Source: Candidatus Gastranaerophilales bacterium (GTDB lineage Bacteria; Cyanobacteriota; Vampirovibrionia; Gastranaerophilales; Gastranaerophilaceae). From it: 57,494 bases of DNA. The position numbers were made by a program, and so were the translations under genes. This document shows, in pieces, positions 1 through 57,494 of the stretch. The stretch spans positions 1 to 57,494 of the forward strand of contig CALUPN010000001.1 of assembly GCA_944322625.1 (NCBI GenBank). Reading direction: 5' to 3'. The notes under the pieces are model-generated. The model made no database searches. It was given only the letters and a program-made list of their open reading frames with translations, and was not told where the DNA came from. How positions within the stretch are numbered: the first letter of the stretch is position 1; the number at the start of each line of letters is the position of its first letter.

Positions 1-77
1 GGGGGGGGGGTATATATAGAGAGATTGCCTATTTTATATTATATTTTATAAAATAAATTTTATTTTTTTGTTTTTGA
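1..77. repeat. Terminal direct repeat (assembly overlap) identical to 57418-57494; genome is circular/complete
   Basis: First 77 nt equal last 77 nt. Confidence 0.95.
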
Positions 78-279
78 AAATGATTTTTTATTTCTATATA
101 TAGAAGAAAGATTTTTTATTTTTTTTTTATTCAGGATATGATTTTATAATTTCGATTCACAATATTAATATCTGTCATGTAGTTGTAGCCGTTCCAAACA
201 CTCCCCTCCCTCTCCCCTAGTCGTACAGTGCCGAGGTGCTTTTTTTAAGTGTCCGAGCAAATTTTTTACAAAAAGACAC

Positions 280-308
280 TTGATTATTATGATACATTAT
301 GCTACAAT
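280..308 (+). promoter_or_regulatory. sigma-A-type promoter
   Basis: TTGATT-17 nt-TACAAT with TG extension. Confidence 0.75.
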
Positions 309-332
309 TATCGTAGAAAGGAGAGAAGTAAA

Positions 333-548
333 ATGATTCATATATTAAGAACCATCATCGGTTTAATCATATTATATTTACTAGCATGCACGGTAACAAT
401 CTTCTATTATTACTTAAATGACGACTTGGATGATATAAAATATCTACCAAGATACATAACAATACCGGGAATAATATGCTTAGCAATACTTGTGTTTGCA
501 ATAGTGATGCTTGCTGCATATATCATTGGTGTAATATTTATAGGATAA
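333..548 (+). CDS. Small membrane protein (2 TM)
   Basis: ATG 333 follows promoter and AAGGAG RBS; the 5' extension of the ORF track is promoter DNA. Confidence 0.7.
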   Translation: MIHILRTIIGLIILYLLACTVTIFYYYLNDDLDDIKYLPRYITIPGIICLAILVFAIVMLAAYIIGVIFIG

Positions 549-564
549 AAAGGAGTGATAAGTA

Positions 565-888
565 ATGAATGATAAAGAATTATTAGAATATATGAGAAAA
601 GTTAACACAAATTTTAATACACATTTAGAAAATGGAACTATTGAAATGAGTTTAGAATATTACAACTTATGTGAAGAATTAATGGCTAGAGGTATAAATG
701 CAATGCAAGAAAACCAACAACTAAAAGAAAAGTTACAGCAAAAAGAAGATGTCATCAATAAAGCAAAGGTTGATTTAGAAAAACATTTAGATGCAAAGAG
801 TTATGGTAATCATAAATATGAGTTGTTTGATAGGGAATATTTAGAAGAAGTTCTAGAAATATTAAATAACAAAGGAGAACAAAAATGA
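565..888 (+). CDS. Hypothetical coiled-coil phage protein
   Basis: RBS AGGAG; ENQQLKEKL...VINKA motif shared with 2073-2369. Confidence 0.75.
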   Translation: MNDKELLEYMRKVNTNFNTHLENGTIEMSLEYYNLCEELMARGINAMQENQQLKEKLQQKEDVINKAKVDLEKHLDAKSYGNHKYELFDREYLEEVLEILNNKGEQK

Positions 889-1112
889 AAATATTAGGAT
901 TTTTAATTATTTTAGCAGGGGTTGCATTTGGAATATATTTTGGTATTTATTTTATGCTATTTTGTGGAATCATGCAGATAGTTGAAAATATAAATCCATT
1001 AAATGCAAAAGAAATTGCAATCGGTGTGCTTCGTGTAATGTTTTTTGAAATTGGTTTTATACCGGTATCATTGGGTTCTACAATAGGTTTGTATTTAATG
1101 GAAAGGATATAG
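885..1112 (+). CDS. Small membrane protein
   Basis: Hydrophobic ORF coupled to the upstream gene. Confidence 0.75.
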   Translation: MKILGFLIILAGVAFGIYFGIYFMLFCGIMQIVENINPLNAKEIAIGVLRVMFFEIGFIPVSLGSTIGLYLMERI

Positions 1113-1115
1113 GAA

Positions 1116-1286
1116 ATGAGAAAAACAAAAGAATGGTTGGTAGATGATATCCACATTTTTAGGAATCACTACCTAAAGTGTGACAAAAAAGAACGGATTG
1201 TGTTCCGGAGGGAACTCGGAAAATATGAAGGACGATTTGATACGAAACGAGAGTTCTTGTCATGGTATTTAAGAGTGGTGAACTGA
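1116..1286 (+). CDS. Hypothetical 56-aa protein (MRKTKEWLVDD...)
   Basis: Manual translation; fills an operon gap, purine-rich RBS. Confidence 0.55.
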   Translation: MRKTKEWLVDDIHIFRNHYLKCDKKERIVFRRELGKYEGRFDTKREFLSWYLRVVN

Positions 1287-1346
1287 ACGTGCTTATAAGA
1301 AACAATGTAAAGAACAAGAAAAATATTACAAAATGAAAGGAGTAAC

Positions 1347-1706
1347 ATGGAATTATTAAAACCTAGTCGTATACAAGATGAACTATATACTTTTACGATG
1401 AATGGAAGTGAATATACCATAAAAGAAACGTGCCAAGAAGAAATAAAAAGACATGTCAAAAATGATGATAATGATTTTTATTATGGACTAACGATATATC
1501 AAGACAACCTTATATATCTTGAAAAATCATTGTCGTATAATAAGAAGAGAAAAACACTAATTCACGAATTAATGCACGTGTATATAGCTGAATTCGTAAC
1601 AACACAAACAATTGATTATGATGAAGAATTGTTGTGTGATATATGTGCAAATGCACATGAACTTGTTAATGAAATAGTAAATGATTATTTTGAGGAGGAT
1701 GATTAA
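1347..1706 (+). CDS. HEXXH zinc metallopeptidase-like protein (ImmA/IrrE-like)
   Basis: TLIHELMH motif plus downstream EE. Confidence 0.7.
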   Translation: MELLKPSRIQDELYTFTMNGSEYTIKETCQEEIKRHVKNDDNDFYYGLTIYQDNLIYLEKSLSYNKKRKTLIHELMHVYIAEFVTTQTIDYDEELLCDICANAHELVNEIVNDYFEEDD

Positions 1707-2072
1707 ATGGAACTAAAAGAAGGTATGTATATCAGAACAAAATATAATGATTTCTGTAATATGGTAGCAATTCGTAAAATTGATGAAATCGATGATGACG
1801 GTAGTTTCTGGATTGATGATTACATCATCGACACTTACGGAGATGAACAAGATAAATTACATGAAGAAGATGTTGAATTTGCGAGTGAAGATATTGTTAA
1901 TGTAATAAAACCAGGAGATTATGTTAATGGTGTAGAAGTAGAAGAAATAAATGATAAAGAAATTATGCTTGTTGATACTCATTTGCGGATAGATAAGAAA
2001 GTTGCAAACAGATTAATTGAATCAATAGTAACAAAAGAGATGATTGATTCTGTTAAGTATGAGGTGAAATAA
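1707..2072 (+). CDS. Hypothetical phage protein, paralog of 44409-44789
   Basis: MELKEGMYIR / MKLEVGMYIR N-termini and similar C-terminal TKE...YEV. Confidence 0.75.
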   Translation: MELKEGMYIRTKYNDFCNMVAIRKIDEIDDDGSFWIDDYIIDTYGDEQDKLHEEDVEFASEDIVNVIKPGDYVNGVEVEEINDKEIMLVDTHLRIDKKVANRLIESIVTKEMIDSVKYEVK

Positions 2073-2369
2073 ATGAGTGTATATGAAACATATATAACTA
2101 ATCCTAAAAAGCAATTGGAATTTTATAAAGATTTATCAGAACAACTAGAAAAGGAGAATCAAGAATTAAAGAAAAAGCTAAAAACAAAACACGATGGTTT
2201 CATGGCAAGCATGGACGACGTATGTGAATATGCCGAAGAAAATGATAAATTGAGAAATGTTATTGATAAAGCAATCCATGCTTTAAAAGATATGCAATTC
2301 CAATATGAGGGATTAGGCGATTTAGATGTAGTAATAAAGATATTAGAACTGGAGGACAAACATGAATAA
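2073..2369 (+). CDS. Hypothetical coiled-coil protein
   Basis: ORF with GAGGTG RBS. Confidence 0.75.
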   Translation: MSVYETYITNPKKQLEFYKDLSEQLEKENQELKKKLKTKHDGFMASMDDVCEYAEENDKLRNVIDKAIHALKDMQFQYEGLGDLDVVIKILELEDKHE

Positions 2370-2766
2370 AAATATAAAATTAAAAGTAGGAGACATTTTA
2401 ACATACCAAATTAGTAACGAAAACGTTGTAGAAACAACCATAAACGGCTGGGCTGGAAAAAGTATAAAAGAATTTGAAATTTTACATCCTTCGTATAAAG
2501 TACTTAAATTAGAACGTCCACAAACAATATATAAATTTAAAGAAGTCTTAGATGCAAAAGAGAAAGACTATTTGAGTGCCGTTATTAGACCATTCAAAGG
2601 TAAAGTTAATTATATTCAAAAAGAAATTTCAGATACACGAGAAGACATAGTTGTATGTGTTGCTTGTGACGATTATTTATCATTCCCATATTTTGAAAAA
2701 GGAACAATGTATAAAGGAATGAAACTTGGTAAAAAGTACACTTTGAAAGAACTGGGGTTAGATTAA
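2362..2766 (+). CDS. Hypothetical phage protein
   Basis: GGAGG RBS; C-terminal MYKGMKLGKKYTLKELGL resembles a common Firmicutes phage family. Confidence 0.75.
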   Translation: MNKNIKLKVGDILTYQISNENVVETTINGWAGKSIKEFEILHPSYKVLKLERPQTIYKFKEVLDAKEKDYLSAVIRPFKGKVNYIQKEISDTREDIVVCVACDDYLSFPYFEKGTMYKGMKLGKKYTLKELGLD

Positions 2767-2803
2767 TGAATAAAATCGTATTTTGTAGAAAGGAGAATGA
2801 TTT

Positions 2804-2920
2804 ATGGGATGCTTGGCATTTTTGGTATTTTTATTTTTCTTAATGGTGTTTCCACCATTTGCAATATTGTTCCTAATATTCTGTATTTTTATAGGAATAT
2901 TTAGTAACAATAAGAAATAA
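2804..2920 (+). CDS. 38-aa membrane peptide (MGCLAFLVF...)
   Basis: AGGAGA RBS 7 nt upstream; manual translation. Confidence 0.55.
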   Translation: MGCLAFLVFLFFLMVFPPFAILFLIFCIFIGIFSNNKK

Positions 2921-2996
2921 TATGGTACTTGCGTTTGCAAGTATCTTTTATTTTGACTGAAAAATATAACAGTGTTATAATTATATAAAGGATAAA

Positions 2997-3422
2997 GTGG
3001 ATATGCGAGAAATAAAGAAACTTATGATTAATACATATAATATTAAGAAATTAGGATATGATTTCATGGGATATAAAGTGAATCGTGCGTCAGAATTATC
3101 GTTTCATCACTTGGTTATACCAAAAAGATTCTGTCACGATGTTGGTATTGGTGATGGATATTTGTTATGGAACGGGGCTATATTAGTGCAAAATACAAGT
3201 CATGAGTATTTGCATGTGATAGAACACTTGGACGAAGAAATATTCTGCAGAATAACAAGTGAAATGATAGATGAGAATCTAAAAGGTAGATTGGATATCG
3301 ATAATATTCGTAGAATCCACGATATGATGATAACGTTTGAGAAAGAACATCGGTACGATCGAACGAAAAAAGGAAAGATACTTGTTAAAGAAGAATATTT
3401 GACAGATAGAATAAAATTATAA
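2997..3422 (+). CDS. HNH-like (His-rich) protein
   Basis: FHH...N...SHEYLH pattern; own TTGACT/TATAAT promoter at ~2953-2981. Confidence 0.55.
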   Translation: MDMREIKKLMINTYNIKKLGYDFMGYKVNRASELSFHHLVIPKRFCHDVGIGDGYLLWNGAILVQNTSHEYLHVIEHLDEEIFCRITSEMIDENLKGRLDIDNIRRIHDMMITFEKEHRYDRTKKGKILVKEEYLTDRIKL

Positions 3423-3451
3423 TTGACAATTATATAACAATATGGTATATT
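3423..3451 (+). promoter_or_regulatory. Promoter of the tRNA cluster
   Basis: TTGACA-17-TATATT. Confidence 0.75.
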
Positions 3452-3543
3452 ATAATAGTAATATATCGATTCCTACATATTACATTTAAAAGAATTATCT
3501 TTTGTATGGATGGTATTATGATATCGTCCTAGTTTTCTTTTAT

Positions 3544-3618
3544 ACGCTTGTCATCCAATGGTTAGGGTGCTGGTCTTATACACCAGTTATCTAGGTTCGA
3601 ATCCTAGCGAGCGTACCA
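3544..3618 (+). tRNA. tRNA-Ile(UAU)
   Basis: Acceptor ACGCTTG/CGAGCGT, anticodon arm CTGGT-CTTATAC-ACCAG, GGTTCGAATCC, CCA end. Confidence 0.9.
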
Positions 3619-3621
3619 AAT

Positions 3622-3695
3622 ACACGGATAATTTAAAGGTAGAATATTGATCTCCAAAATCAATTGTATAGGTTCGAGTCCTAGTCTGTGTGCCA
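3622..3695 (+). tRNA. tRNA-Trp(CCA)
   Basis: Acceptor ACACGGA/TCTGTGT, loop CTCCAAA, T arm, CCA. Confidence 0.9.
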
Positions 3696-3698
3696 TAT

Positions 3699-3775
3699 TG
3701 ACGAATGGAGAAATTGGTAAACTCACTGGTTTTTGGCACCAGTATTTGATAGTTCGAGTCTATCTTCGTCAGCCA
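3699..3775 (+). tRNA. tRNA-Gln(UUG)
   Basis: Acceptor TGACGAA/TTCGTCA, loop TTTTGGC, CCA. Confidence 0.9.
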
Positions 3776-3780
3776 TGTTT

Positions 3781-3857
3781 TGCGGGTTGGTAGAAGTGGT
3801 TATCTCGTCGCCCTCATAAGGCGAAGTTCGTTGGTTCGAATCCAACATCCGCAACCA
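3781..3857 (+). tRNA. tRNA-Met(CAU), initiator-like body
   Basis: Acceptor TGCGGGT/ATCCGCA, arm TCGCC-CTCATAA-GGCGA, CCA. Confidence 0.85.
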
Positions 3858-3860
3858 TAT

Positions 3861-3902
3861 GCCCAAGATAAGATTGATATGGTGCAATTCCATACTTGGG
3901 CT
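3861..3902 (+). pseudogene. tRNA remnant/minihelix (acceptor stem + T arm only)
   Basis: GCCCAAG/CTTGGGC stem and TATGG-TGCAATT-CCATA arm; no D or anticodon arm, no CCA. Confidence 0.6.
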
Positions 3903-4029
3903 ATTTCCTTTCTAAAACACCAGAGAATTACTTTCGATATGAACCATTTATATGATTTTTCATTTTACCATTATATTCTTCTATAAAACATATTCTCTCT
4001 TTATCTCTGGTGTAGTAAATATCATCGAT

Positions 4030-4121
4030 TTGACAATAAAATCGATTTATGATATATTTAATACGTGAGTATCCATGCCACGTATTCACATTTAATCGAG
4101 TTCACCCTACTCGATTTTTTG
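4030..4121 (+). ncRNA. Candidate sRNA unit (promoter, hairpin, terminator)
   Basis: TTGACA-17-TATATT; ACGTG/CACGT hairpin; AATCGAGT/ACTCGATT+T5 terminator; no ORF. Confidence 0.55.
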
Positions 4122-4183
4122 TTGTAAAATAAAATAAATTGTGATATACTATTGACGTAATATAGGGTGGCTTTGACGGGAGA

Positions 4184-4423
4184 TTGGCAATGGTGTATAG
4201 TGATATGAGATTTTATACTTTTAAAGAATTTTGTGAAAATGCAGATTATATAAAGATGCACTTTTTGTCGCTAGACGAAAGAGATAAATACACTTATAAG
4301 TTATATGTTTATTCCAATCATATTGTGAAAGATTTTTTGCTCGATAAGATATGGGAGTACCTAAACGAGCCAATTGGTAGTTGCTATTACGTGACATTGG
4401 ATATGCTAAAATTTTATTTATAG
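4184..4423 (+). CDS. Hypothetical protein upstream of terminase
   Basis: ORF track; start uncertain. Confidence 0.5.
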   Translation: MAMVYSDMRFYTFKEFCENADYIKMHFLSLDERDKYTYKLYVYSNHIVKDFLLDKIWEYLNEPIGSCYYVTLDMLKFYL

Positions 4424-4434
4424 GGCGTGATAGT

Positions 4435-6201
4435 TTGGATATAAATGATAACATACGAGAACGTATTGAAAAGACGAAACAATTGCTTTCAAAATTAGTA
4501 CATAAAAATACAATGGCATATTTACAAGGATTGAATTCCATTAAGTGTGATTATGAAACACTAGGTGAATATGATAATGCGTGTAAGTATGCTACAATGA
4601 TTATAGATATTCTTTCTCATAATGGTGTTGAGCATAAGGCCACAAAAAAGGATGAAGAACTAGTTCGAGATATTTGGGTGCATGCCTATGATACAAAGGC
4701 TCGACAGGGAGATTTTGAATCTTTTTGTATTGCCATGGAATGGAACAGACCAATTAATAAACAGTTTTATCTGCCTAGGGCAAGGTTGCTTAAAAAACAT
4801 GGTGTAATACAAGCGATTCAAGATTTGATTGATGATAAACTAGATTTATTAGTCTTAAATTTGCCTCCCAGAATTGGTAAAACAACTGTTGGTCTTTTCT
4901 TACAAACATTGTTAGGTGGAATGTTTCCAGATGAAAGTATTTTGAGTGCTGGACATACTACCGGTCTTATACAGACGTTTTATAACGAAATAATGAATCT
5001 TATGAACGATGCGGAATATAGATATCATGAAATATTTCCTAATAATCATATAGTCGATAAGAGTTCCGAATATTATTATTTTGACTTAAATAAAAAACGT
5101 CGTTTTCATACATATAATTTCGTATCAATAGAAACTGGTGGTACTGGTAAGGTACAAGCAGAACGATTGCTATATTGCGATGACTTGGTAAAAGATGTTG
5201 AACAAGCGAATAATCCAGATAGACTTGAAAAATTGTACCATAATTATACAAGTACAATTAAAGATAGAAAAATACAAAGATTGTGCAAAGACGGTGTGTA
5301 TAGAACTTGCCCAGAGATTCATATCAATACACCATGGAGTTTGTATGATGTGACTAGTAGAATCGTGCAGACGGCAAAGGATACGGGAGATATGTCGAGA
5401 GTTCGAATTATATCTGTTCCATGTTATGATGAAAACGGAGAAAGTAACTTTGTTTATGATTATGGAAAAGGATTTAGTACAAAATACTATAAAGATATGG
5501 AGTTAGCCGAAGATCCTGTTATTTTTAGTGCCAAGTATTTAATGACACCGGTAGAAAGAGACGGATTAATATTTAATAAAGATAATATTACATATTATAA
5601 TGAATTACCTCCAGAAGAACCTGATAGAATAGTTGGCTATGCGGATGTTACGCATGGTGGAGATGACTATTTTTCAGTTCCAGTTGGATATGTATATGGG
5701 TATGAAGTTTACATAGAAAGTGTTATGTTTGTCAATCATTTCGGTGGAGATGATGGTAGCCGTCCGTTAGTCAAGAGATTGATTATGGATAATCATGTTA
5801 CAAGATGTGGTGTTGAAAGAAATAATGGTGGAGATTTTTATTCTACACTTATGGATAAAGATTTAAAAGATGTTGGATATTATTGCCATATAACATCTCA
5901 TAATGCGCCCACAATCAAACAAAAAAGAGATAGAATATTGGCATGTGAAAGAGAAATAAAGGGTATTGCTAGTGAAAAAAATTCTTATCGAATATATTTC
6001 AAAAATCCTGACAAAACAAAGGGAGATAGACAATATCAATTGGCTATGCAAAATTTATTTAGATGGAATCAAAATCCTAGTATGCAAAAAAAACAACACG
6101 ATGACTTTCCAGATAGCCTCGCAGGTCTTATAACGAACGTTCTAGGCGGTAAACACGGTAAAGCAAGAAGTAATGTCAATGCCAATAGTTTGGGAATTTG
6201 A
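4435..6201 (+). CDS. terL: Terminase large subunit
   Basis: Walker A LPPRIGKTT, Walker B LLYCDD, nuclease D...HDDFPD; likely TTG start at 4435 (ORF open from 4381). Confidence 0.92.
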   Translation: MDINDNIRERIEKTKQLLSKLVHKNTMAYLQGLNSIKCDYETLGEYDNACKYATMIIDILSHNGVEHKATKKDEELVRDIWVHAYDTKARQGDFESFCIAMEWNRPINKQFYLPRARLLKKHGVIQAIQDLIDDKLDLLVLNLPPRIGKTTVGLFLQTLLGGMFPDESILSAGHTTGLIQTFYNEIMNLMNDAEYRYHEIFPNNHIVDKSSEYYYFDLNKKRRFHTYNFVSIETGGTGKVQAERLLYCDDLVKDVEQANNPDRLEKLYHNYTSTIKDRKIQRLCKDGVYRTCPEIHINTPWSLYDVTSRIVQTAKDTGDMSRVRIISVPCYDENGESNFVYDYGKGFSTKYYKDMELAEDPVIFSAKYLMTPVERDGLIFNKDNITYYNELPPEEPDRIVGYADVTHGGDDYFSVPVGYVYGYEVYIESVMFVNHFGGDDGSRPLVKRLIMDNHVTRCGVERNNGGDFYSTLMDKDLKDVGYYCHITSHNAPTIKQKRDRILACEREIKGIASEKNSYRIYFKNPDKTKGDRQYQLAMQNLFRWNQNPSMQKKQHDDFPDSLAGLITNVLGGKHGKARSNVNANSLGI

Positions 6202-6226
6202 CAATTATACTAAAATATGCTATAAT
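6198..6226 (+). promoter_or_regulatory. Consensus promoter for the head-tail operon
   Basis: TTGACA-17-TATAAT with TG. Confidence 0.85.
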
Positions 6227-6238
6227 TATAGGTGATTT

Positions 6239-6382
6239 ATGAATAAAGTATGGATTTGTTGCCCGCATTGTGGTAAGAAATTATTTAAAATTGATAAAAA
6301 ATTTACTTTGCAGACCATTTACATATGGTGCAAAACTTGTAAAAAAGAAATAACGATAGAGCCTAAGAGCCATGTTATGTAA
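6239..6382 (+). CDS. 47-aa zinc-ribbon protein (Mu Com / Cys-rich KTR-like)
   Basis: CPHCGKKLF...WCKTCKKE; AGGTGA RBS; missed by the ORF track. Confidence 0.8.
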   Translation: MNKVWICCPHCGKKLFKIDKKFTLQTIYIWCKTCKKEITIEPKSHVM

Positions 6383-6403
6383 TAGTAACATTGGCTCTTT
6401 TTT
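6367..6403 (+). terminator. Intrinsic terminator/attenuator before portal
   Basis: GAGCCA-TGTTA...TAACA-TTGGCTC followed by a T run. Confidence 0.7.
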
Positions 6404-6423
6404 GTTTATAAGGTGGTGATAAC

Positions 6424-7926
6424 TTGGATAATAATGGATTCTTCAATAAAATACATTATGGACGTCAACGAATCATATTAGATTTTGATGAAGTTACTCC
6501 AGATAATATTTATCAAGTTATGCAAAAAGCATTGTCAATACATAGTCAAAACGCTAGAGATTGTCAATATCTAATTGATTATTTCTTGGGAAAACAAGAT
6601 ATTTTAAATCGTCCTGTATCCGGTACGAGCAATATTAATAATACAACGGTAGTAAATTATGCGTTTCCTATAACTAGAGAAATTGTTGGCTATACGTTTG
6701 GAAATCCGGTCGAGTTCATACAAAAAGACATGAAGTATCAAAATGATGTCGCTACACTTACTGACTATTATGATTACGAAACAAGTTATTATGTTGATAC
6801 TTGTACAGGAATATATGATTCCATCTGTGGTGTTGCCTATCAAATAACACTTCCTAGCAAAGATATATCTAAGGACAATACTCCAGATTTACCAATCGTT
6901 TATGACTGTCTTGATCCTCGTAATACATTTATTGTACAAAGTAGTGAAATTGGAAATCCAGTAATATTGAGTTGTCATTATACAATAAATTCGCAAACAC
7001 ATAAAAAAGAATATACATGTTATACAAATAAATATAAATTCACATTTGTAAATATGGACATGAACACATTAGAATGGACTATAAATCCAATAGGATTGAA
7101 TCCAATTACGATGATAGAAAATTCGATATTCTTAACTGGTGATTGGGAGCAAGCGATAAGTGTACTTAATGCGATAAACCAAGTCGCAAGTGATTCCTTA
7201 AATGATATTGAGGGAACGATAAAAAGTTTATTAGTAGTACTTGGTGCAGAATTTGAGGATAACGATGAAGATGGACGTTTGAAAAAGATAAAAGAAAATC
7301 GAGTATTAACACTCGTTAGTGGTACTGGTGATACATCTAGTTTGGACGCTAAGTTTATCGCTCCACAACTTGATAGTACAAGTACACAAAACATAAGAAA
7401 TTATTTGGAAGATGCTAAAAATGTTATCACTGGTATTCCAGATAGAAGTAATAATTCTAGCGGTGGAGATACCGGTTTGGCTGTTCTTAACCGAGATGGT
7501 TGGACGGATATAGAAATAGTTGCTAGACTTAAAGAATTGTTTTTTAAGAAAGGTAAGAAACAACAATTGGCTGTCGGTATTAAAATATTACAAATGCTAG
7601 ATTTAATAACAGATGATTTATCTGTTTTAGATATAGATTTGATAATTGGACGTCATAGTCAAGATAACTTACAAACAAAAACACAAGCGTTCTCAACATT
7701 AATTGCTACTGGGGAACTTGCTACGATAGATTGCTTAGAGTTATCTAATTTAACTAATAAGACAAGGGAAATGGTAGAAAGAGGAAAACAAGCCAAGTTA
7801 GAGCGGCAAGAAGAAGCCATAGAACTTGCTAAAAAAGCGGCTGACGCATCTGGTGAAGGAAAATCTTCTCAAAACGGTGCTAATAAAACCGCAGAAATAG
7901 AAAAAGCGGCCGCTGGAAATAATTAA
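6424..7926 (+). CDS. Portal protein (SPP1 gp6-like)
   Basis: YF.GKQDIL, GY.FGNPV motifs, 500 aa, position after terL. Confidence 0.9.
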   Translation: MDNNGFFNKIHYGRQRIILDFDEVTPDNIYQVMQKALSIHSQNARDCQYLIDYFLGKQDILNRPVSGTSNINNTTVVNYAFPITREIVGYTFGNPVEFIQKDMKYQNDVATLTDYYDYETSYYVDTCTGIYDSICGVAYQITLPSKDISKDNTPDLPIVYDCLDPRNTFIVQSSEIGNPVILSCHYTINSQTHKKEYTCYTNKYKFTFVNMDMNTLEWTINPIGLNPITMIENSIFLTGDWEQAISVLNAINQVASDSLNDIEGTIKSLLVVLGAEFEDNDEDGRLKKIKENRVLTLVSGTGDTSSLDAKFIAPQLDSTSTQNIRNYLEDAKNVITGIPDRSNNSSGGDTGLAVLNRDGWTDIEIVARLKELFFKKGKKQQLAVGIKILQMLDLITDDLSVLDIDLIIGRHSQDNLQTKTQAFSTLIATGELATIDCLELSNLTNKTREMVERGKQAKLERQEEAIELAKKAADASGEGKSSQNGANKTAEIEKAAAGNN

Positions 7927-8099
7927 CAATTGTTGACGCCTTAGAGAACTGTTGTTGCTCTATTAAAGAAGTTATTTCTGATGAAATAGCCCAAAAGCGG
8001 TAAACATAAAATATTTCTCCCAACCTGTCGGGGGTTTAGAAAATACAGGATTCTATTCGACAGAGAAGTCGTTTAATCACTAGAATGAAAGGATTGTTT

Positions 8100-8726
8100 A
8101 TGGATTTAAAAGAAGTTTTAGGCGATGCCTACAAAGACGGAATGACATTTGATGAAATCAATAGTTTTTTCGCAAACAAGAAATTTGCAGATTTATCAAC
8201 TGGAAATTATGTTGATAAGAATAAATATGAAAATGAGGTAAAAACCTTACAAGACCAATTAACTGCAAAAGATACAGAATTAAAAAATAGACTTAGTGAA
8301 GATGAACGAGCATCACTTGCTCAACAAGAAAAAGATAACGAAATCGAAAGATTAAAACAAATGTTGAAAGATAATACGATTAACGGAAACAAAAGTACCG
8401 TAAACGGTATTACACATTCAGTTCGTGATATGTTAGGTCTCGATGTAAATGATAAAGCATTTACAGAATTTGTTGATAACATTACAAGTGAAGATTCATC
8501 TAAAAGTACCAGTGTAGCCACTTATGTTTCAAAGTTAGTGAAAGATGCTTATGAAAAAGGTAAAAAAGATGCTAATAAAGATAATATGGGGCAAATGGGA
8601 AAAGGTAAAGGAAATGCAGATGCGAAAGAACCAGATGACAAAGATAAGTTAGGCGAGTTTGGCAGAAAACTAGCATCTATGAATAGTTCTAACAAACAAA
8701 AATTTGATTATTTTAAAAGAAATTAA
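8100..8726 (+). CDS. Capsid scaffolding protein
   Basis: Coiled coil with YVDKNKYE; between portal and capsid; RBS favours ATG 8100. Confidence 0.75.
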   Translation: MDLKEVLGDAYKDGMTFDEINSFFANKKFADLSTGNYVDKNKYENEVKTLQDQLTAKDTELKNRLSEDERASLAQQEKDNEIERLKQMLKDNTINGNKSTVNGITHSVRDMLGLDVNDKAFTEFVDNITSEDSSKSTSVATYVSKLVKDAYEKGKKDANKDNMGQMGKGKGNADAKEPDDKDKLGEFGRKLASMNSSNKQKFDYFKRN

Positions 8727-8737
8727 AGGAGGATATT

Positions 8738-9103
8738 ATGGTTACTACGGAAACTTATGGAAATGTTAAAAATATTTTAATCGGTCAAGCAAGTTATTAC
8801 ATGGCATTACCAGTTGTTTTGAGCGGTACTGCTAATGGAACAATTGAAGCGGGTTCTCCTCTAACGGGAGATATAACTACTAGAGATACTGCGTTTACGG
8901 CTTCCACTACGGATGCTGTTGGTATTCTATTACATGATGAAAAACTAGACGCAAATGGGAAAGGAAACGGTACACTTGTTATCGCAGGATGCGTTGATTT
9001 GTTAAAACTTAGTTCAACAGTTCAAGGAAACATTACTACTGCTTTAGCAGATGACGGACAAAAATTAGATAGAATTATATTCGTGAAAGGAAGTGCTATT
9101 TAA
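8738..9103 (+). CDS. Head decoration protein
   Basis: AGSPL...AVGILLHD motif immediately before MCP. Confidence 0.75.
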   Translation: MVTTETYGNVKNILIGQASYYMALPVVLSGTANGTIEAGSPLTGDITTRDTAFTASTTDAVGILLHDEKLDANGKGNGTLVIAGCVDLLKLSSTVQGNITTALADDGQKLDRIIFVKGSAI

Positions 9104-9105
9104 TT

Positions 9106-10140
9106 ATGCCTACAATTTATGACTTAGTTACCTCTGCCAATATCACATCATATTGGACAGAAAAAAATCAAAACCGACAACCATTGTTAGGTGAAACACT
9201 TTTCCCTACAAGACAAATTCTTGGAACGAAATTAGAATGGATTAAAGGTGCTAATAACCAACCAGTTGCTTTGAGACCATCTTCATACGACGCAAAAGCG
9301 ATTCGTAGAGATAGACAAGGCATTGAAAGGGCTAGTACTGAAATGCCATTCTTCAAAGAATCAATGTATATTGATGAAAGATTACGTCAAGATTTGAATA
9401 ATTTTGCTAATGCAAATAATCAACAACTTGTAAATCAAGTATTGCTTAATATTTATAACGACGAGGCCAACCTAATCGATGCGTCAGAAGTTACAAGAGA
9501 AAGAATGAGAATGGAAGCACTTACTACTGGTACAATCACAGTATCTGGAAACGGTCAATCATTCACATATGATTTCGGTGTTCCTGCTGACAATAAAAAG
9601 ACTGTTACTACGGCATGGAGTACTGCTACTGCTGACATTATTGGCGATATTACAAGTTATGTTGATGCCATGAAGGCAAAAGGTGTTACGATTACACGTG
9701 CTATTTGTAACTCATCTGTTGCAAAATGTTTCAGAACAAATACGGCTATTAAGAATGCCATTTACGTATTTGCACAAGGAACAGTTCCAGTTACTACGGC
9801 TCGTGCAATTGACTATATCTATAACGAAACTGGTGTAACATTCTATGTTTACGATAATGTATATGTAAATGAATCCGGAACGGCTGTTAAGTATATCCCA
9901 GATGACACAGTAGTGTTAATGCCAGATGGTGATTTAGGATACACAAACATGGGTACTACTCCAGAAGAATCAGACTTAATGAATAGTCTAGGTGCTAACG
10001 TAAGTATTGTTGACAACGGTGTTGCTGTTACGACAAGTCAAACTGTTGATCCAGTAAACGTTGAAACAAAAGTGTCTATGGTATCATTACCATCATTTGA
10101 ACAAGCCGATAAGATTGTTATTGTTGATGTTACTCCCTAA
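9106..10140 (+). CDS. Major capsid protein (lambda E-like family)
   Basis: LFP, MPFFKES, ERMRMEALTTG, YDFGV motifs. Confidence 0.9.
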   Translation: MPTIYDLVTSANITSYWTEKNQNRQPLLGETLFPTRQILGTKLEWIKGANNQPVALRPSSYDAKAIRRDRQGIERASTEMPFFKESMYIDERLRQDLNNFANANNQQLVNQVLLNIYNDEANLIDASEVTRERMRMEALTTGTITVSGNGQSFTYDFGVPADNKKTVTTAWSTATADIIGDITSYVDAMKAKGVTITRAICNSSVAKCFRTNTAIKNAIYVFAQGTVPVTTARAIDYIYNETGVTFYVYDNVYVNESGTAVKYIPDDTVVLMPDGDLGYTNMGTTPEESDLMNSLGANVSIVDNGVAVTTSQTVDPVNVETKVSMVSLPSFEQADKIVIVDVTP

Positions 10141-10206
10141 TGTAGCCGATAATAAAGTCGGCACCGCTAAGGTAGGAGAAGCCAAAGTTAGTTAGGAGGT
10201 GTTTAT

Positions 10207-10497
10207 ATGGCATATTCAAAACATACATGGACAGATGGTGAAGTGATTACTAAAGAAAAACTTAATAATTTAGAAAATGGCTTAGCCACTGTTGAGACTA
10301 CACCTGGTCCTAAAGGCGATAAGGGTGACAAAGGTGACACTGGAGAACAAGGTCCAAAAGGTGAACCAGGTAGTGATGCAAAACAAATAAAAACAATTGT
10401 TATAAATACAGATGAAAGTAATGTTGTTACAGGAGGACTTGTAACATTTACTGACGATTCCACCGTTGCAATAACAGTTAATAAGGCTGGTGCATAG
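10207..10497 (+). CDS. Small collagen-repeat virion protein
   Basis: W.DGEVIT.EKLNNLE N-terminus plus G-X-Y repeats. Confidence 0.75.
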   Translation: MAYSKHTWTDGEVITKEKLNNLENGLATVETTPGPKGDKGDKGDTGEQGPKGEPGSDAKQIKTIVINTDESNVVTGGLVTFTDDSTVAITVNKAGA

Positions 10498-10498
10498 A

Positions 10499-10675
10499 AT
10501 GATAACAATTGTAAAAGATAATGTCCAAAAAACAGTTACAAAAGGTGCTTATAAATCTTTTTATGAACAACTTGGTTATAAAGTTGTTCAAAAAGATAAA
10601 AAACCAGAATTGTCGACTGGAGTGAATGAAAAACCAGAATTAAAAAAACAAGATTTGAAATCAAATAGAAAGTAG
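10499..10675 (+). CDS. Small head-associated hypothetical protein
   Basis: ORF in structural operon. Confidence 0.6.
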   Translation: MITIVKDNVQKTVTKGAYKSFYEQLGYKVVQKDKKPELSTGVNEKPELKKQDLKSNRK

Positions 10676-10683
10676 GTGTTGTT

Positions 10684-10908
10684 ATGTTATATGTAATTAA
10701 TAAACGATACTACATTAAAGTTGGCAGAAAATTCATTCTTGTTAATATTACATACAATAACGGCGATATACAATTAAAGGCCGATAAAAGTAGCATTATC
10801 GAAGATAATGGACAAATCAAATATACTACGCAAATTGTTGACGAGGCGTTTAAGAAAAAATTCAAGCCAGAACCGGTAATGCGTAGTTATGAAACTAGAA
10901 AAGACTAG
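10684..10908 (+). CDS. Hypothetical protein
   Basis: AGGTG RBS. Confidence 0.6.
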   Translation: MLYVINKRYYIKVGRKFILVNITYNNGDIQLKADKSSIIEDNGQIKYTTQIVDEAFKKKFKPEPVMRSYETRKD

Positions 10909-10922
10909 AAAGAAGTGGTATT

Positions 10923-11264
10923 ATGGCAAAATCAATAAACACTTTGACAAATGAGTTACGAGTTATTTTAAAGAGTAGAGGTATGAATGTGACCGACTGT
11001 AACGATGATAATGTTCTGTTACAGTATGAAATAAAACGTGCGATAAACGAAATTAATCGTTGCCGTAGATTCACACCTACTGATGAAAAACCGTATGATG
11101 TCAAGTATGAGGATGTTATAATACCACTTTGTGTTTGTTCTTTTGCGAAAATAGGAGCAGAAGGGCAGACAAGTCATAGTGAAAATGGGATATCGAGAAA
11201 TTATACAACTGGTGGAGATTATCCATCCGATATATTGAACGGTATCATCCCATTAATTAAGTAG
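10923..11264 (+). CDS. Head-tail connector (SPP1 gp15-like)
   Basis: KIGAEGQTSHSENGISRNY motif. Confidence 0.85.
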   Translation: MAKSINTLTNELRVILKSRGMNVTDCNDDNVLLQYEIKRAINEINRCRRFTPTDEKPYDVKYEDVIIPLCVCSFAKIGAEGQTSHSENGISRNYTTGGDYPSDILNGIIPLIK

Positions 11265-11272
11265 GTGATAAC

Positions 11273-11629
11273 ATGAGAAACCTACGAAGAAACAAAAAAT
11301 TATTATATTTGTGTCAAAAATACCAAGACGGCATGATTACAAAATTTAGAGAACCTATACCATTGTGGGAAAATTATGTTCCCACTAATAGTGAGGGCGA
11401 TTTGATATCGATGGGAATGGAATATCCTATGTATTTGCGTATTAAAACAAATGTGTCGGAACGTAATATGTTTCATGCAAAAGATAGAGTTTATGTATAT
11501 GTAGAGCCTAAAAAAAACGATTCTTTATGTAAAGATGCTGACTATGAGGTGGAAAGCGAACCTATGCCATATCTTAATGATATGGAAGTCGTTTTAAAAC
11601 GATTGAGTAGTGATGTGAATGGCAATTAA
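11273..11629 (+). CDS. Head-tail adaptor/closure protein
   Basis: MRNLRRNK start, synteny. Confidence 0.7.
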   Translation: MRNLRRNKKLLYLCQKYQDGMITKFREPIPLWENYVPTNSEGDLISMGMEYPMYLRIKTNVSERNMFHAKDRVYVYVEPKKNDSLCKDADYEVESEPMPYLNDMEVVLKRLSSDVNGN

Positions 11630-12188
11630 ATCGTTAAAATTATCTAGCACGGATATAGAAAATCTTATAAAAGGTTTGGAAAATGCTAGAAAAGAAATTA
11701 ATAATTTCAAAGATGATTTACCACACGATATCGCAAAACTAGGTTTAGATTATTTGAATTCTTTATATGCTAGTACACCACTTGATGAGAATATTGAAGA
11801 TATAACGACAAGTATAAAAAAGACAACAAGTGGATATTCGATTATATCTCGTGGAAAAGATGTTCTTTATGAGGAGTTTGGTACTGGTGATAAAGGTAAA
11901 GCGAATCCACATCCAGAAAAAGGAAAGTACAACTTGAAAGAGTATAATAGTGGTTCAAAAATACGTGATGTTCCAGATATCAGTACTATGTCAACAAAGC
12001 AACTTGATTTGTTTGCAAAGTATAATATAACGACCGGTAAATATTGGTCATATGTAAAAAACGGAAGAACGATACTAACACAAGGTGTACCATCTGGAAA
12101 ACAAATGTTTAATACAAGAAATTATTTACGTAAGAATATGAAATCGATATTGGATGAGAAAGCGAGTGATGTCTTATCGAAAGTTTAA
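11619..12188 (+). CDS. Neck/tail completion protein (HK97 gp10-like)
   Basis: YEEFGTG and TQG.P motifs. Confidence 0.75.
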   Translation: MAIKSLKLSSTDIENLIKGLENARKEINNFKDDLPHDIAKLGLDYLNSLYASTPLDENIEDITTSIKKTTSGYSIISRGKDVLYEEFGTGDKGKANPHPEKGKYNLKEYNSGSKIRDVPDISTMSTKQLDLFAKYNITTGKYWSYVKNGRTILTQGVPSGKQMFNTRNYLRKNMKSILDEKASDVLSKV

Positions 12189-12640
12189 TTGACCAATTAA
12201 AACAAGATATTAAAAATTTCTTTTCTGATACAGATTTGGTAAAGGAAATAGATTCTTCATATAATGGAGAATTTGATAATATCACGATTAAAGACAGATA
12301 TGAAATATACCCTAAGATAAAATATCCAATGATAACGCTTGAAGAAATCAGTAATGAGGATGTAGAGCAATATTTTGAGGGTTCAGAACGAGTTAGTTAT
12401 CTTGCCTACCAATTTGAAATAAGTTGCGAGCAAGATTTAACTCGCACGGCCATTCAAAATGTACGTTACCTTATGAAGTTATTAGACGGCTATTTAAAGG
12501 GCGAAAAATATGTTTGCTTACGACGAATAGGTGATCCCGCAATCGCTCCTCTATCGAGCGATAATAACGTTATGACGGGGTATTTAAGATACGAATGTAA
12601 TTTAGATATAAAAACAAATACAATTTATAGGAGGTATTAA
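12173..12640 (+). CDS. Tail terminator protein
   Basis: YPMITLEEI motif, synteny; frame open from 12170 (track start 12236). Confidence 0.7.
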   Translation, partial: LIESLIDQLKQDIKNFFSDTDLVKEIDSSYNGEFDNITIKDRYEIYPKIKYPMITLEEISNEDVEQYFEGSERVSYLAYQFEISCEQDLTRTAIQNVRYLMKLLDGYLKGEKYVCLRRIGDPAIAPLSSDNNVMTGYLRYECNLDIKTNTIYRRY

Positions 12641-12641
12641 T

Positions 12642-13118
12642 ATGGCAATTAATTTATCTACTGCTGGTGTTCAATTGCTTTACGCACCAGAAACAACGGC
12701 TGGAACGAGACCAAGTACTGGATTTACTAGAATTAAAGGTATTAAAAGTACACCAAGTTTGAACCCTAGTCCAGAAACACTAGAAACAACAACGTTGGAT
12801 GAATTGGAATATAAAACATACATTGATGGATTAAAAGACATTGGTGGTGCATTAGAATTCACTTTCAACTTGACAGAAGAATTATACGATGCATGGGATG
12901 AGTTAATGACTGCTTATGAAACGGCAAAAACAACAAACAAAGCAATGTGGTTTGAAATTTTAATCCCAGGATTAACAAACGCTGTATTCTTCACAGGAAA
13001 CCCTAGTGCGATGGGATTACCAGAAACATCAGTCAGTGCTGTTCTTGAAACGACTAACTATATTACACCAACAAATGCACCAGAATGGTTTGCAAAAGTT
13101 GAAGAAGATGCTGAATAA
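12642..13118 (+). CDS. Major tail tube protein
   Basis: PETLETTTLD...KTYIDGLKD.GG.LEF motif. Confidence 0.85.
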   Translation: MAINLSTAGVQLLYAPETTAGTRPSTGFTRIKGIKSTPSLNPSPETLETTTLDELEYKTYIDGLKDIGGALEFTFNLTEELYDAWDELMTAYETAKTTNKAMWFEILIPGLTNAVFFTGNPSAMGLPETSVSAVLETTNYITPTNAPEWFAKVEEDAE

Positions 13119-13137
13119 GAAATGGAGGAACGTGTAA

Positions 13138-13497
13138 ATGAATACTAAAATTAATCTAGCATATAATGGTGAAAAGTATGTACTTGAATATAATAGAATG
13201 GCTGTTAAGTTGTTGGAACAAAATGGATTCATGCTTGATGAATTCTTAAAGAAACCGATGACGAATATTGAACTTGCTTTTTCTGGTGCGTTTATTAAAA
13301 ACCACAGTAAAGTAGGACAAGAAAAAATAGATAAAATATATGACAGTTGTAAGGATAAAGCAAAATTAGTTGCTACATTACAGAAAATGATTCAAGAAAC
13401 ATACGAATCATTATTATCTGATAAACCATCAGATGGTGATGAGGGAAACACGAGTTGGGAAGTAGAGGACTTGTCTCCAAAGACGAGTCAAAAGTAG
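13138..13497 (+). CDS. Tail assembly chaperone (G)
   Basis: Between tail tube and tape measure genes. Confidence 0.8.
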   Translation: MNTKINLAYNGEKYVLEYNRMAVKLLEQNGFMLDEFLKKPMTNIELAFSGAFIKNHSKVGQEKIDKIYDSCKDKAKLVATLQKMIQETYESLLSDKPSDGDEGNTSWEVEDLSPKTSQK

Positions 13498-13895
13498 AGG
13501 ATACTTCCCTAACTTACTTTTTTGAGAAGTTATGCCCAATGTATATGAGTTATGGTATGACTTACGATGAATTCTGGTATAAATCTCCATATAGAGCAAA
13601 ATTCTATTTGGAGGCTTATAAAAGGAAAGTAAAGCAACAAGATGAATATATGTGGGTACAAGGCATGTATATATATGAGGCACTTTGTAAAGTATCTCCT
13701 GTATTACATGCTTTTTCTAAAAAAGGAACAAAGCCTCTACCATATTCGGAAAAACCTTATTTGCGTGATGATGAAAACCTAGAAAGTGAAGAAGAAAAGA
13801 AACGAAAAGAAGAAAACGAACGTTTGCTTGTAAAACTTCATTTCAAAAAATGGGTTAAAGACACACAGAAAAGGTTTGCTAAGAAACAAAAGTGA
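13455..13895 (+). CDS. Tail assembly chaperone frameshift extension (T)
   Basis: Overlaps G in the -1 frame; GMTYDEFW motif. Confidence 0.75.
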   Translation: MGSRGLVSKDESKVEDTSLTYFFEKLCPMYMSYGMTYDEFWYKSPYRAKFYLEAYKRKVKQQDEYMWVQGMYIYEALCKVSPVLHAFSKKGTKPLPYSEKPYLRDDENLESEEEKKRKEENERLLVKLHFKKWVKDTQKRFAKKQK

Positions 13896-13900
13896 GGTGA

Positions 13901-16900
13901 TTGACTTTGGAAACATCAATTGATACTTTAACAATTAACATAGAGAGTGTTTCCAAAAACGCATTAGAGCCAATCCAAGAACTTATAAATAAACTTGACG
14001 ACTTAAATACAAAATTACAACAAGTTGTAAAACAATCAGAAAATTTTTCTAAGTTAAAAGACAATCTAAACAGTGCGTCTAGTGGAACGTCATCAAATAA
14101 TAAATCTTCAAATAAAAAACAACCGTATTCAAATTATGGTTCAAAAGAATCACAGTTTTCCGCGTTAAAGATTGATAGTAGTTCTTTAAAGAAAGCATTT
14201 TCAGAAGTAACTACTTCAACAGCGTTAGCAGAGACAACTACGCAAAAGTTCAGAGATGCAATGGGTAGAGTTGTAACGGTAACGAAACAAACAAAAGATG
14301 GACTTGACGGATATCGTGTATCCCTAAGAGATGCTAATACTGAAACTAAAAAAAGTACCAGTATTTTTAAATCGTTAACAAGCGGTATAAGTGGTATGGC
14401 TTTACAGTTTCAACTAATATGGCATACAGTAACTAGTATAGCATCCGGTTTTGGTGCAATGGCGATTAATGCTGGAGATTATTATGAAGCGTTCAACTTG
14501 TTTGCTACCACCTTAGGTAGTCAAGCAGAGCAAGGCTTGGAATGGGTTGAGATGTTTAGTGATGCTTTATATCTCGATCCGGTCAACGTCATGCAATACA
14601 TGGGTACTTTTGATAGTTTGATAAAAGGTCTTGGTGTTGGAGAAGAACAAGCATACTTAATGAGTCAACAATTGACGCAATTGACTTATGATTTGGCGTC
14701 ATTTAAAAACTTAGATTTTGAAACGGCTTTTCAAAAATTACAAAGTGGAATTTCAGGAGAAATAGAGCCTTTGCGTAATGTCGGTGTCGCTTTATCAGAA
14801 GCAACACTACAAGAACTAGCATTTTCGCTAGGGATACAAGAATCAGTTTCTGCTATGAGTGAAGCAGAAAAAGCACAATTAAGATATATACAAATCATGC
14901 GTTCTAGTACAGATTGGCAAGCCGATATGGGAAAAACATTGACTACTCCTACAAACGCATTGAGAGTCTTAAGAGAACAATTTAATCAATTAGGTCGTGC
15001 TATTGGTAACGTTTTCTTGCCGATATTAATGATGATTGTACCTTATGTTATGGTAGTAACAGAATGGTTGAATACGCTTGCACAAACACTTGCAAATATA
15101 TTGTCAGATTTATTCGGTATCGATTTAGATTTTAGTTTAGATACCGGAGATTTTGACACGGGGGTTGGTACAGTTGTCGGTGGATTGGAAGATATTGGTT
15201 CTTCTGCTGATAGTGCAAAAAATAAATTAAATACAATGCTAGCACCATTTGATGAATTGAACAATGTTCAAACACAGGTACAATCTGCCGGTGGAGGAGC
15301 CGGAGTTGGTGGTGGAACTGGTGGCGATTTAGGTGTTGACTTACCGACATATGATGCGTTATCAAAATTAACAGACCAGTTTTCAAAGAATATTGACCAG
15401 GCTAGAGAAAATTTGGAAGGTGTTTTAAAAGTTGTCACAGCAATCGGGGCTGCTTTGCTTACATGGAAACTGGCAAAAGGAATTTCTAATTTTATAAATA
15501 CCATAAAAGGTATGAAAGATTCTTTTTCTTCATTGTCAACCGGAATCGATAAATTGAAAAAATCTTTTACCAAACTAGGCTTAGGAACAGTATTGAAATC
15601 TTTTGTAAAATTAACTGGTGGTATCGTCGGTGCTGCCACGGCTATCATGGGTGTAGGTGGTGCTTATGATGCTATGAAGCGAATGGGAGAGCAAGGAAAA
15701 AAATCTAGTTATGGTATAGCATTGCTTACTGGTAGTATGGCAGAAGCGACTGCTGGTGGTGCGCTATTAGGATTAACGTTAGGTGGTCTTTTAGGTGCTG
15801 CTATTGGCGGTATTGTTGGAATACTGGCTAGTGGTGTTTTTGCAATTAAAGGTTGGAATGATGGCTGGCAAGAAATGATAGATTCTAATATATTTGGAGA
15901 TTTGCATGTCGAAACCAGTGAATTTGCAGATGCTTTAGATAGATTGAATCTATCTTTCACAGGAACATCAACAGTAATTTCACAATTTAGAACTACCATG
16001 GATGGATTGGTTAGTACGTTTGATACTAATATAAATCAAGTCGACGGATATTTAACAAAATTCCAATATCTGGGCGAAAGCATTAATGGTGAAACAGGAG
16101 AACAATTTAAAACATCTTTAAGTAATTTGTTTACAAGTGCGAATGAAATAATTAATACGGGAACAACATTTTCTGTCGAACTATGGACGACAAGTTGGTC
16201 TAGTATGACGACTTTAACGGATGAAGAACAAAAGAAAGTTTTGGACATTATAACAACAAACGGAAACTCGACTAAAACAGAAATGCAAAACGCTCAAAAC
16301 AGAATCAATGAAATTTGGCAAAATGCTATTAATACGCGTGGATATTTAACTGATGAAGAATATAAAGAATTACAAGGTTTGCTAAACAAAATACGTGAAT
16401 TAACAAATAGTGAGGCACAAAAAGGTCAAGCCGACATGGAATACTATAAGAAATTATTTTCAGATAAATCATATCAACTTGACGAAGAATCATATAACAA
16501 TTTCCTTGAAGCACGAGATACATATAAAAATAACATGATGGATAAAATAAAGGAACAATATGAATTGGAATATACGCAGGCTCAAACACAAATTGATAAA
16601 TTAAAAAAACAACAAGCAACGGCAGATACTGATGAATATAATACATTGCAAAAACAAATCAATTTGTTAGAAAAAACGCAACAAGATGCTATGACACGAA
16701 GAACAGAAAATGAAAAAGAATTAAATAGTACATTGGAAACGTACACACAAGATGTTTATAGCAATATAACTGATTTGTACAGAGAAGTATACGATAAGAC
16801 TGATAAAGAATCGAAAGATATCCGTACTAGAATCGAAGGTATATTCAAAGATGCGAATATTGACATGGAAAATATCAAATCACAAATTGGTATTGCTGGT

Positions 16901-17302
16901 TCTCAATGTGCCAAAACATTCCAAGAAGAATTCAACAAGCGTAATCTTAAAGTAACGTTTGATCCAAATGCACTCGCAAATGGCCAAACAAGTGCAAGAG
17001 TAACAATGTCCATAAGTGGTTATGCAACAGGTGGTTTCGTAGATTCTGCGGATTTATTCTTCGCAAATGAAAACGGTATTCCAGAAATGATTGGACGTAT
17101 CGGTAACCAAACGGCCGTTGCCAACAATGACCAAATTACAACATCTATCACAAATGCTTTAATTTCTGCCTTAGATAATTATGATTTCGGTGGTCAATCT
17201 CCAACAATAATCTACCTAGGAAACAAGAAATTGTATGAGGGCTATGGAGAACACCAAGAAAGAGAAAACGACCGTTATGGCGTAAATATGATACGAATTT
17301 AG
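13901..17302 (+). CDS. Tape measure protein
   Basis: 1133 aa, helical Ala/Gly-rich, C-terminal YATGGF...PEMIG. Confidence 0.92.
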   Translation: MTLETSIDTLTINIESVSKNALEPIQELINKLDDLNTKLQQVVKQSENFSKLKDNLNSASSGTSSNNKSSNKKQPYSNYGSKESQFSALKIDSSSLKKAFSEVTTSTALAETTTQKFRDAMGRVVTVTKQTKDGLDGYRVSLRDANTETKKSTSIFKSLTSGISGMALQFQLIWHTVTSIASGFGAMAINAGDYYEAFNLFATTLGSQAEQGLEWVEMFSDALYLDPVNVMQYMGTFDSLIKGLGVGEEQAYLMSQQLTQLTYDLASFKNLDFETAFQKLQSGISGEIEPLRNVGVALSEATLQELAFSLGIQESVSAMSEAEKAQLRYIQIMRSSTDWQADMGKTLTTPTNALRVLREQFNQLGRAIGNVFLPILMMIVPYVMVVTEWLNTLAQTLANILSDLFGIDLDFSLDTGDFDTGVGTVVGGLEDIGSSADSAKNKLNTMLAPFDELNNVQTQVQSAGGGAGVGGGTGGDLGVDLPTYDALSKLTDQFSKNIDQARENLEGVLKVVTAIGAALLTWKLAKGISNFINTIKGMKDSFSSLSTGIDKLKKSFTKLGLGTVLKSFVKLTGGIVGAATAIMGVGGAYDAMKRMGEQGKKSSYGIALLTGSMAEATAGGALLGLTLGGLLGAAIGGIVGILASGVFAIKGWNDGWQEMIDSNIFGDLHVETSEFADALDRLNLSFTGTSTVISQFRTTMDGLVSTFDTNINQVDGYLTKFQYLGESINGETGEQFKTSLSNLFTSANEIINTGTTFSVELWTTSWSSMTTLTDEEQKKVLDIITTNGNSTKTEMQNAQNRINEIWQNAINTRGYLTDEEYKELQGLLNKIRELTNSEAQKGQADMEYYKKLFSDKSYQLDEESYNNFLEARDTYKNNMMDKIKEQYELEYTQAQTQIDKLKKQQATADTDEYNTLQKQINLLEKTQQDAMTRRTENEKELNSTLETYTQDVYSNITDLYREVYDKTDKESKDIRTRIEGIFKDANIDMENIKSQIGIAGSQCAKTFQEEFNKRNLKVTFDPNALANGQTSARVTMSISGYATGGFVDSADLFFANENGIPEMIGRIGNQTAVANNDQITTSITNALISALDNYDFGGQSPTIIYLGNKKLYEGYGEHQERENDRYGVNMIRI

Positions 17303-17312
17303 GGGGTATATC

Positions 17313-17714
17313 ATGAGTAACTTTAAAGGATATTATATAAAATGTAACGGTTGTACTTTTCAAAGCCCATCAATCAAAAGAAATGGATTCAAATTTGCAC
17401 CAAAGTTGGTACAAACAGCGGATGCTACAACGACGGCCAGTGGTGTACTTTCAATCAAAGTTCTTCCACACACGAGAAGTAAGATATGGCTTTCTTTTCC
17501 ACCTATGACACCAGAACAATTTAGAGTTTATTATAACGCACTTGATATGGGTGGAAGTGGAACAGGAATGTATTTGCAAGTAGAAGTATATGATGATGCT
17601 ACTGATAGATACGTAACCGATACTTATTATCATACCGATATTCAATATAGTCCGGTAACATATCAAGGACAAAGGATGATACAAATAGACGATTTCCAAT
17701 TAATTGGTCATTAG
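17313..17714 (+). CDS. Distal tail protein-like
   Basis: Small gene right after the tape measure gene. Confidence 0.65.
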   Translation: MSNFKGYYIKCNGCTFQSPSIKRNGFKFAPKLVQTADATTTASGVLSIKVLPHTRSKIWLSFPPMTPEQFRVYYNALDMGGSGTGMYLQVEVYDDATDRYVTDTYYHTDIQYSPVTYQGQRMIQIDDFQLIGH

Positions 17715-17724
17715 AGGTGGTTAA

Positions 17725-19842
17725 ATGAACGAAACTGATAAACAAGCATTAATCGATGGTAGTGCCACAATACCATACCGTATTACCATAATAGGTGATA
17801 CCGAAAGTGAAAACGAGGTTCTTACCGAATATGATATTGTGAATACCACATATGAAGATTATCGATATGTTGATACGGCTACACTTTGCATTGGGCAATT
17901 TGTAGCACGTACCATATCGGGTGAACTTATGAATCCTAATAATTCTATTATTATGGAAAATAAGGAGATTAAAGTAGAATTAGGTGTAAAAACAGAAAGT
18001 GGTACAAATTACTATTCATTAGGTAATTTCTTAATCACAAAGCCTAGTGATGATGCCGTAAAAGATAAAACGTCATTCGAGGCAATGGATTACACGAAAA
18101 AGTTCAATAAAGAATTTGATGCAACCGGTCTTACGTTCCCATGTACCGCATTACAGTTAGCACAGTTTTGTTGCCAAAAATGTGGTGTTGAACTTGGTAG
18201 TACATCATTTACAAACAGTTCTTTTGTGATAGATAGCAACCAATATGAAACGGGAGATACGTTTCGTAAGGTTATGCAAGATATTGGTAAACTTGCTTAT
18301 TCATGGGTGCGTATTGGTTGGGATAATAAGTGCTATATTGATTTTTCATTTTCAAGTACGGTTGCCGATACCAATAAAATTGGAACGAGTAATTATTACG
18401 ATTTAACAGTTCAATCAGAGCAATTTGGTCCAGTCAATCGTGTTGTTATAGGAATGAGCGATATTGAGGGCGAAAATGTTGTATTAGAAGATAGTACTAG
18501 TATCGCACAGAATGGTGTTTGTGAATTACAAATCATGGATAATAACTTGACTTATACACCAGAATTGAGACAACAGGCGATTGCTAGTGCGAATAAATTG
18601 TTTGGTCTATCGTTTGTTCCCGTTGAAATTAATACGACTGGCCATCCGTGGCTATTAGGAAAGGAAACTGTTGAAATAGAAAAGTTAGACGGCACAAAAA
18701 TAAAAACAATTCCATTCGACAGAACCATTGAATACGGTGGCCATATTAAAACGAAATTAGTATCAAAAGCGGATACAAAAACGGAAACAGAATATAAAAA
18801 TCCTGGTACGTTGGAAACGGCAATCAAACAAACTAGAATCATTGTCAACAAACAAGAACAAGAGATATCGCAAGTCATTCAACAACAAGAAAGTCAAACG
18901 GAACTTATAAATTCTGTTCAAGATAGCATAGATAATTTGACGGAACAAATAAATGAAAACATCATTATTTATCGTGGGAATGGTGTTCCTACACTTGATA
19001 ATTATCCCGCAAATGAATGGACAACGACAGAATTAAAAGATGACCATGTTGGCGATTTATATTACAATACCGAAGATGGTAAGACATATCGATTTGATAA
19101 AAATGGTGTGATATTTAGTTGGGTAGAAGAAAAACCAGATTTATCAGAGGCAATAGAACTAGCACAAAACGCATTAAATGTTGCAAATGATAAAATGCAA
19201 GTTTTTGTAACGCAACCAACACCACCATATGAGGTAGGCGATTTATGGACAGATGGCGATGATATATTTGTTTGTAAAACTTCAAAAACAGAAGGTCAGT
19301 CATTTTCAGCAAGTGATTGGGAAAATGCTACAAATTATGCGGAACAAATTGATACCACAAACGTAAAATTGAATGAAACTGTTTCCAACCTAGACGGTAC
19401 AAATTCAACGATCGCCGACTTGACTACAACATTAAATAATGATTACTTGACAACGGAACAGATTAACGCAATTGTTGAAGGGCAAAACAGTGATATCGAG
19501 GCAATTGAGGGTAACATATCGCAAATTATAACAGATGCCGAAGGATTAGCATTACGTGTTACAACAATTGAAACTGATGGTGTGTCAAAAGTAAGTAATA
19601 CTTTAATCGAACTGGGCGAAGATGGTATCGAAATATCTAAGTCAACTGATGAGTTCAGTTCAAAATTTGATAATAAAGGTGTAACATTCATGTCGTATGG
19701 TAATGTAGTTGCGACATATGACAAAGATGGTGCAAATATTCCCAACTTAACATCGGAGGAAGCACAACTTGGATATCTGTCAATTAAAAAAGGTGAAACG
19801 AATGGAGAAAAAAGAACGAAGATTTTCTGGGTAGGTGGTTAG
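17725..19842 (+). CDS. Baseplate hub / tail protein
   Basis: PTLDNYPANEW...HVGDLYY and QPTPPYEVGDLW motifs, coiled coil. Confidence 0.75.
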   Translation: MNETDKQALIDGSATIPYRITIIGDTESENEVLTEYDIVNTTYEDYRYVDTATLCIGQFVARTISGELMNPNNSIIMENKEIKVELGVKTESGTNYYSLGNFLITKPSDDAVKDKTSFEAMDYTKKFNKEFDATGLTFPCTALQLAQFCCQKCGVELGSTSFTNSSFVIDSNQYETGDTFRKVMQDIGKLAYSWVRIGWDNKCYIDFSFSSTVADTNKIGTSNYYDLTVQSEQFGPVNRVVIGMSDIEGENVVLEDSTSIAQNGVCELQIMDNNLTYTPELRQQAIASANKLFGLSFVPVEINTTGHPWLLGKETVEIEKLDGTKIKTIPFDRTIEYGGHIKTKLVSKADTKTETEYKNPGTLETAIKQTRIIVNKQEQEISQVIQQQESQTELINSVQDSIDNLTEQINENIIIYRGNGVPTLDNYPANEWTTTELKDDHVGDLYYNTEDGKTYRFDKNGVIFSWVEEKPDLSEAIELAQNALNVANDKMQVFVTQPTPPYEVGDLWTDGDDIFVCKTSKTEGQSFSASDWENATNYAEQIDTTNVKLNETVSNLDGTNSTIADLTTTLNNDYLTTEQINAIVEGQNSDIEAIEGNISQIITDAEGLALRVTTIETDGVSKVSNTLIELGEDGIEISKSTDEFSSKFDNKGVTFMSYGNVVATYDKDGANIPNLTSEEAQLGYLSIKKGETNGEKRTKIFWVGG

Positions 19843-21607
19843 ATTGGCAACATTATTACAAAGAGCAAACTTTAATGGGAGAAACGGTTCTTATTTCTTC
19901 CTAGATTTGTATTATGATTTATTAAGTCAAAACCAAACAGCCAATACATCTAGTGTTAGATATTACGCATATGTTGGTTCAACAGGTGGATATAGTGGTA
20001 GTGGTTCGTCAAGTGCGGTATATATTAATGGAACAGTAGTTGGACACTTTTCTTCAATCGGTCGTGGAAGTAACACATTAATCGGTACATTGGACGTAAC
20101 AATAAACCATGATACAAATGGTAATGGTACGGCAAGTTATTCTGCTAGTGCGAATACAAACTGGACATTGGGCAGTGCTTCATTAAGTGGTAGTTTTACT
20201 TTACCTAGAATAGCAAGAGCAGATAACATTACAAGTCCTATGGTATATACAATAGGTGCTACACATACTATTAGAATCACGCAAAATTCAACGTCGTTTA
20301 CTCATACTGTAAGATATACATTCGGTTCTTTAAACGGAACGATTGCGAGTAACGTAAAAGATAGTTGTACGTGGTTTGTTCCAACAACATTCTATAATGA
20401 ATTTACAAGTGGTTCATCAAAAACAGGTACTTTATATTGTGATACTTATTCAGGAAGTACCTTGTTAGGAACAACATCTATAACGGCAACATTTATTCCA
20501 AATAGTACAACGGCGAAACCAACAGTATCGTTCAATTATACAAGTGATTCTTTATCACAAACATTAACTGGAAATACAAAGGGAATTATTGGTGGCCGTA
20601 GTTCTATCAATTATACAATTACTGGTACACCAAAACATAATGCGACAATAGCAAAATATTATTTATCAAATTCTTCTTCTAACTTACCAGAAGTAAGTAG
20701 AACAGGAACATTAAATAATGTTTCTGGTAATAAATATTATACAAGAGTACAAGATAGTCGTGGATTAAATAGTGATACTTTGACGATAACATTAAGTCCA
20801 TATGTAAGTTACGTTCAACTTGCTATCACCAGTTGTACATTTGAACGTGAAAATGATTTATCAAATAAAGTATATCTGTCATTAAAAGGAAATTATTTTA
20901 ATAATAATTTTGGTGCTACGGATAATGAACTTACTCTTAAACTTTTTTATAGAAAACAAGGCGAATCTAGTTGGGGAGATGCCATTGACATAACATCTTA
21001 TGCCGCGATTAGTGAAAATACATTCTCAATCACAAATCAATTGATTGGTTCTAATTTTTCATATGAAGAATCATATGAGTTCCGTGTTGTTGCTAAGGAT
21101 AAAGTAATAACAGATGATAGTGTTTCTTCAAATAGAACTGTTACAGAAGGTATTGCATTATTCGATATTGGTAAAAACGATGTATTGTTCAAAGGAATAA
21201 AATTGTTAGATTATATCGATTCAAAAATTAAGATGAATGTTGATTTAATGTATCCAGTAGGAAGTATTTATTTGAGTACAAATTCAACTAATCCCAGTGA
21301 ATATTTTGGCGGAGAATGGGAACAATGGGGTAAAGGTAGAGTACCTGTTGGAATTGATACAAGTGATTCCGATTTCAATACTGTTGAAAAAGCAGGTGGT
21401 AATAAAAGTTATGACCATATTGTTGTAACTGCGTTTAGGACAGATGGATATACACAATACGGATTAGACAACGTTGGCGCATACGCAGATAGAACTATAG
21501 TTTATGATGGAACTGGTATAAACACAAATCAACATACTGAAACACGATTACCAATACCAACTATCCAACCATACATAACTTGTTATATGTGGAAACGAAC
21601 GGCATGA
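19835..21607 (+). CDS. Siphovirus tail protein (DUF859-like) with C-terminal YPVGSIY baseplate/collar-like domain
   Basis: LPRIARA, YPVGSIYLS...IQPYITCYMWKRTA. Confidence 0.75.
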   Translation: MVRLATLLQRANFNGRNGSYFFLDLYYDLLSQNQTANTSSVRYYAYVGSTGGYSGSGSSSAVYINGTVVGHFSSIGRGSNTLIGTLDVTINHDTNGNGTASYSASANTNWTLGSASLSGSFTLPRIARADNITSPMVYTIGATHTIRITQNSTSFTHTVRYTFGSLNGTIASNVKDSCTWFVPTTFYNEFTSGSSKTGTLYCDTYSGSTLLGTTSITATFIPNSTTAKPTVSFNYTSDSLSQTLTGNTKGIIGGRSSINYTITGTPKHNATIAKYYLSNSSSNLPEVSRTGTLNNVSGNKYYTRVQDSRGLNSDTLTITLSPYVSYVQLAITSCTFERENDLSNKVYLSLKGNYFNNNFGATDNELTLKLFYRKQGESSWGDAIDITSYAAISENTFSITNQLIGSNFSYEESYEFRVVAKDKVITDDSVSSNRTVTEGIALFDIGKNDVLFKGIKLLDYIDSKIKMNVDLMYPVGSIYLSTNSTNPSEYFGGEWEQWGKGRVPVGIDTSDSDFNTVEKAGGNKSYDHIVVTAFRTDGYTQYGLDNVGAYADRTIVYDGTGINTNQHTETRLPIPTIQPYITCYMWKRTA

Positions 21608-21660
21608 TTTTACCTATTTTAGATATCATGATATAATTATAATAAAAGGTCGGTGATACT

Positions 21661-22002
21661 ATGAATATGACGCGTGGCGACACTTACGAATTCAAATTTC
21701 AAAGGAAAAATCAAAATAAAGAAGTCATAACAGAAAAACCAGATAAAATGTATTTTACAGTAAAAGAGAATGATGAAATGGAAGATTTCATACTTCAAAA
21801 AAGATTGGATGACAATACAATTTCGTATGACGAAGAAACACATTATTATCATATTACAATTGAACCAAAAGATACATCCGGATGGCAGTATGGTACATAT
21901 TATTATGATATCGAAGTGATAACAAACAACAAAACCAAAACAATCAAAAAAGGAACCTTATCAATAACGAGTGAAATAACATTTGAATCAAACGAGGTAT
22001 AA
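21661..22002 (+). CDS. BppU-N-like baseplate protein
   Basis: MTRGDT...GTYYYDIEV. Confidence 0.6.
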   Translation: MNMTRGDTYEFKFQRKNQNKEVITEKPDKMYFTVKENDEMEDFILQKRLDDNTISYDEETHYYHITIEPKDTSGWQYGTYYYDIEVITNNKTKTIKKGTLSITSEITFESNEV

Positions 22003-22003
22003 C

Positions 22004-22261
22004 ATGGATGAATTTGTAACGTTTGAAAATGATTGTGATGAACTTGTTGTTATTGAGGATGATTCAACCGAAATTGTAACATTGGAAGAAAATACAGGTG
22101 GCACAAATAATTATGAGTATTTAATAAATCAACCAAAAATAAACGATGTTACATTGATTGGCAACAAGACATCAAGTGATTTAAAATTACAAGACGAAAT
22201 GGAAGCATTGTCAAACATGGACATTGAAAATTTATTGAATAATCAAAGGAGGAGTAAATAA
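22004..22261 (+). CDS. Tail-fibre-associated protein
   Basis: YEYLINQPKINDVTLIGNKT motif; GAGGT RBS before ATG 22004. Confidence 0.6.
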   Translation: MDEFVTFENDCDELVVIEDDSTEIVTLEENTGGTNNYEYLINQPKINDVTLIGNKTSSDLKLQDEMEALSNMDIENLLNNQRRSK

Positions 22262-22962
22262 TGGCAAAATATTTAGATGAGAATGGGCTATTATATTATA
22301 ATCAAAAACTAGATACAAAATTTAATAATAAGGTCGACAAAGAAGAAGGAAAAGGACTTAGTGAAAAGAACTTTACTTCTACTTATGAACAAAAATTGAA
22401 AAGTTTAGAAAATTATGAATTACCAACGGCTAGTACTGATACACTAGGTGGCGTTAAAGTAGGTGCAGGTCTTGCGATAAATGGTAGTGGTGTACTTAGT
22501 GCCACTGGTGGTGGAACAGCAGATGCGGTTGATTGGGCTAATGTTCAAAGCAAACCCACAACAGTAGCAGGATATGGAATCACAGACGCAAAAATTGAAG
22601 GTCAAGTTGTAACATTAGGTTCTAATTCTGTTACTGTACCAACAAACAATAATCAATTAACAAATGGTGCCGGATATCAAACGGCTAGTGATGTTTCTAG
22701 TGCGATATCAAGTGCTTTAGCAGATGTTACTGGCATTGAATATCAAATTGTAGAAGACTTACCACCAACTGGTGAAAAAGGTGTTATTTATTTGATATCA
22801 AACGACGGAACCGGAAATAACGTTTACGATGAATATATTTGGACTGGAACAGCATTTGAGAAAATTGGTACAACAGCAGTGGACTTAAGTAATTATTGGA
22901 GTAAAACAGATTTAACGGCGATTCAAAATGGTGACATTGATTCAATCATGAGTGGTGCATAG
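22261..22962 (+). CDS. Fibre protein
   Basis: KVDKEEGKGLS, LPTAS..TLGGVKVG, EYIW...FEKIG motifs. Confidence 0.7.
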   Translation: MAKYLDENGLLYYNQKLDTKFNNKVDKEEGKGLSEKNFTSTYEQKLKSLENYELPTASTDTLGGVKVGAGLAINGSGVLSATGGGTADAVDWANVQSKPTTVAGYGITDAKIEGQVVTLGSNSVTVPTNNNQLTNGAGYQTASDVSSAISSALADVTGIEYQIVEDLPPTGEKGVIYLISNDGTGNNVYDEYIWTGTAFEKIGTTAVDLSNYWSKTDLTAIQNGDIDSIMSGA

Positions 22963-22963
22963 T

Positions 22964-23257
22964 ATGGAAGTATTGGATAAGAACGGACTAGAACATTTTT
23001 GGGATAAGGCGAAAGAGTATGTAGATAGTAACAAAACAACAAGTTATTCTCCTTTAACAGATAAACCGAAAATAAACAATGTGGAATTATCGGGAAACAA
23101 AACACTTATTGATATTGGAGTACAACAAACAGTAATTAGTGAAACAGAGCCGACAGATTCTAGTGTGCAAGTATGGATAAATCCTAGTGGCGACGCCGTA
23201 ACAGTTCCAACATTCTCATACGATAGTGAAACACAAACGTTGACGATAACGGGGTGA
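22964..23257 (+). CDS. Fibre-associated protein
   Basis: LDKNGLEHFW and KPKINNVELSGNKT motifs. Confidence 0.65.
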   Translation: MEVLDKNGLEHFWDKAKEYVDSNKTTSYSPLTDKPKINNVELSGNKTLIDIGVQQTVISETEPTDSSVQVWINPSGDAVTVPTFSYDSETQTLTITG

Positions 23258-23261
23258 TAGT

Positions 23262-23921
23262 ATGTCTTTGATATTTAATGGAAACGAGCCAAAAAATATA
23301 ACGTACAATGGAAATGATGTTAAGAAAGTCATTTACAATGGCGATGTGGTTTGGGAAAAAAATATAGATAATGTTCCTCCCACAATAGAAATTTTACCTA
23401 CTTCTTTGGGTTCGCAAGGATATTATAGATTATTAAATTTAAAAATAACTGATAATACAAATATCGATTCCATAAAAATAAACAATCAAATTTTAAGTAA
23501 AACTGGTAATTCCATAGAAATATTAGACGGTATTGATTTTAATTTTGAAGATGGAAACGTAATTATAGAGGTAACTGATTCATCGGGCAATAAAAGTACT
23601 AAAACCGTCATTGTTGATAAGACGGCTCCAATTATTGATTTAAGTAATATACCAAACACTTTTGAAGTTGGTGTTGATATTTATACTTACCCAGAACCAG
23701 GTATTGCAACTGATAACCTTGATAATGCCGTTTCGTTCGCAAGTGTAAATATGGGGTGGTTCAAGAAAAATCCAAACGGTACAATAGGCGAACAAGTTCC
23801 ACCTTTTGAATGGAATACAACACTGTCAAACAGAGAATTGGGTGATTATATTATCACTTACAATATTAGTGATAAGGCAGGAAATGTTGGATATAACCAA
23901 AGGACAATTACTTTATATTAG
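23262..23921 (+). CDS. Ig-like domain virion protein
   Basis: VDKTAP, ATDNLD, YNISDKAGN. Confidence 0.7.
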   Translation: MSLIFNGNEPKNITYNGNDVKKVIYNGDVVWEKNIDNVPPTIEILPTSLGSQGYYRLLNLKITDNTNIDSIKINNQILSKTGNSIEILDGIDFNFEDGNVIIEVTDSSGNKSTKTVIVDKTAPIIDLSNIPNTFEVGVDIYTYPEPGIATDNLDNAVSFASVNMGWFKKNPNGTIGEQVPPFEWNTTLSNRELGDYIITYNISDKAGNVGYNQRTITLY

Positions 23922-23934
23922 AGGAGGTGCAAAT

Positions 23935-24471
23935 ATGTCAGTAATAAAAATTAGAAACGAACTGGGACAATTCGTAGATATCCCAGCATTACAAGGAGAA
24001 AAAGGTGATAAAGGAGACAAAGGAGATACTGGAGCAACGGGGGCTACTGGTGCTAACGGTCAAGATGGACAAGACGGTGTAAGTATTACAAGTGCAACAA
24101 CTGGTAGTTCTTATCAAAGTGGAACAAATACAGTAACTCCGATTACATTCAATAAATCTGATGGTTCAAACGTAACGGTAAACGTACAAGCAAAGAATGG
24201 CGTTGATGGACAAGATGGTTCACAAGGACCAAAAGGAGAAACTGGTGCAATTGGACCACAAGGACCGCAAGGCGAAAAGGGTGAAAAAGGTGATACTGGT
24301 AATATAGGACCACAAGGACCAAAAGGAGAACAAGGCCCTCAAGGAGAAAGAGGCCCACAAGGACCATCTGGAGCAAACGGCACAAGTGTTACAGTAGTTC
24401 AAGCAACCGATGAAAACAATGCCATTTCACTAAGTAAACAACATCCAAACAACATTTACTATTGGGAGTGA
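23935..24471 (+). CDS. Collagen-repeat tail fibre protein
   Basis: G-X-Y runs; GAGGAGG RBS before ATG 23935. Confidence 0.8.
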   Translation: MSVIKIRNELGQFVDIPALQGEKGDKGDKGDTGATGATGANGQDGQDGVSITSATTGSSYQSGTNTVTPITFNKSDGSNVTVNVQAKNGVDGQDGSQGPKGETGAIGPQGPQGEKGEKGDTGNIGPQGPKGEQGPQGERGPQGPSGANGTSVTVVQATDENNAISLSKQHPNNIYYWE

Positions 24472-24475
24472 TAAC

Positions 24476-25312
24476 ATGGGAACAGTAACGAATGGTAAAA
24501 AATGGGTCGGTGCTTGCGTAAACGGTAAAACTGTTAGTGGGCTTGCCAAAAATGGTGTTGTTTTTTACCGAATGCCAGTTAGTACGTATAGACGTAGGAT
24601 AATGGTTGGAGATAATTTATCTAACAGAACAATATTTCAAGATTTTCCAGATGGATTTTATAAAAGCGGTATGTCAGATGGTGAACAATTCAACTTGATT
24701 GAATCAAACAATATTAATATTTATGAATATTATAATGGTGGTAGTTATAATGTATATTGTGGAAATCGAACGAATTCAAATTTACTTTATAGGTATGATT
24801 TAGTGTTTGGAAGAACAATGACAAAAAAAGACGTAACTACTGGTACTTATTTAAATGCTACCGTTACTGAAGTAAATGAGAATAAAACATATCGTCATTT
24901 ATTTATAGAAGATGAAAATATTCGCCCGTTGAAAGTTGGAGATATTATAACTGATAACACAGTGTTTTATTTCACATTTCCGGATGATTTTCATGTCGAT
25001 ATACAAAGTATGACAGATGAAAACAGGGACAAAAATTTTATTGAATTGGATGACGGTTCCGATTATGTGTTGGCTTATGTTGTTGACGAATACCGTGTTG
25101 ATTTTTTTACAAATAATTTTTCAGCACAGGACTATGGAGTATGCTATGCGTATGATAGAAACACAGGTATAAGAATAAATTTAAGTTCTAAACTTGCGAA
25201 AGATATAACTGATCCTTGGGGAAACCCATTCACTGGAACTGTAACAATGGTTGATAAAAACAATGAAGCATATCAACATATTCTCGTCGACGCAACCACC
25301 CTAGGAGCATAA
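24476..25312 (+). CDS. Putative receptor-binding/fibre-tip protein with duplicated domain
   Basis: Two internal repeats (VGD..FPD.F...TVT.V...Y.H). Confidence 0.55.
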   Translation: MGTVTNGKKWVGACVNGKTVSGLAKNGVVFYRMPVSTYRRRIMVGDNLSNRTIFQDFPDGFYKSGMSDGEQFNLIESNNINIYEYYNGGSYNVYCGNRTNSNLLYRYDLVFGRTMTKKDVTTGTYLNATVTEVNENKTYRHLFIEDENIRPLKVGDIITDNTVFYFTFPDDFHVDIQSMTDENRDKNFIELDDGSDYVLAYVVDEYRVDFFTNNFSAQDYGVCYAYDRNTGIRINLSSKLAKDITDPWGNPFTGTVTMVDKNNEAYQHILVDATTLGA

Positions 25313-25435
25313 ATGAAGAAATTACTTTGGCTTTGGAAACGGTTTTGGGGAACGAAGTATTACATAGAATACGATGATCATCTTAAAGAAAATGAAGTAC
25401 TCGTCTACGGACACAAAATTTATATAAAACGATAA
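25313..25435 (+). CDS. 40-aa hypothetical protein
   Basis: AGGAG RBS; manual translation MKKLLWLWKRFW. Confidence 0.5.
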   Translation: MKKLLWLWKRFWGTKYYIEYDDHLKENEVLVYGHKIYIKR

Positions 25436-25448
25436 AGGAGATAAATAC

Positions 25449-26054
25449 ATGAATTTTTACACAATAGCACAGGAAATAGGTATCGCCGTAGCAGGAATAA
25501 TCATAGCCTTAATTACTTGCAAGCAATACCTTAACAAATATTTTAAAAAAACTGACGTGGCAAAATTACTACCAAAACAGAATAAGATGGACGTTGGTGT
25601 AGTCGAACAATTGGAATCAGTAAAAGAAATACTGAATGCCGATAGAATACACATTTACGAATTCCATAATGGCGAACATGGTTCCAACAATAGACCACTC
25701 TATCGTTTCTCATGTACATACGAGGTATGTAAAGCGGGTAATAAACCGGTTCAACAACAATGCCTAAACTTACCAACCAATTGTATGCCCAAATTCGTAC
25801 AAGAAATCATGGACAACGGAAAATTCGTTTGCACTGACTTGGAAACATTAAAAGATACAATGCCTAGCACTTATAACTTCAAAAAGAGTATAAAAGTTGG
25901 AGCATTTTACGATATAGCAATTAAGAATAAAGAAGATGAAATCATCGGTTTTATTGCAATTCATTGGTTCAAAAAAGAAAATTTTAAAACAGACAATCAA
26001 GTCATAGATAAACTTGTTTGGTACGTAAGTGAACATTTACAAAATTCAAAGTAA
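25449..26054 (+). CDS. N-terminal TM + GAF-like domain protein in the lysis cassette
   Basis: LNADRIHIYEFHNG...IIGFIAI; adjacent to holin. Confidence 0.6.
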   Translation: MNFYTIAQEIGIAVAGIIIALITCKQYLNKYFKKTDVAKLLPKQNKMDVGVVEQLESVKEILNADRIHIYEFHNGEHGSNNRPLYRFSCTYEVCKAGNKPVQQQCLNLPTNCMPKFVQEIMDNGKFVCTDLETLKDTMPSTYNFKKSIKVGAFYDIAIKNKEDEIIGFIAIHWFKKENFKTDNQVIDKLVWYVSEHLQNSK

Positions 26055-26066
26055 AGGAGATAAATT

Positions 26067-26279
26067 ATGAAAGAGAAAATTACAAAATTAATCGATTTAA
26101 AATCTATTATAACAATTCTAATGGCAATCACATTAGTAGTTGGCTTTTTCACGAATCGAATCGAAGCAGACGTTTTTATCCCGTTTGCAACGATGACATT
26201 CACGTTCTATTTTACAAAAAAGAACCCAAATGAAACGACAAGCAATGCGGTTGAAAGTGAGGTAACAAAAAATGAATAA
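26067..26279 (+). CDS. Holin
   Basis: 70 aa, two TM segments, precedes endolysin. Confidence 0.75.
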   Translation: MKEKITKLIDLKSIITILMAITLVVGFFTNRIEADVFIPFATMTFTFYFTKKNPNETTSNAVESEVTKNE

Positions 26280-27069
26280 ATTTTATTTTGGCATGGAAAC
26301 AATGCGAATCACACAAAATTATAACGGAACGGCTAGCCATTATAATCATTCTCATGGTACACCAGTTGATTATCCAATTGATTGCGCAGGTGTAGATGGC
26401 AAGCAGAGTGCTTATTTTGCTCCGGTTGACATGAAAGTGGTTGCTATCCGTGGAGTAGGTAACTACGCAACCAATACAATATGGCTAGAAACAACAGAAA
26501 CGGTTCAAACACCGACGTTTAACGATATTGTATGGCTAACACTAACACATTGGAATGACGGCTCTATCACGTCTAAATTTAAGTCTGGCGACATAATCAA
26601 AGCAGGTGAAATTATCGCTTATGAAGGAACCGACGGAGCAACCGCAAATCACTTACATGTGACATGTGGCCGTGGTCATTGTAACTCATGGACAGAAAAT
26701 ACAAAAGGTTCATGGGTAATGAGTGGTACATCACTTCCACCAGAAGATGTTATGTATATTAATGACGATTTCACAAAATGCGTAGATTCTGGTGGACTGG
26801 TTTTCAAAAGTATGCCTAAAAACGACACAAACACGTCAAATTCTAACGAAAACACATCAGGACAGTCAAACACTAAGACCAAACGAGTTGGTGTCACAAA
26901 CGGGCTTTATTTGATGAAATTAGACAACAGTGCAAAAATTACACTTATGCCACATAACGCTACTGTAAAGATTCTTCAAGAGAATTATACAACCGCAAAA
27001 GGTTATGCTATGGATAAAGTTGAATACAACGGAACAGTTGGTATGTGTGCAAATAAATATTTAAAATAG
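26272..27069 (+). CDS. Endolysin: M23 peptidase with C-terminal SH3b-like domain
   Basis: H...PID and HLH zinc ligands; linker; YNGTVGM..NKYL end. Confidence 0.8.
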   Translation: MNKFYFGMETMRITQNYNGTASHYNHSHGTPVDYPIDCAGVDGKQSAYFAPVDMKVVAIRGVGNYATNTIWLETTETVQTPTFNDIVWLTLTHWNDGSITSKFKSGDIIKAGEIIAYEGTDGATANHLHVTCGRGHCNSWTENTKGSWVMSGTSLPPEDVMYINDDFTKCVDSGGLVFKSMPKNDTNTSNSNENTSGQSNTKTKRVGVTNGLYLMKLDNSAKITLMPHNATVKILQENYTTAKGYAMDKVEYNGTVGMCANKYLK

Positions 27070-27090
27070 TTAGGGAAACCTAACTTTTTT
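27068..27090 (+). terminator. Intrinsic terminator of the late operon
   Basis: AGTTAGG-GAAA-CCTAACT plus T run. Confidence 0.8.
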
Positions 27091-27145
27091 ATTTGTTTTA
27101 CTTTTTACCGATTTCGTGCTATCATAATTCGCAAGGAGTGAGATA

Positions 27146-28369
27146 ATGAAAAAAGATTTGGATAAGATTTTATCCAGTACATTGAAAACATATTTTATCA
27201 TTTTAATTGGAATTGTCGTTGTAAAATTATTCGGATTCGATTACTTTGGATTAGACACTAGCAACGAAATAATCATCATGATAGATAATTTTATAAAAAC
27301 GTTCCATTTGAAATTAGTATGGTATGCTATTACATTATATATTTACCAATACGTGATATTCAGTATTACTTGTGTTGATAACAGTAAAGCAATGAAATTA
27401 TACACACTATACACGTTACCAATAGCAATTACCATACAATTGTTAAAAACACAAATTAATGCACCATATTTATTTGCAATTATTGATTTATTATGGTTAT
27501 TTATGTTTTCTATATTGTATATTAAAATGGTAAAAAGAAATAAAATTGAAAAGTATAACGTAAGTAATTATTGGATATATTGTGTAGTCAATATGATATT
27601 TCAATTACTAAGTATGTTTATTAGAAACATAGATATGTCTGTGGATTATAATAACTTTATAATGTCGTTTGTTGGTAATATTGATTATATAATATTATCC
27701 ATTATGTTTTACACTTACTTTTATTTAAAAGGAGGTAAGTCATTATGGGATGGGGTAGTTTCTTCTTTTTCGCACCTACGGACTTTATTAAGAACTTTGC
27801 CAACAAAGTTGCAAAAGTTTTATCTAAATAATAAAGCCAAAAGTAGATTCGATAAGATTTCGGACTGTATTTACATTCCATTGTTCTTACTTTGGAATGT
27901 TTTTACTTTATTAGTAATCTTATTCGTAGCAACGTTAAATCATACTTTTGTTGAATGTATTATCATCGCCACTAGTTTTTGGATAAACAAGAAAACATTT
28001 GGCAAGCCATTCCACATGAAAACAGCACTTAGTTGTTTTATGGTTTCCAATCTTACATATTATTGTTTGAATAGAATCACGATTCCGAATGGAATATCGT
28101 TAATAGTCTCCGTTTCACTTGGTATCGCATTATGTTACATGACAAGCAAATTTGTAAAGAGCAAGAAGTTATACCGTGGTATGTCAATCGAGGAATACGA
28201 CAAAGTTGTATTACCTTCATATTCTATAAACAGTATCTACTATGAAATTGGTAAATTGTTTTATGTAGACCGTTATAGCGAACAATGGATTGCAAACAAG
28301 TTATCCTATTCTATCCCTAGCATTCAAAAGAAAAAGTATGAGTTGAAAAACAAAGTGAAAGGACAATAA
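27146..28369 (+). CDS. Polytopic membrane protein with AgrB-like peptidase domain and C-terminal HTH
   Basis: FGKPFHMKTALSC has the AgrB His-x6-Cys dyad spacing; YSEQWIANKLSYSIPSI HTH. Confidence 0.7.
   Translation: MKKDLDKILSSTLKTYFIILIGIVVVKLFGFDYFGLDTSNEIIIMIDNFIKTFHLKLVWYAITLYIYQYVIFSITCVDNSKAMKLYTLYTLPIAITIQLLKTQINAPYLFAIIDLLWLFMFSILYIKMVKRNKIEKYNVSNYWIYCVVNMIFQLLSMFIRNIDMSVDYNNFIMSFVGNIDYIILSIMFYTYFYLKGGKSLWDGVVSSFSHLRTLLRTLPTKLQKFYLNNKAKSRFDKISDCIYIPLFLLWNVFTLLVILFVATLNHTFVECIIIATSFWINKKTFGKPFHMKTALSCFMVSNLTYYCLNRITIPNGISLIVSVSLGIALCYMTSKFVKSKKLYRGMSIEEYDKVVLPSYSINSIYYEIGKLFYVDRYSEQWIANKLSYSIPSIQKKKYELKNKVKGQ
27745..27831 (+). CDS. Nested 28-aa AgrD-like peptide MGWGSFFFFAPTDFIKNFANKVAKVLSK
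   Basis: Perfect AAGGAGGT RBS 8 nt upstream; alternative frame inside the AgrB-like gene. Confidence 0.6.
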   Translation: MGWGSFFFFAPTDFIKNFANKVAKVLSK

Positions 28370-28436
28370 AGTCCTTTTTATTATGCTTTTTTATGTTTTA
28401 TTTTAGATAAAATTATATTAGAAATGAGGTAAATTT

Positions 28437-28679
28437 ATGTTAGATAAGAAAACGTATCTTGCGATGAAACGCGAGATTAAATGTGTTTGTCGCAAAAACC
28501 TAAAGGAATTATGCGAAATTATGGAATTTGATGACTTTGAAAAGGAACTACTTTTCAAGTTTTATGATGGCGACACCGTACAAAAGATTTGCATGGATTT
28601 ATGTATATCGGCTATGACGTACAATAGATATATGCACAAAATATTATCCAAAATATACAATTATAAAAACACCCATTAG
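28437..28679 (+). CDS. Sigma-region-4/LuxR-type HTH regulator
   Basis: GDTVQKICMDLCISAMTYNR. Confidence 0.7.
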   Translation: MLDKKTYLAMKREIKCVCRKNLKELCEIMEFDDFEKELLFKFYDGDTVQKICMDLCISAMTYNRYMHKILSKIYNYKNTH

Positions 28680-28695
28680 GGTGTTATTTTTATTT

Positions 28696-28772
28696 TGGAG
28701 CACCATACCCGAATTGCACGAGTGTCTATTTGATTTGCAGTCAAATCGGCTTCGCTTCTTGCCTAATGGTGC
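28696..28772 (-). tRNA. tRNA-Cys(GCA)
   Basis: Reverse strand acceptor GCACCAT/ATGGTGC, arm TTTGA-CTGCAAA-TCAAA, CCA; atypical T loop TGCAATT. Confidence 0.85.
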
Positions 28773-28811
28773 ATATTTAAGGGAAGTAATCCCCTTATAG
28801 TTTATCACATT

Positions 28812-29168
28812 TCATTTCACTATCCAAGCATTTTCGGCAATTTTATCACGAGGATCAAAACTGTCATATATTACACCATACTTTGAACAAGTTATATGGC
28901 CATTCATTGTTATTAGTAATATGTTGTCTGGATAATCTTCTGCTACTTCCCCCACTGTTTCGGATAAGTATGGAACTTCTTCGTACTTGGTTGATAAATA
29001 TCTATTTATAAAATTTCTATCATCCATCATAGTACCTTCAAATTGTGCGATGTCGCTAAGGTGTTCATAAACGTCATCCCAACTCTTTCCAGTTGCCATG
29101 GAAATTGACCTTACGGTACAATCGTTCTCAAACAATCCTCTAGCATTTGCATTGTAAAATCTATACAT
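28812..29168 (-). CDS. Conserved phage protein (DC.VR...GH...DS.D; possible Cys-His-Asp peptidase fold)
   Basis: NDCTVRSIS, GHIT, YDSFD motifs. Confidence 0.6.
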   Translation of the reverse strand: MYRFYNANARGLFENDCTVRSISMATGKSWDDVYEHLSDIAQFEGTMMDDRNFINRYLSTKYEEVPYLSETVGEVAEDYPDNILLITMNGHITCSKYGVIYDSFDPRDKIAENAWIVK

Positions 29169-29707
29169 TACATCTCACTTATTTCTCTTGCGTATTTTTT
29201 AATCATTTCCATTTCTTCTTGCAAACCAGCATCTTCTTTTAGCATATCGAAGAAACAAACGACACTTTCAAGCATATATTTTAGGCTTTTCATAGTATCT
29301 TCTTTTGCACCATATCCACGATTATACTGTTCTTTATCTTCTGCATAATCTTGGTAATTACGATACATTTCTTCCATAGTATCGTCGCCATGGTATCTTC
29401 CACCACGTCCACCTTCCATGTATCTGCCTCTGGAATCTCTTCTTCTACGTCCATAACTGTCGTCGTACATATCACGACCAGATGAACCTCTACCATACAT
29501 ATATCTCATATTATCCTCCTTCTCTTTCCAATATTCTTCATTTTCGATATCCTTATGAATATCGATTACTTTATATAATATATCAACATTATCGCTTCTA
29601 AGACCGTCTTTGATGATTTCATTCATCATTTTTTCGGTTTCTTCTTTGACTTGATGTATTATATTTTTATTTTCGGTTTGTTCCATATTTTCATTCATGG
29701 TCATCAC
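29168..29707 (-). CDS. Conserved hypothetical protein with RRRRDSRGRY motif
   Basis: Low-complexity R/G/Y/D core. Confidence 0.7.
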   Translation of the reverse strand: MMTMNENMEQTENKNIIHQVKEETEKMMNEIIKDGLRSDNVDILYKVIDIHKDIENEEYWKEKEDNMRYMYGRGSSGRDMYDDSYGRRRRDSRGRYMEGGRGGRYHGDDTMEEMYRNYQDYAEDKEQYNRGYGAKEDTMKSLKYMLESVVCFFDMLKEDAGLQEEMEMIKKYAREISEM

Positions 29708-30172
29708 CTACGATTTCTTAGTAATTGAGAAATTAGCATTTTGAATAACCGGTACTTCTGTAACAGTTGCCGTTCCAGGTGCTTCATCGCCTGTTAGAAT
29801 GCTAGGTACTGATTGTACTGTCAACGTAGCATCGCCACGGCAACAAATGCGAAGTTTCTTATCAAATGAAATATTTACATAATCACCGGCGGTTGTAATC
29901 TGTGCAATCATCGTTGTTCCTGGTACTAATACACCGTCTTGATAAAGTCCTAAAGAAACTGTTCCTGCAACTGATGATGTAACATTTGCATTAAATGAAA
30001 CTTCATAGATTCCACCGCATAATATTTTATATAATGGCGAACCTTCATTATGTTGCAACCAACCGTTGCAATAGCAATTAGCACTTCTTGTTCTCAAATC
30101 GTCTACACTAAATGGAACACTAGCAGAGTTGCTAGTTAATGCTGTGATAGGTTCTAAAACGCTTTGTATCAT
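29708..30172 (-). CDS. BclA-C/C1q-like beta-sandwich protein
   Basis: GIYEVSFNANV motif, Cys pairs. Confidence 0.6.
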   Translation of the reverse strand: MIQSVLEPITALTSNSASVPFSVDDLRTRSANCYCNGWLQHNEGSPLYKILCGGIYEVSFNANVTSSVAGTVSLGLYQDGVLVPGTTMIAQITTAGDYVNISFDKKLRICCRGDATLTVQSVPSILTGDEAPGTATVTEVPVIQNANFSITKKS

Positions 30173-30288
30173 ATTATCAATCCTTTCTTTATAAAATAAA
30201 AGAGATAGGACTTGCCTATCTCAAATTGGTCGATTTCGACCAAATTAGCAAGTTCCTGTAATCAGGTTAGTCTGTTAGACCTATGCTA

Positions 30289-31080
30289 TTAAATTACTGT
30301 TCCATTACAACCGCACGTGCTATAGCAACAGTTCGGGTTTGGAACAACGTATGCTGGGATAGGGCAAGCCTTTAATTGGTTAAGTAAGTAAGTGTTTTGT
30401 GCTTCTTGGCTTGCTTTCAAACGTAGAGCATTAATTTCGTTTTGTTGTGAAGCAATTTGTGCATTCTTATCTTCGATACGGTTAGCAACAATTTCATCAT
30501 GCAATGCACGATAATTTGCATTTTGATTATCAATTAAATCTCTAGTATTATTACATAATGTTTGTTGAATAGCATTTGTATTCATAGCCATATTGTAATT
30601 AATTCCGTCAATGCCACGTTGTGTTTGGCAGCCGTAATCAGAAATTTGTTGTCTTAAAGTACAGCAACAGTCTGCTAACTGACTAGACAATCCTTGAACA
30701 CCTAAACGAGTTTCATATCCATTAGTTGTAATGGCTTGATTAATACCACTAAAACCTTGACATAATGTTTGTTGCGTTGCTGCGAAACCATTTGTCATAG
30801 TGTTGTTTAGTGCAAACGTACTATCACATATACCATTTGAAATCGTATCTAGTTTTCTATCAACCTGTGCAAAATCGCTAGCCAAAACGTATCCGTCTGT
30901 AACTCCACCATAGTTTCCACCGAAGCCACCGCCAAATCCGTTTCTTCCATAACCAAAGATTAGGAAAAGTATAATCCACCAGGCTCCGTTGTTTCCCCAG
31001 CCATAATTGTTGTTATTTCTGTTAGTTCCAGTTATTAATGCAACGTCACTTGGGGATAAAGCACCATCACTATAATTCAT
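30289..31080 (-). CDS. Gly/Asn/Cys-rich membrane-anchored coiled-coil protein
   Basis: WWIILFLIFG, ADCCC, Cys-rich tail; GGAGG RBS gives ATG 31080. Confidence 0.75.
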   Translation of the reverse strand: MNYSDGALSPSDVALITGTNRNNNNYGWGNNGAWWIILFLIFGYGRNGFGGGFGGNYGGVTDGYVLASDFAQVDRKLDTISNGICDSTFALNNTMTNGFAATQQTLCQGFSGINQAITTNGYETRLGVQGLSSQLADCCCTLRQQISDYGCQTQRGIDGINYNMAMNTNAIQQTLCNNTRDLIDNQNANYRALHDEIVANRIEDKNAQIASQQNEINALRLKASQEAQNTYLLNQLKACPIPAYVVPNPNCCYSTCGCNGTVI

Positions 31081-31264
31081 ATTCTGACCTCCTTTTATTA
31101 TTTTAAATTCCTCATCTTTACCAAAACCCACACGTGTGTTATAATATAAGTGTTCAGTTAAGAAAAAAGGAATTTATATAAATGTATTATTACGGTCTTA
31201 ACTGAACATTAAACCCCGCAATAGTGCATTTATATAAGTTTCTTTTTATTTTGAGGAGGATATT

Positions 31265-31780
31265 ATGAGAGAAATATTTAAAGACATAAAGGGTTATAAT
31301 GGTTTATATCAAATAAGTAATTGCGGAAAAGTTAAAAGTTTGAAAAGAAATATAATTTTAAGGCCATCAGTTAACCATAAAGGATATTTGCATGTAATTT
31401 TATATAAAAATGGTAATTCTAAAATAGGTAGAATACATCGTTTGGTTGCAGAAACATTTATACATAATCCAGAAAATAAACCTCAAGTCAATCATATTGA
31501 CGGAAACAAAAGAAACAACAATGTTAATAATTTAGAATGGGTAACAAATAGTGAAAACCAAAAACACGCTTTTAAAACGGGATTACAGACTAATAAAGGT
31601 AATAATAATCCACGTGCAAGAAAAATAAATCAATACAATCTAAATGGTGAATTAATAAAAACGTGGAATAGTTGCTATGATATCACCAAAAAACTAGGTA
31701 TAGATAGATCGTCTATTTGGAGATGTTGTGTAGGAAAATGCCATAAAAGTCATAATTATATATGGAGATATGCTGAATAA
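31265..31780 (+). CDS. NUMOD4-HNH homing endonuclease with C-terminal NUMOD1-like domain
   Basis: YQISNCGKVKS, HRLVAETF, VNHIDGNK.NN...NLEW. Confidence 0.9.
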   Translation: MREIFKDIKGYNGLYQISNCGKVKSLKRNIILRPSVNHKGYLHVILYKNGNSKIGRIHRLVAETFIHNPENKPQVNHIDGNKRNNNVNNLEWVTNSENQKHAFKTGLQTNKGNNNPRARKINQYNLNGELIKTWNSCYDITKKLGIDRSSIWRCCVGKCHKSHNYIWRYAE

Positions 31781-31792
31781 AGCATATCTCTT

Positions 31793-32029
31793 TTATTTAA
31801 AATTACTCATAAACTGTGAAAACTCCTCGTCATAATTTCTCCCTTGACCTTTTAATAAATTTCTAGCAAAATTTTCTAATCCTTTTGTATCTCCATTCTG
31901 TGCCATTTTTATTAAATTTACGAAAATGGGATTCGTGTTGTTCATGAGTAATTGAGATGCCACTTCTTGTGGATTTTTTCCACCTAATAATGTTTTTAAA
32001 TTTGGATTTGAATTGTTCATATTAATCAC
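31793..32029 (-). CDS. Conserved hypothetical protein
   Basis: NPQ...NP...MAQNGD..GLENFARNL. Confidence 0.7.
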   Translation of the reverse strand: MINMNNSNPNLKTLLGGKNPQEVASQLLMNNTNPIFVNLIKMAQNGDTKGLENFARNLLKGQGRNYDEEFSQFMSNFK

Positions 32030-32477
32030 CTTTATCGTCTAAATTCAATTGGATTTCTTTGATTTGTTTTTTTATCGATTTCATTTCATCTTTAATAGTT
32101 TTCAAATCTTCACTTGCATCTAATGATTGTATTTTTTTATTCAATTCGTCAGATGTTACATATGTTATTTTTGCTTGATCATCGCTTTCAACAGGTTTAT
32201 AAATAACAGTTTTACTAGTTCCGTCAGTTTGAATCTTTTTTGTTACAATGGCACTACCGTCAGTTAATGGGAAATAACTTGTACTTCCGTCTAAAGGAAT
32301 GTCCATTGCTTTTACAACATCAATACTATCGACTGATTTACCTAGTAATCCCATTGTCTGTTGTTGACGTGGTTGCATATAAGGTTGATTGTTAATTGGT
32401 GGTGTTTGCATATTTTCCATTGGTTGATACCTTTGAGGTGGTACATAATAAGGGTTATAATTATTGAACATATTCAT
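32022..32477 (-). CDS. Conserved hypothetical protein, Q/P/Y-rich N-terminus
   Basis: IPLDGS.SYF...DG motif; GGAGG RBS. Confidence 0.75.
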   Translation of the reverse strand: MNMFNNYNPYYVPPQRYQPMENMQTPPINNQPYMQPRQQQTMGLLGKSVDSIDVVKAMDIPLDGSTSYFPLTDGSAIVTKKIQTDGTSKTVIYKPVESDDQAKITYVTSDELNKKIQSLDASEDLKTIKDEMKSIKKQIKEIQLNLDDKGD

Positions 32478-32666
32478 TCCTCCTAAAATAAAAAGTGCTT
32501 CCTTATAACAAATTAATTTATTATTAAGGAAACACCTCCGATAAAGCAGACAGAAAACATTAACTTGTTTTCTGATTAAATTGTATTACTTTTTGAGTAT
32601 AGAATAATATCAAGTTTATAAACATAAAATATCGTTTTTATAACAAAAAAAAAAGCCAAATGGCTT

Positions 32667-33119
32667 TTAATCTAAATCATCAAAATCTTCTTTTTCTGCG
32701 ATTGCATTCCGTGGAGAATCGATTACTTCTCCAGTATCATCATTCACCAGGCTAATTACTTTTTTAACATTGGCGAAAACAGGTAATGTTCCATCTTGTT
32801 TTGGTGTTTTGCCTTCTGAATGTTTTACTTCACAAAGTACTTTTTTTCCAATTAATTTTTTAATATCAGTTGCAGTATCAAACTCATCTCCATCTTCTAA
32901 TCCAAGTGCGACAGAACAAAGTACACTCATAGCAAATAGCGATTGGTCGTTATCAAAGTTATATCTGTTTTGTATTTTTCCACCATCACCATGTGCAAAC
33001 GTAACAATCATTGCGGTTGGTTTACCGCTAGGTTTTAATTCTGCTCCAGTAATTTCTAATACTTGTTCTCCCTCTGGTACTAATTTGAAATTTCCTTTTA
33101 AATTCATTTTTATTATCAT
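32667..33119 (-). CDS. Single-stranded DNA-binding protein (DUF669-like)
   Basis: VPEGE start, acidic tail EDFDDLD, next to recombinase genes. Confidence 0.7.
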   Translation of the reverse strand: MIIKMNLKGNFKLVPEGEQVLEITGAELKPSGKPTAMIVTFAHGDGGKIQNRYNFDNDQSLFAMSVLCSVALGLEDGDEFDTATDIKKLIGKKVLCEVKHSEGKTPKQDGTLPVFANVKKVISLVNDDTGEVIDSPRNAIAEKEDFDDLD

Positions 33120-33121
33120 TA

Positions 33122-34204
33122 TTAATCTTCTCCTTTTTCTTTTACTTTTGTTAATCTGTATGTAATACTATCTTTCATATAATTTTCATATGTCTTTGGA
33201 TGGTCTTGCTTGAATAATTTTTCGTCAAATTTCTTGCTTACCGTCCCACTTAATTTATATGTTCCATATTGTACTTTTGTTTCATTTTCACCAAGCAATT
33301 CCATCATTTTTTCTTTAATTGAACTTTCCACAGTTTTTAATGTTTTTTCTAAATCATCAAGTGAATTATTCTTACGAATAGTATTAATTTCATCTTGTAA
33401 GAAACTTGCATAATTTATCAGAGAATCTAAATCATTATCGTTACCTGGTTGTGTTTCTCGCATGATGTCTAAGTATTCTTTGTCTTTTATTTCATCAAAT
33501 CTTGGTGAAACTCCATTTTCAATATGATTATTCCACCACTCCTCACAATATTTTATGATATCTTCAAATGTCATTAATTTTCCATTTACATCAACAACAA
33601 TATCTTTTAATTTCTTAACAACAATGATTGTATTTTTTTCTGTTGGCTTGAATTGTTCAGGATGATTGTAATCGTCATCTTGCAAGAAGGCACATATAAA
33701 CACGATACGATCAATACCTTTTAAGTAAGCATATTCTGCACCTTGTAACAAATATGTAATTGGAACATTATTGTTTTCCCATTCCTGTGGCTTTGAACTC
33801 GTCTTACATTCTATAATTGCCGTAAGTGTTTTCATATCATCTTCTGTACAAACGGCGTCCATTACACCACCGAAAACGTTGCTATCGTTTACAAAGTTAT
33901 TATATCTATATGTATCAATGTTATTTCCATAGTATTCTTCAATACTCATTGTATTTGGAAATTTTTTTGCAATTAAATCAATAAGTTTTGGCTCAATTGC
34001 TTTACCAGCCAAAGTATATTTGGTATCTTCAAACGGTAATTTTACTAACTTTGTAATTTCTGCCCAAGCACCGAATGGTGTTTGATACGGATTAAGTCCT
34101 AGAACACTAGCCATTCTATGACCAGTGATTCTAAGTCTTTGTTTTGGTGGTTCATTCAATACAATATGTTGTCTATCTTCCGAATAGTTCCATTCCTTAG
34201 CCAT
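33122..34204 (-). CDS. YqaJ/lambda-Exo-like exonuclease
   Basis: ASVLGLNPYQTP, G..IEP, D...IECKT. Confidence 0.85.
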   Translation of the reverse strand: MAKEWNYSEDRQHIVLNEPPKQRLRITGHRMASVLGLNPYQTPFGAWAEITKLVKLPFEDTKYTLAGKAIEPKLIDLIAKKFPNTMSIEEYYGNNIDTYRYNNFVNDSNVFGGVMDAVCTEDDMKTLTAIIECKTSSKPQEWENNNVPITYLLQGAEYAYLKGIDRIVFICAFLQDDDYNHPEQFKPTEKNTIIVVKKLKDIVVDVNGKLMTFEDIIKYCEEWWNNHIENGVSPRFDEIKDKEYLDIMRETQPGNDNDLDSLINYASFLQDEINTIRKNNSLDDLEKTLKTVESSIKEKMMELLGENETKVQYGTYKLSGTVSKKFDEKLFKQDHPKTYENYMKDSITYRLTKVKEKGED

Positions 34205-35048
34205 TATTTTCTACCTCTTTTAATTTCTTTTTTACTTTTAAATCAATTTCAAGAATATCTGCCGAACTTAATGTTCCGCTCATAAGTTTATTTAATGTTG
34301 GTGTTCCATATTCTTGATTACCAGTTAATTCTCTAATTTTCATAATATTTTCGCATACCGCTTTAATATCTTCTTCATCACTAGGTTCTTGTTGAACTTG
34401 TTTTACTACTTCTTGCTTAATTTCCTCTTTCTTTTTTTCTGGTACATATACAGGTACTTTTGGTTTTGATTTTTCTTCCGGTTCTTCAATCTCTTCCTCC
34501 AGAACATCTTTTGGTGTAAAGTTTTTATAGAACCAATTTCTAAACGCCATTGAACTTGCACTAGCAACCGCTTTGTCAATGGTATCACTACCTTGTGCAA
34601 TTGTGATATATTCTTTGCATGCTCCTGTTTCTAAATCTGTAAATGTTGCAACAGTTTTAACAGTTGCTACATGAATCGGAAGTGAGTTTGCAGGTTTTGT
34701 TAGTTCTTTATCAAATTGAATTAAATCTGTTGTTTCAAATGAGAAGTCAAGACCAACTTCAATTGCTAATTCTTGAATCGCATCATAGAATTGATCAATA
34801 CTATAATAATCTCCACCACCCAAAATCTTTGGTAATTCTTTATCTAGTACGAATTTTCTTTCTCTTACTCTCTTTCTAAATTCATTTAACTTTTTAAGTA
34901 ACATAACTTTCATTGTTCTTTCATCATATTCTTTTACTTCTTCCACCTTTTTACTTTCTCCTTTCATTTTATTTACCATGTCCATTAATTTTTCGTTCTG
35001 TTCCATGGACGTTTGTAATTTTTGCTCTAACTCTTGTTTTGTAGCCAT
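34197..35048 (-). CDS. ERF-like ssDNA annealing protein (internal start)
   Basis: Own promoter and AAAGGAG RBS before MATKQ; G.D..DKAV..A.S.A.R motif. Confidence 0.7.
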   Translation of the reverse strand: MATKQELEQKLQTSMEQNEKLMDMVNKMKGESKKVEEVKEYDERTMKVMLLKKLNEFRKRVRERKFVLDKELPKILGGGDYYSIDQFYDAIQELAIEVGLDFSFETTDLIQFDKELTKPANSLPIHVATVKTVATFTDLETGACKEYITIAQGSDTIDKAVASASSMAFRNWFYKNFTPKDVLEEEIEEPEEKSKPKVPVYVPEKKKEEIKQEVVKQVQQEPSDEEDIKAVCENIMKIRELTGNQEYGTPTLNKLMSGTLSSADILEIDLKVKKKLKEVENNG

Positions 35049-36014
35049 ATCTTTTTCTCCTTTCTGTATGTTATTATTGTAGCATAATATATCATAGTAG
35101 TCAATATTTTTTTTGTCATTTTCAATTATTTTTATTAGTTCTTCTTTTTTTGTACTTTTATCAACTTGTAATCCCAAATTGGAAGCAATCTGCAAAAGTT
35201 CTTCTTTCTTATATTCTTCAAGTCTTTTAATACCAAGGAAATCGTTTACCCGTTTGTTTGCTAAGTCAATATACCATTCTTTATTAATATCGTCAATCTT
35301 ACATTGATTTGCATTATCTACTATCGGATTCGGAGGTTGATTCGCCAAACTATCACGTCTACCATCCGGTTTTACTTTTATAATCGCACCACTTGAAATA
35401 TTACCTGCATAGATACGATTATTTCTTTGAAGTTCAATATCTCCATTTGGTGATTCTTGCACGCATTTTTCATAAGTAGAGCCAAGATGTGATATGATTT
35501 GGAAACGAAATATATCATCGCACTTATTAATTGTTTCCTCCGTTGGAATATCAAAAAGTAATTTTTTTAATATTGCTTCGGATACGATCGTCATAGAATT
35601 ACTTTTCAAATCATCTTTAAATTTGTAATGAAAAACGTGTTTTTCTTTATCCCATGTAAATATATGTTTTCCTGTGAAGTTTCCACCTTTATAGTTTACC
35701 TTGTAATCGTTATTTCCAGTCTGTACGATTTCGACGTAATTATTGACATCTCGCATGATTATTTTTACAACTTTATCTTCTTCTAATTCAAGTCCAGTTA
35801 GTTTTTGCCAATCGTCGAGTACTTTATGGGCTTGTTCTTTATATTCTTCATCTACTTCATATAAAATTGCATCTGTGTTGCAGCTAATTGTTTCCAATGT
35901 TGGTACTGTTTTTAAATCATATATTAATTGTAATATAAATAATTGTCCTGTGGTACATATACTAAATCCTTGTAAATTATCATATAAATCATTGAACTTC
36001 GCTCTAAGACCGCC
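34197..36014 (-). CDS. DNA polymerase (family B-like) C-terminal part, in frame with the ERF-like protein
   Basis: GGLRAKFNDLYD...GQL, NTDA motif C, RDVNNY; frame open upstream of track start 35897. Confidence 0.75.
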   Translation of the reverse strand, partial: GGLRAKFNDLYDNLQGFSICTTGQLFILQLIYDLKTVPTLETISCNTDAILYEVDEEYKEQAHKVLDDWQKLTGLELEEDKVVKIIMRDVNNYVEIVQTGNNDYKVNYKGGNFTGKHIFTWDKEKHVFHYKFKDDLKSNSMTIVSEAILKKLLFDIPTEETINKCDDIFRFQIISHLGSTYEKCVQESPNGDIELQRNNRIYAGNISSGAIIKVKPDGRRDSLANQPPNPIVDNANQCKIDDINKEWYIDLANKRVNDFLGIKRLEEYKKEELLQIASNLGLQVDKSTKKEELIKIIENDKKNIDYYDILCYNNNIQKGEKDMATKQELEQKLQTSMEQNEKLMDMVNKMKGESKKVEEVKEYDERTMKVMLLKKLNEFRKRVRERKFVLDKELPKILGGGDYYSIDQFYDAIQELAIEVGLDFSFETTDLIQFDKELTKPANSLPIHVATVKTVATFTDLETGACKEYITIAQGSDTIDKAVASASSMAFRNWFYKNFTPKDVLEEEIEEPEEKSKPKVPVYVPEKKKEEIKQEVVKQVQQEPSDEEDIKAVCENIMKIRELTGNQEYGTPTLNKLMSGTLSSADILEIDLKVKKKLKEVENNG

Positions 36015-36016
36015 AG

Positions 36017-36247
36017 TTAAGTGTACGCATTTAGGGGTAACTTAAGACCAGATTTTAAATCATCATTAGTAAGTCCTAAAGGCTTTAAAAAATCTTCTGT
36101 TAGTTTTCCTTTTTTTGCTTTCATACGCATAGAAAGCAAATTTACATAAGCATCCTTATCTTGTTGATTTCGACTCGAATAACCGTACAATCTTACTAAA
36201 TTAGGATAAAGTGAACTCACATCCCAGTTCTCCAAAATACGTGTCAT
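36017..36247 (-). CDS. DNA polymerase middle fragment (motif A and start of motif B)
   Basis: DVSSLYPN and KLPLNAY. Confidence 0.85.
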   Translation of the reverse strand: MTRILENWDVSSLYPNLVRLYGYSSRNQQDKDAYVNLLSMRMKAKKGKLTEDFLKPLGLTNDDLKSGLKLPLNAYT

Positions 36248-36855
36248 TATTCATCACCCCCATCCTCGACATACTCAAAAGACCATCCAAGATATTTCTT
36301 ATGTGTTTTGCATGATTCTGATATTCCTCCTCGTTTTGTTTTCACACAAAATATACCTAGTGAACAAGAAAAAATACTATCGAATAACAACACATTATCA
36401 TCTTTTTTTGCTATTACTTTTTTTGCTTTTATTTTACCTCTACCTTTAAATCTTCCATCATATTCATATTTATAATATTTCTCAGTGTTTTCTTTATTCG
36501 TTAACCATTGTAAGTTATCAACTCTATTATTTAATGAGTTATTATCTATATGGTCTGCTATTGGTTTATTTTCTGGATTATGGATAAATGCTTCGGCAAT
36601 CACTCTGTTAACTCGTCTATAATAATGTTTACCATGAGCTTTTAAATCAACTTGATAATAACCATCTTTTTTTAAAAGTTGTTTTAATATTCTTCCATTC
36701 TTAGAAGTACCATTTCTAGGTATTGTTTTTATTCTTCCATAGTTACTACATACATAACAATCTGGAGCATCTACAACTGGTTTCCAAATTTCATTAGGCA
36801 AATCTTCAAGATTAAGCCATCTATCAGTATTCACGTCAATATCGATTAATCGCAT
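36247..36855 (-). CDS. NUMOD4-HNH homing endonuclease inserted in the polymerase gene
   Basis: EIWKPV..Y.CSNYGRIK, DHIDNN..NN..NLQW. Confidence 0.9.
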   Translation of the reverse strand: MRLIDIDVNTDRWLNLEDLPNEIWKPVVDAPDCYVCSNYGRIKTIPRNGTSKNGRILKQLLKKDGYYQVDLKAHGKHYYRRVNRVIAEAFIHNPENKPIADHIDNNSLNNRVDNLQWLTNKENTEKYYKYEYDGRFKGRGKIKAKKVIAKKDDNVLLFDSIFSCSLGIFCVKTKRGGISESCKTHKKYLGWSFEYVEDGGDE

Positions 36856-37709
36856 TTGAAATCACATCCGTTATCATATTTATACGTGGTTAGTTTTGCA
36901 CCATGTATTCCACCATGACCCAATTGTATCACACATTCATCATACTGTAAAGATGGTGCTATACTTTCGTAGTTTAAATCATTATGCTTTATAACGTCAT
37001 CTATATAATTTAAGAAAGACTTCGGTATTTTCGATTTATCAACTTGCTTTGGATATACATACTTAAACGGATCATCATGATTCTTTCTTTTTGCTCCCAG
37101 TAACACTGATGTTAGTTTCGCATCAGTCAAACTCATTCCATATTTCAAATCCATTTTTCCAAGTCTTGCAATAATATATTTTGACTTATATTTATTTATC
37201 AACATTTCAAATATTGGAAACAATGCTTGAACATCACAAGTACAGTAATATAGTACTTCCTCATATTGTTCTTTCGTCCATTTTGTTGGTAAATCAAAAG
37301 GAACAGTTGTTTCAGTAATGTTTAACCTTAACGAGCCTTCCAATTCCTTTAAGGATTTCCTAGGAACAATTTCATTGAACAAATCCCACATGATTGGAAG
37401 TTCCATATATCCGCAATCAATATCCCAACCATTTCCTCCACCAATAATGTAATCGCTGACATCTTTTATTTCTTCTGGTGTATATCCCGCAAGCAAGCAT
37501 TTCAATATATACTTATCGTATGCGTTACAGTTATATCCCATAAGAATTGGTTTCTTTTGGTCTAAAAAATTTTGTACGTCATTTGGTAACGAATTATGAA
37601 AAACAAATCTTTCTTTTGTTCTATACGATATAAAAACAAATAGTGTATCGTGGGCAAACACTTCACAGTCGAATCCGTATAAGTTATCTAACAATTCATC
37701 GAAACTCAT
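36846..37709 (-). CDS. DNA polymerase N-terminal 3'-5' exonuclease fragment
   Basis: FDCEVF (ExoI), GYN..YD (ExoII), YC..DV (ExoIII), GGIHG. Confidence 0.85.
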   Translation of the reverse strand: MSFDELLDNLYGFDCEVFAHDTLFVFISYRTKERFVFHNSLPNDVQNFLDQKKPILMGYNCNAYDKYILKCLLAGYTPEEIKDVSDYIIGGGNGWDIDCGYMELPIMWDLFNEIVPRKSLKELEGSLRLNITETTVPFDLPTKWTKEQYEEVLYYCTCDVQALFPIFEMLINKYKSKYIIARLGKMDLKYGMSLTDAKLTSVLLGAKRKNHDDPFKYVYPKQVDKSKIPKSFLNYIDDVIKHNDLNYESIAPSLQYDECVIQLGHGGIHGAKLTTYKYDNGCDFKCD

Positions 37710-37891
37710 TTCTCATCGTCATTTCTTGATTGTTTCAATGTTTCTAACAAACTTTGTGTTAGTTTTTCTGCTTCTCGTTTCTTTTTGCTCGATATAATTA
37801 TTCCTATTACAATTTCAACGGCAATTGTTGCAACGATTCCTAGTACAAAATATGCCAAATTAGACGGTATCATTATGTACATTTGTGACAT
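37706..37891 (-). CDS. Small membrane protein
   Basis: Single TM segment. Confidence 0.6.
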   Translation of the reverse strand: MSQMYIMIPSNLAYFVLGIVATIAVEIVIGIIISSKKKREAEKLTQSLLETLKQSRNDDEK

Positions 37892-38042
37892 CCCTCTTTC
37901 TATATGTTCTTCCTTTAATTAGTCCAACACGTTGTTTTCTAGGATTAGTTGGTTCTTTACTAAACCAAATCATTTTTTCTTGTTTTGCACGTTGTTTATA
38001 GTATGCTTGTTTTTCTTTATAATTTGTAAATTCTTGTTCCAT
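37860..38042 (-). CDS. Small basic hypothetical protein
   Basis: AAGGAG RBS. Confidence 0.55.
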   Translation of the reverse strand: MEQEFTNYKEKQAYYKQRAKQEKMIWFSKEPTNPRKQRVGLIKGRTYRKRDVTNVHNDTV

Positions 38043-38129
38043 ATTATTTCTCCTTATCTTGTTTCTTATGTTCTAGCATGATAATGCAAATTGCTAACAT
38101 AATCATAAAAATACTTATGAATAAATCTG

Positions 38130-39548
38130 TCATACATATATCATCTCCCATCCCTCTTTTTTATATGTTATACGTCTATTATTAAACGCACCATTTTTTC
38201 CTTTTAGTATGCTCACGTCGTCATCAAAATCATATACTTTGGCTAACTTTTTATTACCGTACGGTCTTTGGCAACGTCCTACACTTTGAATCACTGTTTT
38301 TCTATCTTTTATCGGGCTAGCCATAACAATATTTTCTAGCATCGGAACATCAAATCCTTCTGCAATCAACGAATATGTTGCTAACAAGTATTTATATCGC
38401 CCACTTCTAAAATCTTGAACAATTTTTTCACGGTCTTTTTTCTTCATTTTACTATCGATTCTAGCACATAAACTTAGACGTTCTTCAAACCATTTCAATT
38501 GGTCAACTCGTTCTGAAACAACAATGGAATATCCTCGTAAGTTTTTACACGTTTCTAATATCAATTTATTCCTATCAAAATTACTCGTTAAATCACTAAT
38601 CAGTTTTGTATAGACAAGTCTATCAGTAACGTCAAAACATTCGTCAGACGGCTTGTATTGTGTCTTTTTCATATACACTCTGGCTGGTACTTGGAATTGT
38701 TCCAACGGAACACGAACAACTTCGTTTCCGTCATAATAACCTACCAGATTATTTTTCTCTTTTTTTAGTTCATATATGACATTACCTAATATTTTTTCTG
38801 TTGTCTTTTGCAAACCGTCGGAACGTGATAATGTAGCGGTAAGACCAATTTTATATCGTGCGTTGAAATAATTTATACAAGTTTCAAACATTGTTACGGA
38901 TTCTGCGTTTGTTGCTAAATGGTGGCACTCGTCAACAATTATCATGCCGAATTCATTTTGTTTTATATTCTCATTTTTAATAACATTTGATAATGTTTGT
39001 ACGGTTGCGAAAACAATATCTCCACTTGAATCACATTTACCTTCTGTTATAGTACTGGTTGAACATACCAAATTATCTTCACAACGTTGTTTCGCTTGAT
39101 TCAACAGTTCTTTTGTATGTGTTAAAAATAAGGTATGTTGTTTTAACTCACTTGCACATTGTAATGCTATTTGTGTCTTACCAGTTCCGGCTGGCAAAAG
39201 TAATATTCCTGTCATGTATTTTTTCACCGCATTTATACATGGCTCTTGGTATGATCGTAATATGATGTTGCTTTGTATATTTCGTTTTGATATAGACGTA
39301 TAATCTTCATAATCTTCAATCTTCGGATGTATATTAAATATATCAGAAAAACAACCGATAGGAAGATATATATTATCGTTATATTTTTCATATAATTTTA
39401 TTGTCCTTGGTGTTTTTCCAAGCCAGAATCCAAGATGTTTCTTTTTCTCGTATTCCGGATTGCTAATTGTTAAAACTTTTTTGCAATAGTCTAATATATC
39501 TTTCGTCGGTTGTTGTATTTCTAATACATTAGATATTATTATCTTCAT
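38130..39548 (-). CDS. SF2 DEAD/DEAH-box helicase
   Basis: PAGTGKT, DECHH, LTAT, EGFD, QSVGR..R. Confidence 0.92.
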   Translation of the reverse strand: MKIIISNVLEIQQPTKDILDYCKKVLTISNPEYEKKKHLGFWLGKTPRTIKLYEKYNDNIYLPIGCFSDIFNIHPKIEDYEDYTSISKRNIQSNIILRSYQEPCINAVKKYMTGILLLPAGTGKTQIALQCASELKQHTLFLTHTKELLNQAKQRCEDNLVCSTSTITEGKCDSSGDIVFATVQTLSNVIKNENIKQNEFGMIIVDECHHLATNAESVTMFETCINYFNARYKIGLTATLSRSDGLQKTTEKILGNVIYELKKEKNNLVGYYDGNEVVRVPLEQFQVPARVYMKKTQYKPSDECFDVTDRLVYTKLISDLTSNFDRNKLILETCKNLRGYSIVVSERVDQLKWFEERLSLCARIDSKMKKKDREKIVQDFRSGRYKYLLATYSLIAEGFDVPMLENIVMASPIKDRKTVIQSVGRCQRPYGNKKLAKVYDFDDDVSILKGKNGAFNNRRITYKKEGWEMIYV

Positions 39549-40350
39549 CTAACTCCGTGAAATATGATTCCAATTTTCCAGTTTTCTTGTTGATGATACC
39601 ATATTCTTTTAGCACTTTTAATGTGTAATCCAAATCGTCAGATAATGATAATTTTGCACTAACTTCTTGTTTAAACTCTTTCAAATCTTGTAATTCTGCT
39701 TCTTTAGATTTTTCATAACATTCAATGTTTTCATTTGTAAAATCAGTTCTAACGTCAAATAAATAAAAGTTCGGATGACACTTAGTCACAAACACATGAT
39801 GGTTTCCATTTTCATCCATTTCTCTTTTATATAAGTCATCCATTTTTGCTTCGAATTCGTTTATCAATTCATTATATTCTTTTACGAACGGATTTTCATT
39901 TCGTTCTTCCTCAATCATTTCATCATAATCATTTTCAATTGTTCTCTCTGCTTTTTCGCAATATAATTCTAATAATTTGTTCATATCTTTTTTCTCTCCT
40001 TTTTCTTCATTCTCTTTTAACCATATCATACCATCGTGTGATGATAGATTTATTCCATACTTATCGATTGTGATACTTGTTTGCTTTAATGTATTTTCTT
40101 CTGCTGGTTCTAACATACTTTTAGTAAAAAACCAAGTTATATCACCAGATGTATCACTCCAATTTTCCAAGCCAATAATATCATCTTGGCTACTAATGCT
40201 CCTTATTGTCGCATATCGTCCACATAAATGACGCATACATCGGGTAAATACTATATCAGGTACCTTGATATCTCCATCAGAATCTGTTCCATATTCTCTT
40301 TCCATATCATCCCAATCACGGATTCGTACTCTATCTCCTACTTTGAACAG
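39529..40350 (-). CDS. Hypothetical protein (FKVGDRVRIRDWDDM N-terminal domain)
   Basis: Frame extends from track start 40305 to CTG at 40350; possible second start at MNKLL. Confidence 0.6.
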   Translation of the reverse strand: MFKVGDRVRIRDWDDMEREYGTDSDGDIKVPDIVFTRCMRHLCGRYATIRSISSQDDIIGLENWSDTSGDITWFFTKSMLEPAEENTLKQTSITIDKYGINLSSHDGMIWLKENEEKGEKKDMNKLLELYCEKAERTIENDYDEMIEEERNENPFVKEYNELINEFEAKMDDLYKREMDENGNHHVFVTKCHPNFYLFDVRTDFTNENIECYEKSKEAELQDLKEFKQEVSAKLSLSDDLDYTLKVLKEYGIINKKTGKLESYFTELDEDNNI

Positions 40351-40746
40351 CTAATCAACATCTCCCATCTCTGCTTTAAAACAGTCTTTTTTTAATTCTA
40401 AATATCCTTTATTTTCAAATGTTTCTCTACTTCTAATCCACGTCGTCCAAAAAACACCTAATTCGTCTGACTTTATCATGATGTAAATATTGTTTCCACT
40501 CCTATGAACGAAACGATCCAATTCATCACGTTTTTTATATATCCCAGAGCCTTTATAATATAATTTGTCGCTAGTTGTATGTTTCGCTTCAATAAACATG
40601 CAAGTACCTTTTTTTGCTACAAATATATCGCATATCGTACCATTAAATCCGGTTGGGAATTTGTATGAAAAATATCCTCTGTTTCTGTAATAACCAAGAA
40701 TTTCTTCTTCCCATTCTTTCCCAACTTCATATTGCTTAACACTCAT
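40351..40746 (-). CDS. PD-(D/E)XK nuclease / Holliday junction resolvase-like
   Basis: GKEWEE...CDIF...FIEAK. Confidence 0.75.
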   Translation of the reverse strand: MSVKQYEVGKEWEEEILGYYRNRGYFSYKFPTGFNGTICDIFVAKKGTCMFIEAKHTTSDKLYYKGSGIYKKRDELDRFVHRSGNNIYIMIKSDELGVFWTTWIRSRETFENKGYLELKKDCFKAEMGDVD

Positions 40747-40886
40747 GTTTTGTACATCCTAACGATTTTATATTTTTACTGTATCTACATTTGATCATAA
40801 ATTGTTTATATTGATAATCATTTTCAAATGTTTTTGAAAACGTTTTTCCAGTTTTTAAATCTTTAAAGTATCCAATCCACATATTC

Positions 40887-41123
40887 TTATCCTCGTTCTT
40901 TCGTTACTTCTCGATTATATTCTTCCATAACTTCATAAGGAATTCCCAAATGATTATGAATCTTTGCCATTGTTTTTTCTTGTAACGGCTTAAATCTTTG
41001 TTTCGTATCAAAGAAATATATAAGTGTACCTGGACAAAGTTCACATATTTCTGCCAGTTTTCTTATTGAACACTCACGTTTTCTTTTTTCCTCAAGCATC
41101 ATTTTATAAAATTCTGTATTCAT
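40887..41123 (-). CDS. XRE-type HTH protein
   Basis: SIRKLAEICELCPGTL; own TTGACT promoter. Confidence 0.7.
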   Translation of the reverse strand: MNTEFYKMMLEEKRKRECSIRKLAEICELCPGTLIYFFDTKQRFKPLQEKTMAKIHNHLGIPYEVMEEYNREVTKERG

Positions 41124-41185
41124 GTTTCCTCCTTTGTGTATAATATATCATAATTACTTGAAATAGTCAATAAATATGACTGATT

Positions 41186-41290
41186 TTGACAATATTTACA
41201 TATTGTTTTATAATTAAATACGTGCTTGATTTAATTTTAGTCATGCACAGTTTATCTCATTTCGAGGATTACTTATGTAATCCTTTTTTT
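41186..41290 (+). ncRNA. Candidate trans-acting sRNA (~41221-41290) with promoter
   Basis: TTGACA-17-TATAAT; hairpin, single-stranded linker, AGGATTAC/GTAATCCT+T terminator. Confidence 0.65.
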
Positions 41291-42104
41291 ATTCGTTTAA
41301 TTTGACAAATATACACATTCCTCTATCTTTTGTGAATGCTTTCTTAACTTTATATTCCACTGTTTTATCAGAAAAAGGTTTATCGAATACGGTTTCGTTA
41401 AAATGTTTCGCAAGAACCAATATTTCTTCATAATCTAATCTTGTTTTGAAGTACAATTCATTTATATACTCAAACAATTTATTATCTCTATCACCAACAT
41501 CGACATGAGTTGGTTTTTTATATGGTTCTTTTTTCTTATCTGTTTTTAGATTAGCATTTTCAAGTATGAATTTTTTTAGCAAATCGTCCATATCAGATAC
41601 ATTTGAATCCGATACCATTTTGTATTTTTTACTGTCTATCGAACTTGGTTCTACGACGATATATCCATCAGTACGAATGTCTATACCTTGATAATTTTCA
41701 AACACATTTGATCCGTTTGAAACATTTTTAAGTTCATCGTCAGTATGATATATGACATGAATTCCGCCACTTGGCGTTTCTTGTATTTTTGTATTACAAA
41801 AGTCATATAAATTGATTTCAAATGGATAATTAGATATGTCATTTAATATTCTATTAAAACTATCAATTCCATTTTTATTTTCATCGTGGACATCTAAGTC
41901 CAAAACAAACAATTCGTTTGGTGTACACGGAAGCCCCCAATTACAATTAGGACAATTTGTGTACCAATAAAGAACTTGCATATAATCTGATGAACAATCG
42001 TTTTGCCAATTCTCAATGATTGGCGTTTTCCCATTCGGTGAAACTGGAAAGATTTTTAATCCTTTATCGATGTAATTTTTTTTAATATATTCCCAGTTAC
42101 TCAT
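41289..42104 (-). CDS. Bifunctional primase-polymerase (Prim-Pol + PriCT-like)
   Basis: FP..PNGKTP, VLDLD, TPSGG.H, IDIR..GYIV.PS, GDRD. Confidence 0.88.
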   Translation of the reverse strand: MSNWEYIKKNYIDKGLKIFPVSPNGKTPIIENWQNDCSSDYMQVLYWYTNCPNCNWGLPCTPNELFVLDLDVHDENKNGIDSFNRILNDISNYPFEINLYDFCNTKIQETPSGGIHVIYHTDDELKNVSNGSNVFENYQGIDIRTDGYIVVEPSSIDSKKYKMVSDSNVSDMDDLLKKFILENANLKTDKKKEPYKKPTHVDVGDRDNKLFEYINELYFKTRLDYEEILVLAKHFNETVFDKPFSDKTVEYKVKKAFTKDRGMCIFVKLNE

Positions 42105-42694
42105 TACTTATCACCTTTTCTTTTACTAAGACCATATTTTACAACCAATTGTGAAACACGACCTGGTGTTATATTAAATTGTTTTGCTATTTCACATTGT
42201 TTCATTTTCTTATCTAACATTTCTTTTAATGTTTCTTTGTCAATTGTTATTCTATGTTTCTTTTCTACAACTTTATTTTCTATATCCGGTTTATAAGATA
42301 AAATATCATTTACATCTTGTTCTGATAATACGCGGTAGTTATAATCACTTTCATTCCATGCTTTTAACGCTTTACTAATTGAATTATATAAAAACTGTCG
42401 TCTTTCTTTATTCAATAACGAATGGATATTATCACGATAAACTTTACCAATACTCTGAATTACTTGTACGTGAACTCTGTATGATCTAACTTTTGAAATT
42501 TTATCACAAATTAATGCTTTTTGTTCCATTGTTAATTGTTCATCGTTATATTGAATCAGATGTAAATAATCAGATATTTCAAAATCACAATTTTGTTGTT
42601 GTTCTGGATTACTATCAATCATATCATCTATTTCATCCAATAATTTTAAAACATTCTGTAATTTTGCTAAAAATAAATTCTTTGTATCATTCAT
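42104..42694 (-). CDS. Protein with C-terminal HTH
   Basis: MKQCEIAKQFNITPGRVSQ. Confidence 0.65.
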   Translation of the reverse strand: MNDTKNLFLAKLQNVLKLLDEIDDMIDSNPEQQQNCDFEISDYLHLIQYNDEQLTMEQKALICDKISKVRSYRVHVQVIQSIGKVYRDNIHSLLNKERRQFLYNSISKALKAWNESDYNYRVLSEQDVNDILSYKPDIENKVVEKKHRITIDKETLKEMLDKKMKQCEIAKQFNITPGRVSQLVVKYGLSKRKGDK

Positions 42695-42781
42695 TATATT
42701 TTCCTCCTTTCATTAATAATATATCATAATACTATAAAATAGTCAATACAAAATAATAAAAAAGAAGGAATTTTTTTCCTT

Positions 42782-43642
42782 CTAATTTGCATTGATAAAT
42801 GGAATTGCACTATCTGTCATTGTTGTTGGTAACTGTCCGTTCCATTTTTCAATAAATTGTTGTGCTATGATTTGATCTGTCAATGATTGTTGCAACAAAG
42901 CATTTGCTTCTGCCTCACCTTGTGCCTCAACTTTTTTCTTTTCTGCGTCAATTTTAGCCTTTTCTAACTGATTCTTAGACGTTTCCACTTCTTGTTCTGC
43001 AACTGCCTTTTGTTCAATTGCTTGATTATATGATTCGCTAAAATCAAAATTATTAATTGAAACTGCTACACTATTAATTCCATACAATGAAATTCGTTCG
43101 TCTAATGTATTATTAATAGCAAGAGAAACATCACTACGTTTTGTAACCAATTCTTCTGCCGTATATTGTGAAATAACTGCCTTGATTGTTTCTTGAATTG
43201 CTGGTTCTAACACTGTTGTTTGATAATTAGTTCCAACAGTTTTGTATAAATCAACCGCTTTTGTTCCGTCAATCTGGTAATTGATAGAAACTTTGATGTT
43301 ATTTACAATTTGCAAATCTTTTGTTGACGTTGAAAATGCTTCCTCGTTTTCATACTTTTGTACCTTTACATTTATTTTTTTCATATCCTCAAAAGGTAGT
43401 TTGAAAACAATTCCTGTATCAGTTGTACTGCTCACAATTTCTCCAAATCTAACTTTGATCCCAACTTCGCCAGTTTTAATTGTTGTGAAACAACCGAAAA
43501 CGTTAAGTAGTAGGAATAAGAAACCAAGCAACATTCTTGGTCTTGCTTTCCACGAAATTGTTTCCGCATCTAAATCGATGCGTACACCTAAAACTAGAAC
43601 TGCTAAAATTGTCAAAATAACGCTTACAATAATTAAAATCAT
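42782..43642 (-). CDS. SPFH/prohibitin (band 7) membrane protein
   Basis: GEVG...FG, TKDLQ, AIEQK.VAEQ, EKWNGQLP. Confidence 0.9.
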   Translation of the reverse strand: MILIIVSVILTILAVLVLGVRIDLDAETISWKARPRMLLGFLFLLLNVFGCFTTIKTGEVGIKVRFGEIVSSTTDTGIVFKLPFEDMKKINVKVQKYENEEAFSTSTKDLQIVNNIKVSINYQIDGTKAVDLYKTVGTNYQTTVLEPAIQETIKAVISQYTAEELVTKRSDVSLAINNTLDERISLYGINSVAVSINNFDFSESYNQAIEQKAVAEQEVETSKNQLEKAKIDAEKKKVEAQGEAEANALLQQSLTDQIIAQQFIEKWNGQLPTTMTDSAIPFINAN

Positions 43643-43684
43643 ATCTCATTTCTCCTTTTCTAAAATATATCAAATTATTTCTTT

Positions 43685-43882
43685 TTAGTCAACATTATTT
43701 TTATTTTCTATATTGAATTTTTGCATATAGTATTCAATTGTCCTATTACCATTTCCAACAAGGCTAAAATCTTTTGTTTCGGTATTGTATGCGAAGTAAT
43801 CACTTCCTTCTTCATATCCTAAAAATTTTCCATCTTCCTTAAAACCAAGCTGTTTTAATTTTTGTAAAAGTTCCGTATCCAC
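43685..43882 (-). CDS. Hypothetical protein
   Basis: GGGGGTGA RBS, GTG start. Confidence 0.6.
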   Translation of the reverse strand: MDTELLQKLKQLGFKEDGKFLGYEEGSDYFAYNTETKDFSLVGNGNRTIEYYMQKFNIENKNNVD

Positions 43883-43924
43883 TCAATCACCCCCTTTCAT
43901 TGTTCTTATATTTCTTTTGCACTC

Positions 43925-44140
43925 TTATTCACAATATTCCTCCATTGGTTCTATTTTTAAATATTCTATTTCATCAGTATATATTTTTGTATGCCAATAA
44001 TTGTCATATTCACCATCACAATCCATTAAAGTATCAACACCTTCTAATATTATGAAATTTTCTTTCATCGAAATTTTTTCTAAATTATGACCGCCAACCG
44101 TTGATCCTGATTTATATTTATATTCATAATAATATTTCAT
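43925..44140 (-). CDS. Hypothetical protein
   Basis: ORF track. Confidence 0.6.
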   Translation of the reverse strand: MKYYYEYKYKSGSTVGGHNLEKISMKENFIILEGVDTLMDCDGEYDNYWHTKIYTDEIEYLKIEPMEEYCE

Positions 44141-44408
44141 TGTAAGTTCCTATTCTTAAATTAAAGTTTCCTACTTGTTCTATCATTTTATTTTGCAATG
44201 CTAATTGTTGCGCTTCTTTACACAATTTTATTTGTGCTTTTAAATAATCTATTAGTTCTTGTATTTTAATTATATCTGGAGTAATAAATTCAACTTTTAC
44301 TTTTTCATAATCATTTTCAACAGCCCATTTTTGTATATCTGAATATTGTTGTAATGTTTTACCATTATTACGACCGCCACATAATAATCTAATATTACCA
44401 GTTTTCAT
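44124..44408 (-). CDS. Hypothetical protein
   Basis: GAGGTGG RBS. Confidence 0.6.
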   Translation of the reverse strand: MKTGNIRLLCGGRNNGKTLQQYSDIQKWAVENDYEKVKVEFITPDIIKIQELIDYLKAQIKLCKEAQQLALQNKMIEQVGNFNLRIGTYNEILL

Positions 44409-44789
44409 TTATTCCACCTCATAAGCCATATTTTCAAATTGTTCTTTTGTTAATATTTTTGATATTTTCATATTCTTGTTTTTTTCTGAATATCTTTTAA
44501 TATTAAATAATTGATTTTCATTTTGAATATAATATATATCAATAAAAACCATACTTATTTCATTAACAAAATCTTTTATTAATAATATATCTCCTAATTC
44601 TATTAAATCCGTTACACTAAAACTAGCATTTAAAACATTTTTCTTTGATACCCAACAAACATTGTGACTATCTTTATCAATTCTTATTGTTCCATATCTT
44701 GTATCTTCTGGCAAGTCAACGATTTTTCTAATATATTGAACCCCATTTTTGTCTTTAAACCGAATATACATTCCTACTTCTAATTTCAT
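44409..44789 (-). CDS. Hypothetical phage protein, paralog of 1707-2072
   Basis: Shared N- and C-terminal motifs. Confidence 0.7.
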   Translation of the reverse strand: MKLEVGMYIRFKDKNGVQYIRKIVDLPEDTRYGTIRIDKDSHNVCWVSKKNVLNASFSVTDLIELGDILLIKDFVNEISMVFIDIYYIQNENQLFNIKRYSEKNKNMKISKILTKEQFENMAYEVE

Positions 44790-44795
44790 AAAACA

Positions 44796-45002
44796 TCAAT
44801 CCCACTTTCTTTTACTTTTATCGTATCTCCATAAATGCAATTTATTATAGTACATTTCATAAATGAACCTTGCTTTCTCATCGATTGTTTTCTTACATCT
44901 TAAACAAGTTCCAAACTTCCTAACATTTTCTTTACTGTTATTGTATGAACAATACGGACACACAACAAATTCAATTTTTTTCATTTCCTTTTTCAATTTC
45001 AC
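44796..45002 (-). CDS. Zinc-finger protein
   Basis: CPYC...CLRC. Confidence 0.65.
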   Translation of the reverse strand: MKLKKEMKKIEFVVCPYCSYNNSKENVRKFGTCLRCKKTIDEKARFIYEMYYNKLHLWRYDKSKRKWD

Positions 45003-45177
45003 TCACCCTTTTTATTTCAAAATTTTCTGGATGCTTTAATTTCTTTTTCATTTTTAAAGCACCTTTCATATCATAAACTGTTGCCTCATCGATATATGGT
45101 GTATAATGATTCAAATTCAATCGTTCATGACGTTTTAAATAAACATTATTCGCTATATGTTTTATCACGCATTTCAT
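44971..45177 (-). CDS. Hypothetical protein
   Basis: Overlapping operon gene. Confidence 0.55.
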   Translation of the reverse strand: MKCVIKHIANNVYLKRHERLNLNHYTPYIDEATVYDMKGALKMKKKLKHPENFEIKRVSEIEKGNEKN

Positions 45178-45448
45178 CGTATTTTATTCCTTTCTGTATT
45201 ATTCTTAATTTTCTTTGCAACATTACGTATTTTCTGCAAACATCGTAATAATAGTCCAACAATATTGTATAGTGTTTCTGTAACAATTCCAAATCGTTTG
45301 CTATATACGGATTCGATATAACATCATCGATATCTACTTCCCCTATTGTATCTCTAAATTCATAATCAAATTTTTCTTCATGATACGGACAATTTTTGCA
45401 ATGGCTATCCAAATCCGTATTGAGTATTTCTGGTATTAATGTACACAT
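45146..45448 (-). CDS. Hypothetical protein
   Basis: TAATG coupling; CKNCPY. Confidence 0.6.
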   Translation of the reverse strand: MCTLIPEILNTDLDSHCKNCPYHEEKFDYEFRDTIGEVDIDDVISNPYIANDLELLQKHYTILLDYYYDVCRKYVMLQRKLRIIQKGIKYDEMRDKTYSE

Positions 45449-45774
45449 TAAATCAATCCTTCACATAACATTTTATCGTGCCACTTATCATATTCATCAG
45501 GTTCACAATTATTCTCCAAGTATTCATCTTCTTTCAATTCATTATAGCACTCTTCACAACAATGTAACAAACGACCATCCCAATTTCTTACAACTGGTAA
45601 TTCTTTATCATCTTCTGGTATAAACAATTCTCCACAACATTCACATCTTCTCATGCAATGGATCGTATCATCAATTGTCCAATTATCTCCATTAGCCTCT
45701 ACCATTTCCTCATGTAATTTTTTAATTTCTGAAAATTCATAATCTTTAATATCTTTTAATTCCATTTTTATCAT
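45448..45774 (-). CDS. Zinc-ribbon protein
   Basis: CECCGE...CCEEC; behind TTGACT promoter. Confidence 0.65.
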   Translation of the reverse strand: MIKMELKDIKDYEFSEIKKLHEEMVEANGDNWTIDDTIHCMRRCECCGELFIPEDDKELPVVRNWDGRLLHCCEECYNELKEDEYLENNCEPDEYDKWHDKMLCEGLI

Positions 45775-45852
45775 TCCTTTCTTCATGATACTAATATACC
45801 ATAATATAATAAAATAGTCAATACTATTAATAAAAAAAGTTAGAAAATTTTT

Positions 45853-47874
45853 CTAACTTAATAAATTTATGATCGTATCCTTTTGAATACTTTCAACAGA
45901 CAAATCAATATCAACTGGAACTTCTCTTGGTACTTTTGTTTCTGTGCCTAGTTCATCATATACTGTATCATATACTGTTACAGTTGGTTTATCGGTCAAG
46001 ATTGCTCCTGATTCTTTCAACAAATTATTCAATTTCAATTGTGTTTTGGAATATGCTTGTAAATAATCGAATACTCCCATTGTTATTTTATTTCTACTTG
46101 ACGTTGATACACTAAGTCCTGCTGTAAAATCATTGAAATAAAATCTAATAGTATCTCCAATGACGATAAATCCGACAATCTTTTGTCTTTCTGTATTCTT
46201 AACAACCATATCTACTTTTTCCAAGATATTGTTTGGATTAATTACATAGTTTCTTCTAATATCTGGTTGAAAATTATCAGATTTTGCAATCACAAATTCA
46301 AATGGAACATCTTTGCTATTATATGTGAACATGTTACATGTCACTAAGAATGCACTATGTCCATAGTTCTTTCCAACATAGAACAACTCTGTCGCACCGT
46401 TTGGTAACTTAGCATCTGTTATATCTCCACTAAACAATATATTAGATGAACTACTTCTATAACTAGCATCCCATCCGAATACTTCTGACTTATTCATTTG
46501 TTTTAAATCCAAATCAACTCGTTCTTCTGTTAATGTCCTAAATGTATTTGAATATGGAATAGTAGAACCATATCTTTCAAGATTTTTCCAATGTATTCCA
46601 TAGACCATATCAGATTCCCTTGGTACTTCCAAGTATGATCCTTGTGGAATATTTCCAGAAAATTGTTTTTCACTTGTAGGTGCGGAATATGTTACGTTTG
46701 ATGGAATATAAATAGTCTTTCCTTTTACTTTTTCGGAAACTCTATTTTCTAGATGTTTTCTGACAATTTCTGTTCTCTTAACAAGTGTTAAAAATCTATT
46801 TTCTCTTCTTTCATGTTTTAACGTACTAACATATGACTTTCCGTTTCTAATACGATAAACAATATTATCATTTCCACCTAACGCATAAAGCATGGCATTT
46901 AAGATACGAATTTCTCTGAAAATCGTTATATCATCAAGTTTTTTAGTTAGTTCTTCATCAGAAATTTCTACTTTTTCATCTGTTAAACAATCTAACACGT
47001 TCTTAGGAAGTGGTTTATGATTATCATCTGCTAGTTTTCTAAGTTTATTTATGACACCATTCAATTCTTTTCTAGTAGAACTTTTTTCACTTGTATTTTC
47101 ATCACATTTTTTTACTTTTAATGCTAAGAATAAATTCTTATTTCTTAAAAATATTGATGATAACTTTTCATAGCCTTTTGGTGTTTTTGTAAGATATGAT
47201 TGAATCATTCCCAATGCCAGTTTTTTATCACTTTTTCTAACCATTTCAATCATTTCTGAACTTTGTATTTTCAAAGTACTTCCAGTTAATTTGAACAACA
47301 AGTATTTGAAAAATTCGTCTGGATTACGAGGCATGATGTTATATTTATCATACAACGTTATCTTAACTTCTCGGTTCTTGATTTCGTCAAATCTATCTTT
47401 ATCGATAAAATCTGATAATACCATGATGTCTTTTACAGTTTGTTCTGACAATGCGATTCCACTTGTAAGTAGATTCATTATTTTATCAGTCAATTCTTGT
47501 TCTGTATATGGACGGATTGAAATAAATTCAATTTGTTCCGCATCAAGTTCTGGAATTTCTAACTTTTCTTTTGGAATATATACCAAATCACTATCATACA
47601 TTCCTAACGATTCGAAACCATAAGTTGTAATATAATGAATCATTTGTTGTGCAATCAAATCTTCAATTGGTGCGTTTTTTACAATCTCAAAATCTTTGTG
47701 AAATGTTTGATTCCATTTTTCACCGTTTTTTCCATACATTTCGATTGCATTTTTTACGGTTTCTTCATCTGCCGTGCTAGGAATCAATAGTCCATACTTT
47801 AAAGCATATTCGTTGATATTATCTGATTTTTCTCCTAAATATCCTTTAAATAATCTTAAAATTTCTTTTTTCAT
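45853..47874 (-). CDS. 673-aa protein: helical N-terminal region plus C-terminal TerD-like domain; candidate RNA-binding partner of the upstream array
   Basis: GIHW...VDLDL...GW...FSGDITDA..PNGATE resembles TerD-family motifs. Confidence 0.6.
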   Translation of the reverse strand: MKKEILRLFKGYLGEKSDNINEYALKYGLLIPSTADEETVKNAIEMYGKNGEKWNQTFHKDFEIVKNAPIEDLIAQQMIHYITTYGFESLGMYDSDLVYIPKEKLEIPELDAEQIEFISIRPYTEQELTDKIMNLLTSGIALSEQTVKDIMVLSDFIDKDRFDEIKNREVKITLYDKYNIMPRNPDEFFKYLLFKLTGSTLKIQSSEMIEMVRKSDKKLALGMIQSYLTKTPKGYEKLSSIFLRNKNLFLALKVKKCDENTSEKSSTRKELNGVINKLRKLADDNHKPLPKNVLDCLTDEKVEISDEELTKKLDDITIFREIRILNAMLYALGGNDNIVYRIRNGKSYVSTLKHERRENRFLTLVKRTEIVRKHLENRVSEKVKGKTIYIPSNVTYSAPTSEKQFSGNIPQGSYLEVPRESDMVYGIHWKNLERYGSTIPYSNTFRTLTEERVDLDLKQMNKSEVFGWDASYRSSSSNILFSGDITDAKLPNGATELFYVGKNYGHSAFLVTCNMFTYNSKDVPFEFVIAKSDNFQPDIRRNYVINPNNILEKVDMVVKNTERQKIVGFIVIGDTIRFYFNDFTAGLSVSTSSRNKITMGVFDYLQAYSKTQLKLNNLLKESGAILTDKPTVTVYDTVYDELGTETKVPREVPVDIDLSVESIQKDTIINLLS

Positions 47875-47901
47875 TTTATCTCATTTCTCCTTTTTATTAA
47901 T

Positions 47902-48333
47902 GTGTCGATAAGTAACAAAATAACCCAAAATTATTTGCCTACTGGCGAAATAGGAACTTACTATGACACTTTTATATAATTTTAAATACCGGTGAGTAAT
48001 CTTATCACTTAACAGGTAATCGCTCTCAAAGCAAAATAGGAACTCACTATGGCATTTTTATAAATATTAGTACCTGAAACTAATTTTCAGTGATGGAGCG
48101 GTATTTCCCGCAGTCTTAAGGAAGTTTCTATGACACTATATTTTTATTTTATGGCGAAGAGTAATAACCATTCTCCATTACTATTTGTTATAAAGGAACT
48201 CTTTATGCCAAAATATAATCAAAATATAAGACGGATAGTAATACACTAGACCACTATTAACCTTTCGGCTAATTGATGGAGTTGAACCATCAGCGTTGGT
48301 TATCAGCCAACAAAATAGGAACTATCTCTGTCT
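47902..48333 (-). ncRNA. Array of five structured RNA units with a conserved covarying stem and variable, partly tRNA-like inserts
   Basis: Units 48229-48333, 48152-48210, 48070-48136, 47987-48054, 47902-47969 share stem-AUA-helix-UCCU-[insert]-UU-helix-C-stem. Confidence 0.85.
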
Positions 48334-48341
48334 ATGTATAG

Positions 48342-48370
48342 ATTGTATCATAGTATAATTTAATAGTCAA
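48342..48370 (-). promoter_or_regulatory. Promoter for the RNA array and 673-aa gene
   Basis: TTGACT-17-TACAAT with TG; predicted +1 at the first unit. Confidence 0.8.
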
Positions 48371-48390
48371 TAGGTTTTTATAAAAATTAA

Positions 48391-48600
48391 TCATTCGCAT
48401 ATATAATTTGTTCTTTCACATGGCTCGTTACGATTTCTATGCGATCTAGCATAAAATGTAGCACCTTCACAAGGATATTCCAGATATGTATATGGATAAC
48501 AGTTTTCACGATTTTCTTTTATACGGTTCATCAATGTTGCAAATAGAACACAAACAATAAACACAATAGCACAAATAATAAGTATTTTTATAATTCTCAT
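48391..48600 (-). CDS. Small membrane-anchored protein
   Basis: AGGAG RBS before MRIIKILII. Confidence 0.6.
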   Translation of the reverse strand: MRIIKILIICAIVFIVCVLFATLMNRIKENRENCYPYTYLEYPCEGATFYARSHRNRNEPCERTNYICE

Positions 48601-48613
48601 ATAATAATATCTC

Positions 48614-49333
48614 CTAATCCAAGTCAGACCATATATAATCTGATAATAAATTTCTGAATATTGCTTGTAAAACATTAACAACTATACTATTACCAGCTTG
48701 TTTATATAATTGTGTATTGGAATTAACTTTTTCTGCTTTATCAAAATCTTCATCATCAAATCCCATAAGTCTCCAAGTTTCCTTTGGTGTTAATTTTCTT
48801 ATTCTTAAATTATTAGTTACGCAACCAATATCAGGGCTTGTTTTTAATGTTGGTATCATTTCTTTTTGAACTGTACCTCTTTTTTTATCTATATTTGATA
48901 TATAAACACCGTTACCGTCAGTTGCTTCTAAATAACCTTGTTTAGTAGCATTTTTTATTAATAATGTATTTCCACTCAAACTAGTAGAACCTATTTTTGT
49001 TGTTAAACAAGGTGACAATCCGTTTTTTCTTATTCTCAATCCTTCGTCATATCGATAGTCTGCAACTACACATTTAGGATCTTTCCAATCCCTAGCACAT
49101 AAAGTATCACAATATTCTTTTTCTTGGATACGTCTATTGTTCTGATGAAATGTACTACATCTTATTTTTTCAATTTGTTCATCACTCAAATAGTATTTTT
49201 CATCAACATCATCCTCAAGGATGTCTTTTAATTTTAATTTTAACTCTTGTTTTGGTGGGAAAATAAAATTTAATTTTTTTATCTTTCCTTGTTTTTCTAA
49301 ATCATTTAATATATCTTCACACTTTTTATACAT
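48614..49333 (-). CDS. C5 cytosine methyltransferase, C-terminal part (TRD, motifs IX-X)
   Basis: RKLTPKETWRLMGF, YKQAGNSIVV; AGGTGG RBS before ATG 49333. Confidence 0.85.
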   Translation of the reverse strand: MYKKCEDILNDLEKQGKIKKLNFIFPPKQELKLKLKDILEDDVDEKYYLSDEQIEKIRCSTFHQNNRRIQEKEYCDTLCARDWKDPKCVVADYRYDEGLRIRKNGLSPCLTTKIGSTSLSGNTLLIKNATKQGYLEATDGNGVYISNIDKKRGTVQKEMIPTLKTSPDIGCVTNNLRIRKLTPKETWRLMGFDDEDFDKAEKVNSNTQLYKQAGNSIVVNVLQAIFRNLLSDYIWSDLD

Positions 49334-49847
49334 ATATCCACCTGTAACCTTTAACACTTCTTCGTTTTCCTTTACAACACTCACATATACTAGAAGTACT
49401 TATATTATTTTCCCGTCCAGCATCACTCATAGATTGATAAATGGTTTTTACACCATCTTTATCTATTCTAGCCACTTTTACTCTTGTTACGGTTATCATT
49501 TGTTCCACGTTTTTATGTTTTTCAGTTGCATATTCTTTTTCTCTATTTTCTCTCCAAGTAACTATTCTCATATTATCAAAAGAATAACCCTTACTATCGT
49601 CTAACCTATCAATAGATGGTACATCATCACTATTATAATTATTTAATGTCCAATTTTTAAAAAGAGTTGTAAATTCATCATAATAATTATCAATAATCCA
49701 TTTTTCTAAATCCCACCTATCAAAAGTCAAATCTCTTCCAAATTTTACTCTTTCTCTTTGTTGCATTCTTTTATAATGTGTATTAAACCAACCTGTCAAG
49801 GTGTACTTCGTTTTATTATATAATTTTTTATCTCTACTGTTTCCCAT
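49326..49847 (-). CDS. HNH-type endonuclease (SIDR.D family) with NUMOD1-like tail
   Basis: PSIDRLDDSKGYSFDNMRIVT; YQSMSDA...ICECCKG. Confidence 0.8.
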   Translation of the reverse strand: MGNSRDKKLYNKTKYTLTGWFNTHYKRMQQRERVKFGRDLTFDRWDLEKWIIDNYYDEFTTLFKNWTLNNYNSDDVPSIDRLDDSKGYSFDNMRIVTWRENREKEYATEKHKNVEQMITVTRVKVARIDKDGVKTIYQSMSDAGRENNISTSSICECCKGKRRSVKGYRWIYV

Positions 49848-50364
49848 CTTCTCTCACTCCTATAATAAAAATACGTTCTCTATGTTGGGGAATAGGGTCT
49901 GGATATCCTACTTCACAAGCATTTAACACATCCATAGTTACTTTATAACCATTGTCATTTAAAAAACTCAAATATTCCTCTAGTTGTGGTCTAAATCTTT
50001 CAGATAATATATTTTTAACATTTTCAGCGATTACATACTTGGGTTTTAACTTACTTATAATTCTCATCATCTCATACATTAATCCACTTCTAGTTTCACC
50101 TTTTATTATACCAGTTTGTTTGCCAGCTAGACTAATATCTTGACAAGGAAAACCACCACATAATAAATCAATATCTACATCTTTATCCCATTTGCAAATG
50201 TCTTGTGGTTCAAAGTTTGTATTATGAATAGCATTAAAACTTTTTACTGCATACTTATCTATTTCCACATAATCCACAATCTCAAAATCTATCCCTAATC
50301 TTTCAAGTGCTTTACTACAAGCACCTATTCCACCGAAAAGTTCTAATATTTTTAAAGTTTTCAA
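49834..50364 (-). CDS. dcm: C5 cytosine methyltransferase, N-terminal part (motifs I-VIII)
   Basis: ELFGGIG, GGFPCQD, ENV, QHRERIF. Confidence 0.9.
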   Translation of the reverse strand: MKTLKILELFGGIGACSKALERLGIDFEIVDYVEIDKYAVKSFNAIHNTNFEPQDICKWDKDVDIDLLCGGFPCQDISLAGKQTGIIKGETRSGLMYEMMRIISKLKPKYVIAENVKNILSERFRPQLEEYLSFLNDNGYKVTMDVLNACEVGYPDPIPQHRERIFIIGVREDGKQ

Positions 50365-50415
50365 ATTTACACCTCCTCAAACACAGTTTATCTCATTTTT
50401 CATTTTATAAATCAA

Positions 50416-50970
50416 TCATACTTCATTTCCCCAGCAATCCCATCCATCTGCTTGTTGCCTGGCAAATAGTTCGATCCGTGGTAAATCTCCAAATAATTGC
50501 ACGATTCTATCTCTAGTTTCGTCTGGTTTTCTGCTATGTTCTCTTATTTTTGATAATATTACTTGATGAACACTTCTGCTAACTCGTTTTAAAGGTTTTC
50601 CTTTTGTTGCTAACAAACATAATTCGGCATTCGCTCGAGTATAATGCCCCATACCCCAAAATAAACTGTTTTTTGTTTTGTTTTGTTTTATCCAAGTAAA
50701 ACCAATTGTTTTATATTTGAATCCCCACACATCTATTACTTTCAATCCTTCTTGTAAGCAAGGTGCTGTAACCCACAAAAATAACACACAATCTTTATCG
50801 GATATTCTATCTATTGGTAAATCGCATATATCGTTGACATCCATAGTTTTATAATGGCTTTCTGCAGTCCTTCCCGTTCCATTATTTTTTGGCCATACTT
50901 TATACGACCATGGTGGATCTGCATAAATTATCTTATATTTTTTGTTGGTGTTATAAATGTCAATTTTCAT
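50416..50970 (-). CDS. MT-A70 family adenine methyltransferase
   Basis: YADPPW, LFLWVT, HSRKP, ELFAR, WGNE. Confidence 0.92.
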   Translation of the reverse strand: MKIDIYNTNKKYKIIYADPPWSYKVWPKNNGTGRTAESHYKTMDVNDICDLPIDRISDKDCVLFLWVTAPCLQEGLKVIDVWGFKYKTIGFTWIKQNKTKNSLFWGMGHYTRANAELCLLATKGKPLKRVSRSVHQVILSKIREHSRKPDETRDRIVQLFGDLPRIELFARQQADGWDCWGNEV

Positions 50971-51167
50971 TTTTTATTCCCTTTCATTTCTTCCTCTAAC
51001 TGTTCTTTTGCTTTTTTAAATATATTTATTACAGCATCTACATGTGCTAGCAACAGTTCTTTATTACCGTTATCAATTTCATATATACAAGCAATAGAAT
51101 CAGGATTTGCATTAGTACTCAAATGATTGATGATGATACTCTTTGCGACATCTAATTCTTTATTCAT
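50967..51167 (-). CDS. Hypothetical protein
   Basis: GAGGTG RBS. Confidence 0.6.
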   Translation of the reverse strand: MNKELDVAKSIIINHLSTNANPDSIACIYEIDNGNKELLLAHVDAVINIFKKAKEQLEEEMKGNKK

Positions 51168-51172
51168 TTATT

Positions 51173-51391
51173 TCACCTCTTTTCCACATATTTTTTTAAA
51201 CTACCCATCAAACACTTTTCACCACAACACGGACATTCTATTATATATGTAAAACAATACACCTCGTTAAAATCATATGATACTGCTTCCGTATCTGATT
51301 CAGAAAAAATAAATTCACAACCACATTCATCGCACGTTGTAACATACATCTCGTGGTTCGGATCTATACCATTTTTAATTATCTTTATCAT
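51173..51391 (-). CDS. Zinc-ribbon protein
   Basis: CDECGCEF...CPCCG. Confidence 0.7.
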   Translation of the reverse strand: MIKIIKNGIDPNHEMYVTTCDECGCEFIFSESDTEAVSYDFNEVYCFTYIIECPCCGEKCLMGSLKKYVEKR

Positions 51392-51735
51392 GATTGCTCA
51401 TCACTTCCTTCTTGTTCATGTTCTACTTTATATCGTTCAACCAAAGATTGAATCAATTCGTTTATTTTATCTAAACCAATATATCCGTATCTTTGAAATT
51501 CTTTCATTAATTCATTGTGATGATATTGACCAACTCCGTCGTAATGCTTTATGTGGTAATCTTCGTTTTCATAAACTTTATTACAAATTGTTTTTTCAAT
51601 GTTTTCATATTCTTTTTTGACATTACTAAGTTCGTTTTCTAAGTTTTCATTTATATTTTCTAACATTAATTTATCTTCAATCAACTCTTTGTAATCTTCT
51701 AATGATATATAAGCATATCCAATTTTATTTTCCAT
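51388..51735 (-). CDS. Coiled-coil hypothetical protein
   Basis: GAGGAG RBS. Confidence 0.65.
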   Translation of the reverse strand: MENKIGYAYISLEDYKELIEDKLMLENINENLENELSNVKKEYENIEKTICNKVYENEDYHIKHYDGVGQYHHNELMKEFQRYGYIGLDKINELIQSLVERYKVEHEQEGSDEQS

Positions 51736-51738
51736 ATC

Positions 51739-51969
51739 TTATTCCTCCTCTATATTTATATTTTCTGTTCCTAAATACTCATCGGTTATTTCTCTATATG
51801 TCTTATCACAATTATCATCATCGCTTTTGAAATCACGATAAATTAGAAATATAGAATCATTTGTGCATTTCATATCAACGTATTCTGCATCATTTTCTTC
51901 TAAAAATTTATTAACATCTCTATCAGTAAATTGGTAATGTTCGAATCTTTTAACTTTTATATTGTCCAT
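51739..51969 (-). CDS. Cse60/DUF2758-like small protein
   Basis: KVKRF...VNKFL...VDMK...LIY; GGAGG RBS before ATG 51969. Confidence 0.55.
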   Translation of the reverse strand: MDNIKVKRFEHYQFTDRDVNKFLEENDAEYVDMKCTNDSIFLIYRDFKSDDDNCDKTYREITDEYLGTENINIEEE

Positions 51970-51971
51970 AA

Positions 51972-52457
51972 TTAAATTCCTCCAATCCATTTTAAATTAG
52001 ATAAATAATTTGTACTATTTTTAACAATTTTCGTACCAAATCTCGGATACAAAACCTTTTCGATAACTTCATGATTTATCTTAACCTCTGGTCTAAAATG
52101 TGTATAACACCATGTTGAATATTCATTTTTAAAATCTTGCAACTTAATTCTGTCTTTAACGGCTACGTTTCTATCGACAATACAAGTTTCATTGATAAAG
52201 TCAACAAGACTATCGTAAGGCTCAACATAATCAGTTTCAATAATATTATCATCCGAATATTTTTCATAAGGTTTTCTTTCAAGTTTATTTTCTTTTTCTC
52301 GATAAACTAGAAGTACACCAAGTTCACCAATATATTTCATGTCTACATATTCTGCATCGTTTTCTTCTAAAAACGCATTTATTTCATCACTTATCCACAT
52401 AGTATCTTTAAATCTTTCAACTTTTATATCTTTCATAATTATCTCCTTTTCATCCAA
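51972..52457 (-). CDS. Cse60-like domain fused to a D5-type winged-helix-like domain
   Basis: N-terminus duplicates 51739-51969; C-terminal DFINETC...Y..WC. Confidence 0.55.
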   Translation of the reverse strand: MDEKEIIMKDIKVERFKDTMWISDEINAFLEENDAEYVDMKYIGELGVLLVYREKENKLERKPYEKYSDDNIIETDYVEPYDSLVDFINETCIVDRNVAVKDRIKLQDFKNEYSTWCYTHFRPEVKINHEVIEKVLYPRFGTKIVKNSTNYLSNLKWIGGI

Positions 52458-53695
52458 TATTTTTGTTTCCCATATTCATCAAATGTTATGGTACTATCAA
52501 CTCTTATCCAGTCGTCAAACTTATTCATATAACGACTAATCATTTTAAAATCACTTTTATTCGCATTCCTTTCTATTCCACGAAAAGCCTCCTTCCAAAT
52601 CATGCGTGAGCAAACCTTATCACCGACTGCTTTTTCTTCCAAAAATCCTTGTAACTCACTAAGTCTAGGATCTTCAACCATACGTTTATTTTGCATTTCA
52701 TCAACGATATCGTTATATTTTTTTGGAATCGTCAAATAAAAATTATCCTTATCATTTTTCATAATGCAAAGTGCCTCACGCCAGCATTCTAATATATAGT
52801 TTTTAACGTATTCTTCTTCATCATAAAGTTCACCACGTTCCAGTCCGACTTCTACTGGCAAGTATCTTCTATTTCCGGTATCATCTGTCAAAAACTCATA
52901 ATCGTTTGTCGTACCAATAAAAATACATTGTCTAGGAGCATTTGACACATGCTTATCGTAAGGAACACGATATTTATCCACTTGTCTAGTAATAAATGCT
53001 TTTAACGCCTGCACATCTTTCTGACGAACCATAGCAAGTAGTTCCGAAAATTCACAAATCCAACCACTTTCCAAGCATTCTATACCATCGTTTCCATCAA
53101 CAGTAGTAACCTCTCGATAATAATTTGCATTAAGTGCCAGCCACATAACGATTGTCGACTTTCCCGTTCCCTGTTTCCCAATCAATATTGGCATATAATC
53201 AAACTTGACACCAGGTGTATAAAGTCTAGCGATTCCGCCATAAAATATCATTCTCGATACTTCACGATAATATTCTTCATATCCTGGCTCACTTATATCG
53301 CACTTTAAAATGTCTTTCAAAAAATTATCAATTCTTTTAACCCCATCCCATTCTTTATTCTCAAGCAATTCCTTTAGAGGATGATATTTATGTTCTTGCA
53401 TAACAATTTTAAGACTTTTTTCGTATTTTTTATCATTATATAAACCATAGTTTTTCTCAAGGTATCGTATAACATTCGCATCATCCGTATCCGTCCATGG
53501 TCTAGGACTTTTCCCTTCTTCATGATATTCATATTGGTTGCTAAATTCGTTATACAAGTAGATATTTTTTAAGAAATTGTCATTTTCCATCACAAGAATA
53601 AAGTTATCAATTGTGTTTTCAATATTAACACCATCTGATTTTGTCGTAAGTTCCATTTTCCACGTTTCATCATCTTTATACCTTATTTCTAACAT
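52439..53695 (-). CDS. VirE/VapE-family replicative helicase
   Basis: HP...WDG..RID, GKQGTGKS, R.PY, FIGTTN..FL.D.TGNRRY. Confidence 0.9.
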   Translation of the reverse strand: MLEIRYKDDETWKMELTTKSDGVNIENTIDNFILVMENDNFLKNIYLYNEFSNQYEYHEEGKSPRPWTDTDDANVIRYLEKNYGLYNDKKYEKSLKIVMQEHKYHPLKELLENKEWDGVKRIDNFLKDILKCDISEPGYEEYYREVSRMIFYGGIARLYTPGVKFDYMPILIGKQGTGKSTIVMWLALNANYYREVTTVDGNDGIECLESGWICEFSELLAMVRQKDVQALKAFITRQVDKYRVPYDKHVSNAPRQCIFIGTTNDYEFLTDDTGNRRYLPVEVGLERGELYDEEEYVKNYILECWREALCIMKNDKDNFYLTIPKKYNDIVDEMQNKRMVEDPRLSELQGFLEEKAVGDKVCSRMIWKEAFRGIERNANKSDFKMISRYMNKFDDWIRVDSTITFDEYGKQKYWMKRR

Positions 53696-53913
53696 TCTGC
53701 TTTATTCTCCTCTACTTCGTCAAAATAATAGTCAATCTCATTTTTATCATCCAAGACTTTCACAATCATATATGCAAGCGGTTTCTTACACGTATTATGA
53801 CCGTTAAATATATTGTATAAAGATACCACTGTGTATCCAACCTCTTTTGATAACCATTCAACTGTTTTTCCATTTAACAGTTCCTTATACTTTTCTGTTT
53901 TAAATCTATACAC
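53689..53913 (-). CDS. Cro/XRE-like HTH protein
   Basis: TVEWLSKEVGYTVVSLYNIFNG; first gene of a leftward operon. Confidence 0.7.
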   Translation of the reverse strand: MYRFKTEKYKELLNGKTVEWLSKEVGYTVVSLYNIFNGHNTCKKPLAYMIVKVLDDKNEIDYYFDEVEENKAEC

Positions 53914-54029
53914 CTTATCACCACCTTATCTTTCTAATGTGTATCCATCATACCATATAAAATGAATTAATTCAAGTATTTTTTATAATTTTATAAAAGT
54001 TTTTTATTATGTCAAGAAAATATAAAATA

Positions 54030-54310
54030 TTTTTGTTTCCATGGTTTCTCTATGGTTTCTAGTTTGGTTTCCCTGTTTTCCCCTTATTTTATATATATTT
54101 TCTTTCTTATAGAAACGAAAGAAACAATAAATATAATAAAAATAAAAAAATAATAAAGGATATAAGGTATATATAATATATAAAAAAATAAATTGTTTAA
54201 AACGTTCGTTTCCGTTTTTTCGTTTCCATAGTGATTTTTTCCTTATTTTATAAGTGTTTTGAGAGAAACGATACTTATGAAAATGGGAAACGAAGAAACC
54301 ATGGTTTCTA
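54030..54310. repeat. AT-rich region with clustered GTTTC/GAAAC repeats; putative replication origin
   Basis: More than ten GTTTC/GAAAC copies in both orientations around an A/T-rich core; palindrome AGAAACCATGGTTTCT. Confidence 0.55.
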
Positions 54311-54425
54311 TTTCTTGCGATTATTATAGTGTAATTTGATATGTTCTGATTTATTATTTTTAATGTGGACGTGGTACTTGATTATTTTCTCGTATTATGG
54401 TATAATATTGTTAGTATTTTAGAGA

Positions 54426-55013
54426 TTGGAGTTGTTGTCTGTGGCTGGTGATTCATTACAACTTACAGAAAGAGAAAAAGAGGCTACCAAACCGATCAGA
54501 GGTAATGCGTATAATAATAAATCAAGACAGTCATATATGGCTCAACCTAATGTTAAGGAATTTAATAGAGTTATGGTTAAGAAAGCAATGCTAGGTCGCC
54601 CTTTTAAATTCGATAATGTTGAAAAATTGGAAAAAGAGATTACGGATTATTTTGAATTATGTGATAAAACTGATACCGTTCCAACCATTACAGGTATAGC
54701 AACTTGGTTGCATTGTAATAGAGATACTATATATGCACATGCCAATAATCCTAACTCAATTTTTTCCGACGTTTTCAAAAATGCTATCAATACATGCCAT
54801 TTATCACTCGAGAATGGTGCCGTAGATGGTAAGGTTAATTCAGTAGTTTATATTTTTATGGGAAAGAACTATTTTAATTTAGAGGATTCCAAAAACATCA
54901 CAGTAACCCCAGCGACTACGACTATGGCAAATTCACAGGAAACTATGGACGCGATTCAGAAACAGATCGAAGAAGAAAACATACCTAATGCCGACTTTCA
55001 TGAAAAATCGTAG
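54426..55013 (+). CDS. terS: Terminase small subunit (P22 gp3-like)
   Basis: GRPFKF...EITDYF...PTITG...IF.GKNYF; own promoter ~54378-54406; start uncertain. Confidence 0.75.
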   Translation: MELLSVAGDSLQLTEREKEATKPIRGNAYNNKSRQSYMAQPNVKEFNRVMVKKAMLGRPFKFDNVEKLEKEITDYFELCDKTDTVPTITGIATWLHCNRDTIYAHANNPNSIFSDVFKNAINTCHLSLENGAVDGKVNSVVYIFMGKNYFNLEDSKNITVTPATTTMANSQETMDAIQKQIEEENIPNADFHEKS

Positions 55014-55224
55014 CGACTTTGTCGACTTTCGACTTTCACCCTAGCGACTTTCACAAAAATTTTCGCATAGGCTAGCGACTTTCATACATACACATGTTTA
55101 AGGAAACAATTTTTCTATTATACATATATTCGATGATACATTTGTTCAAAAACAGTAAAATAAGCCGTTCTAAGCCGTTTTTTATGTGTTTCCGATACAA
55201 TATACTAGAACGCTAAAAAAGTCG
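54992..55224. repeat. CGACTTT heptamer cluster (6 direct, 1 inverted)
   Basis: Copies at 54992, 55014, 55023, 55030, 55045, 55076; inverted at 55218. Confidence 0.8.
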
Positions 55225-55479
55225 CTAAAAACGGTATAAAAATAGGCAAAAATAAGGTGTTTCCGTTGTCTTTGTTGTTTGGAATAACTAAAAAATGATT
55301 GTTTTTGATTTTATTAAAACACTAAAAAACGCGTCCTAAGACACGAAAAATATATCATAATGTTAACTATTGCATTATAAAAAAGTCCGTTATAGTGCCT
55401 TAAATCGCGTCATAAATAAGATATGATCACGGCTTATCTGTTGTAATCTTATTTTTTGACATAAAAAAAAAAGAGGAAA

Positions 55480-55809
55480 TTAATCCTCTAAATTTATTTT
55501 ATAATTATAATCGCATGAAGCAGAATCCTTTTCCAGATAATTTTTAACCATTTCTAATTCTTTGATATCGAACAAACAGTCGTCTTGGAATGATTCGCTT
55601 ATATCAAAATTGCTATAAAATATATCATGCGTTAAATAATACGCTCGATCAGCTGGATATGCTTTGAATTCTATTGTAACAGTAAAATATTCTCTTTTCA
55701 TGTCATCCAAATTCTTTTCAGAATAATTTCTACTAGTAGAATAGTATTCAATTTCACCTGAATCGTGACCATCATCCCAGAAACCTCTGTATTTTCTTTC
55801 TTTTTTCAT
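55480..55809 (-). CDS. Early hypothetical protein
   Basis: AGGAAGGA RBS before MKKERKY. Confidence 0.6.
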   Translation of the reverse strand: MKKERKYRGFWDDGHDSGEIEYYSTSRNYSEKNLDDMKREYFTVTIEFKAYPADRAYYLTHDIFYSNFDISESFQDDCLFDIKELEMVKNYLEKDSASCDYNYKINLED

Positions 55810-55917
55810 ATTTTTTATTCCTTCCTTTTTTTTTTTATTTTTGATTGTAACAAGCGGCAATCAATACCGCGATTGGGAATAGTAATATTATTGCTATTAT
55901 CTTAATTAGGTTCTTCA

Positions 55918-56391
55918 TTAATAACATCTCATTCCTAATAGCCACGCGTAACCGTTTTTTCCGGTTAACGAAATGGCTTGACAATTTTCTTCGCTTGTAA
56001 AAATACCTTTTCCGTTGATCAATCTTTGAATCTTTCGCATCTCTGTTTTATTAATGCTATAGCTTTCGTTTAGTATGATGTAGTTGTCTTTTTCTTCTGG
56101 ATTATTTAACGATTCGCAGAAGTTATCATTTTTGAATGATTCAATAAATTTTTTAACTTGTAAAATAAATATGCGATCTTTGCTATACGGATCATTTTCT
56201 ACATCTTTATATTTTACGATGTCAATTGATATATCTTTGAATCTATCAAGTTGTTTTTTTGTTGCATTAATAGGCATCACGATAATCGAAATAGAATTTG
56301 TGAAAATGTACTTCCCGTCAAGTTCGTATATTTTTTTGTGTTTTGGATCTCTTAGGAAATAAGATTCTAGATATTTATTAAATGTTTTCAT
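55918..56391 (-). CDS. Early hypothetical protein
   Basis: GGAGG RBS, TAATG coupling. Confidence 0.7.
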   Translation of the reverse strand: MKTFNKYLESYFLRDPKHKKIYELDGKYIFTNSISIIVMPINATKKQLDRFKDISIDIVKYKDVENDPYSKDRIFILQVKKFIESFKNDNFCESLNNPEEKDNYIILNESYSINKTEMRKIQRLINGKGIFTSEENCQAISLTGKNGYAWLLGMRCY

Positions 56392-56777
56392 TATCTACAA
56401 ACCTCCACAAATGCCAGTCTGTTAACTTCTTTTAATATTTTTTCTATATTTTCATCGCTAACTTCTAGCATCCAATCAAAGTTGATAACGTATCTTTTTC
56501 CATCATCTGATGGTTTAACAGTTGGATTATATCTTCCGTAACAGTTACCTTCTTCGTCAGTAACGTAAACATCGGCACAAAGATAACTAGTATATAATTT
56601 TTTTGTAAATCCGTGTTCTTTCCATAACATTGGCAAAGATCCCTTTGTAAGTTCTGGAAATACTTTTGTAATTTCCACTACTATTTTTTCACCCTTTTTA
56701 TTTTTGTCTTTGAATTCATAAAAAGCTCTTGTTTCGCACATTTTTTTAATTTCGAAATTTCCCATAATTTCCTCCAT
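56391..56777 (-). CDS. Early hypothetical protein
   Basis: Behind TTGACT promoter 56839-56867; start uncertain. Confidence 0.65.
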   Translation of the reverse strand: MEEIMGNFEIKKMCETRAFYEFKDKNKKGEKIVVEITKVFPELTKGSLPMLWKEHGFTKKLYTSYLCADVYVTDEEGNCYGRYNPTVKPSDDGKRYVINFDWMLEVSDENIEKILKEVNRLAFVEVCR

Positions 56778-56885
56778 CCGCTTGGCAGCGGTTGCCTTTT
56801 GATTGGTAGCATAACCAATTCTTTTTATTTATGTATTTATTATATCATAATATTCCAAAATAGTCAATAGTTATTTTATATTTTT

Positions 56886-57059
56886 TTACTTAAAAGATTC
56901 GTAATATGCTTCTAACTCCGCATCGCCACATACCCAGCAATAATAACCTATACTTTCATAATATTCTTTTTTTGCTTCGATTGTTTCACCTGGTGCGATG
57001 TGAACTTCGAAAGACATGCAGCCGTAACATCTGTTCCATACCATCAAATGTTTTTTCAT
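56886..57059 (-). CDS. 57-aa early protein (MKKHLMVWNRCYGC...)
   Basis: Manual translation; promoter 57093-57121 and AGGAAGGA RBS. Confidence 0.6.
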   Translation of the reverse strand: MKKHLMVWNRCYGCMSFEVHIAPGETIEAKKEYYESIGYYCWVCGDAELEAYYESFK

Positions 57060-57140
57060 TTTATTATCATCCTTCCTTCATTTTGTAATTATATTATACC
57101 AGATTATACCAAAATAGTCAATAGTTTTATAAAAAATTTT

Positions 57141-57335
57141 TTAATTTTCAGCAATTCCAACGGATCCAACAATTAATCCAATCATCAAGCCTATAATTAA
57201 TATCTGTGATCCGTTGAAGTTGTTTATATTTTCACCTATCAAGTATACTACAACAGTGCAAGTTGTTAGCGTAGCGATTTTTTTTAATAATAATTTAACT
57301 GATTTTTTTAATCTTAACACTTTTCTTTTTTTCAT
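57141..57335 (-). CDS. Early small membrane protein
   Basis: Two TM segments; promoter 57363-57391. Confidence 0.65.
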   Translation of the reverse strand: MKKRKVLRLKKSVKLLLKKIATLTTCTVVVYLIGENINNFNGSQILIIGLMIGLIVGSVGIAEN

Positions 57336-57494
57336 TTTAATACCATCCTTTACTATAATAATAGTATAGCATAATATATAATAATAGTCAATAATAAATC
57401 GCTATTTTTTTAAGGTGGGGGGGGGGGTATATATAGAGAGATTGCCTATTTTATATTATATTTTATAAAATAAATTTTATTTTTTTGTTTTTGA

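Follow-up and report, generated by a model that had tools for sequence, protein, structure and literature searches.

A phage-borne fusion of an orphan membrane domain, a half AgrB and a helix-turn-helix, with a nested gene for a putative leaderless peptide precursor

Known agr and phage signalling systems

In the staphylococcal and clostridial agr systems, the precursor AgrD is ordered as leader, ring and tail (PMC10196373), and MroQ acts as a second protease in the maturation of the S. aureus peptide (PMC10482373). A serine lactone is known from S. intermedius, but precursors with Ser are not processed by the AgrB of S. aureus (PMC10482373). Mutants in the K129-131 loop of S. aureus AgrB retain peptidase activity and make no AIP (PMC10196373), and the rings of clostridial peptides can convert into homodetic cycles (PMC8251862). 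Phage agr cassettes, kinase-less ones included, are known already: the agr3 cassette of phiCDHM1 consists of separate, host-like agrC, agrB and agrD genes, as the initial annotation of the present locus had noted, and the Brevibacillus phages Davies, Emery and Abouo carry AgrB and a peptide together with membrane proteins that lack a kinase (PMC3901668). In the Davies cassette, a small predicted DNA-binding gene follows, which is LytTR-like by inspection. In fsrB/fsrD of Enterococcus faecalis, the signal is a Ser lactone and the precursor gene lies, with its own start, inside an agrB-like gene. Located at the 3' end and read in the same frame, fsrD codes for a leader and a product of 11 residues, which acts through FsrC/FsrA.

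The locus described here lies in a window of 57,494 nt. It shares with staphylococcal and clostridial agr the AgrB fold, in which the basic residue, His and Cys are placed correspondingly, a (here predicted) ring of five residues with a hydrophobic last residue, and a hypervariable block over the peptide and the adjoining membrane domain (PMC10482373, PMC10196373). Unlike the agr systems in these sources, its precursor is leaderless, has the helix after the ring and is nested out of frame; Ser or Thr replaces Cys in 98/98 distinct fused-locus peptides; AgrB lacks helices 5-6 and carries a helix-turn-helix (HTH); and the phage has neither a kinase nor a LytTR regulator. With the phiCDHM1 cassette it has in common a phage-borne AgrB and precursor and the absence of a response regulator, whereas that cassette has separate genes, a kinase, a classical AgrD and no DNA-binding part (PMC3901668). 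Davies, Emery and Abouo likewise differ in their separate genes and N-leader precursor (PMC3901668), and gp44 and gp45 of Davies show no detectable likeness to the membrane domain described here (probability 0.2%). Arbitrium/RRNPP systems resemble the locus in a phage-encoded peptide and a one-component receptor-regulator; they use a linear, re-imported peptide and a cytoplasmic TPR receptor (10.1101/2021.07.15.452460), in contrast to the predicted ring, the predicted membrane receptor, the processing enzyme in the same chain and the integrase-free phage found here. In lambda cII, as at the predicted operator of this locus, direct repeats straddle the -35 element (PMC3335776). A search of titles and abstract openings returned no published description of the fusion or of a nested or leaderless AgrD.

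Architecture of the fusion gene and its nested precursor gene

The features of the locus are listed in Table 1. The initial annotation had described an open reading frame of 407 aa with a multi-TM N-terminus, a quoted internal segment and a C-terminal HTH, followed by a second HTH gene of 80 aa. Both genes were found as described, the profile matches of the second being weak. For the fusion protein, ten membrane helices are predicted, six in residues 1-196 (6TM domain) and four in the AgrB part, with the linker between them on the inside; the structure model has a pLDDT of 88.5. Loop charge bias in 81 relatives places the catalytic dyad and the HTH inside and the variable loop 160-172 outside. 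In the 6TM domain, K27 and D180 are invariant and Q153 and R160 nearly so.

Table 1. Positions of the locus features, counted from the first nucleotide of the window
Feature	Position	Strand	Remarks
Endolysin terminator hairpin	27065-27095		5' of fusion promoter; z -2.9
Putative promoter of fusion gene	27097..27125	+	Sigma-A-like TTTACT, 17 nt, TG-extended TATCAT
Fusion gene, 407 aa	27146..28369	+	6TM domain, linker, half AgrB, HTH
Orphan six-helix membrane domain (6TM)	27146..27733	+	Residues 1-196; predicted receptor
Ribosome-binding site of nested gene	27729..27736	+	AAGGAGGT; conserved KGG of long frame
Nested precursor gene, 28 aa	27745..27831	+	+2 frame, in linker of fusion gene; MGWG tail, predicted SFFFF ring, Lys-rich amphipathic follower helix
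Predicted ring of precursor	27757-27771		SFFFF
AgrB catalytic half, helices 1-4	27827..28150	+	Pfam, HHalign, conservation
AgrB codons	27989-91; 28013-15; 28034-36		K282; H290; C297
Sigma-region-4-like HTH	28172..28366	+	Recognition helix ~residues 389-397 (SIPSIQKKK)
Intrinsic-terminator-like hairpin	28357..28381	+	End of fusion gene; z -3.9
Predicted operator-promoter	28382..28413	+	TATGCT-N4-TATGTT over -35 GCTTTT; -10 TAAAAT at 28408-28413
80-aa soluble HTH	28437..28679	+	Weak GerE match; predicted relay to inverted operon
tRNA-Cys	28696..28772	-	3' end of linked operon; ARAGORN, Rfam
Six-gene operon	28812..32477	-	151, 78, 280, 154, 179, 118 aa; predicted final target
Operon leader	32478..32612	-	Hairpin and U-run (32478-32575, z -7.0); promoter -10 TACAAT at 32585-32580

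The AgrB domain, for which the annotation had proposed a Pfam search, was recovered by PF04647 (residues 236-324, with E 5e-6 and 26.3 bits, the cut-off being 23), a profile that also matches 42/53 aligned relatives, and by HHalign against 24 canonical AgrB proteins (probability 93%, 94 columns, template positions 21-115 of 215). The PF04647 match stops at position 104 of 185 and is followed by the HTH; helices 5-6 of the six-helix AgrB, with the region of K129-K139, are missing. Lys282, His290 and Cys297 are invariant in 81/81 locus-derived relatives. In the widest alignment, His and Cys are kept in 51/53 sequences, both being lost in P0190 and P0205, so that the pair is conserved in homologs as the annotation had anticipated. 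Compared with R70/H77/C84 of S. aureus, the basic residue is located one place further from the His.

Residues 343-407 resemble sigma-70 region-4 and KorA-type HTH folds (VIA Z 8.1-8.9, rmsd 1.6-2.6, 56-64 residues); the best match is 8jzt_A (Z 8.9, rmsd 1.6, 56 aligned), with a Z near the range of common helical folds. Pfam Sigma70_r4 matches 8/53 aligned relatives. A GHKL kinase domain is absent from the 407-aa protein in a profile scan, and neither HATPase_c nor Response_reg matches the phage contig, in agreement with the earlier statement that the genome has no histidine kinase or response regulator.

At E<=0.001, the fusion has 463 relatives of 223-713 aa, and 168 clusters at 50% identity were counted with fragments included; the 120 listed are 362-411 aa long, and many phmmer matches span one half of the fusion only. 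No PHROG or NCBIfam family was found for it, and it has no match among 50,697 GenBank phages. Foldseek with the whole model returned nothing at E<=0.001, the best ESM Atlas match (0.84) was unnamed, and a solved AgrB structure is absent from the fold-search result lists. A 429-aa UniProt relative (A0A8S5R960), which was all that the 6TM domain alone matched in the viral fold library, bears the bare name 'Accessory gene regulator B'. Many weak family matches were sigma factors aligning to the HTH and were discarded. L013 and L014 are classical agr loci and L015 is a sigma factor.

The nested precursor gene was followed through 116 loci, some contigs of which occur in two collections, the metagenome loci being the best 80 of 84. 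Among them, 103 are fused, with one open frame over the linker, four are split, three are unrelated and six are fragments. In the +2 frame, 101/103 fused loci contain an SD-led ORF of 20-45 aa that begins with ATG, and GTG is the start codon in the remaining two; no such ORF occurs in that frame in 96,135 nt from other parts of these genes. The gene was also present in all of six further loci with <90% identity to the examined set. The motif [S/T]xxxF-[A/G/S] occurs in 98/98 distinct peptides (87 with S, 11 with T), which comprise 37 ring types. The ring is preceded by 2-8 residues in 95 of these peptides and by 14 in three, Asp or Glu is common at +3 and +4 past it, and an amphipathic follower of 17-24 residues comes last, with a hydrophobic moment that exceeds that of its own shuffles in 98/98 and a median net charge of +3. 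The nested peptides share with AgrD a ring motif of the C/S-x-x-x-hydrophobic type and a tail with acidic residues; the N-terminal amphipathic leader of AgrD (TIGR04223) is absent and the helix comes after the ring. No NCBIfam model matched the nested peptide, while the classical control L013 was matched at E 7e-11. By these sequence features, the nested peptide is a leaderless, inverted AgrD.

The nested ORF is kept, its own ribosome site included, across 33-92% identity of the long frame. Conversely, the long frame is open over the peptide in 98/98 cases, in a set that was itself defined as fused, whereas synonymous recoding expects 9.7; a genome scan seeded on the AgrB motif also gave 23/23 fused loci with an open frame. 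Since both frames are conserved beyond expectation, both appear to be under selection. An SD-led internal start before the AgrB part was found in none of 101 loci, so AgrB-HTH is presumably made as part of the fusion. With the ring first and no leader, a second protease such as MroQ would be unneeded. Because Ser is not accepted by S. aureus AgrB and the loop linked to cyclisation is missing, ring closure is likely, not certain.

Split forms have the same gene order as the fusion, with the 6TM gene directly before the peptide in each form read. In L009 and L012 the three genes are separate, and in L010 and L011 the peptide is in frame at the end of the membrane gene. In L213-L217 a membrane gene with a nested +2 peptide is followed by AgrB-HTH (one of them has a stop in the membrane gene), and in L150 a membrane gene with a nested Cys peptide is accompanied by separate AgrB and HTH genes. 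Judging from these arrangements, the split forms, L150 and the full fusion make up an evolutionary series. The split-form peptides of L009-L011 lack S, T or C at the ring position, an argument against a single chemistry shared by all forms. These precursors (2105-2248 in L009) keep Gly2 and Phe9, and a head-to-tail cyclised 8-mer is possible. A scan with AgrB-HTH of L009 gave no viral loci. In L149 (G493:C5:8445-11978), the three domains are kept and the peptide gene, His and Cys are lost together; P0190 and P0205 keep the three domains without the dyad. From their sequences, these variants may be listen-only receptors.

The 6TM domain aligns colinearly with helices 1-5 of AgrC sensors in a global HHalign comparison (profile of ~30 kinases), at a probability of only 0.7-1.5% (P 0.04), and a single-sequence comparison with an AgrC sensor was negative. 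Its best PDB fold match, a rhodopsin (Z 6.6, rmsd 5.3, 126 aligned), is not trusted. The MroQ/CPBP motifs EExxxR and FxxxH (PMC10482373) do not occur in the 6TM consensus, in which K27, Q153, R160 and D180 are the conserved residues. A 6TM profile search returned fusions among its top 120 matches and brought out no kinase-linked forms; in 399 genomes of another class (two unscored), only the seed and one spurious match were recovered. A complex prediction of fusion and precursor scored 0.10 against a mark of 0.32 and was given no weight in either direction.

Covariation was analysed in 118 of the 120 nearest proteins (two of <400 aa dropped), with the peptide read from the long frame. In 116/118 proteins, the residue of the exocyclic tail changes together with the TM5-TM6 block, with 21 tree changes and six starred independent pairs (sign test, median p 0.03); since tail and outer loop are adjacent on the DNA, linkage may be enough to account for this. 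Ring position 2 tracks Thr68 and columns of TM3, at a distance of 400 nt, in 118/118, and this association is independent of the tail and loop in between, with three tree changes only (p 0.5). The AgrB half shows no association with peptide variants among these close relatives. In 81 distant loci, for which the tree was not controlled, nine of the ten top columns for ring position 2 lie within the 6TM domain, while ring position 4 and the follower covary with AgrB columns; the Thr68 rule is loose there (Thr68 in 13/39 Trp rings). With moderate strength, the covariation fits a division of labour between a receptor (6TM) and an enzyme (AgrB).

Predicted operator, downstream genes and genomic setting

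A direct repeat of period 10 follows right after the terminator of the fusion gene, its TA cores located 26 and 16 nt before the -10 element. A fixed rule for repeat and -10, drawn up after viewing the loci first counted, is matched by 30/60 loci without a downstream kinase (0.2 expected in shuffles), 9/11 kinase-linked loci and 0/57 upstream controls. The -35 between the repeats is poor (at most 3/6 match to TTGACA in 39/39). A scan of the whole window for further repeat promoters gave mostly intragenic chance matches. Five recognition-helix classes, derived from the same loci on which they were first counted, pair with five repeat classes: 57/73 loci match (two also fit another class), one is a mismatch, five are without repeat and ten helices are unclassed. 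Among eight new loci, five of the six scorable ones match, one has no repeat and none is a mismatch; two are unscorable. The locus in the window combines a P-S-I-Q helix with a TATG repeat. Independent-pair tests of helix and repeat are not significant (three and two pairs), and both are neighbours on the DNA, so that linkage can explain their covariation. From the pairing of classes, binding of the HTH to the TAT-N7-TAT repeat is very likely. Lambda cII is soluble and protease-controlled, from which the membrane-tethered HTH differs.

The first gene behind the repeat in 101 loci is the Q/N-rich gene of the operon in 35, the 80-aa HTH in 22, a GHKL kinase in 11 and another gene in 11, with 22 loci too short. 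In the 80-aa HTH loci, the operon is inverted in 21/22, and the 80-aa HTH gene is absent within 3.5 kb in 35/35 direct-operon loci. As the 80-aa HTH and a directly following operon are mutually exclusive, a relay is the most economical reading. Only weak matches, to GerE and sigma-4, were obtained for the 80-aa protein (E 0.004, below cut-off). The operon promoter contains an imperfect repeat in the same register as the operator of the fusion gene, and it is our guess that the 80-aa HTH would bind there. Rfam has no match for the leader hairpin of the operon, possibly an attenuator or a small RNA. In the 35 direct-type loci, the leader hairpin has a z below -2 in 27/35 and TAAAAC[AG] occurs in 20/35.

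The operon proteins are rich in Gly, Asn, Gln, Tyr and Cys; they belong to unnamed families that are widespread in phages (PHROGs of unknown function) and have a weak BclA_C match below cut-off. Five operon families adjoin the fusion in 42-49/101 loci. The tRNA-Cys is found in 11/101 loci, and Rfam matched only this tRNA here. Low complexity, Cys clusters, the BclA_C match and tRNA-Cys might, at a guess, point to a surface polymer or one resembling a spore coat. An HNH gene (31265-31780, plus strand) is inserted in the operon and is missing in the chicken-gut relatives compared.

Since a GHKL kinase gene follows the fusion in 11/101 loci, a kinase may take part there. The kinase-linked copies are scattered on the tree (seven changes), and the three inspected (L039 4983-7055, L040 and L041 4114-8434) are chromosomal by their neighbours. 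In L041 a LytTR response regulator and a full AgrC-like kinase flank the fusion, in an agrA-agrC-agrB locus (both GHKL and LytTR were confirmed); the other inspected chromosomal copies are found before a one-helix GHKL kinase (GHKL confirmed), near what we take to be sporulation-type genes.

The window is a complete tailed-phage contig (C1 of bin G000) with a 77-nt terminal repeat and genes for terminase, portal, capsid, tape measure and polymerase. Bin G000 contains Omp85 genes, has no AgrB apart from the phage's own and shares with C1 one 138-nt match of 72%, so that G000 may not be the phage host. No CRISPR-like array was found in this host-link comparison. Fourteen of 23 genome-collection relatives are in MAGs titled Bacilli, Erysipelotrichaceae or Mollicutes, presumably RF39-type Bacilli, and four split-type loci are in bins of G000's own family (4/400). 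Neither a tyrosine integrase nor a resolvase matched on C1, and lysis-lysogeny control by integration was therefore set aside.

Several further observations concern the window and its relatives. Four tRNA genes (Ile-TAT, Trp, Gln, Met; 3544-3857, plus strand) are located upstream of the terminase. The DNA polymerase gene (34197-37709, minus strand) is in pieces around a NUMOD4-HNH gene (36247-36855), which suggests an intron or intein-like insertion, and C5 cytosine and MT-A70 adenine methyltransferase genes (48614-50970, minus strand) have a NUMOD gene in between. Relatives ~95% alike to 26000-33000 are found in chicken-gut metagenome contigs of one study (runs X1-X3); in one chicken-gut run, joints skip the variable loop block 27630-27743, hinting at co-occurring alleles. 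Most small-genome Bacilli of the order of G401 carry a classical agr locus with agrC convergent with agrB-agrD.

Proposed mechanism, alternatives and significance

The module is real, conserved, re-engineered and agr-like, and it stands outside the four-component agr family yet presumably works by AgrB chemistry. The reading that we favour, and hold to be somewhat probable, is that the locus encodes synthase, receptor and regulator in a single protein, with a hidden precursor gene in the linker; its role as a receptor, the closing of the ring and whether it activates or represses are predictions. Going by AgrB chemistry, the amphipathic follower would take the precursor to the inner membrane face, where Cys297 and His290 would form an acyl-enzyme at Phe9, Ser5 would attack and the follower would be released. 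The predicted product is GWG-cyclo(SFFFF), a five-residue Ser lactone with a calculated [M+H]+ of 976.435 for residues 2-9 or 1107.476 if Met is retained, the linear forms being heavier by 18.011; by analogy with agr, a ring is the likely form. The released ring and its short tail would then bind TM2-TM3 and the outer loop of TM5-TM6 from outside, and the covariation suggests that ring and tail probably do contact the 6TM domain. The ligand would alter how the tethered HTH dimerises on the TAT-N7-TAT repeat, and by comparison with lambda cII the HTH would probably act by activation. In the window, gene order points to the soluble 80-aa HTH as the output, and this protein would pass the signal on to the operon, inverted here; in other clades that operon lies directly behind the repeat. 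The net effect would be a sensor of density or co-infection by which the timing of a phage accessory operon is set, its allele groups keeping the signalling private. The one-component idea of the initial annotation gains much from the nested precursor gene and the HTH-matched repeat, both of which lay outside it.

A host-directed signal is the first of several alternatives, and an unlikely one: the peptide would mimic or antagonise the AIP at the host AgrC, and the HTH would be regulated otherwise or not by the peptide. Such a model was already proposed for phiCDHM1 (PMC3901668). It fits the small-Bacilli order holding the close relatives, where AgrB is over cut-off in 176/251 genomes, the GHKL domain occurs in 73/121 and the predicted rings are likewise hydrophobic pentamers, and it fits the position of the L041 fusion amid a LytTR regulator and a full AgrC-like kinase. 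However, the host-order precursors are of the classical Cys-ring, N-leader type in 20/26 loci read (4/30 unparsed), unlike the Ser/Thr rings of the phage, the peptide variants track the phage's own 6TM domain, and the 6TM gene directly precedes the peptide in every split form read. Equally improbable in our view is a purely intracellular timer, in which AgrB would sense the bound precursor or acyl-enzyme and move the HTH, and 6TM would export or shield the product with no outside signal. The constant AgrB-HTH fusion beside a separate 6TM gene in L009-L012 and L213-L217, the missing helices 5-6 that are linked to ring formation, and, among the distant loci (tree not controlled), the covariation of AgrB columns with the follower and ring position 4 speak for it. 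On the other hand, outer-loop allele groups that vary with the exocyclic tail would hardly be expected if nothing bound from outside, AgrB and HTH are separate genes in L150, and the dyad-less L149, P0190 and P0205 with their three domains fit a listen-only receptor.

The cationic amphipathic helix with its median net charge of +3 would also suit a membrane-active leaderless toxin or exclusion peptide with 6TM as its immunity protein, and matched peptide and membrane alleles are typical of immunity pairs too. The strict [S/T]xxxF-[A/G/S] register, the invariant dyad and the joint loss of dyad and peptide argue against this idea, which leaves HTH and repeat unexplained and is very unlikely. Finally, separate genes might be joined by an accidental open frame, or the nested ORF might be a by-product of the linker. 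Split forms do exist and many phmmer matches span one half, but 463 relatives of 223-713 aa (362-411 aa among the 120 listed), an openness far over expectation with no internal start, and a nested ORF kept with its ribosome site at 33-92% long-frame identity have largely refuted this explanation, to which we give next to no credence.

Returning to the single-protein circuit, we advance only tentatively, and with more doubt than belief, the wider proposal of a second, chemically distinct family of phage communication: a one-polypeptide synthase, outside-facing receptor and transcription factor, whose cyclic depsipeptide would be encoded within the same gene; specificity groups would be interchangeable, the HTH-operator code could be read, and there would be listen-only variants as well as host-chromosome copies controlling host kinase genes. 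The circuit comes with predictions for ligand mass, catalytic mutant, operator and allele pairs, and the unit is a 1.3-kb fragment, possibly a compact orthogonal sender-receiver part or a one-step maker of cyclic peptides. If true, AgrB could dispense with helices 5-6 and act on a precursor whose leader has shifted to a place after the ring, a point that matters for substrate recognition by AgrB and for ring maturation without MroQ, and phages would possess a kinase-free, single-gene peptide-signalling circuit, a form of communication outside the arbitrium family.

Follow-up and report, generated by a model that had tools for sequence, protein, structure and literature searches.

A gene in the window (the whole stretch of DNA analyzed, 57,494 nucleotides) encodes a membrane protein with an AgrB-like peptidase domain, and a preliminary description, made from the letters alone, held that a second gene, for an AgrD-like peptide, lies hidden in another frame within it. 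The locus raises the question of whether this short frame is a gene and, if so, how its product would be processed and what would respond to it.

A peptide gene nested in a fused AgrB-like gene

The preliminary description had pointed to a perfect ribosome binding site in the linker between the two membrane domains, followed by a start and a stop codon in another frame, and these elements are present as described: the Shine-Dalgarno (SD) sequence AAGGAGGT, found in a single copy on the plus strand of the whole window, precedes ATG at 27745 by an 8-nt spacer, and the frame closes with TAA at 27829-27831 (Table 1). The translation is MGWGSFFFFAPTDFIKNFANKVAKVLSK. The nested gene underlies residues 200-229 of the host protein, a basic cytoplasmic helix that forms the linker between the N-terminal domain and the AgrB half. 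Searches with the peptide returned 0 families from Pfam (E<=0.5) and PHROGs (E<=0.01), a 28-aa query having little power.

Table 1. Features of the locus and its surroundings, in window coordinates
Feature	Position	Strand	Remark
Four consecutive tRNA genes	3544-3854
Terminator-like hairpin after the endolysin gene	27068-27085	+	sequence scan
Sigma70-like promoter match upstream of host gene	27097-27125	+	consensus match only
Host gene, 407 aa, ten predicted membrane helices and helix-turn-helix (HTH)	27146..28369	+	predicted model
N-terminal six-helix membrane domain, aa 1-195	27146..27730	+	candidate receptor or exporter
SD AAGGAGGT of nested gene	27729..27736	+	host frame reads K-G-G
Nested gene, 28-aa peptide	27745..27831	+	frame +2 of host gene
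Predicted ring S5-F-F-F-F9	27757..27771	+	putative Ser nucleophile; Phe9 putative cleavage and closure residue
C-terminal follower, A-P-T-D and Lys-rich amphipathic helix	27772..27828	+	likely membrane anchor
Half-size AgrB peptidase domain, aa 236-324	27851..28117	+	PF04647
His290 codon; Cys297 codon	28013-28015; 28034-28036	+
C-terminal sigma-region-4/KorA-like HTH, aa 345-407	28178..28366	+	fold match (VIA)
Terminator-like hairpin at host gene end	28357..28378	+
Direct repeat TTATGC-n4-TTATGT	28381..28396	+	candidate HTH operator
-10-like stretch behind direct repeat	28408-28419	+
80-aa HTH gene behind candidate operator	28437..28679	+	GerE E 0.004, below cut-off
Conserved phage module of unknown function	28812..32477	-	clusters in 55 and 50 loci

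The host protein

The host protein, for which 463 homologs were found, is modeled with high confidence (pLDDT 93.3, pTM 0.86). Its AgrB domain matches PF04647 with an E value of 5.3e-6 (26.3 bits against a cut-off of 23) over positions 17-104 of the 185-position profile and is short of the full-length ~185 residues; stand-alone forms of the half-AgrB have 142-162 aa. The catalytic His-x6-Cys, formed by H290 and C297, is present in 95 of 95 sequences and in 46 of 48 distant full-length representatives, P0191 and P0206 being the only two that lack it. The His/Cys loop has a mean net charge of +3.1 in the 95 sequences, on the cytoplasmic side, and charge averages also assign loops 77-84 and 127-140, the linker, and the HTH to the positive side. 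Positive-inside charges thus place the catalytic loop, the linker, and the HTH on one cytoplasmic side.

The C-terminal domain superimposes in VIA on 8jzt_A (Z 9.0, rmsd 1.6, 56 residues aligned) and on KorA 5clv_E (Z 8.7, rmsd 2.3, 64 residues aligned), so that the model has a sigma-region-4/KorA-like fold, with predicted DNA binding. Membrane-tethered one-component regulators of the ToxR/CadC type likewise join a membrane sensor to a DNA-binding domain and do not make their own ligand; the likeness of the host protein to them is one of description only.

The N-terminal domain (N-domain) consists of six helices, with the N terminus inside as judged by charge, and has the conserved intramembrane residues Q153, R160, and D180. 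No family was found for it in PHROGs or among PDB sequences, and its best Atlas value was 0.84. Foldseek returned no PDB match to the whole host model at E<=0.001, and the best PDB fold match of the N-domain in VIA was rhodopsin (Z 6.6, rmsd 5.0, 124 residues aligned). The top match in BFVD was a 429-aa viral protein labeled AgrB (E 0.003), which is likely a member of the same family. Comparison with the AgrC of the chromosomal locus L113, the one AgrC compared, gave an hhalign probability of 0.8%. The idea that the N-domain is the missing half of AgrB moved to the front gained no support from the comparisons made.

Conservation of the nested frame

The locus set comprised 127 loci and the window. 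After L002 and L003 (copies of the window) and L010 (no long matching ORF) had been left out, 125 had a matching long ORF; another 11 (L008, L011, L012, L029, L031, L037, L096, L101, L105, L110, and L111), whose ORFs fail to cover the linker, were removed to give 114 linker-spanning loci, although L008 and L012 nonetheless show the peptide. Conservation in homologs, which the preliminary description had named as the check on its claim, was found for both elements: an ORF of 22-33 codons in frame +2 occurs in 114 of 114 loci (101 distinct ORFs), and an SD match of at least 6 nt precedes 95 of the 101. When both frames were allowed, frame +2 was chosen in 112 of 114 loci, and L053 and L106 carry the ORF 7 nt further on. 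All but one of the distinct ORFs (100/101) start with ATG.

Every distinct ORF contains the motif S/T-x3-F-[AGSP], with Ser (89) or Thr (12) at the nucleophile position, Phe at +4 in 101/101, and a small residue (A, G, S, or P) directly after the ring at +1 in 101/101. The codons are mixed (Ser, AGY 71 and TCN 18; Thr, ACN 12; Phe, TTC 52 and TTT 49), and the host-frame residues that overlap the Phe codon vary. Acidic residues follow at +2 to +4 (E at +3 in 65/101, D at +4 in 52/101), and the follower helix has K at +16 in 88/101 and A at +14 in 87/101. The ring-like S-FFFF-AP segment that had been singled out is thus upheld in its Ser/Thr and Phe; its Pro is not conserved (at +2 in 24/101), the small and acidic residues being the conserved features there. 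The reversed layout that had been proposed, ring first and amphipathic helix second, was borne out: 2-10 residues precede the Ser/Thr, and 86 of 100 tails exceed their own shuffles in amphipathicity at p<=0.05, with a mean net charge of +3.1 (in the window, the helix has a hydrophobic moment of 0.71 and a net charge of +3). About half of the peptide family has a bulky second residue. The 101 genes encode 34 ring variants, resembling in this the agr specificity groups, and 92 distinct combinations of ring and N-tail.

Of 621 control windows placed elsewhere in the same genes, 0 combined an SD of this kind with a start in another frame and at least 20 codons; a looser motif appeared in 8 of the 621, none with an SD. 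When host codons were resampled with the protein fixed, 0.36 of 95 sequences were expected to retain SD, start, and motif; observed in the same 95 were the strict motif in 94 and the SD in 90, the motif having been defined after the data were seen. The host frame is likewise protected: Leu, Ile, and Val codons ending in TA were found in 0 of 315 cases before A or G, a position in which each would have created a stop in the host gene, and in 102 of 197 before C or T. The host frame would be open by chance in 12.5 of 101 cases, a comparison in which open frames were partly selected for by the sampling, and the third frame is open in 0 of 101. The nested frame is, on these comparisons, practically certain to be a real gene, and the sequence patterns demonstrate that both have remained open under selection, the nested frame and that of the host.

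Split, free-standing, and enzyme-dead forms

In gut phages L004-L013 the host gene is split, gene A overlapping the peptide and gene B encoding the half-AgrB and the tail. Metagenome-assembled genomes (MAGs) of the G061 family contain 14 split loci (11 found by script; L145, L148, and L151 read from printed output) in which the peptide either overlaps gene A, using frame +1 or +2, or is separate; it stands behind gene A without overlap in L144, L147, L149, and L157. Cys takes the place of Ser in 5 of these 14 loci, and 9 have Ser. The fused gene of L141 and L142 lacks a nested ORF and has the peptide downstream of it. The family, in which the peptide is found nested, overlapping, free, or relocated, offers a countable case of two frames under selection.

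L143 (from G110) has lost both His and Cys and has no peptide within 10.4 kb. This copy, together with P0191 and P0206, is catalytically dead and keeps the N-domain and the HTH; the three are possibly receptor-only "solo" forms. LuxR solos, which do not make their own ligand, resemble the enzyme-dead, peptide-less copies by description only.

One locus, L172 (G347), is rearranged, with the half-AgrB and HTH first and gene A with its overlapped peptide further downstream. In a distant fused clade (A8; P0189, P0194, P0195, P0208, P0242, and relatives) the linker suggests a nested peptide in the other frame; searches for this clade found no viral loci, and the 401 genomes contained none belonging to it.

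Relatives at the agr locus of small gut Bacilli

The G061-family MAGs are about 1 Mb and have homologs of spoIID, spoIIQ, and spoIIID. The normal order in this family between tagO and cspA-hpf is agrA, agrC, and a convergent agrD-agrB pair in which AgrD has a canonical leader, as in L183 and L184. L113 and L181 hold both systems, with the fused gene lying between agrA and agrC. The fused gene of 8 further loci precedes an AgrC whose H-box lies at residue 44-131 and not at 241-255. A separate HTH gene comes next in the split form, joined in 8 loci by an AgrA-like protein and no kinase; the acidic pair is absent from this AgrA-like remnant in all 8, and the phospho-Asp in 6 of 8. By sequence, the leftover agrC or agrA has lost its sensor or its phospho-pocket.

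Cassettes were found in 24 of 401 genomes at E<=1e-17, and G161, with a further half-AgrB, brings the number to 25. Full-length AgrB is present in 5 of these 25 genomes versus 263 of the 376 others (counted by hand in incomplete MAGs), and an AgrB match in 293 of the 401, canonical agr being common in ~1-Mb Bacilli MAGs. In a quick tree of 106 columns, the 13 split chromosomal copies included form one clade (98), so the count of 5/25 reflects few events among kin that are not independent; nested chromosomal copies fall among phage-like ones, with at least 3 label changes in this quick tree. By these gene orders, related cassettes in small gut Bacilli lie at the standard agr genes and often replace them. 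Five cassette genomes retain full-length AgrB, a point against the mechanism proposed below.

Candidate operator and downstream genes

Of 85 loci, 73 have a direct repeat with a period of 10-11 bp in the first 60 nt past the host stop codon (12.6 in shuffles; 12/64 in an upstream control), and the repeat is also kept where the next gene is a shortened agrC. By classes set by eye, an HTH recognition helix with GI[RKQ] goes with a TGTAT repeat in 48 of 49 loci and other helices do so in 1 of 36. On a tree from which the HTH was left out, the helix and repeat labels each switch about 7 times; the two lie less than 100 nt apart, and their pairing may be partly due to inheritance as a block. Inspection by eye showed no repeat of this kind behind the HTH gene in chromosomal loci of the split type. 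Altogether, the repeat is a likely site of action of the HTH.

The 80-aa HTH gene is directly downstream in 18 loci and is likely the first target in the clade of the window. In most phage relatives the conserved module stands directly behind the candidate operator; in the window it is inverted, and an HNH gene (31265-31780, opposite strand) interrupts it. The module encodes a Gly/Cys-rich membrane protein of 280 aa, a BclA_C-like protein of 154 aa (E 3.8e-5, below cut-off), and small Asn/Met/Gln-rich proteins, and its genes match only PHROGs of unknown function. In L015, L017, L020, L022, L023, L058-L060, and others, the candidate promoter is separated from the first module gene by a long hairpin (GAAGGAG...CTCCTTTT) at 60-140 nt past the end of the host gene; it has a U-run, and its loop recurs as AAAACAC/AAAACGC. 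It is possibly a leader, an attenuator, or a small RNA, and it had no Rfam match in L014, L015, L023, and L060.

Proposed mechanism and alternatives

The reading that we favor, with a probability of about 0.66, is that the nested product is a leaderless substrate of the half-AgrB and yields a serine lactone, a density signal read through the HTH of the same host protein. The locus would then best be read as a kinase-free variant of agr with a leaderless precursor. That the peptide is a substrate of the half-AgrB is very probable from the sequences compared, and L143, without His/Cys and without a nearby peptide, counts toward the favored reading. A lactone is the probable product: exchange of Ser, Thr, and Cys at one position, together with the invariant His and Cys of the host, supports lactone chemistry. 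Ring closure is a prediction, and against closure by a half-AgrB stands the partial span of the profile match (17-104 of 185). The chances that the N-domain is the receptor are even; it shows no similarity in the hhalign comparison with the AgrC of L113, so the case for that role is drawn from topology and gene replacement.

The basic amphipathic tail would dock the precursor on the inner leaflet, replacing the job of the AgrD leader. Cys297 and His290 would cut after Phe9, and Ser5 would attack the acyl-enzyme to give (M)GWG-cyclo[SFFFF] in one step and with no second protease; with the amphipathic anchor behind the ring, AgrB's own cut would release the finished product. The preliminary description had proposed such a release with no leader removal, and the comparisons support that interpretation, in which cleavage, closure, and release are predicted steps. 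The lactone would leave the cell and bind the six-helix N-domain in AgrC's stead, which is the least certain step. A change in how far the tethered HTH occupies the downstream direct repeat would control the next operon, which is the 80-aa HTH gene and phage module here and the remnant agrC or agrA in chromosomal copies. The HTH, the repeat, and the relatives at agr loci, none of which figured in the preliminary description, probably turn a "peptide factory" into a complete signaling unit.

An improbable alternative is that the lactone is aimed at the host's own AgrC, activating or jamming agr and possibly altering the timing of sporulation, with the N-domain as an exporter or scaffold. In the likely host family the rings of canonical AgrD, too, consist of five hydrophobic residues, and full-length AgrB occurs in 263 of the 376 family genomes without the cassette; an exporter or scaffold might replace the C-terminal helices missing from the half-AgrB, with which the N-domain packs in one confident model (pTM 0.86). 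Chromosomal copies, however, persist where AgrC is gone or sensor-less, and the dead copies L143, P0191, and P0206 retain the N-domain and HTH, as a receptor-regulator would. A shade less probable is that the peptide acts inside the cell, either bound to the membrane regulator as its inhibitor or timer, or through a released Lys-rich helix, cleavage being perhaps plain hydrolysis with neither ring nor export. Exchange of Ser, Thr, and Cys four residues before an invariant Phe suits ring closure and is unneeded for hydrolysis, and ring and N-tail diversify like signals, both of which weigh against an internal role; the fixed co-expression provided by nesting, the marked hydrophobicity of the ring, and a helix as conserved as the ring weigh for it. 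A programmed -1 frameshift at the SD and T-rich run, by which the host protein would terminate early, or a mere by-product of host conservation, is largely refuted: frame +2 equals -1 and SD-like sequences are able to stimulate frameshifts, but there is no conserved slippery run (6 T in only 4/101), the start is conserved at SD distance, free-standing peptide copies exist, and conservation of the host would account for only 0.36 of 95.

Around the favored reading of a self-read lactone, a wider proposal can be made, although tentatively, with odds somewhat short of even: that the locus is a one-gene quorum circuit, with the precursor in one frame and synthase, receptor, and transcription factor in the other, which is mobile between phages and chromosomes of small spore-gene-bearing gut Bacilli. 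In the latter it would have repeatedly captured the place of agr and would now control transcription of what is left there, a kinase without its sensor or a pseudo-receiver AgrA, and the enzyme-dead copies would be eavesdropping solos. If right, agr-type cyclic peptides could be made from a leaderless precursor in one step by half an AgrB, with no kinase in the readout, and the locus would provide a compact peptide-cyclizing enzyme and a minimal test system for the roles of the leader and of the C-terminal half of AgrB and for peptide exit from the cell. It would also stand for a family of signals, widespread in phages and gut bacteria and overlooked by gene callers, with 34 ring variants among its 101 genes.

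Comparison with known systems

Known AgrB cuts after the ring and closes the ring on a Cys, requiring H77 and C84 in S. aureus and acidic residues after the cut (PMC10196373); the AgrD precursor has an N-terminal amphipathic leader of 24-25 residues, and S. pseudintermedius provides a precedent for a Ser lactone (PMC12312760); the leader is removed by MroQ (PMC9388083). Staphylococcal and clostridial agrB/agrD share with the present locus a Cys/His peptidase, a nucleophile four residues before the cleavage residue, a five-residue hydrophobic ring, acidic residues just past the ring, present here in many but not all members, and many ring variants (PMC12312760, PMC10196373, PMC9388083). Unlike AgrD as described there, the nested peptide has no N-terminal leader, so no MroQ step would apply, and its follower is basic and amphipathic instead of a charged acidic tail; unlike AgrB, the enzyme is half size and fused, and the phage has no AgrC/AgrA. 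By sequence the locus would work like agrBD but falls outside AgrD/agr on three counts, the leader, the enzyme size, and the kinase.

The fsrB/fsrD genes of Enterococcus faecalis likewise hide a propeptide gene in a reading frame long ascribed to its processing enzyme and yield a Ser lactone, here predicted; fsrD is in frame at the 3' end, whereas the nested gene is out of frame and mid-gene with both frames constrained, and Fsr uses FsrC/FsrA (PMC7028047). Clostridium difficile phage phiCDHM1 carries phage-borne agrB and agrD homologs in agr3, although these are separate canonical genes with a histidine kinase, and neither nesting nor an HTH fusion is mentioned in the abstract (PMC3901668). 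Divergent AgrD-like small genes are described from gut metagenomes (10.1101/494179). In the mostly open literature searched, we found neither a leaderless precursor encoded out of frame nor an AgrB-HTH fusion described; small-gene catalogues may list the peptide.

The phage contig and its neighboring genes

The window is a circular 57.5-kb tailed-phage contig with a 77-nt terminal repeat and genes for a portal, a capsid, an endolysin, and its own DNA polymerase. Although it was binned in MAG G000, this genome is probably not the true host, given the GC gap (31.6% vs 35.8%), the circularity of the contig, a match in 0 of 60 relatives of G000, and the lack of mbl and spoIIQ matches in G000. The agrA and agrC of L113 matched nothing in G000, window included, by tblastn at E<=1e-4. 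GenBank phages gave no match; of 16 GTDB contigs with relatives, 9 are titled "Bacilli bacterium".

A close relative is intact in contigs of chicken-gut run X1, and the stretch with the nested gene is unbroken in contigs of 3 of 4 public runs, which rules out an assembly artifact. In the relative from run X8, a patch of 105 nt (window 27637-27743) is swapped for 102 other letters; it ends just 5' of the nested ATG, a mosaic exchange of the last N-domain helix and the SD. Neither a tyrosine integrase nor a serine recombinase was found on the window contig, which makes a classical lysis-lysogeny switch an improbable output.

On a consensus match only, the host gene may be its own transcription unit behind the endolysin hairpin; promoter matches on the window overall show no excess over shuffles (16 vs 13.8). 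In L014, L023, L060, L082, L092, and others, a terminator-like hairpin with a U-run, absent in the window, lies between the host-gene promoter and the SD. An Rfam scan found only tRNAs. Two other genes on the minus strand of the window are split by HNH/endonuclease ORFs, possibly within introns: the DNA polymerase gene (34197-37709, ORF 36247-36855) and a DNA methyltransferase gene (48614-50970, ORF 49326-49847).

Follow-up and report, generated by a model that had tools for sequence, protein, structure and literature searches.

The locus and its genomic setting

Between the gene of a 78-aa HTH-like protein and a Prim-Pol gene, the window (the whole stretch of 57,494 nucleotides that was analysed) carries a compact unit composed of a promoter, a 5′ hairpin, an unpaired linker and an intrinsic terminator (Table 1). 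An earlier note on this DNA had described these four parts and the absence of a reading frame, and the promoter scan, the folding and the ORF search returned the same picture; no ORF was found within 41124–41288. The promoter is the sole 12/12 site among 126 promoter-like sites in 38000–57494. The predicted RNA, taken from 41221, folds as two hairpins joined by the 15-nt unpaired linker, and the 115-nt stretch with the gene has a folding z-score of −5.3. The U run of the terminator and the stop codon of Prim-Pol, the convergent neighbour, overlap. The possession of its own promoter and its own terminator suggests that the small RNA is a primary transcript, and the overlapping divergent promoters hint at a possible coupling of the small RNA to the 78-aa protein.

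Table 1. Parts of the small-RNA locus, its neighbours and predicted target sites in the window
Feature	Position	Strand	Basis or remark
Sigma-70/sigma-A consensus promoter TTGACA-17-TATAAT	41186..41214	+	promoter scan
Small RNA, ~70 nt, predicted; start put 6–7 nt past the −10 box	41221..41292	+	fold
5′ hairpin	41222..41248	+	folds; conserved outer pairs (GUGY/RCAC) around a variable inner stem and loop
Unpaired linker, 15 nt, predicted seed, core UUAUCUCAUU	41249..41263	+	folds, conservation
Intrinsic terminator	41264..41292	+	stem 41264–41285 with T run; folds in relatives
Divergent promoter of the 78-aa HTH-like gene	41142..41170	-	−35 boxes 15 bp apart
78-aa HTH-like gene	40887..41123	-	adjoins RNA gene; no Pfam match
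Prim-Pol gene, convergent neighbour of RNA gene	41289..42104	-	PF09250
Predicted site, dcm gene (start 50364)	50381..50398	-	18 bp with G-U allowed; private to this phage
Predicted site, 673-aa gene, between SD and ATG (−13..−1)	47875..47887	-	13 nt; kept in L078
Predicted site, SPFH gene start (−10..+1)	43642..43652	-	11 nt; private
Predicted site over RBS of 80-aa GerE-like HTH gene (28437–28679)	28421..28435	+	15 bp, 2 G-U; family-wide
Weaker predicted site, start of AgrB-like 407-aa gene	27135..27146	+	12 bp with G-U; also in G217
196-aa coiled-coil/HTH gene, head of primase operon	42104..42694	-	main conserved predicted target in relatives; best pairing in this phage 6 bp, site lost
ERF-like gene, own start 35048 inside fused ORF	34197..35048	-	conserved predicted target in relatives; site lost here (5 bp)

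The window is a circular phage contig whose ends repeat over at least 50 nt; it encodes terminase, portal, capsid, tape-measure and replication genes, and near-identical DNA is found in sequencing runs from chicken and pig gut. No integrase was found among the 70 ORFs of the window, and PF00589 and PF07508 each gave 0/5 in complete relatives of the phage. Bins of related contigs are labelled Erysipelotrichaceae, Bacilli and Clostridia; the rest of the phage's own bin shares just one 22-nt match with the phage, and the family-level genomes of the assembly gave distant Prim-Pol matches only. The phage promoters and the long SD spacers have a seemingly Bacillota-like character.

Conservation of the small-RNA gene

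Relatives of the phage were found by sequence alignments, and five metagenome loci were analysed as fragments; an exact 18-nt pattern scan and a single-protein scan of viral contigs gave no match. The RNA unit was present in 56 of the 63 loci with a Prim-Pol relative (identity of at least 38%). Of the seven remaining loci, L088 has the unit by model search, two stop at most 114 nt from the match, another is a fragment and belongs to the type with the HTH gene several kb away, and three are distant (38–42%). The RNA gene was also found in 10 of 16 further records; two are fragments that do not reach its position, G220 and G224 have neither the RNA gene nor a clear HTH neighbour, and in G235 and G239, which represent one relative, the gene has been lost downstream of Prim-Pol with both flanking genes intact.

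The 46 distinct RNA bodies obtained from 57 records all fold (z from −3.7 to −8.4), and all 46 fold better on the RNA strand than on the opposite strand. The seed core is unpaired with a median probability of 0.98 (n = 37 bodies). The linker is the most conserved part of the body while the stems vary freely, the 46 bodies having 30 different terminator 5′ arms, all of which fold. Both promoter boxes are kept in 27 aligned relatives and the spacer between them drifts; the RNA gene and the 78-aa HTH-like gene stay back to back even where Prim-Pol lies 6–8 kb away (G204, G216); in the close strains X5 and X8 the RNA differs at the terminator loop only, or not at all. RNAalifold on a MAFFT alignment gave no consensus pair, since stem lengths vary between relatives; the structural evidence consists of per-sequence folds in place of consensus pairs or covariation counts. 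As judged from these folds and from conservation, the promoter–hairpin–linker–terminator unit is a conserved small-RNA gene.

In seven bodies there is no long linker, and UUCCUU is exposed in a large loop instead; in one of these (G204) the loop matches the RBS of the helicase gene perfectly over 14 nt. The RNA model R1, which is sequence-only, misses the loop-seed relatives (0 matches in G218 and G219). In G213, G214, L090 and G236 the terminator loop exposes a second pyrimidine tract (CCCC), complementary to SD-like words, which is possibly a second seed. A minigene (AUG-AGA-UAA) within the RNA was ruled out by its spacing of 0–4 nt to the SD and by variants that break it.

Complementarity to start regions of the phage

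The four matches quoted in the earlier note, at the dcm, 673-aa, SPFH and 80-aa HTH genes, were all recovered in place. The longest, an exact match of 17 nt (50382–50398), covers −34..−18 of the dcm TTG, just 5′ of the dcm SD; it had been assigned to the unpaired linker, which is right for most of its length, the first 3 nt being located in the 3′ arm of hairpin 1. The HTH site pairs over 13 nt with one G-U (28421–28433), or over 15 bp once a second G-U is counted, and the third U in the seed of this phage is matched by a third A in this site.

The best three exact matches over 96 start regions measure 17, 13 and 11 nt. The enrichment over shuffled seeds on which the proposal of the earlier note depended was found: a best match of 17 nt, or a top-three sum of 41, occurred in 0/3000 shuffles, and it was likewise absent from 3000 AAATG-keeping and 3000 AAATGAG-keeping shuffles, from 6,920 intergenic windows and from 14,444 other windows. 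Three matches of at least 11 nt occurred in 6/3000 AAATGAG-keeping shuffles, 22/6,920 intergenic and 20/14,444 other windows. With G-U allowed, the top three helices of the whole window, at the dcm (18 bp), HTH (15 bp) and 673-aa (13 bp) genes, all lie in start regions, which make up 3.5% of the window. These placements and nulls, together with the comparisons of own and foreign seeds and the orthologous sites described below, leave very little credence for the idea that the matches are chance or copied leaders and that the unit has no regulatory target. That idea draws on the loss of the RNA gene in one lineage (G235/G239) and on the likeness of leaders: 227/2,784 leader windows share at least 13 nt with another leader of the phage, and the SPFH and 673-aa leaders have 18 nt in common, so that two of the four sites are not independent.

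When folding of 90 nt of mRNA was included, the predicted duplex gains were −17.4 kcal/mol for dcm, −11.5 for the HTH gene, −9.6 for the 673-aa gene and a marginal −2.9 for SPFH, which is the doubtful target for this reason. The same calculation gave −13.9 kcal/mol for a 56-aa gene at 1116, and −4.8 and −7.5 kcal/mol for the two lost sites (196-aa and ERF-like genes).

Predicted targets in the phage family and concerted change of seed and site

Three unrelated genes carry the site in the clade of relatives that shares this linker. A site of at least 10 bp was found in 11/15 core-like orthologues of the 196-aa gene versus 0/5 outside the group, in 11/15 versus 0/13 orthologues of the ERF-like gene, and in 6/6 versus 0/7 orthologues of the 80-aa HTH gene, the outside-group counts being scored against the core seed. 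The presence and absence of sites follow one clade of 22 rows (SH-aLRT 92, from a quick tree), so this contrast counts as about one event, and the tests within the group are the better evidence. There, cognate pairing of seed and site was reached by 0/20,000 permutations for the 196-aa gene and by 98/20,000 for the HTH gene, and it was not significant for the ERF-like gene (1,258/20,000); these permutation tests are inflated by the kinship of the records.

Target statistics were computed on 37 non-redundant records, with duplicates, near-duplicates, a few fragments shorter than 6 kb and records without the RNA gene excluded. The record-wide best helix lies in a start region in 17/37 records versus about 1.3 expected by area; shuffled seeds gave 2–5, the reverse complement 0, and shuffles that keep the anti-AUG/anti-SD core 2–8. 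For records with the core seed the figure is 11/17 versus 2–4/17 with foreign seeds, and for the non-core records the signal is weak (4/14 versus 2–3/14). All these start-region counts, including those of the seed swaps and of the exact matches, are lowered because the home-made gene caller missed some true starts (in G213, in L080 and at the ERF-like gene) and the G201 site falls just outside the start region as scored. Exact matches beat the shuffles at p < 0.05 in 16/37 records; in the other 21, many of which are fragments and which include the near-complete G217, G221, G225 and G227, no exact start-region match did so.

Own seeds fit own start regions better than the seeds of relatives do, by 1.36 nt (0/20,000 permutations), and the advantage is still 0.89 nt among the 17 records sharing the core (20/20,000). 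This preference of leaders for their own seed argues against a main target in host mRNA or in the mRNA of competing related phages, where the RNA would serve exclusion and the sites in its own genome would be secondary. We regard such a target as unlikely, for all that the core seed is kept across phages merely 55–75% identical in Prim-Pol, that a shared seed would pair with the leaders of relatives too, and that several near-complete relatives have no strong site of their own. Outside the phage contig, G000 (control 2) has a single copy of the 12-nt site word and G205 and G217 have none; none of the three is a proven host.

Individual records show how seed and site change together. An A-to-G change in the seed of L074 is matched by U-to-C in its site; at another gene, G213 and G223 differ in one seed base and in the site base paired to it; in the sisters G207 and G202 the U run of the seed and the A run of the site differ by the same number. 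In L030, L049, L062 and L068 the site has shifted from the spacer into the codons M-N-E-I with pairing retained, the shortened seed of L080 fits the ERF start over 14 bp, and L065 has a 17-bp pairing with two G-U. Such changes at distant sites, and a linker conserved while the stems drift, are not expected if the RNA acts solely in cis, in the manner of lambda OOP, by full-length pairing with a read-through mRNA that extends out of the primase operon into the HTH gene, since this would need no sequence conservation and the distant matches would be look-alikes. The U run is present on the plus strand only, so minus-strand transcripts may cross the RNA gene, and leaders of the phage are often alike; even so, an exclusively cis-acting RNA seems improbable to us, and cis and trans action could coexist.

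Site variants with one change that retain pairing by G-U number 18 for the core and 2 for other records (758 versus 1,018 start regions), and other one-change variants number 23 and 18, respectively. A single SD-like word, AATGAGGTAA, accounts for nine of the 18 G-U variants, and its retention could reflect use as an RBS instead. That departures of the site favour G-U-compatible changes also bears on whether the shared word is a protein-binding signal, either a DNA operator or the RNA site of a translational repressor, with no RNA–RNA pairing involved. Several HTH proteins are encoded by the phage, and the same GAAATGAGGTAA leader stands before two unrelated genes in many relatives, as such a signal would; a protein site would not, however, follow private changes of the seed, and the word is sense in the mRNAs and antisense in the small RNA, opposite-strand matches reaching 5–9 nt only. 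A protein signal is accordingly a very improbable explanation of the shared word.

The target list of the earlier note was altered by these comparisons. Of the listed sites only that of the HTH gene is family-wide, and that of the 673-aa gene, the RNA-array partner, recurs over 11 bp in L078, which has the sole orthologue found. The dcm and SPFH sites are private to this phage: none of 7 other dcm-like leaders (3 of which are just 29–35% identical) has the former, and none of 8 further SPFH leaders has the latter. Long private sites exist elsewhere as well (19 bp in G201, 14–15 nt in L069/L070). The suggestion that the RNA coordinates accessory genes does not match the pattern of the family, in which the conserved predicted targets are the 196-aa, ERF-like and 80-aa HTH genes. 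As for the trans-acting repressor proposed there, its antisense relation to start regions is borne out by conservation and by matched changes, and its repressive action is deduced from the positions of the sites.

Proteins encoded by the predicted target genes

The 196-aa protein is predicted to consist of long helices and a C-terminal HTH (pLDDT 85), with weak HTH matches; a fold search with the model gave nothing at E 0.001 or better. It falls in one unnamed viral cluster, and its gene has its own promoter. The 80-aa protein resembles GerE/sigma-4 HTHs (a weak GerE match, E 0.004, and HTH look-alikes), and the ERF assignment is weak, with E 0.004 below the cut-off. Roles as regulators for the HTH-type targets and as a recombination protein for the ERF-like one are put forward from these similarities. 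A type I antitoxin was ruled out, the conserved targets not being small hydrophobic peptides.

The gene of the AgrB-like membrane protein (27146–28369) follows the lysis genes and is the immediate upstream neighbour of the 80-aa HTH gene. No Pfam or PHROG family was found for the 673-aa protein. Between its gene and a promoter at 48370, the minus strand of 47900–48370 contains five repeats with an RTTCCT core, about 75–120 nt apart, and five similar words precede the orthologue in L078.

Comparison with known systems

Trans-encoded bacterial sRNAs possess a promoter, a conserved unpaired seed, an intrinsic terminator and several RBS targets. The RNA described here shares with them its own promoter, the intrinsic terminator, the lack of an ORF, the conserved unpaired seed and the distant start-region sites that change with the seed (in the core clade; weakly outside it), and it differs in that a single 57-kb phage genome contains both the regulator and its predicted regulon and that the predicted duplexes are long and nearly perfect. 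To our knowledge, the characterised phage RNAs that control genes of their own phage are few, mostly single-target lysogeny switches of enterobacterial phages found by genetics. The closest systems include the C4 antisense RNA of phages P1 and P7, with which the P4 CI RNA is grouped. C4 governs an antirepressor locus of temperate phages; phage P1 itself does not integrate.

No Rfam family matches the RNA, the C4 model included: at gathering score the window gave only 4 tRNAs, and a search of 8 loci returned nothing with E of 1 or less. In the excerpts of PMC5320573, C4 is a phage-encoded structured RNA of about 70–80 nt that pairs in trans with an mRNA of its own phage, partly over ribosome-binding sites, and RNA and target vary together between related phages; the present RNA resembles it in all these respects, the pairing here being predicted. 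According to the same excerpts, C4 has three stem-loops, pairs via the loops a′ and b′, is released by RNase P from a longer precursor, and has its role in lysogeny and immunity. In contrast, the predicted folds here consist of two hairpins and one linker seed; the RNA gene has a promoter and a terminator of its own, its predicted targets are several, dispersed and exchangeable, and no integrase was found in its phages.

The excerpts of PMC12197685 describe P22 sar and lambda OOP as short RNAs that silence regulatory genes of the phage itself, which is the likeness to the present case, sar blocking translation initiation of ant. They are antisense to an overlapping or adjacent transcript and have one target each, unlike the RNA described here, whose conserved sites lie 1–15 kb away and on both strands. 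The RNAs 24B_1, PreS, VpdS and DicF of Proteobacteria phages are, in the same excerpts, similarly stand-alone and pair in trans over short stretches; they are Hfq-linked and target mostly host genes or one phage gene, and those parts of PMC12197685 describe for them no covarying set of own start regions. By analogy, the small RNA would work like C4 and sar, yet it lacks two defining features of C4, the Rfam match and, in its predicted fold, the three stem-loops.

Literature searches, at the level of titles and the opening parts of abstracts, gave no description of this small-RNA family. PMC10690425 presents 10,006 candidate viral RNAs from IMG/VR; three seed strings are not in the supplementary files searched, which are a part of the set, and the RNA structure may be catalogued there without targets. 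The small-RNA gene is, in our judgement, real and constitutes a new family.

Proposed mechanism

The reading that we favour, with a probability of roughly 0.7, is that the small RNA would pair in trans with start regions of its own phage and block initiation, and so slow the output of regulatory and replication genes after a delay. Transcription from the consensus promoter by the RNA polymerase of the host would begin soon after DNA entry, and the hairpins on either side of the seed would shield it and display it for pairing. At 11–18 bp, duplexes that cover the SD, the spacer up to the start codon or the first codons would have sufficient length to form chaperone-free. As the RNA accumulates, it would come to restrain, with a delay, the gene at the head of the primase operon together with the ERF-like and the GerE-like HTH genes. 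In the HTH and ERF sites the G-U pair sits on a G of the SD-like GAGGU, so that one sequence could serve both the ribosome and the RNA. Because the seed is the counterpart of a commonplace leader, A-rich and with an AUG, a few mutations would suffice to recruit or release a target. The phage of the window has kept the HTH site and lost those of the 196-aa and ERF-like genes, and it has likely recruited dcm, SPFH and the 673-aa gene.

The unit observed here, conserved, complementary to start regions and changing in step with them, probably represses translation of several targets, namely regulatory and replication genes of the same phage, to which individual strains have added recruits of their own. 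If this is right, multi-target RNA control of replication and regulatory genes would operate in phages in which no integrase is found, targets would be gained and lost over short evolutionary distances, and the RNA would offer a minimal scaffold of about 70 nt for retargetable repressors. The natural compensatory changes name seed and targets beforehand, so reporter tests are possible without phage culture.

More tentatively, and with odds a little short of even, the RNA may define a stand-alone RNA regulon, in which, across a large family of integrase-free gut phages, one RNA times the programme of its own phage by covering many starts together, a programmable switch that needs no chaperone. 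Its near-generic anti-leader seed would let genes join or leave by point mutation, and entire clades would have moved the seed from the linker to a hairpin loop (G204); it would then exemplify a widespread and as yet undescribed level at which phages regulate themselves.

Additional features of the window

The dcm gene (48614–50364) is in two pieces around an HNH/NUMOD endonuclease ORF (49326–49847); the split possibly marks a self-splicing intron, for which Rfam gave no match at gathering score. The DNA polymerase gene (34197–37709) is likewise in pieces, around a NUMOD4-HNH gene (36247–36855), and its last piece continues in frame into the ERF-like gene; this latter gene has a promoter of its own and starts at 35048. 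On the minus strand, the promoter TTGACT-17-TG-TATAAT/TATATT recurs in at least 8 places within 35056–57411.

A 14/15 copy of the seed at 28799–28813, the only other match of the RNA model in the window (E 0.015), lies beside a short hairpin upstream of a minus-strand tRNA-Cys; it could be a further site on a tRNA precursor, or chance. The window contains five tRNA genes, at 3544–3857 and 28696–28772, and one of them is a tRNA-Ile with the anticodon TAT, which is rare in bacteria.

What the first reader, a model, noticed from the sequence alone, without database searches (positions are those of the whole stretch)
47902..48370. Array of five structured RNAs with a shared covarying stem, transcribed with a 673-aa TerD-like protein: candidate new RNP system
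Seen: on the minus strand a TTGACT-17-TACAAT promoter fires directly into five units separated by A/U spacers. Each unit reads 4-5 bp stem, AUA (AGA in unit 1), 6-bp helix, UCCU, variable insert (75, 29, 35, 38, 36 nt), UU, complementary helix strand, C (A in unit 3), closing stem. The 6-bp helices differ but always pair: GAUAGU/ACUAUC, AAGAGU/ACUCUU, GAAACU/AGUUUC, GUGAGU/ACUCAC, GUAAGU/ACUUAU. This is compensatory covariation around near-invariant unpaired motifs. The array ends 27 nt before the ATG of the 673-aa gene. Known: Ro60/TROVE proteins bind a conserved bulged stem of co-transcribed Y RNAs that carry variable effector modules. Inference: the stem is a protein-binding handle and the inserts are interchangeable payloads. 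It is not a CRISPR array, and I do not recognise it as a described family.
Basis: partly seen in the sequence, partly recalled or inferred. Interest (0 to 1): 0.95.

Follow-up and report, generated by a model that had tools for sequence, protein, structure and literature searches.

The report
Phage RNA array displaying tRNA parts
A gut phage carries five small folded RNAs that share one fixed stem and display different pieces of tRNA; this RNA family travels with one unstudied protein family in many phages and bacteria, and the pair likely forms an RNA-protein particle that would act as bait for host defences that attack tRNAs.

Summary
The five units are real, and they belong to a widespread RNA family with no Rfam match. 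Units lie within 1.5 kb of the partner gene in 96 of 111 non-redundant loci. The variable helix pairs are 92% Watson-Crick, against 45% for shuffled partners. Units also occur downstream of the gene or far from it on the same genome, so they likely act in trans. The inserts are often tRNA parts: permuted T/D elbows as in YrlA, real anticodon stem-loops (31 of 291 inserts vs about 2 by chance, mostly Lys-UUU, Asn-GUU and Ile-GAU), and acceptor-stem-NCCA ends (16 vs about 2). In this window, unit 1 shows an Ile anticodon arm plus a T-arm, unit 3 a Gly-like acceptor end and unit 4 an Asn anticodon arm. The protein has a helical region with no clear structural match plus a TerD domain. It is related to the SCO0854 family, whose genes carry a variant stem, and shows no detectable TROVE homology. 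Best model: a protein-stabilised panel of tRNA decoys against tRNA-targeting defences (0.45). Transcription, binding and function are untested.

The parts
48342..48370 (-). sigma70-type promoter-like site (TTGACT-17-TACAAT, extended TG) just upstream of unit 1
   Evidence: consensus match only; similar sites ahead of arrays in relatives
48229..48333 (-). Unit 1: handle plus 75-nt insert with an Ile(GAU) anticodon stem-loop (48296-48310), a T-arm (48274-48292), a GAAA-capped hairpin in the acceptor-stem position (48256-48273) and a D-loop-like stretch (48246-48255); a reduced permuted tRNA mimic
   Evidence: loop identical to the tRNA-Ile(GAU) loop of the assembly G000; fuller permuted versions in L021 and L077; the D-loop reading is by eye
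48152..48210 (-). Unit 2: handle plus 29-nt insert with two UGGN words; payload not assigned
   Evidence: AUGG(G)UU recurs in several close relatives; family-wide TGG enrichment is inconclusive
48070..48136 (-). Unit 3: handle plus 35-nt insert with an acceptor-stem microhelix followed by U-CCA (48094-48111), tRNA-Gly-like
   Evidence: covarying equivalents in L005, L021 and L007; matches the top 4 bp and discriminator of the three tRNA-Gly genes in G000
47986..48055 (-). Unit 4: handle plus 38-nt insert with an Asn(GUU) anticodon stem-loop (48004-48020)
   Evidence: the Asn loop is the top enriched 7-mer in family inserts (10 vs 0.4 expected); the minimum-energy fold pairs this insert differently
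47902..47969 (-). Unit 5: handle plus 36-nt insert with a 7-nt loop hairpin (47918-47936) resembling a Gln(UUG) anticodon arm; ends 10 nt before the Shine-Dalgarno site
   Evidence: weaker assignment, the loop was seen in only a few ARAGORN tRNA calls
45853..47874 (-). 673-aa partner protein: N-terminal helical region (about 1-400) with no clear structural match, then a TerD domain (about 416-605); distant homolog of the MXAN_6230/SCO0854 family without the RING finger

Best explanation
The array likely yields small RNAs whose shared stem is predicted to be bound by the adjacent TerD-domain protein, so that each particle would display a different tRNA part (anticodon arm, elbow or CCA end) as a decoy that would likely distract or trap host tRNA-attacking defence enzymes during infection. 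Shown: the RNA fold is conserved by covariation, it is linked to the protein family, the handle changes together with the protein subfamily, and the inserts are enriched for tRNA parts. Inferred: transcription from the upstream promoter; cutting in the A/U spacers; protein binding to the A-N-A bulge, UCCU and the C bulge, which would stabilise the fold and protect the ends; and the decoy role. My odds: the RNA-protein particle exists, about 0.9; decoy or counter-defence is its main role, about 0.45.
For: (1) Covariation without requiring pairing: 91.7% Watson-Crick in 231 units vs 44.8% for shuffled partners (max 49.6% in 2000 shuffles) and 51.2% for partners swapped within a locus; 55 different helices; G-U pairs 40 vs A-C 10. 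(2) Linkage both ways: 96 of 111 gene loci have units; 73 of 108 motif-first viral loci have the gene on the same strand within the flank; of 10 of the other 35 checked, 7 have the full gene elsewhere on the record, 1 has a short match, and 2 are fragments 20% and 6% complete. (3) 9 of 10 bacterial SCO0854-type loci carry a variant handle on the sense strand, so the handle differs with the protein subfamily. (4) Among 339 non-redundant inserts: 23 permuted tRNA-like, 5 in normal order, 20 T-arm only; among the 291 without a T-arm, 31 carry real anticodon loops in hairpins (shuffles 2.2 +/- 1.4, reverse strand 2) and 16 carry a stem plus NCCA (1.8 +/- 1.3). (5) Lys-UUU is the commonest loop (9 of 39); tRNA-Lys is the target of PARIS AriB (PMC11464382, passages) and phage tRNA-Lys rescues from PrrC (PMC11555353, passages). 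(6) Contigs of close relatives replace the region of units 2-3 with other sequence, as expected in an arms race. (7) The family is mostly viral in the Atlas clusters, and 36 of 111 loci have tRNA genes in their flanks.
Against: Only 93 of 339 inserts have a recognisable tRNA part; most are short A/U-rich loops. Cleavable decoys are few against the host tRNA pool unless they trap the enzyme. Published phage escapes work by supplying functional or cleavage-resistant tRNAs: changing the anticodon or stem-loops abolished rescue in PMC11555353 (passages). The family also sits in bacterial genomes. The handle is not the free minimum-energy fold in units 1-3. The Lys/Asn/Ile bias may reflect A/U richness or the shared U36-A37-A38 motif (24 of 39 loops have U36) rather than nuclease targets.
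Confidence: 0.45

Rival explanations
1. Y-RNA-like tether or gate: the handle binds the protein and the tRNA-like inserts recruit host RNA enzymes (PNPase, RNase P, CCA-adding enzyme, ligases, modification enzymes) to build an RNA repair or degradation machine, as Ro60/YrlA does.
For: Same permuted T-acceptor-D order as YrlA (PMC4201824, parts 1-2 of 5 read); phage Ro60/Yrl binds PNPase (PMC12135203, abstract and part 1 of 6); genes often lie in tRNA clusters.
Against: No conserved protein neighbours such as RNA ligases: the largest flanking family covers 5 of 111 loci. A tether would not need many different anticodon loops or rapid unit turnover. No TROVE homology.
Confidence: 0.25
2. Tripwire sensor, in the logic of type III toxin-antitoxin systems: the RNAs keep the protein inactive, and cleavage of a displayed tRNA part releases or activates it (for example for superinfection exclusion or a stress response).
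For: RNA array directly ahead of a protein gene; bait-like inserts; TerD is a ligand-binding domain tied to anti-phage stress systems (PMC7824862, passage).
Against: No terminator-like site between array and gene; units are not near-identical repeats; no PADLOC match for the window protein; units can lie tens of kb from the gene.
Confidence: 0.15
3. Cis-only autoregulation: the protein binds repeated operators in its own leader, and the inserts are relics of nearby tRNA genes.
For: The last unit often ends just before the Shine-Dalgarno site; many loci lie in tRNA clusters.
Against: Arrays lie only downstream in L023, L025, L129 and L063 and far away in large phages; permuted tRNA order with capped acceptor stems is not simple decay. 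Autoregulation by the last unit may still be a side role.
Confidence: 0.07
4. The inserts are guides that base-pair with targets, such as tRNA 3' CCA ends through UGGN (T-box-like) or foreign nucleic acid.
For: TGG occurs in 106 of 291 inserts vs 54 in base-shuffled inserts; unit 2 has two UGGN words.
Against: No excess over dinucleotide shuffles (105); no significant match of the five inserts elsewhere in G000 (best E 0.11); insert lengths vary widely, from under 20 to over 100 nt.
Confidence: 0.08

Closest known systems
Bacterial and phage Ro60 (Rsr, TROVE + vWA) with Y RNAs YrlA/YrlB/Yrn1
   Same: Small RNAs next to a large helical protein gene; a terminal bulged stem as the presumed protein site; a permuted tRNA-like domain in T-acceptor-D order; found in phages (PMC4201824, PMC12135203).
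   Different: Protein has no detectable TROVE homology and carries TerD rather than vWA; handle motif is A-N-A/UCCU/C rather than GNCGAA; arrays of up to 7-8 units with isolated anticodon arms and CCA-end mimics; the handle's 5' half was not found in 25 TROVE loci.
MXAN_6230/SCO0854 RING-domain family (NCBIfam NF041916; Pfam Prok-RING_4)
   Same: Homologous over 564 columns (HHalign 98.5%); the 10 bacterial loci examined mostly carry a variant handle.
   Different: The phage protein lacks the RING finger and scores 11.9 bits against a cut-off of 600. I recall that Pfam describes this family as having ROT/TROVE-like repeats and TerD with a possible RNA-processing role; this was not checked, and I found no RNA partner in print.
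Phage tRNA genes that counter PARIS, PrrC and retron Eco7
   Same: Phage-encoded tRNA-related RNAs with anticodons that defence nucleases target.
   Different: Those are full tRNAs that restore translation; these are tRNA fragments fixed on a handle and mostly cannot translate.
Type III toxin-antitoxin systems and TIGR-Tas arrays (recalled)
   Same: Tandem RNA units encoded ahead of their partner protein.
   Different: No near-identical repeats or intervening terminator; no fixed-length spacers or box C/D motifs; no ToxN or Nop domain found.

Membership tests
Ro60/Y RNA | Partner protein has a TROVE domain (sequence profile) | tested here: not met
   No Pfam TROVE hit; HHalign vs an alignment of 23 TROVE proteins gives probability 0.1, like the reversed control (shallow template)
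Ro60/Y RNA | Ro-like HEAT-repeat ring fold | tested here: inconclusive
Ro60/Y RNA | C-terminal vWA domain | tested here: not met
Ro60/Y RNA | GNCGAA motif near the RNA 5' end | tested here: not met
   0 of 231 units have it in the first 36 nt examined; no YrlA/YrlB/Y_RNA Rfam hit
Ro60/Y RNA | Permuted tRNA-like domain (T, acceptor, D order) in at least one RNA | tested here: met
   23 of 339 inserts; T-arm units in 22 of 91 loci; reduced form in window unit 1. Not present in most loci
Ro60/Y RNA | Direct protein binding to the stem; PNPase recruitment | not testable with these tools
   needs biochemistry
MXAN_6230/SCO0854 family | Score above the NCBIfam cut-off, with RING finger | tested here: not met
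   11.9 bits vs 600; still homologous in the core
Type III toxin-antitoxin | Near-identical RNA repeats, a terminator, and a ToxN/CptN/TenpN endoribonuclease | tested here: not met
   Inserts unrelated to each other; no terminator-like site on the minus strand; no Pfam or PADLOC hit
CRISPR or TIGR guide arrays | Constant-length spacers that match targets | tested here: not met
   Insert lengths vary widely; no significant match in G000; matches to other phages were not searched

The most novel reading that the evidence does not exclude
A widespread phage counter-defence particle in which one protein carries an exchangeable panel of tRNA-part baits (anticodon arms, elbows, CCA ends) that trap or exhaust tRNA-targeting immune effectors. 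The array would be a readable record of which tRNA attacks each phage lineage meets, and a natural modular RNA-display scaffold.
Probability: 0.4. Interest if true: 0.95.

Novelty: categorically new. Interest (0 to 1): 0.85.

Why it matters
Many bacterial defences kill infected cells by cutting or blocking tRNAs. The phage answers I found in print are spare or resistant tRNAs. An RNA-protein particle that displays tRNA parts would be a new anti-defence strategy, and its arrays would predict which tRNAs are targeted in uncultured hosts. Even under the tether model, it would be a second Y-RNA-like particle with an apparently unrelated protein, and it would give the large uncharacterised SCO0854-related family (1425 clusters at 50% identity) its first ligand. 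The handle is short and exactly defined, so binding is directly testable. If the helical region turns out to be a remote Ro ring, the class drops to a new variant of Ro/Y RNA.

Tried and rejected
Rfam: no hit to the array at gathering score or at E up to 10 apart from two chance matches. In 16 related loci only tRNA and tmRNA matched; a few normal-order tRNA-like inserts score as tRNA. Pfam, PHROGs, PADLOC and PDB sequence searches gave nothing significant for the protein. Fold searches of the N-terminal 400 residues gave no clear match, and Ro60 was not listed; weak Foldseek rows to unrelated large proteins were treated as noise. Expression: no RNA holder was listed; the runs laid were contigs, probably DNA, so nothing is shown about transcription. 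Conserved protein neighbours: none. CCA-pairing through UGG: inconclusive. DNA-level hairpin or recombination sites: rejected because of the G-U over A-C bias, tetraloop hairpins (37 vs 14 in shuffles, 9 on the reverse strand), tRNA-part inserts and no linked recombinase. The base-pair probability printed for unit 5 is invalid (indexing error at a G-U pair); one search is used instead. No calibrated covariance model or R-scape run was made. Literature: the ten searches found no description of this RNA or pairing. Burroughs and Aravind 2016 (NAR 44:8525) and Anantharaman 2012 (Ter systems) are not held; they or their supplements may mention this protein family and a predicted RNA. Large candidate-RNA catalogues outside Rfam were not checked.

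Full report
Context. The window is the whole contig G000:C1, with a 77-nt terminal repeat. It carries terminase, portal, capsid, tape-measure, tail and polymerase genes and five tRNAs: a probably complete tailed phage binned into a 2.1-Mb bacterial assembly. Near relatives occur in chicken-gut data sets.

Observation. The promoter is a 10/12 consensus match in a region where such matches are common (28 found, 27.6 expected), so it rests on position. No terminator-like site lies between array and gene. Rfam has no match. Folded alone, units 4 and 5 form the handle; units 1-3 prefer other folds by 2-3 kcal/mol. This counts against a free-standing structure and fits a protein-stabilised one.

Family. 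The protein has 1021 relatives in the word-indexed search and 1425 clusters at 50% identity. I fetched 145 loci from viral contigs, genome contigs and three GenBank phages. With the window, they reduce to 111 below 90% identity. A pairing-based descriptor finds units within 1.5 kb of the gene in 96 of 111; 6 of the 15 misses have under 500 bases upstream. Positions the descriptor left free are conserved: A-N-A bulge 234 of 250, C bulge 238 of 250, U before the 3' strand 244 of 250. A sequence-only descriptor gives 249 5' halves near genes (79 per 100 kb), 11 farther away (2.1) and 8 on the other strand (1.0). In the 231 with a sequence-only 3' half, the four free helix pairs are 91.7% Watson-Crick, against 44.8% for shuffled partners (max 49.6% in 2000) and 51.2% for partners swapped within a locus; G-U pairs outnumber A-C 40 to 10. 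Loci are related, so these are not independent draws; the within-locus swap is the control least affected.

Linkage from the RNA side. One exact handle pattern hit 108 viral loci; 99 have a paired helix and 73 have the gene on the same strand within the fetched flank. I checked 10 of the other 35: 7 records hold the full gene elsewhere, 1 a short match, and the 2 blanks are fragments 20% and 6% complete. Arrays lie only downstream in L023, L025, L129 and L063. The units therefore likely act in trans. Ten bacterial loci found with NF041916 encode proteins homologous to this one over 564 columns (HHalign 98.5%). Nine of the ten carry a variant handle (CUAU, 9-bp helix, UCCU, 5-nt bulge) on the sense strand, none on the antisense strand (descriptor written after seeing the loci). 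Handle and protein subfamily differ together, which points to direct recognition.

Inserts. Pooling all loci except the SCO0854-type and TROVE ones gave 447 distinct inserts, 339 below 80% similarity. Of these, 23 are permuted tRNA-like domains (T-arm, capped acceptor stem, D-arm), 5 are in normal order, 20 have a T-arm only and 3 a D-arm only. Among the 291 without a T-arm, 31 hold a hairpin whose 7-nt loop is a real tRNA anticodon loop (dinucleotide shuffles 2.2 +/- 1.4, max 6 in 60; reverse strand 2), and 16 hold a stem followed by NCCA (1.8 +/- 1.3; reverse strand 3). Loop counts over all 339: Lys-UUU 9, Asn-GUU 7, Ile-GAU 6, Leu-UAA 4, others 1-2 (39 in all). Only 93 of 339 show any tRNA part. 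An unbiased k-mer count on the gene-anchored set put the Asn loop first and a Lys-loop word among the top three. In the window: unit 1 is an Ile arm, T-arm, GAAA hairpin and D-loop-like stretch; unit 3 is a microhelix with U-CCA matching the top of the assembly's tRNA-Gly genes (that assembly may not be the true host); unit 4 is an Asn arm; unit 5 is a Gln-like loop (weak); unit 2 is unassigned. Contigs of close relatives keep unit 1's start and the gene-proximal units but replace 48082-48267 with other sequence.

Protein. The AlphaFold model is confident (pLDDT 95, pTM 0.93). Residues 416-605 match TerD, and acidic residues D456, D484 and E496 are invariant in 150 sequences. The helical region has invariant or nearly invariant basic and aromatic residues (H59, K60, H80, Y81, R190, R244, K246, R343) that could contact RNA (inference), and no clear fold match. 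It shows no profile similarity to TROVE proteins (probability 0.1). Several of the genomes with SCO0854-type genes also hold separate TROVE genes. No protein neighbour is conserved; tRNA genes flank 36 of 111 loci.

Mechanism. Shown: conserved RNA fold, two-way linkage, handle differing with subfamily, tRNA-part enrichment, unit turnover. Inferred: transcription, processing in A/U spacers, binding, and function. I favour a panel of tRNA decoys against tRNA-targeting defences (0.45), because several different anticodon arms and CCA ends, exchanged between strains, fit bait better than a single tether. Against it: most inserts are unassigned, cleavable decoys are outnumbered by host tRNAs, and published escapes use functional tRNAs (PMC11555353 and PMC11464382, passages). 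Rivals: Y-RNA-like tether (0.25), tripwire (0.15), guide pairing (0.08), cis-only control (0.07).

Comparison and novelty. In layout it works like Ro60/YrlA (PMC4201824, parts 1-2 of 5; PMC12135203, abstract and part 1 of 6) and shares YrlA's permuted tRNA order. It fails the tested membership features (TROVE profile, vWA domain, GNCGAA motif); the ring fold is inconclusive. PMC7824862 (passages) mentions phage ROT/TROVE and TerD separately, not this pairing; PMC13056530 was seen as abstract and outline only. Ten literature searches found no description. Two Aravind-group papers most likely to touch this family could not be read, and I recall that the family was once described as ROT/TROVE-like, so a downgrade to a variant of Ro/Y RNA is possible. 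Four earlier notes of this scan describe the same system in other genomes; they agree but are not independent evidence, and this locus is a further instance of it.

Noticed in passing
window 48614-50364 (-): A C5 DNA methyltransferase is split into two ORFs (Pfam positions 1-164 and 162-322) by a 173-aa NUMOD/I-HmuI-like ORF at 49326-49847; possible intron or homing-endonuclease insertion.
   Followed up: no
window 34197-37709 (-): The DNA polymerase is split into two ORFs (PHROG 1252 positions 53-344 and 451-660) with a 202-aa ORF between them; possible intron or insertion.
   Followed up: no
window 3544-3857 and 28696-28772: Phage tRNAs Ile(UAU), Trp, Gln(UUG), Met and Cys; Ile with a UAU anticodon is unusual in bacteria.
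   Followed up: no
window 42782-43642 (-): Band-7/SPFH gene 2 kb downstream of the partner gene; shared with only 1 of the other 110 loci.
   Followed up: partly
L146-L155: Bacterial SCO0854-type genes carry a variant handle RNA next to the gene in 9 of 10 loci, some in tandem pairs.
   Followed up: yes
L072 and L077 upstream of the gene; L117 2352-2579: Some units enclose a whole tRNA-like domain in normal order, ending in CCA inside the handle.
   Followed up: partly
L169, L170, L202, L213, L227: In large phages, units are scattered away from the gene, often between small ORFs or tRNA genes; some inserts fuse a D-loop-like piece to an anticodon-like arm.
   Followed up: partly
L119, L120 (cyanophages S-CBWM1, S-CRM01): Cultured phages carry the gene inside tRNA clusters with units beside it (L120: four upstream, one permuted tRNA-like); these are ready experimental models.
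   Followed up: partly

Follow-up and report, generated by a model that had tools for sequence, protein, structure and literature searches.

A phage array of handle-tagged tRNA fragments with possible anticodon decoys

Introduction

Why would a phage place, directly in front of a single protein gene, a row of small RNA units of which two look like anticodon arms detached from any tRNA? The question is raised by the window analysed here, a stretch of DNA of 57,494 nt in its whole length. The sequence-only reading of this DNA had proposed that anticodon stem-loops of the Asn(GUU) and Gln(UUG) types are displayed as possible decoys for anticodon nucleases. So far, phages are known to counter tRNA-cutting defences with resistant tRNAs and with repair ligases. 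Modular mimics of the anticodon arm that do not decode would, if the proposal is true, constitute a third route, and their anticodon spectrum would list the tRNAs under attack in uncultured hosts.

Organisation of the array

The window is a tailed-phage contig, in which an ORF scan reveals terminase, portal, head, tape measure and replication genes, and its sequence is present in chicken-gut runs. On the minus strand a promoter-like site (48370-48342) precedes five repeated units (48334-47902), after which comes the gene of a 673-aa protein (47874-45853), the ribosome-binding site of which lies about 15 nt past the end of unit 5. The features are as follows.

48342-48370, minus strand: sigma-70-type promoter-like site just upstream of unit 1, 10/12 matches plus a TG extension (a consensus match only)
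48229-48334, minus strand: unit 1, handle helix around the Ile(GAU) anticodon stem-loop at 48296-48310, the T arm at 48275-48291 and two other hairpins (z -2.65)
48152-48211, minus strand: unit 2, handle and short payload with an AAUGGUU motif (a recurrent class)
48070-48136, minus strand: unit 3, handle and a conserved hairpin class that is not of tRNA type, with CUGAAAA at 48084-48090
47986-48056, minus strand: unit 4, handle, shortened D arm (48022-48032), position 26 (48021) and Asn(GUU) anticodon stem-loop (48004-48020)
47902-47970, minus strand: unit 5, handle, shortened D arm (47937-47946), position 26 (47936) and Gln(UUG)-type anticodon stem-loop (47919-47935)
45853-47874, minus strand: partner gene, 673 aa, with an N-terminal helical region and a C-terminal TerD-like domain (about residues 418-602)

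Five promoter consensus sites were found against 7.2 in shuffles; relatives have a similar site at the same place. Neither ARAGORN nor Rfam makes a call inside the array, units 4 and 5 having no acceptor stem and no T arm, and at gathering level Rfam finds four tRNAs only in the window. The tRNA genes of the window lie at 3544-3857 (plus strand) and 28696-28772 (minus strand) and comprise Ile(UAU), Trp, Gln(UUG) and Met, with Cys called weakly; neither Asn nor Ile(GAU), the anticodons displayed by units 4 and 1, belongs to this set. Payloads of at least 28 nt have no informative match in genome G000. The partner gene occurs in 0 of 100 relatives of G000, which therefore cannot be called the demonstrated host.

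Two units carry anticodon-arm mimics

Every sequence that the sequence-only reading had described was recovered at its place on the minus strand. In unit 4, the mini hairpin is followed by one nucleotide and by a 5-bp stem with the loop CUGUUAA; in unit 5, hairpin and stem are likewise as described, with the loop UUUUGGG, which is close to the loop UUUUGGC of the phage tRNA-Gln. The mini hairpins are thus real, but that reading overlooked both their mimicry of a D arm and the complete permuted tRNAs of the relatives. By the established numbering of tRNA and the accepted meaning of positions 26-43, the mini hairpin is, judged by its sequence, a shortened D arm: a D stem, one nucleotide, then the anticodon stem. 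Units 4 and 5 both possess the full set of features by which we recognise a mimic of the tRNA anticodon arm, namely a D stem, a single spacer nucleotide and a 5-bp stem that closes a 7-nt loop with U33 and purine 37.

The anticodon-like arms of the two units are real and lie far above chance. Of 5000 dinucleotide shuffles per unit, 0.8% for unit 4 and 1.0% for unit 5 contain a 5-bp hairpin with a YU-NNN-R-N loop. The loop of unit 4 is an exact real tRNA loop, which 0.06% of the shuffles attain, while that of unit 5 is absent from a reference set of 101 loops and has an atypical G38. For the free RNA, ViennaRNA predicts a pair probability of 0.02 for the anticodon stem of unit 4 (+2.3 kcal/mol from the minimum, another fold being favoured) and of about 0.45 for that of unit 5; most pairs have 0.65-0.98 in 7/9 homologous units.

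The Phe-type CUGAAAA of unit 3 had already been doubted in the sequence-only reading, and rightly so: it has no stem and is conserved neither in locus L033 nor in the four further class members listed, and therefore it is not an anticodon loop.

tRNA-type loops are enriched in homologous arrays

In 149 loci, fetched by the protein, together with the window, a parser recognised 272 distinct closed units, distributed over 106 loci. Removal of 7 badly closed units and clustering at 80% left 148 payloads that have no T loop (set 1), and 26 of them have a YU-NNN-R-N loop on at least 4 pairs, against 3.6 ± 1.9 in shuffles. Five other loop patterns used as controls gave 1, 8, 2, 2 and 2 payloads against about 3-4, and loops of 5, 6, 8 and 9 nt gave 8, 3, 5 and 10 against 3-4. 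Two T-loop variants were then taken out, which left 146 payloads, 24 with the loop. Sets 2 and 3 were found by the handle, and payloads similar to earlier ones were removed. The loop count against shuffles that had been suggested by the sequence-only reading gave enrichment in all three sets of homologous arrays (24/146 vs 3.7, 15/141 vs 3.1 and 10/44 vs 1.3), the controls not being comparably enriched. Exact real tRNA loops, by reference to 101 loops from the tRNAs of G000 and of the loci, occur in 34 of the 331 non-redundant payloads without a T arm (17, 13 and 4 by set) compared with 3.2 in shuffles; these ratios, like the z-scores, overstate the significance because the units share ancestry. 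The enriched units span gut and environmental clades, with partner proteins 30-94% identical to that of the window.

The geometry of the D arm is similarly recurrent. A GCY...RGC hairpin followed by one base, a 5-bp stem and a 7-nt loop of any sequence was found in 15/331 payloads without a T arm vs 0.47 in shuffles. Varying the spacer from 0 to 4 nt gave 1, 15, 3, 0 and 2 payloads, and varying the loop length from 4 to 10 nt gave 0, 1, 1, 15, 1, 0 and 0. In the 15 loops, the sequence of which had been left unconstrained, U33 is present in 14/15, U36 in 13/15, purine 37 in 15/15 and A38 in 13/15; the stem pairs 28-42 to 31-39 vary (A-U, U-A, G-C, C-G) yet stay paired, and the outer pair 27-43 is formed in 10/15. 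The pattern was designed after sight of the window and of parts of sets 1 and 2, hence only set 3 is fully held out, and there it is present in 3/44 payloads vs 0.05. Some members (L214, L234) retain an obvious D-arm sequence.

Displayed anticodons and their switching

The 65 displayed anticodons comprise Asn GUU (13), Lys UUU (11), Ile GAU (6), Gln UUG (5), Thr GGU (5), Thr UGU (4) and Tyr (3), the others being present once or twice each. U36 is found in 45/65 of them vs 318/1061 (30%) by chance and 158/431 (37%) among the flanking phage tRNAs. The spectrum of the latter differs from that of the displayed anticodons, Met(CAU) being its commonest call. Loops with U36-A37 carry t6A, and class IIb synthetases read U35; the U36 skew equally fits other proteins that read U35 or U36.

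The slots are also switched among close relatives. In unit 4, a loop of the Lys(UUU) type with an altered stem is found in L033, the protein of which is 94% identical, and in two runs of one study, X19 and X20, while runs X2 and X3 have the Asn type. The loop of unit 5 reads UUUUGAU in L033 and in runs X2, X3 and X19. The label RNA-Seq is borne by two runs, which were flagged as probable DNA and yielded strain variants only.

AriB, the nuclease of PARIS, cleaves tRNA-Lys(UUU), -Thr(UGU) and -Asn(GUU) and does not cleave tRNA-Gln(UUG) (PMC12409363), and the displayed spectrum overlaps these three targets. AriB was modelled in contact with the anticodon stem as well as the D loop, and competition by viral tRNAs was proposed; a swap of the anticodon stem-loop alone failed to turn a tRNA into an AriB substrate (PMC12409363). 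Two further enzymes act on the same arms, RorSlfn5 cutting that of tRNA-Lys(UUU) (PMC13056530) and P2 OLD removing that of tRNA-Thr(UGU) (PMC12445682). The enrichment of loops in three sets, the lack of comparable enrichment in the controls and the overlap with AriB targets together support the view that a panel of anticodon arms is presented on a shared handle. The sequence-only reading is borne out to that extent; the role as baits or sensors for nucleases that it gave to the arms is a possible further step, and a Y-RNA-like adaptor role for other tRNA-binding proteins would fit the anatomy too. G39 is frequent in the mimics (Lys 7/11, Asn 5/10), but it is present in both tRNA-Lys(UUU) of G000 as well, which makes a test of AriB cleavability based on U39 uninformative.

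Payloads range from stubs to permuted tRNAs

Most payloads do not display an anticodon. No anticodon arm is visible in 282/331 payloads without a T arm (about 80-85%) and in 48/71 of those with one. The long payloads run in the order anticodon loop, variable region, T arm, loop-closed acceptor stem, D arm, and a 5-bp anticodon stem is completed by the three final bases that follow the D arm, which makes the handle an extra arm at about positions 28-30. The anticodon loop is kept at its tRNA position in 23/71 T-arm payloads; the others are without it and are YrlA-like. The slot of unit 2 is occupied in L033 by a permuted tRNA-Ser(GGA) in full. Permuted units may conceivably be spliced into mature tRNAs; no tRNA could result from units 4 and 5.

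Several other arrangements were observed. The mirror topology, in which the handle is inserted, permuted, in the anticodon arm of a tRNA of normal order, is found in L095, L097, L105, L134, L137, L138, L028, L155 and L176. In the long permuted units of L005, L006, L008, L042 and L048 the acceptor strand has a terminal CCA, after which a long A/U loop follows; such units could be opened by RNase P in the manner of Mycobacterium smegmatis YrlA. The last unit of L026 and L123 holds Ile(GAU) and Lys(UUU) anticodon stem-loops in tandem in one payload. The payload class of unit 3 (48093-48115, minus strand; GACU-stem-GGGAAA.ACC-stem-CUCCAU-like) recurs in the gut phages L005, L033, L038, L042 and L115 and resembles no part of a tRNA. 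Two kinds of payload, seen in the window (48164-48193, minus strand) and in L005, L021, L026, L028 and L081, may mimic the elbow formed by the D loop and the T loop: those with AAUGGUU, and those that consist of a T arm only, which UGGU precedes in 5/8 cases.

A covarying handle linked to one protein gene

In every unit the variable payload is enclosed by a handle in which a 5' GNCANA-NNNN-GUUCCU pairs with a 3' UAC-NNNN-CGCC-like strand. Viral contigs were scanned with the handle alone, pairing of the two NNNN stretches not being demanded; in the resulting 163 matches, Watson-Crick pairs occupy 91.7% of the positions of the handle helix vs 40% with shuffled partners, and 10/163 matches with at most two pairs look like chance. 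The partner gene lies within 2.5 kb of the handle in 56/80 loci with full flanks, in 53 of them downstream on the same strand; the remaining 24 include four chance-like loci and 14 with tRNA genes nearby. We infer from this linkage that the handle helix likely binds the neighbouring phage protein.

In L153, L163, L190, L195, L199, L203 and L214, large phages carry handle units dispersed through their tRNA clusters and have no partner gene within 2.5 kb of them. Conversely, on Erysipelotrichaceae genome contigs (L118-L121, L124, L128) the gene is accompanied by a single short handle unit directly before its ribosome-binding site, and some chromosomal loci have one short unit only, without an anticodon arm.

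The 673-aa protein has 1312 relatives at 50% clustering. Its C-terminal part resembles TerD (Z 9.2, rmsd 4.4, 148 aligned residues). Residues 1-390 are confidently modelled (pLDDT 91.6); among the matches listed in fold searches this N-terminal part has no significant match to a known fold, the best one (Z 7.5) being to a short helical hairpin, and no Ro60 is included. Pfam, PHROGs, PADLOC and PDB sequences gave no useful match for the protein, and no catalytic or toxin domain was found in it by Pfam, PADLOC and fold searches. TROVE was not matched by the sequence of the protein or of 54 diverse relatives, PF05731 had no match in G000, and a profile comparison with 13 rows from TROVE loci, one of them a stub of 1 residue, returned a probability of 0.15%. 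The neighbours in the ESM Atlas, TerD (0.89) and Prok-RING_4 (0.82-0.87), serve as leads, all being under 0.9; Prok-RING_4 proteins are reportedly linked to ROT/TROVE-like repeats and TerD. A search for much longer fused forms, which is weak evidence, found none. The partner protein of the array is probably new.

The genes around it were surveyed as 475 flanking ORFs from 127 loci in 346 clusters, 128 representatives of which were scanned, without a background control. RNA-repair families are represented by HAD_SAK_2 (12/127 loci, one cluster from related loci), RlaP (5) and RNA ligase (4); these repair neighbours come largely from related loci, and no RNA ligase is found among the window ORFs scanned. 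NAD-salvage genes stand beside the partner gene in a few loci. The gene is situated within tRNA clusters in 54/127 loci, and it lies among tRNA genes in the cultured carriers S-CRM01 and S-CBWM1. In S-CRM01, a Synechococcus phage, five handle-like units accompany the gene, and a Lys-type loop is found in one of them; in Phass-1, another cultured carrier, no handle was found within 700 bases upstream of the gene.

Relation to known RNA systems

Type III toxin-antitoxin loci (ToxIN, AbiQ, CptIN) place an RNA repeat array ahead of one protein gene. The present array is similar in having repeats before one gene and differs in that its payloads change from unit to unit; no ToxN/AbiQ/CptN/TenpN-type RNase was matched for the partner protein in Pfam or PADLOC.

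The closest resemblance is to the YrlA/YrlB Y RNAs, which together with Ro60 (Rsr) are found in bacteria and phages (PMC4201824; RF02553) and also comprise several small RNAs upstream of one protein gene. Y RNAs and the units described here both end in a bulged helix, the 5' motif of which is conserved (PMC4201824), and the YrlA order of T arm, closed acceptor stem and D arm occurs in the long units of relatives, but not in units 4 and 5 of the window. The motifs are similar in position and look but different in sequence, GNCGAAN0-1G in Y RNAs (PMC4201824) vs GNCANA in all five handles of the window. RF02553 has no match above its gathering threshold of 69 bits in the window, and among seven loci scanned it scores 29-37.5 bits, below that threshold, in 6 units of 5 loci. 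The partner has a TerD-like domain and no detectable similarity to TROVE, whereas Ro60 systems have TROVE. In motif, Rfam score and TROVE sequence the array departs from YrlA, and it is therefore not filed there. Many units here keep an intact anticodon arm, and minimal units in which a D arm is joined to an anticodon arm only find no mention in the sections of PMC4201824 covered. In that paper, protection by the tRNA fold is proposed for YrlA, and Y RNA is described as tethering Ro60 to PNPase (PMC4201824). ROT/TROVE proteins and TerD are mentioned in jumbo phages, with no such array in those passages, and the TerD-like domain is a proposed ligand sensor of the Ter anti-phage systems (PMC7824862).

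Phage tRNAs acting in conflicts over tRNA cleavage, those of T5 against PARIS AriB (PMC12409363) and a tRNA-Thr against P2 OLD (PMC12445682), share with the array the Lys(UUU), Thr(UGU) and Asn(GUU) anticodons. They are full, chargeable tRNAs which replace the cut host tRNA, while units 4 and 5, devoid of acceptor or T arm, could only compete or sense. RNA anti-CRISPRs (Racrs) are likewise phage small RNAs that mimic a host RNA against immunity, but they reportedly mimic CRISPR repeats and are solitary, without a handle or a cognate protein, unlike the units of the array (PMC10651486). Handle, protein and array are undescribed in the full-text literature searched, the scope of which excludes most subscription papers and all supplements, among them those of PMC4201824 and PMC7824862, which may bear on the matter.

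Possible functions of the array

We propose, with belief falling a little short of doubt, that the array encodes a Y-RNA-like particle with a non-Ro60 partner which presents anticodon-arm decoys against tRNA-cutting enzymes. The proposal draws on the tRNA geometry and loop enrichment of the payloads, the anticodon skew, the switch between Asn and Lys in one slot, the overlap with AriB targets, the covarying handle linked to the gene and the RNA-repair neighbours. Cuts in the A/U-rich spacers would release single RNAs from one transcript. The protein would bind each handle, as Ro60 binds the stem of a Y RNA, and would stabilise and fold the weak payload. Without an acceptor end the payload would be unable to decode and would compete with the host tRNA-Asn, -Lys, -Thr, -Ile and -Gln, titrating anticodon-arm nucleases of the PARIS/OLD/PrrC/Schlafen kind; the Asn and Lys anticodons would be swapped in the slots as host defences change. 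Several points argue against decoys. The stem-loop swap result with AriB implies that minimal arms may bind poorly (PMC12409363), the Ile(GAU) and Gln displays are not explained by AriB, and a catalytic nuclease is poorly absorbed by a decoy that it can cleave. Furthermore, the majority of the payloads is without an anticodon arm, and for the free RNA of unit 4 a fold without that arm is predicted.

The wider claim is more doubtful: a widespread, undescribed counter-defence particle, in which exchangeable tRNA pieces on handles (anticodon arms, elbows and permuted tRNAs in full), loaded by a non-Ro60 protein, would disarm by competition or report on tRNA-cutting immune nucleases, with anticodon slots tuned by an arms race. 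The array makes a question of the Y RNA field, the purpose of the tRNA-like module, testable by its natural minimal variants and the cultured carrier S-CRM01. A short covarying handle that accepts any payload would also be a useful part for RNA display if the protein binds it.

An adaptor role, which we consider rather unlikely, ranks first among the alternatives. Each unit would tether the phage protein to a different tRNA-handling protein of host or phage (a synthetase, an enzyme modifying the anticodon loop, an RNA repair enzyme, the ribosome), the anticodon arm being a docking site and not a sacrificial bait. A constant handle with varied payloads, many not based on an anticodon (T arm only, YrlA-like without anticodon, the unit-3 class), fits such a role, as do the repair-gene neighbours and the skew towards U35 and U36, which are read by class IIb synthetases and by the t6A machinery. 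The Y RNA that tethers Ro60 provides a precedent (PMC4201824). Slot-wise switching between Asn and Lys among close relatives, however, is more readily explained by an arms race than by a fixed partner, and no conserved partner gene is linked, the largest neighbour cluster being present in 12/127 loci.

It is improbable that the array functions as a tripwire, in which the bound RNAs would hold the protein inactive (or stable) until a cut in an anticodon arm by a nuclease of the host or of a rival phage frees it and so triggers a response, for example in lysis timing, in repair or by superinfection exclusion. The position of the array directly upstream of one gene behind one promoter-like site is consistent with this, a panel of anticodons would broaden the range of threats sensed, and the TerD-like domain is a proposed ligand sensor (PMC7824862). 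The lack of a catalytic or toxin domain in the protein (Pfam, PADLOC and fold searches) speaks against it; so do the many units in which there is nothing to cut and the handle units that lie far from the gene, inside tRNA clusters.

We give still less credence to the payloads being relics, that is, captured tRNA genes in erosion, kept as stable folds that shield the handle, with an anticodon devoid of any role. The gradient from whole tRNAs to A/U-rich stubs, the degenerate loops (A32, C33, G38), the frequent location of the gene in tRNA clusters and the protection by the tRNA fold that was proposed for YrlA (PMC4201824) all agree with erosion. Against it, D loops are freely rewritten, yet the spacing, the pairing of the stem and the loop positions 33, 36, 37 and 38 remain constant, and the anticodon spectrum is unlike that of the flanking tRNAs.

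Finally, a long 5' leader by which the protein controls itself, with the tRNA-like payloads as processing or sensing sites, is highly improbable: the closeness of unit 5 to the ribosome-binding site and the single unit kept there in Erysipelotrichaceae loci are in its favour, but several units per locus with distinct payloads and gene-less units in tRNA clusters point to free RNAs.

Other observations on the contig

Two further genes of the window are interrupted. A C5 DNA methyltransferase is split in two ORFs (48614-50364, minus strand) around a NUMOD-type endonuclease ORF (49326-49847), possibly as a result of an intron or a mobile insertion. The DNA polymerase is present as two ORFs around an HNH gene (31265-31780, 34197-37709), another HNH gene being on the opposite strand; group I introns are a possible cause of the split. 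A Band 7/SPFH gene (42782-43642, minus strand) is located about 2.2 kb downstream of the partner gene, and it adjoins the partner gene in L063 too.
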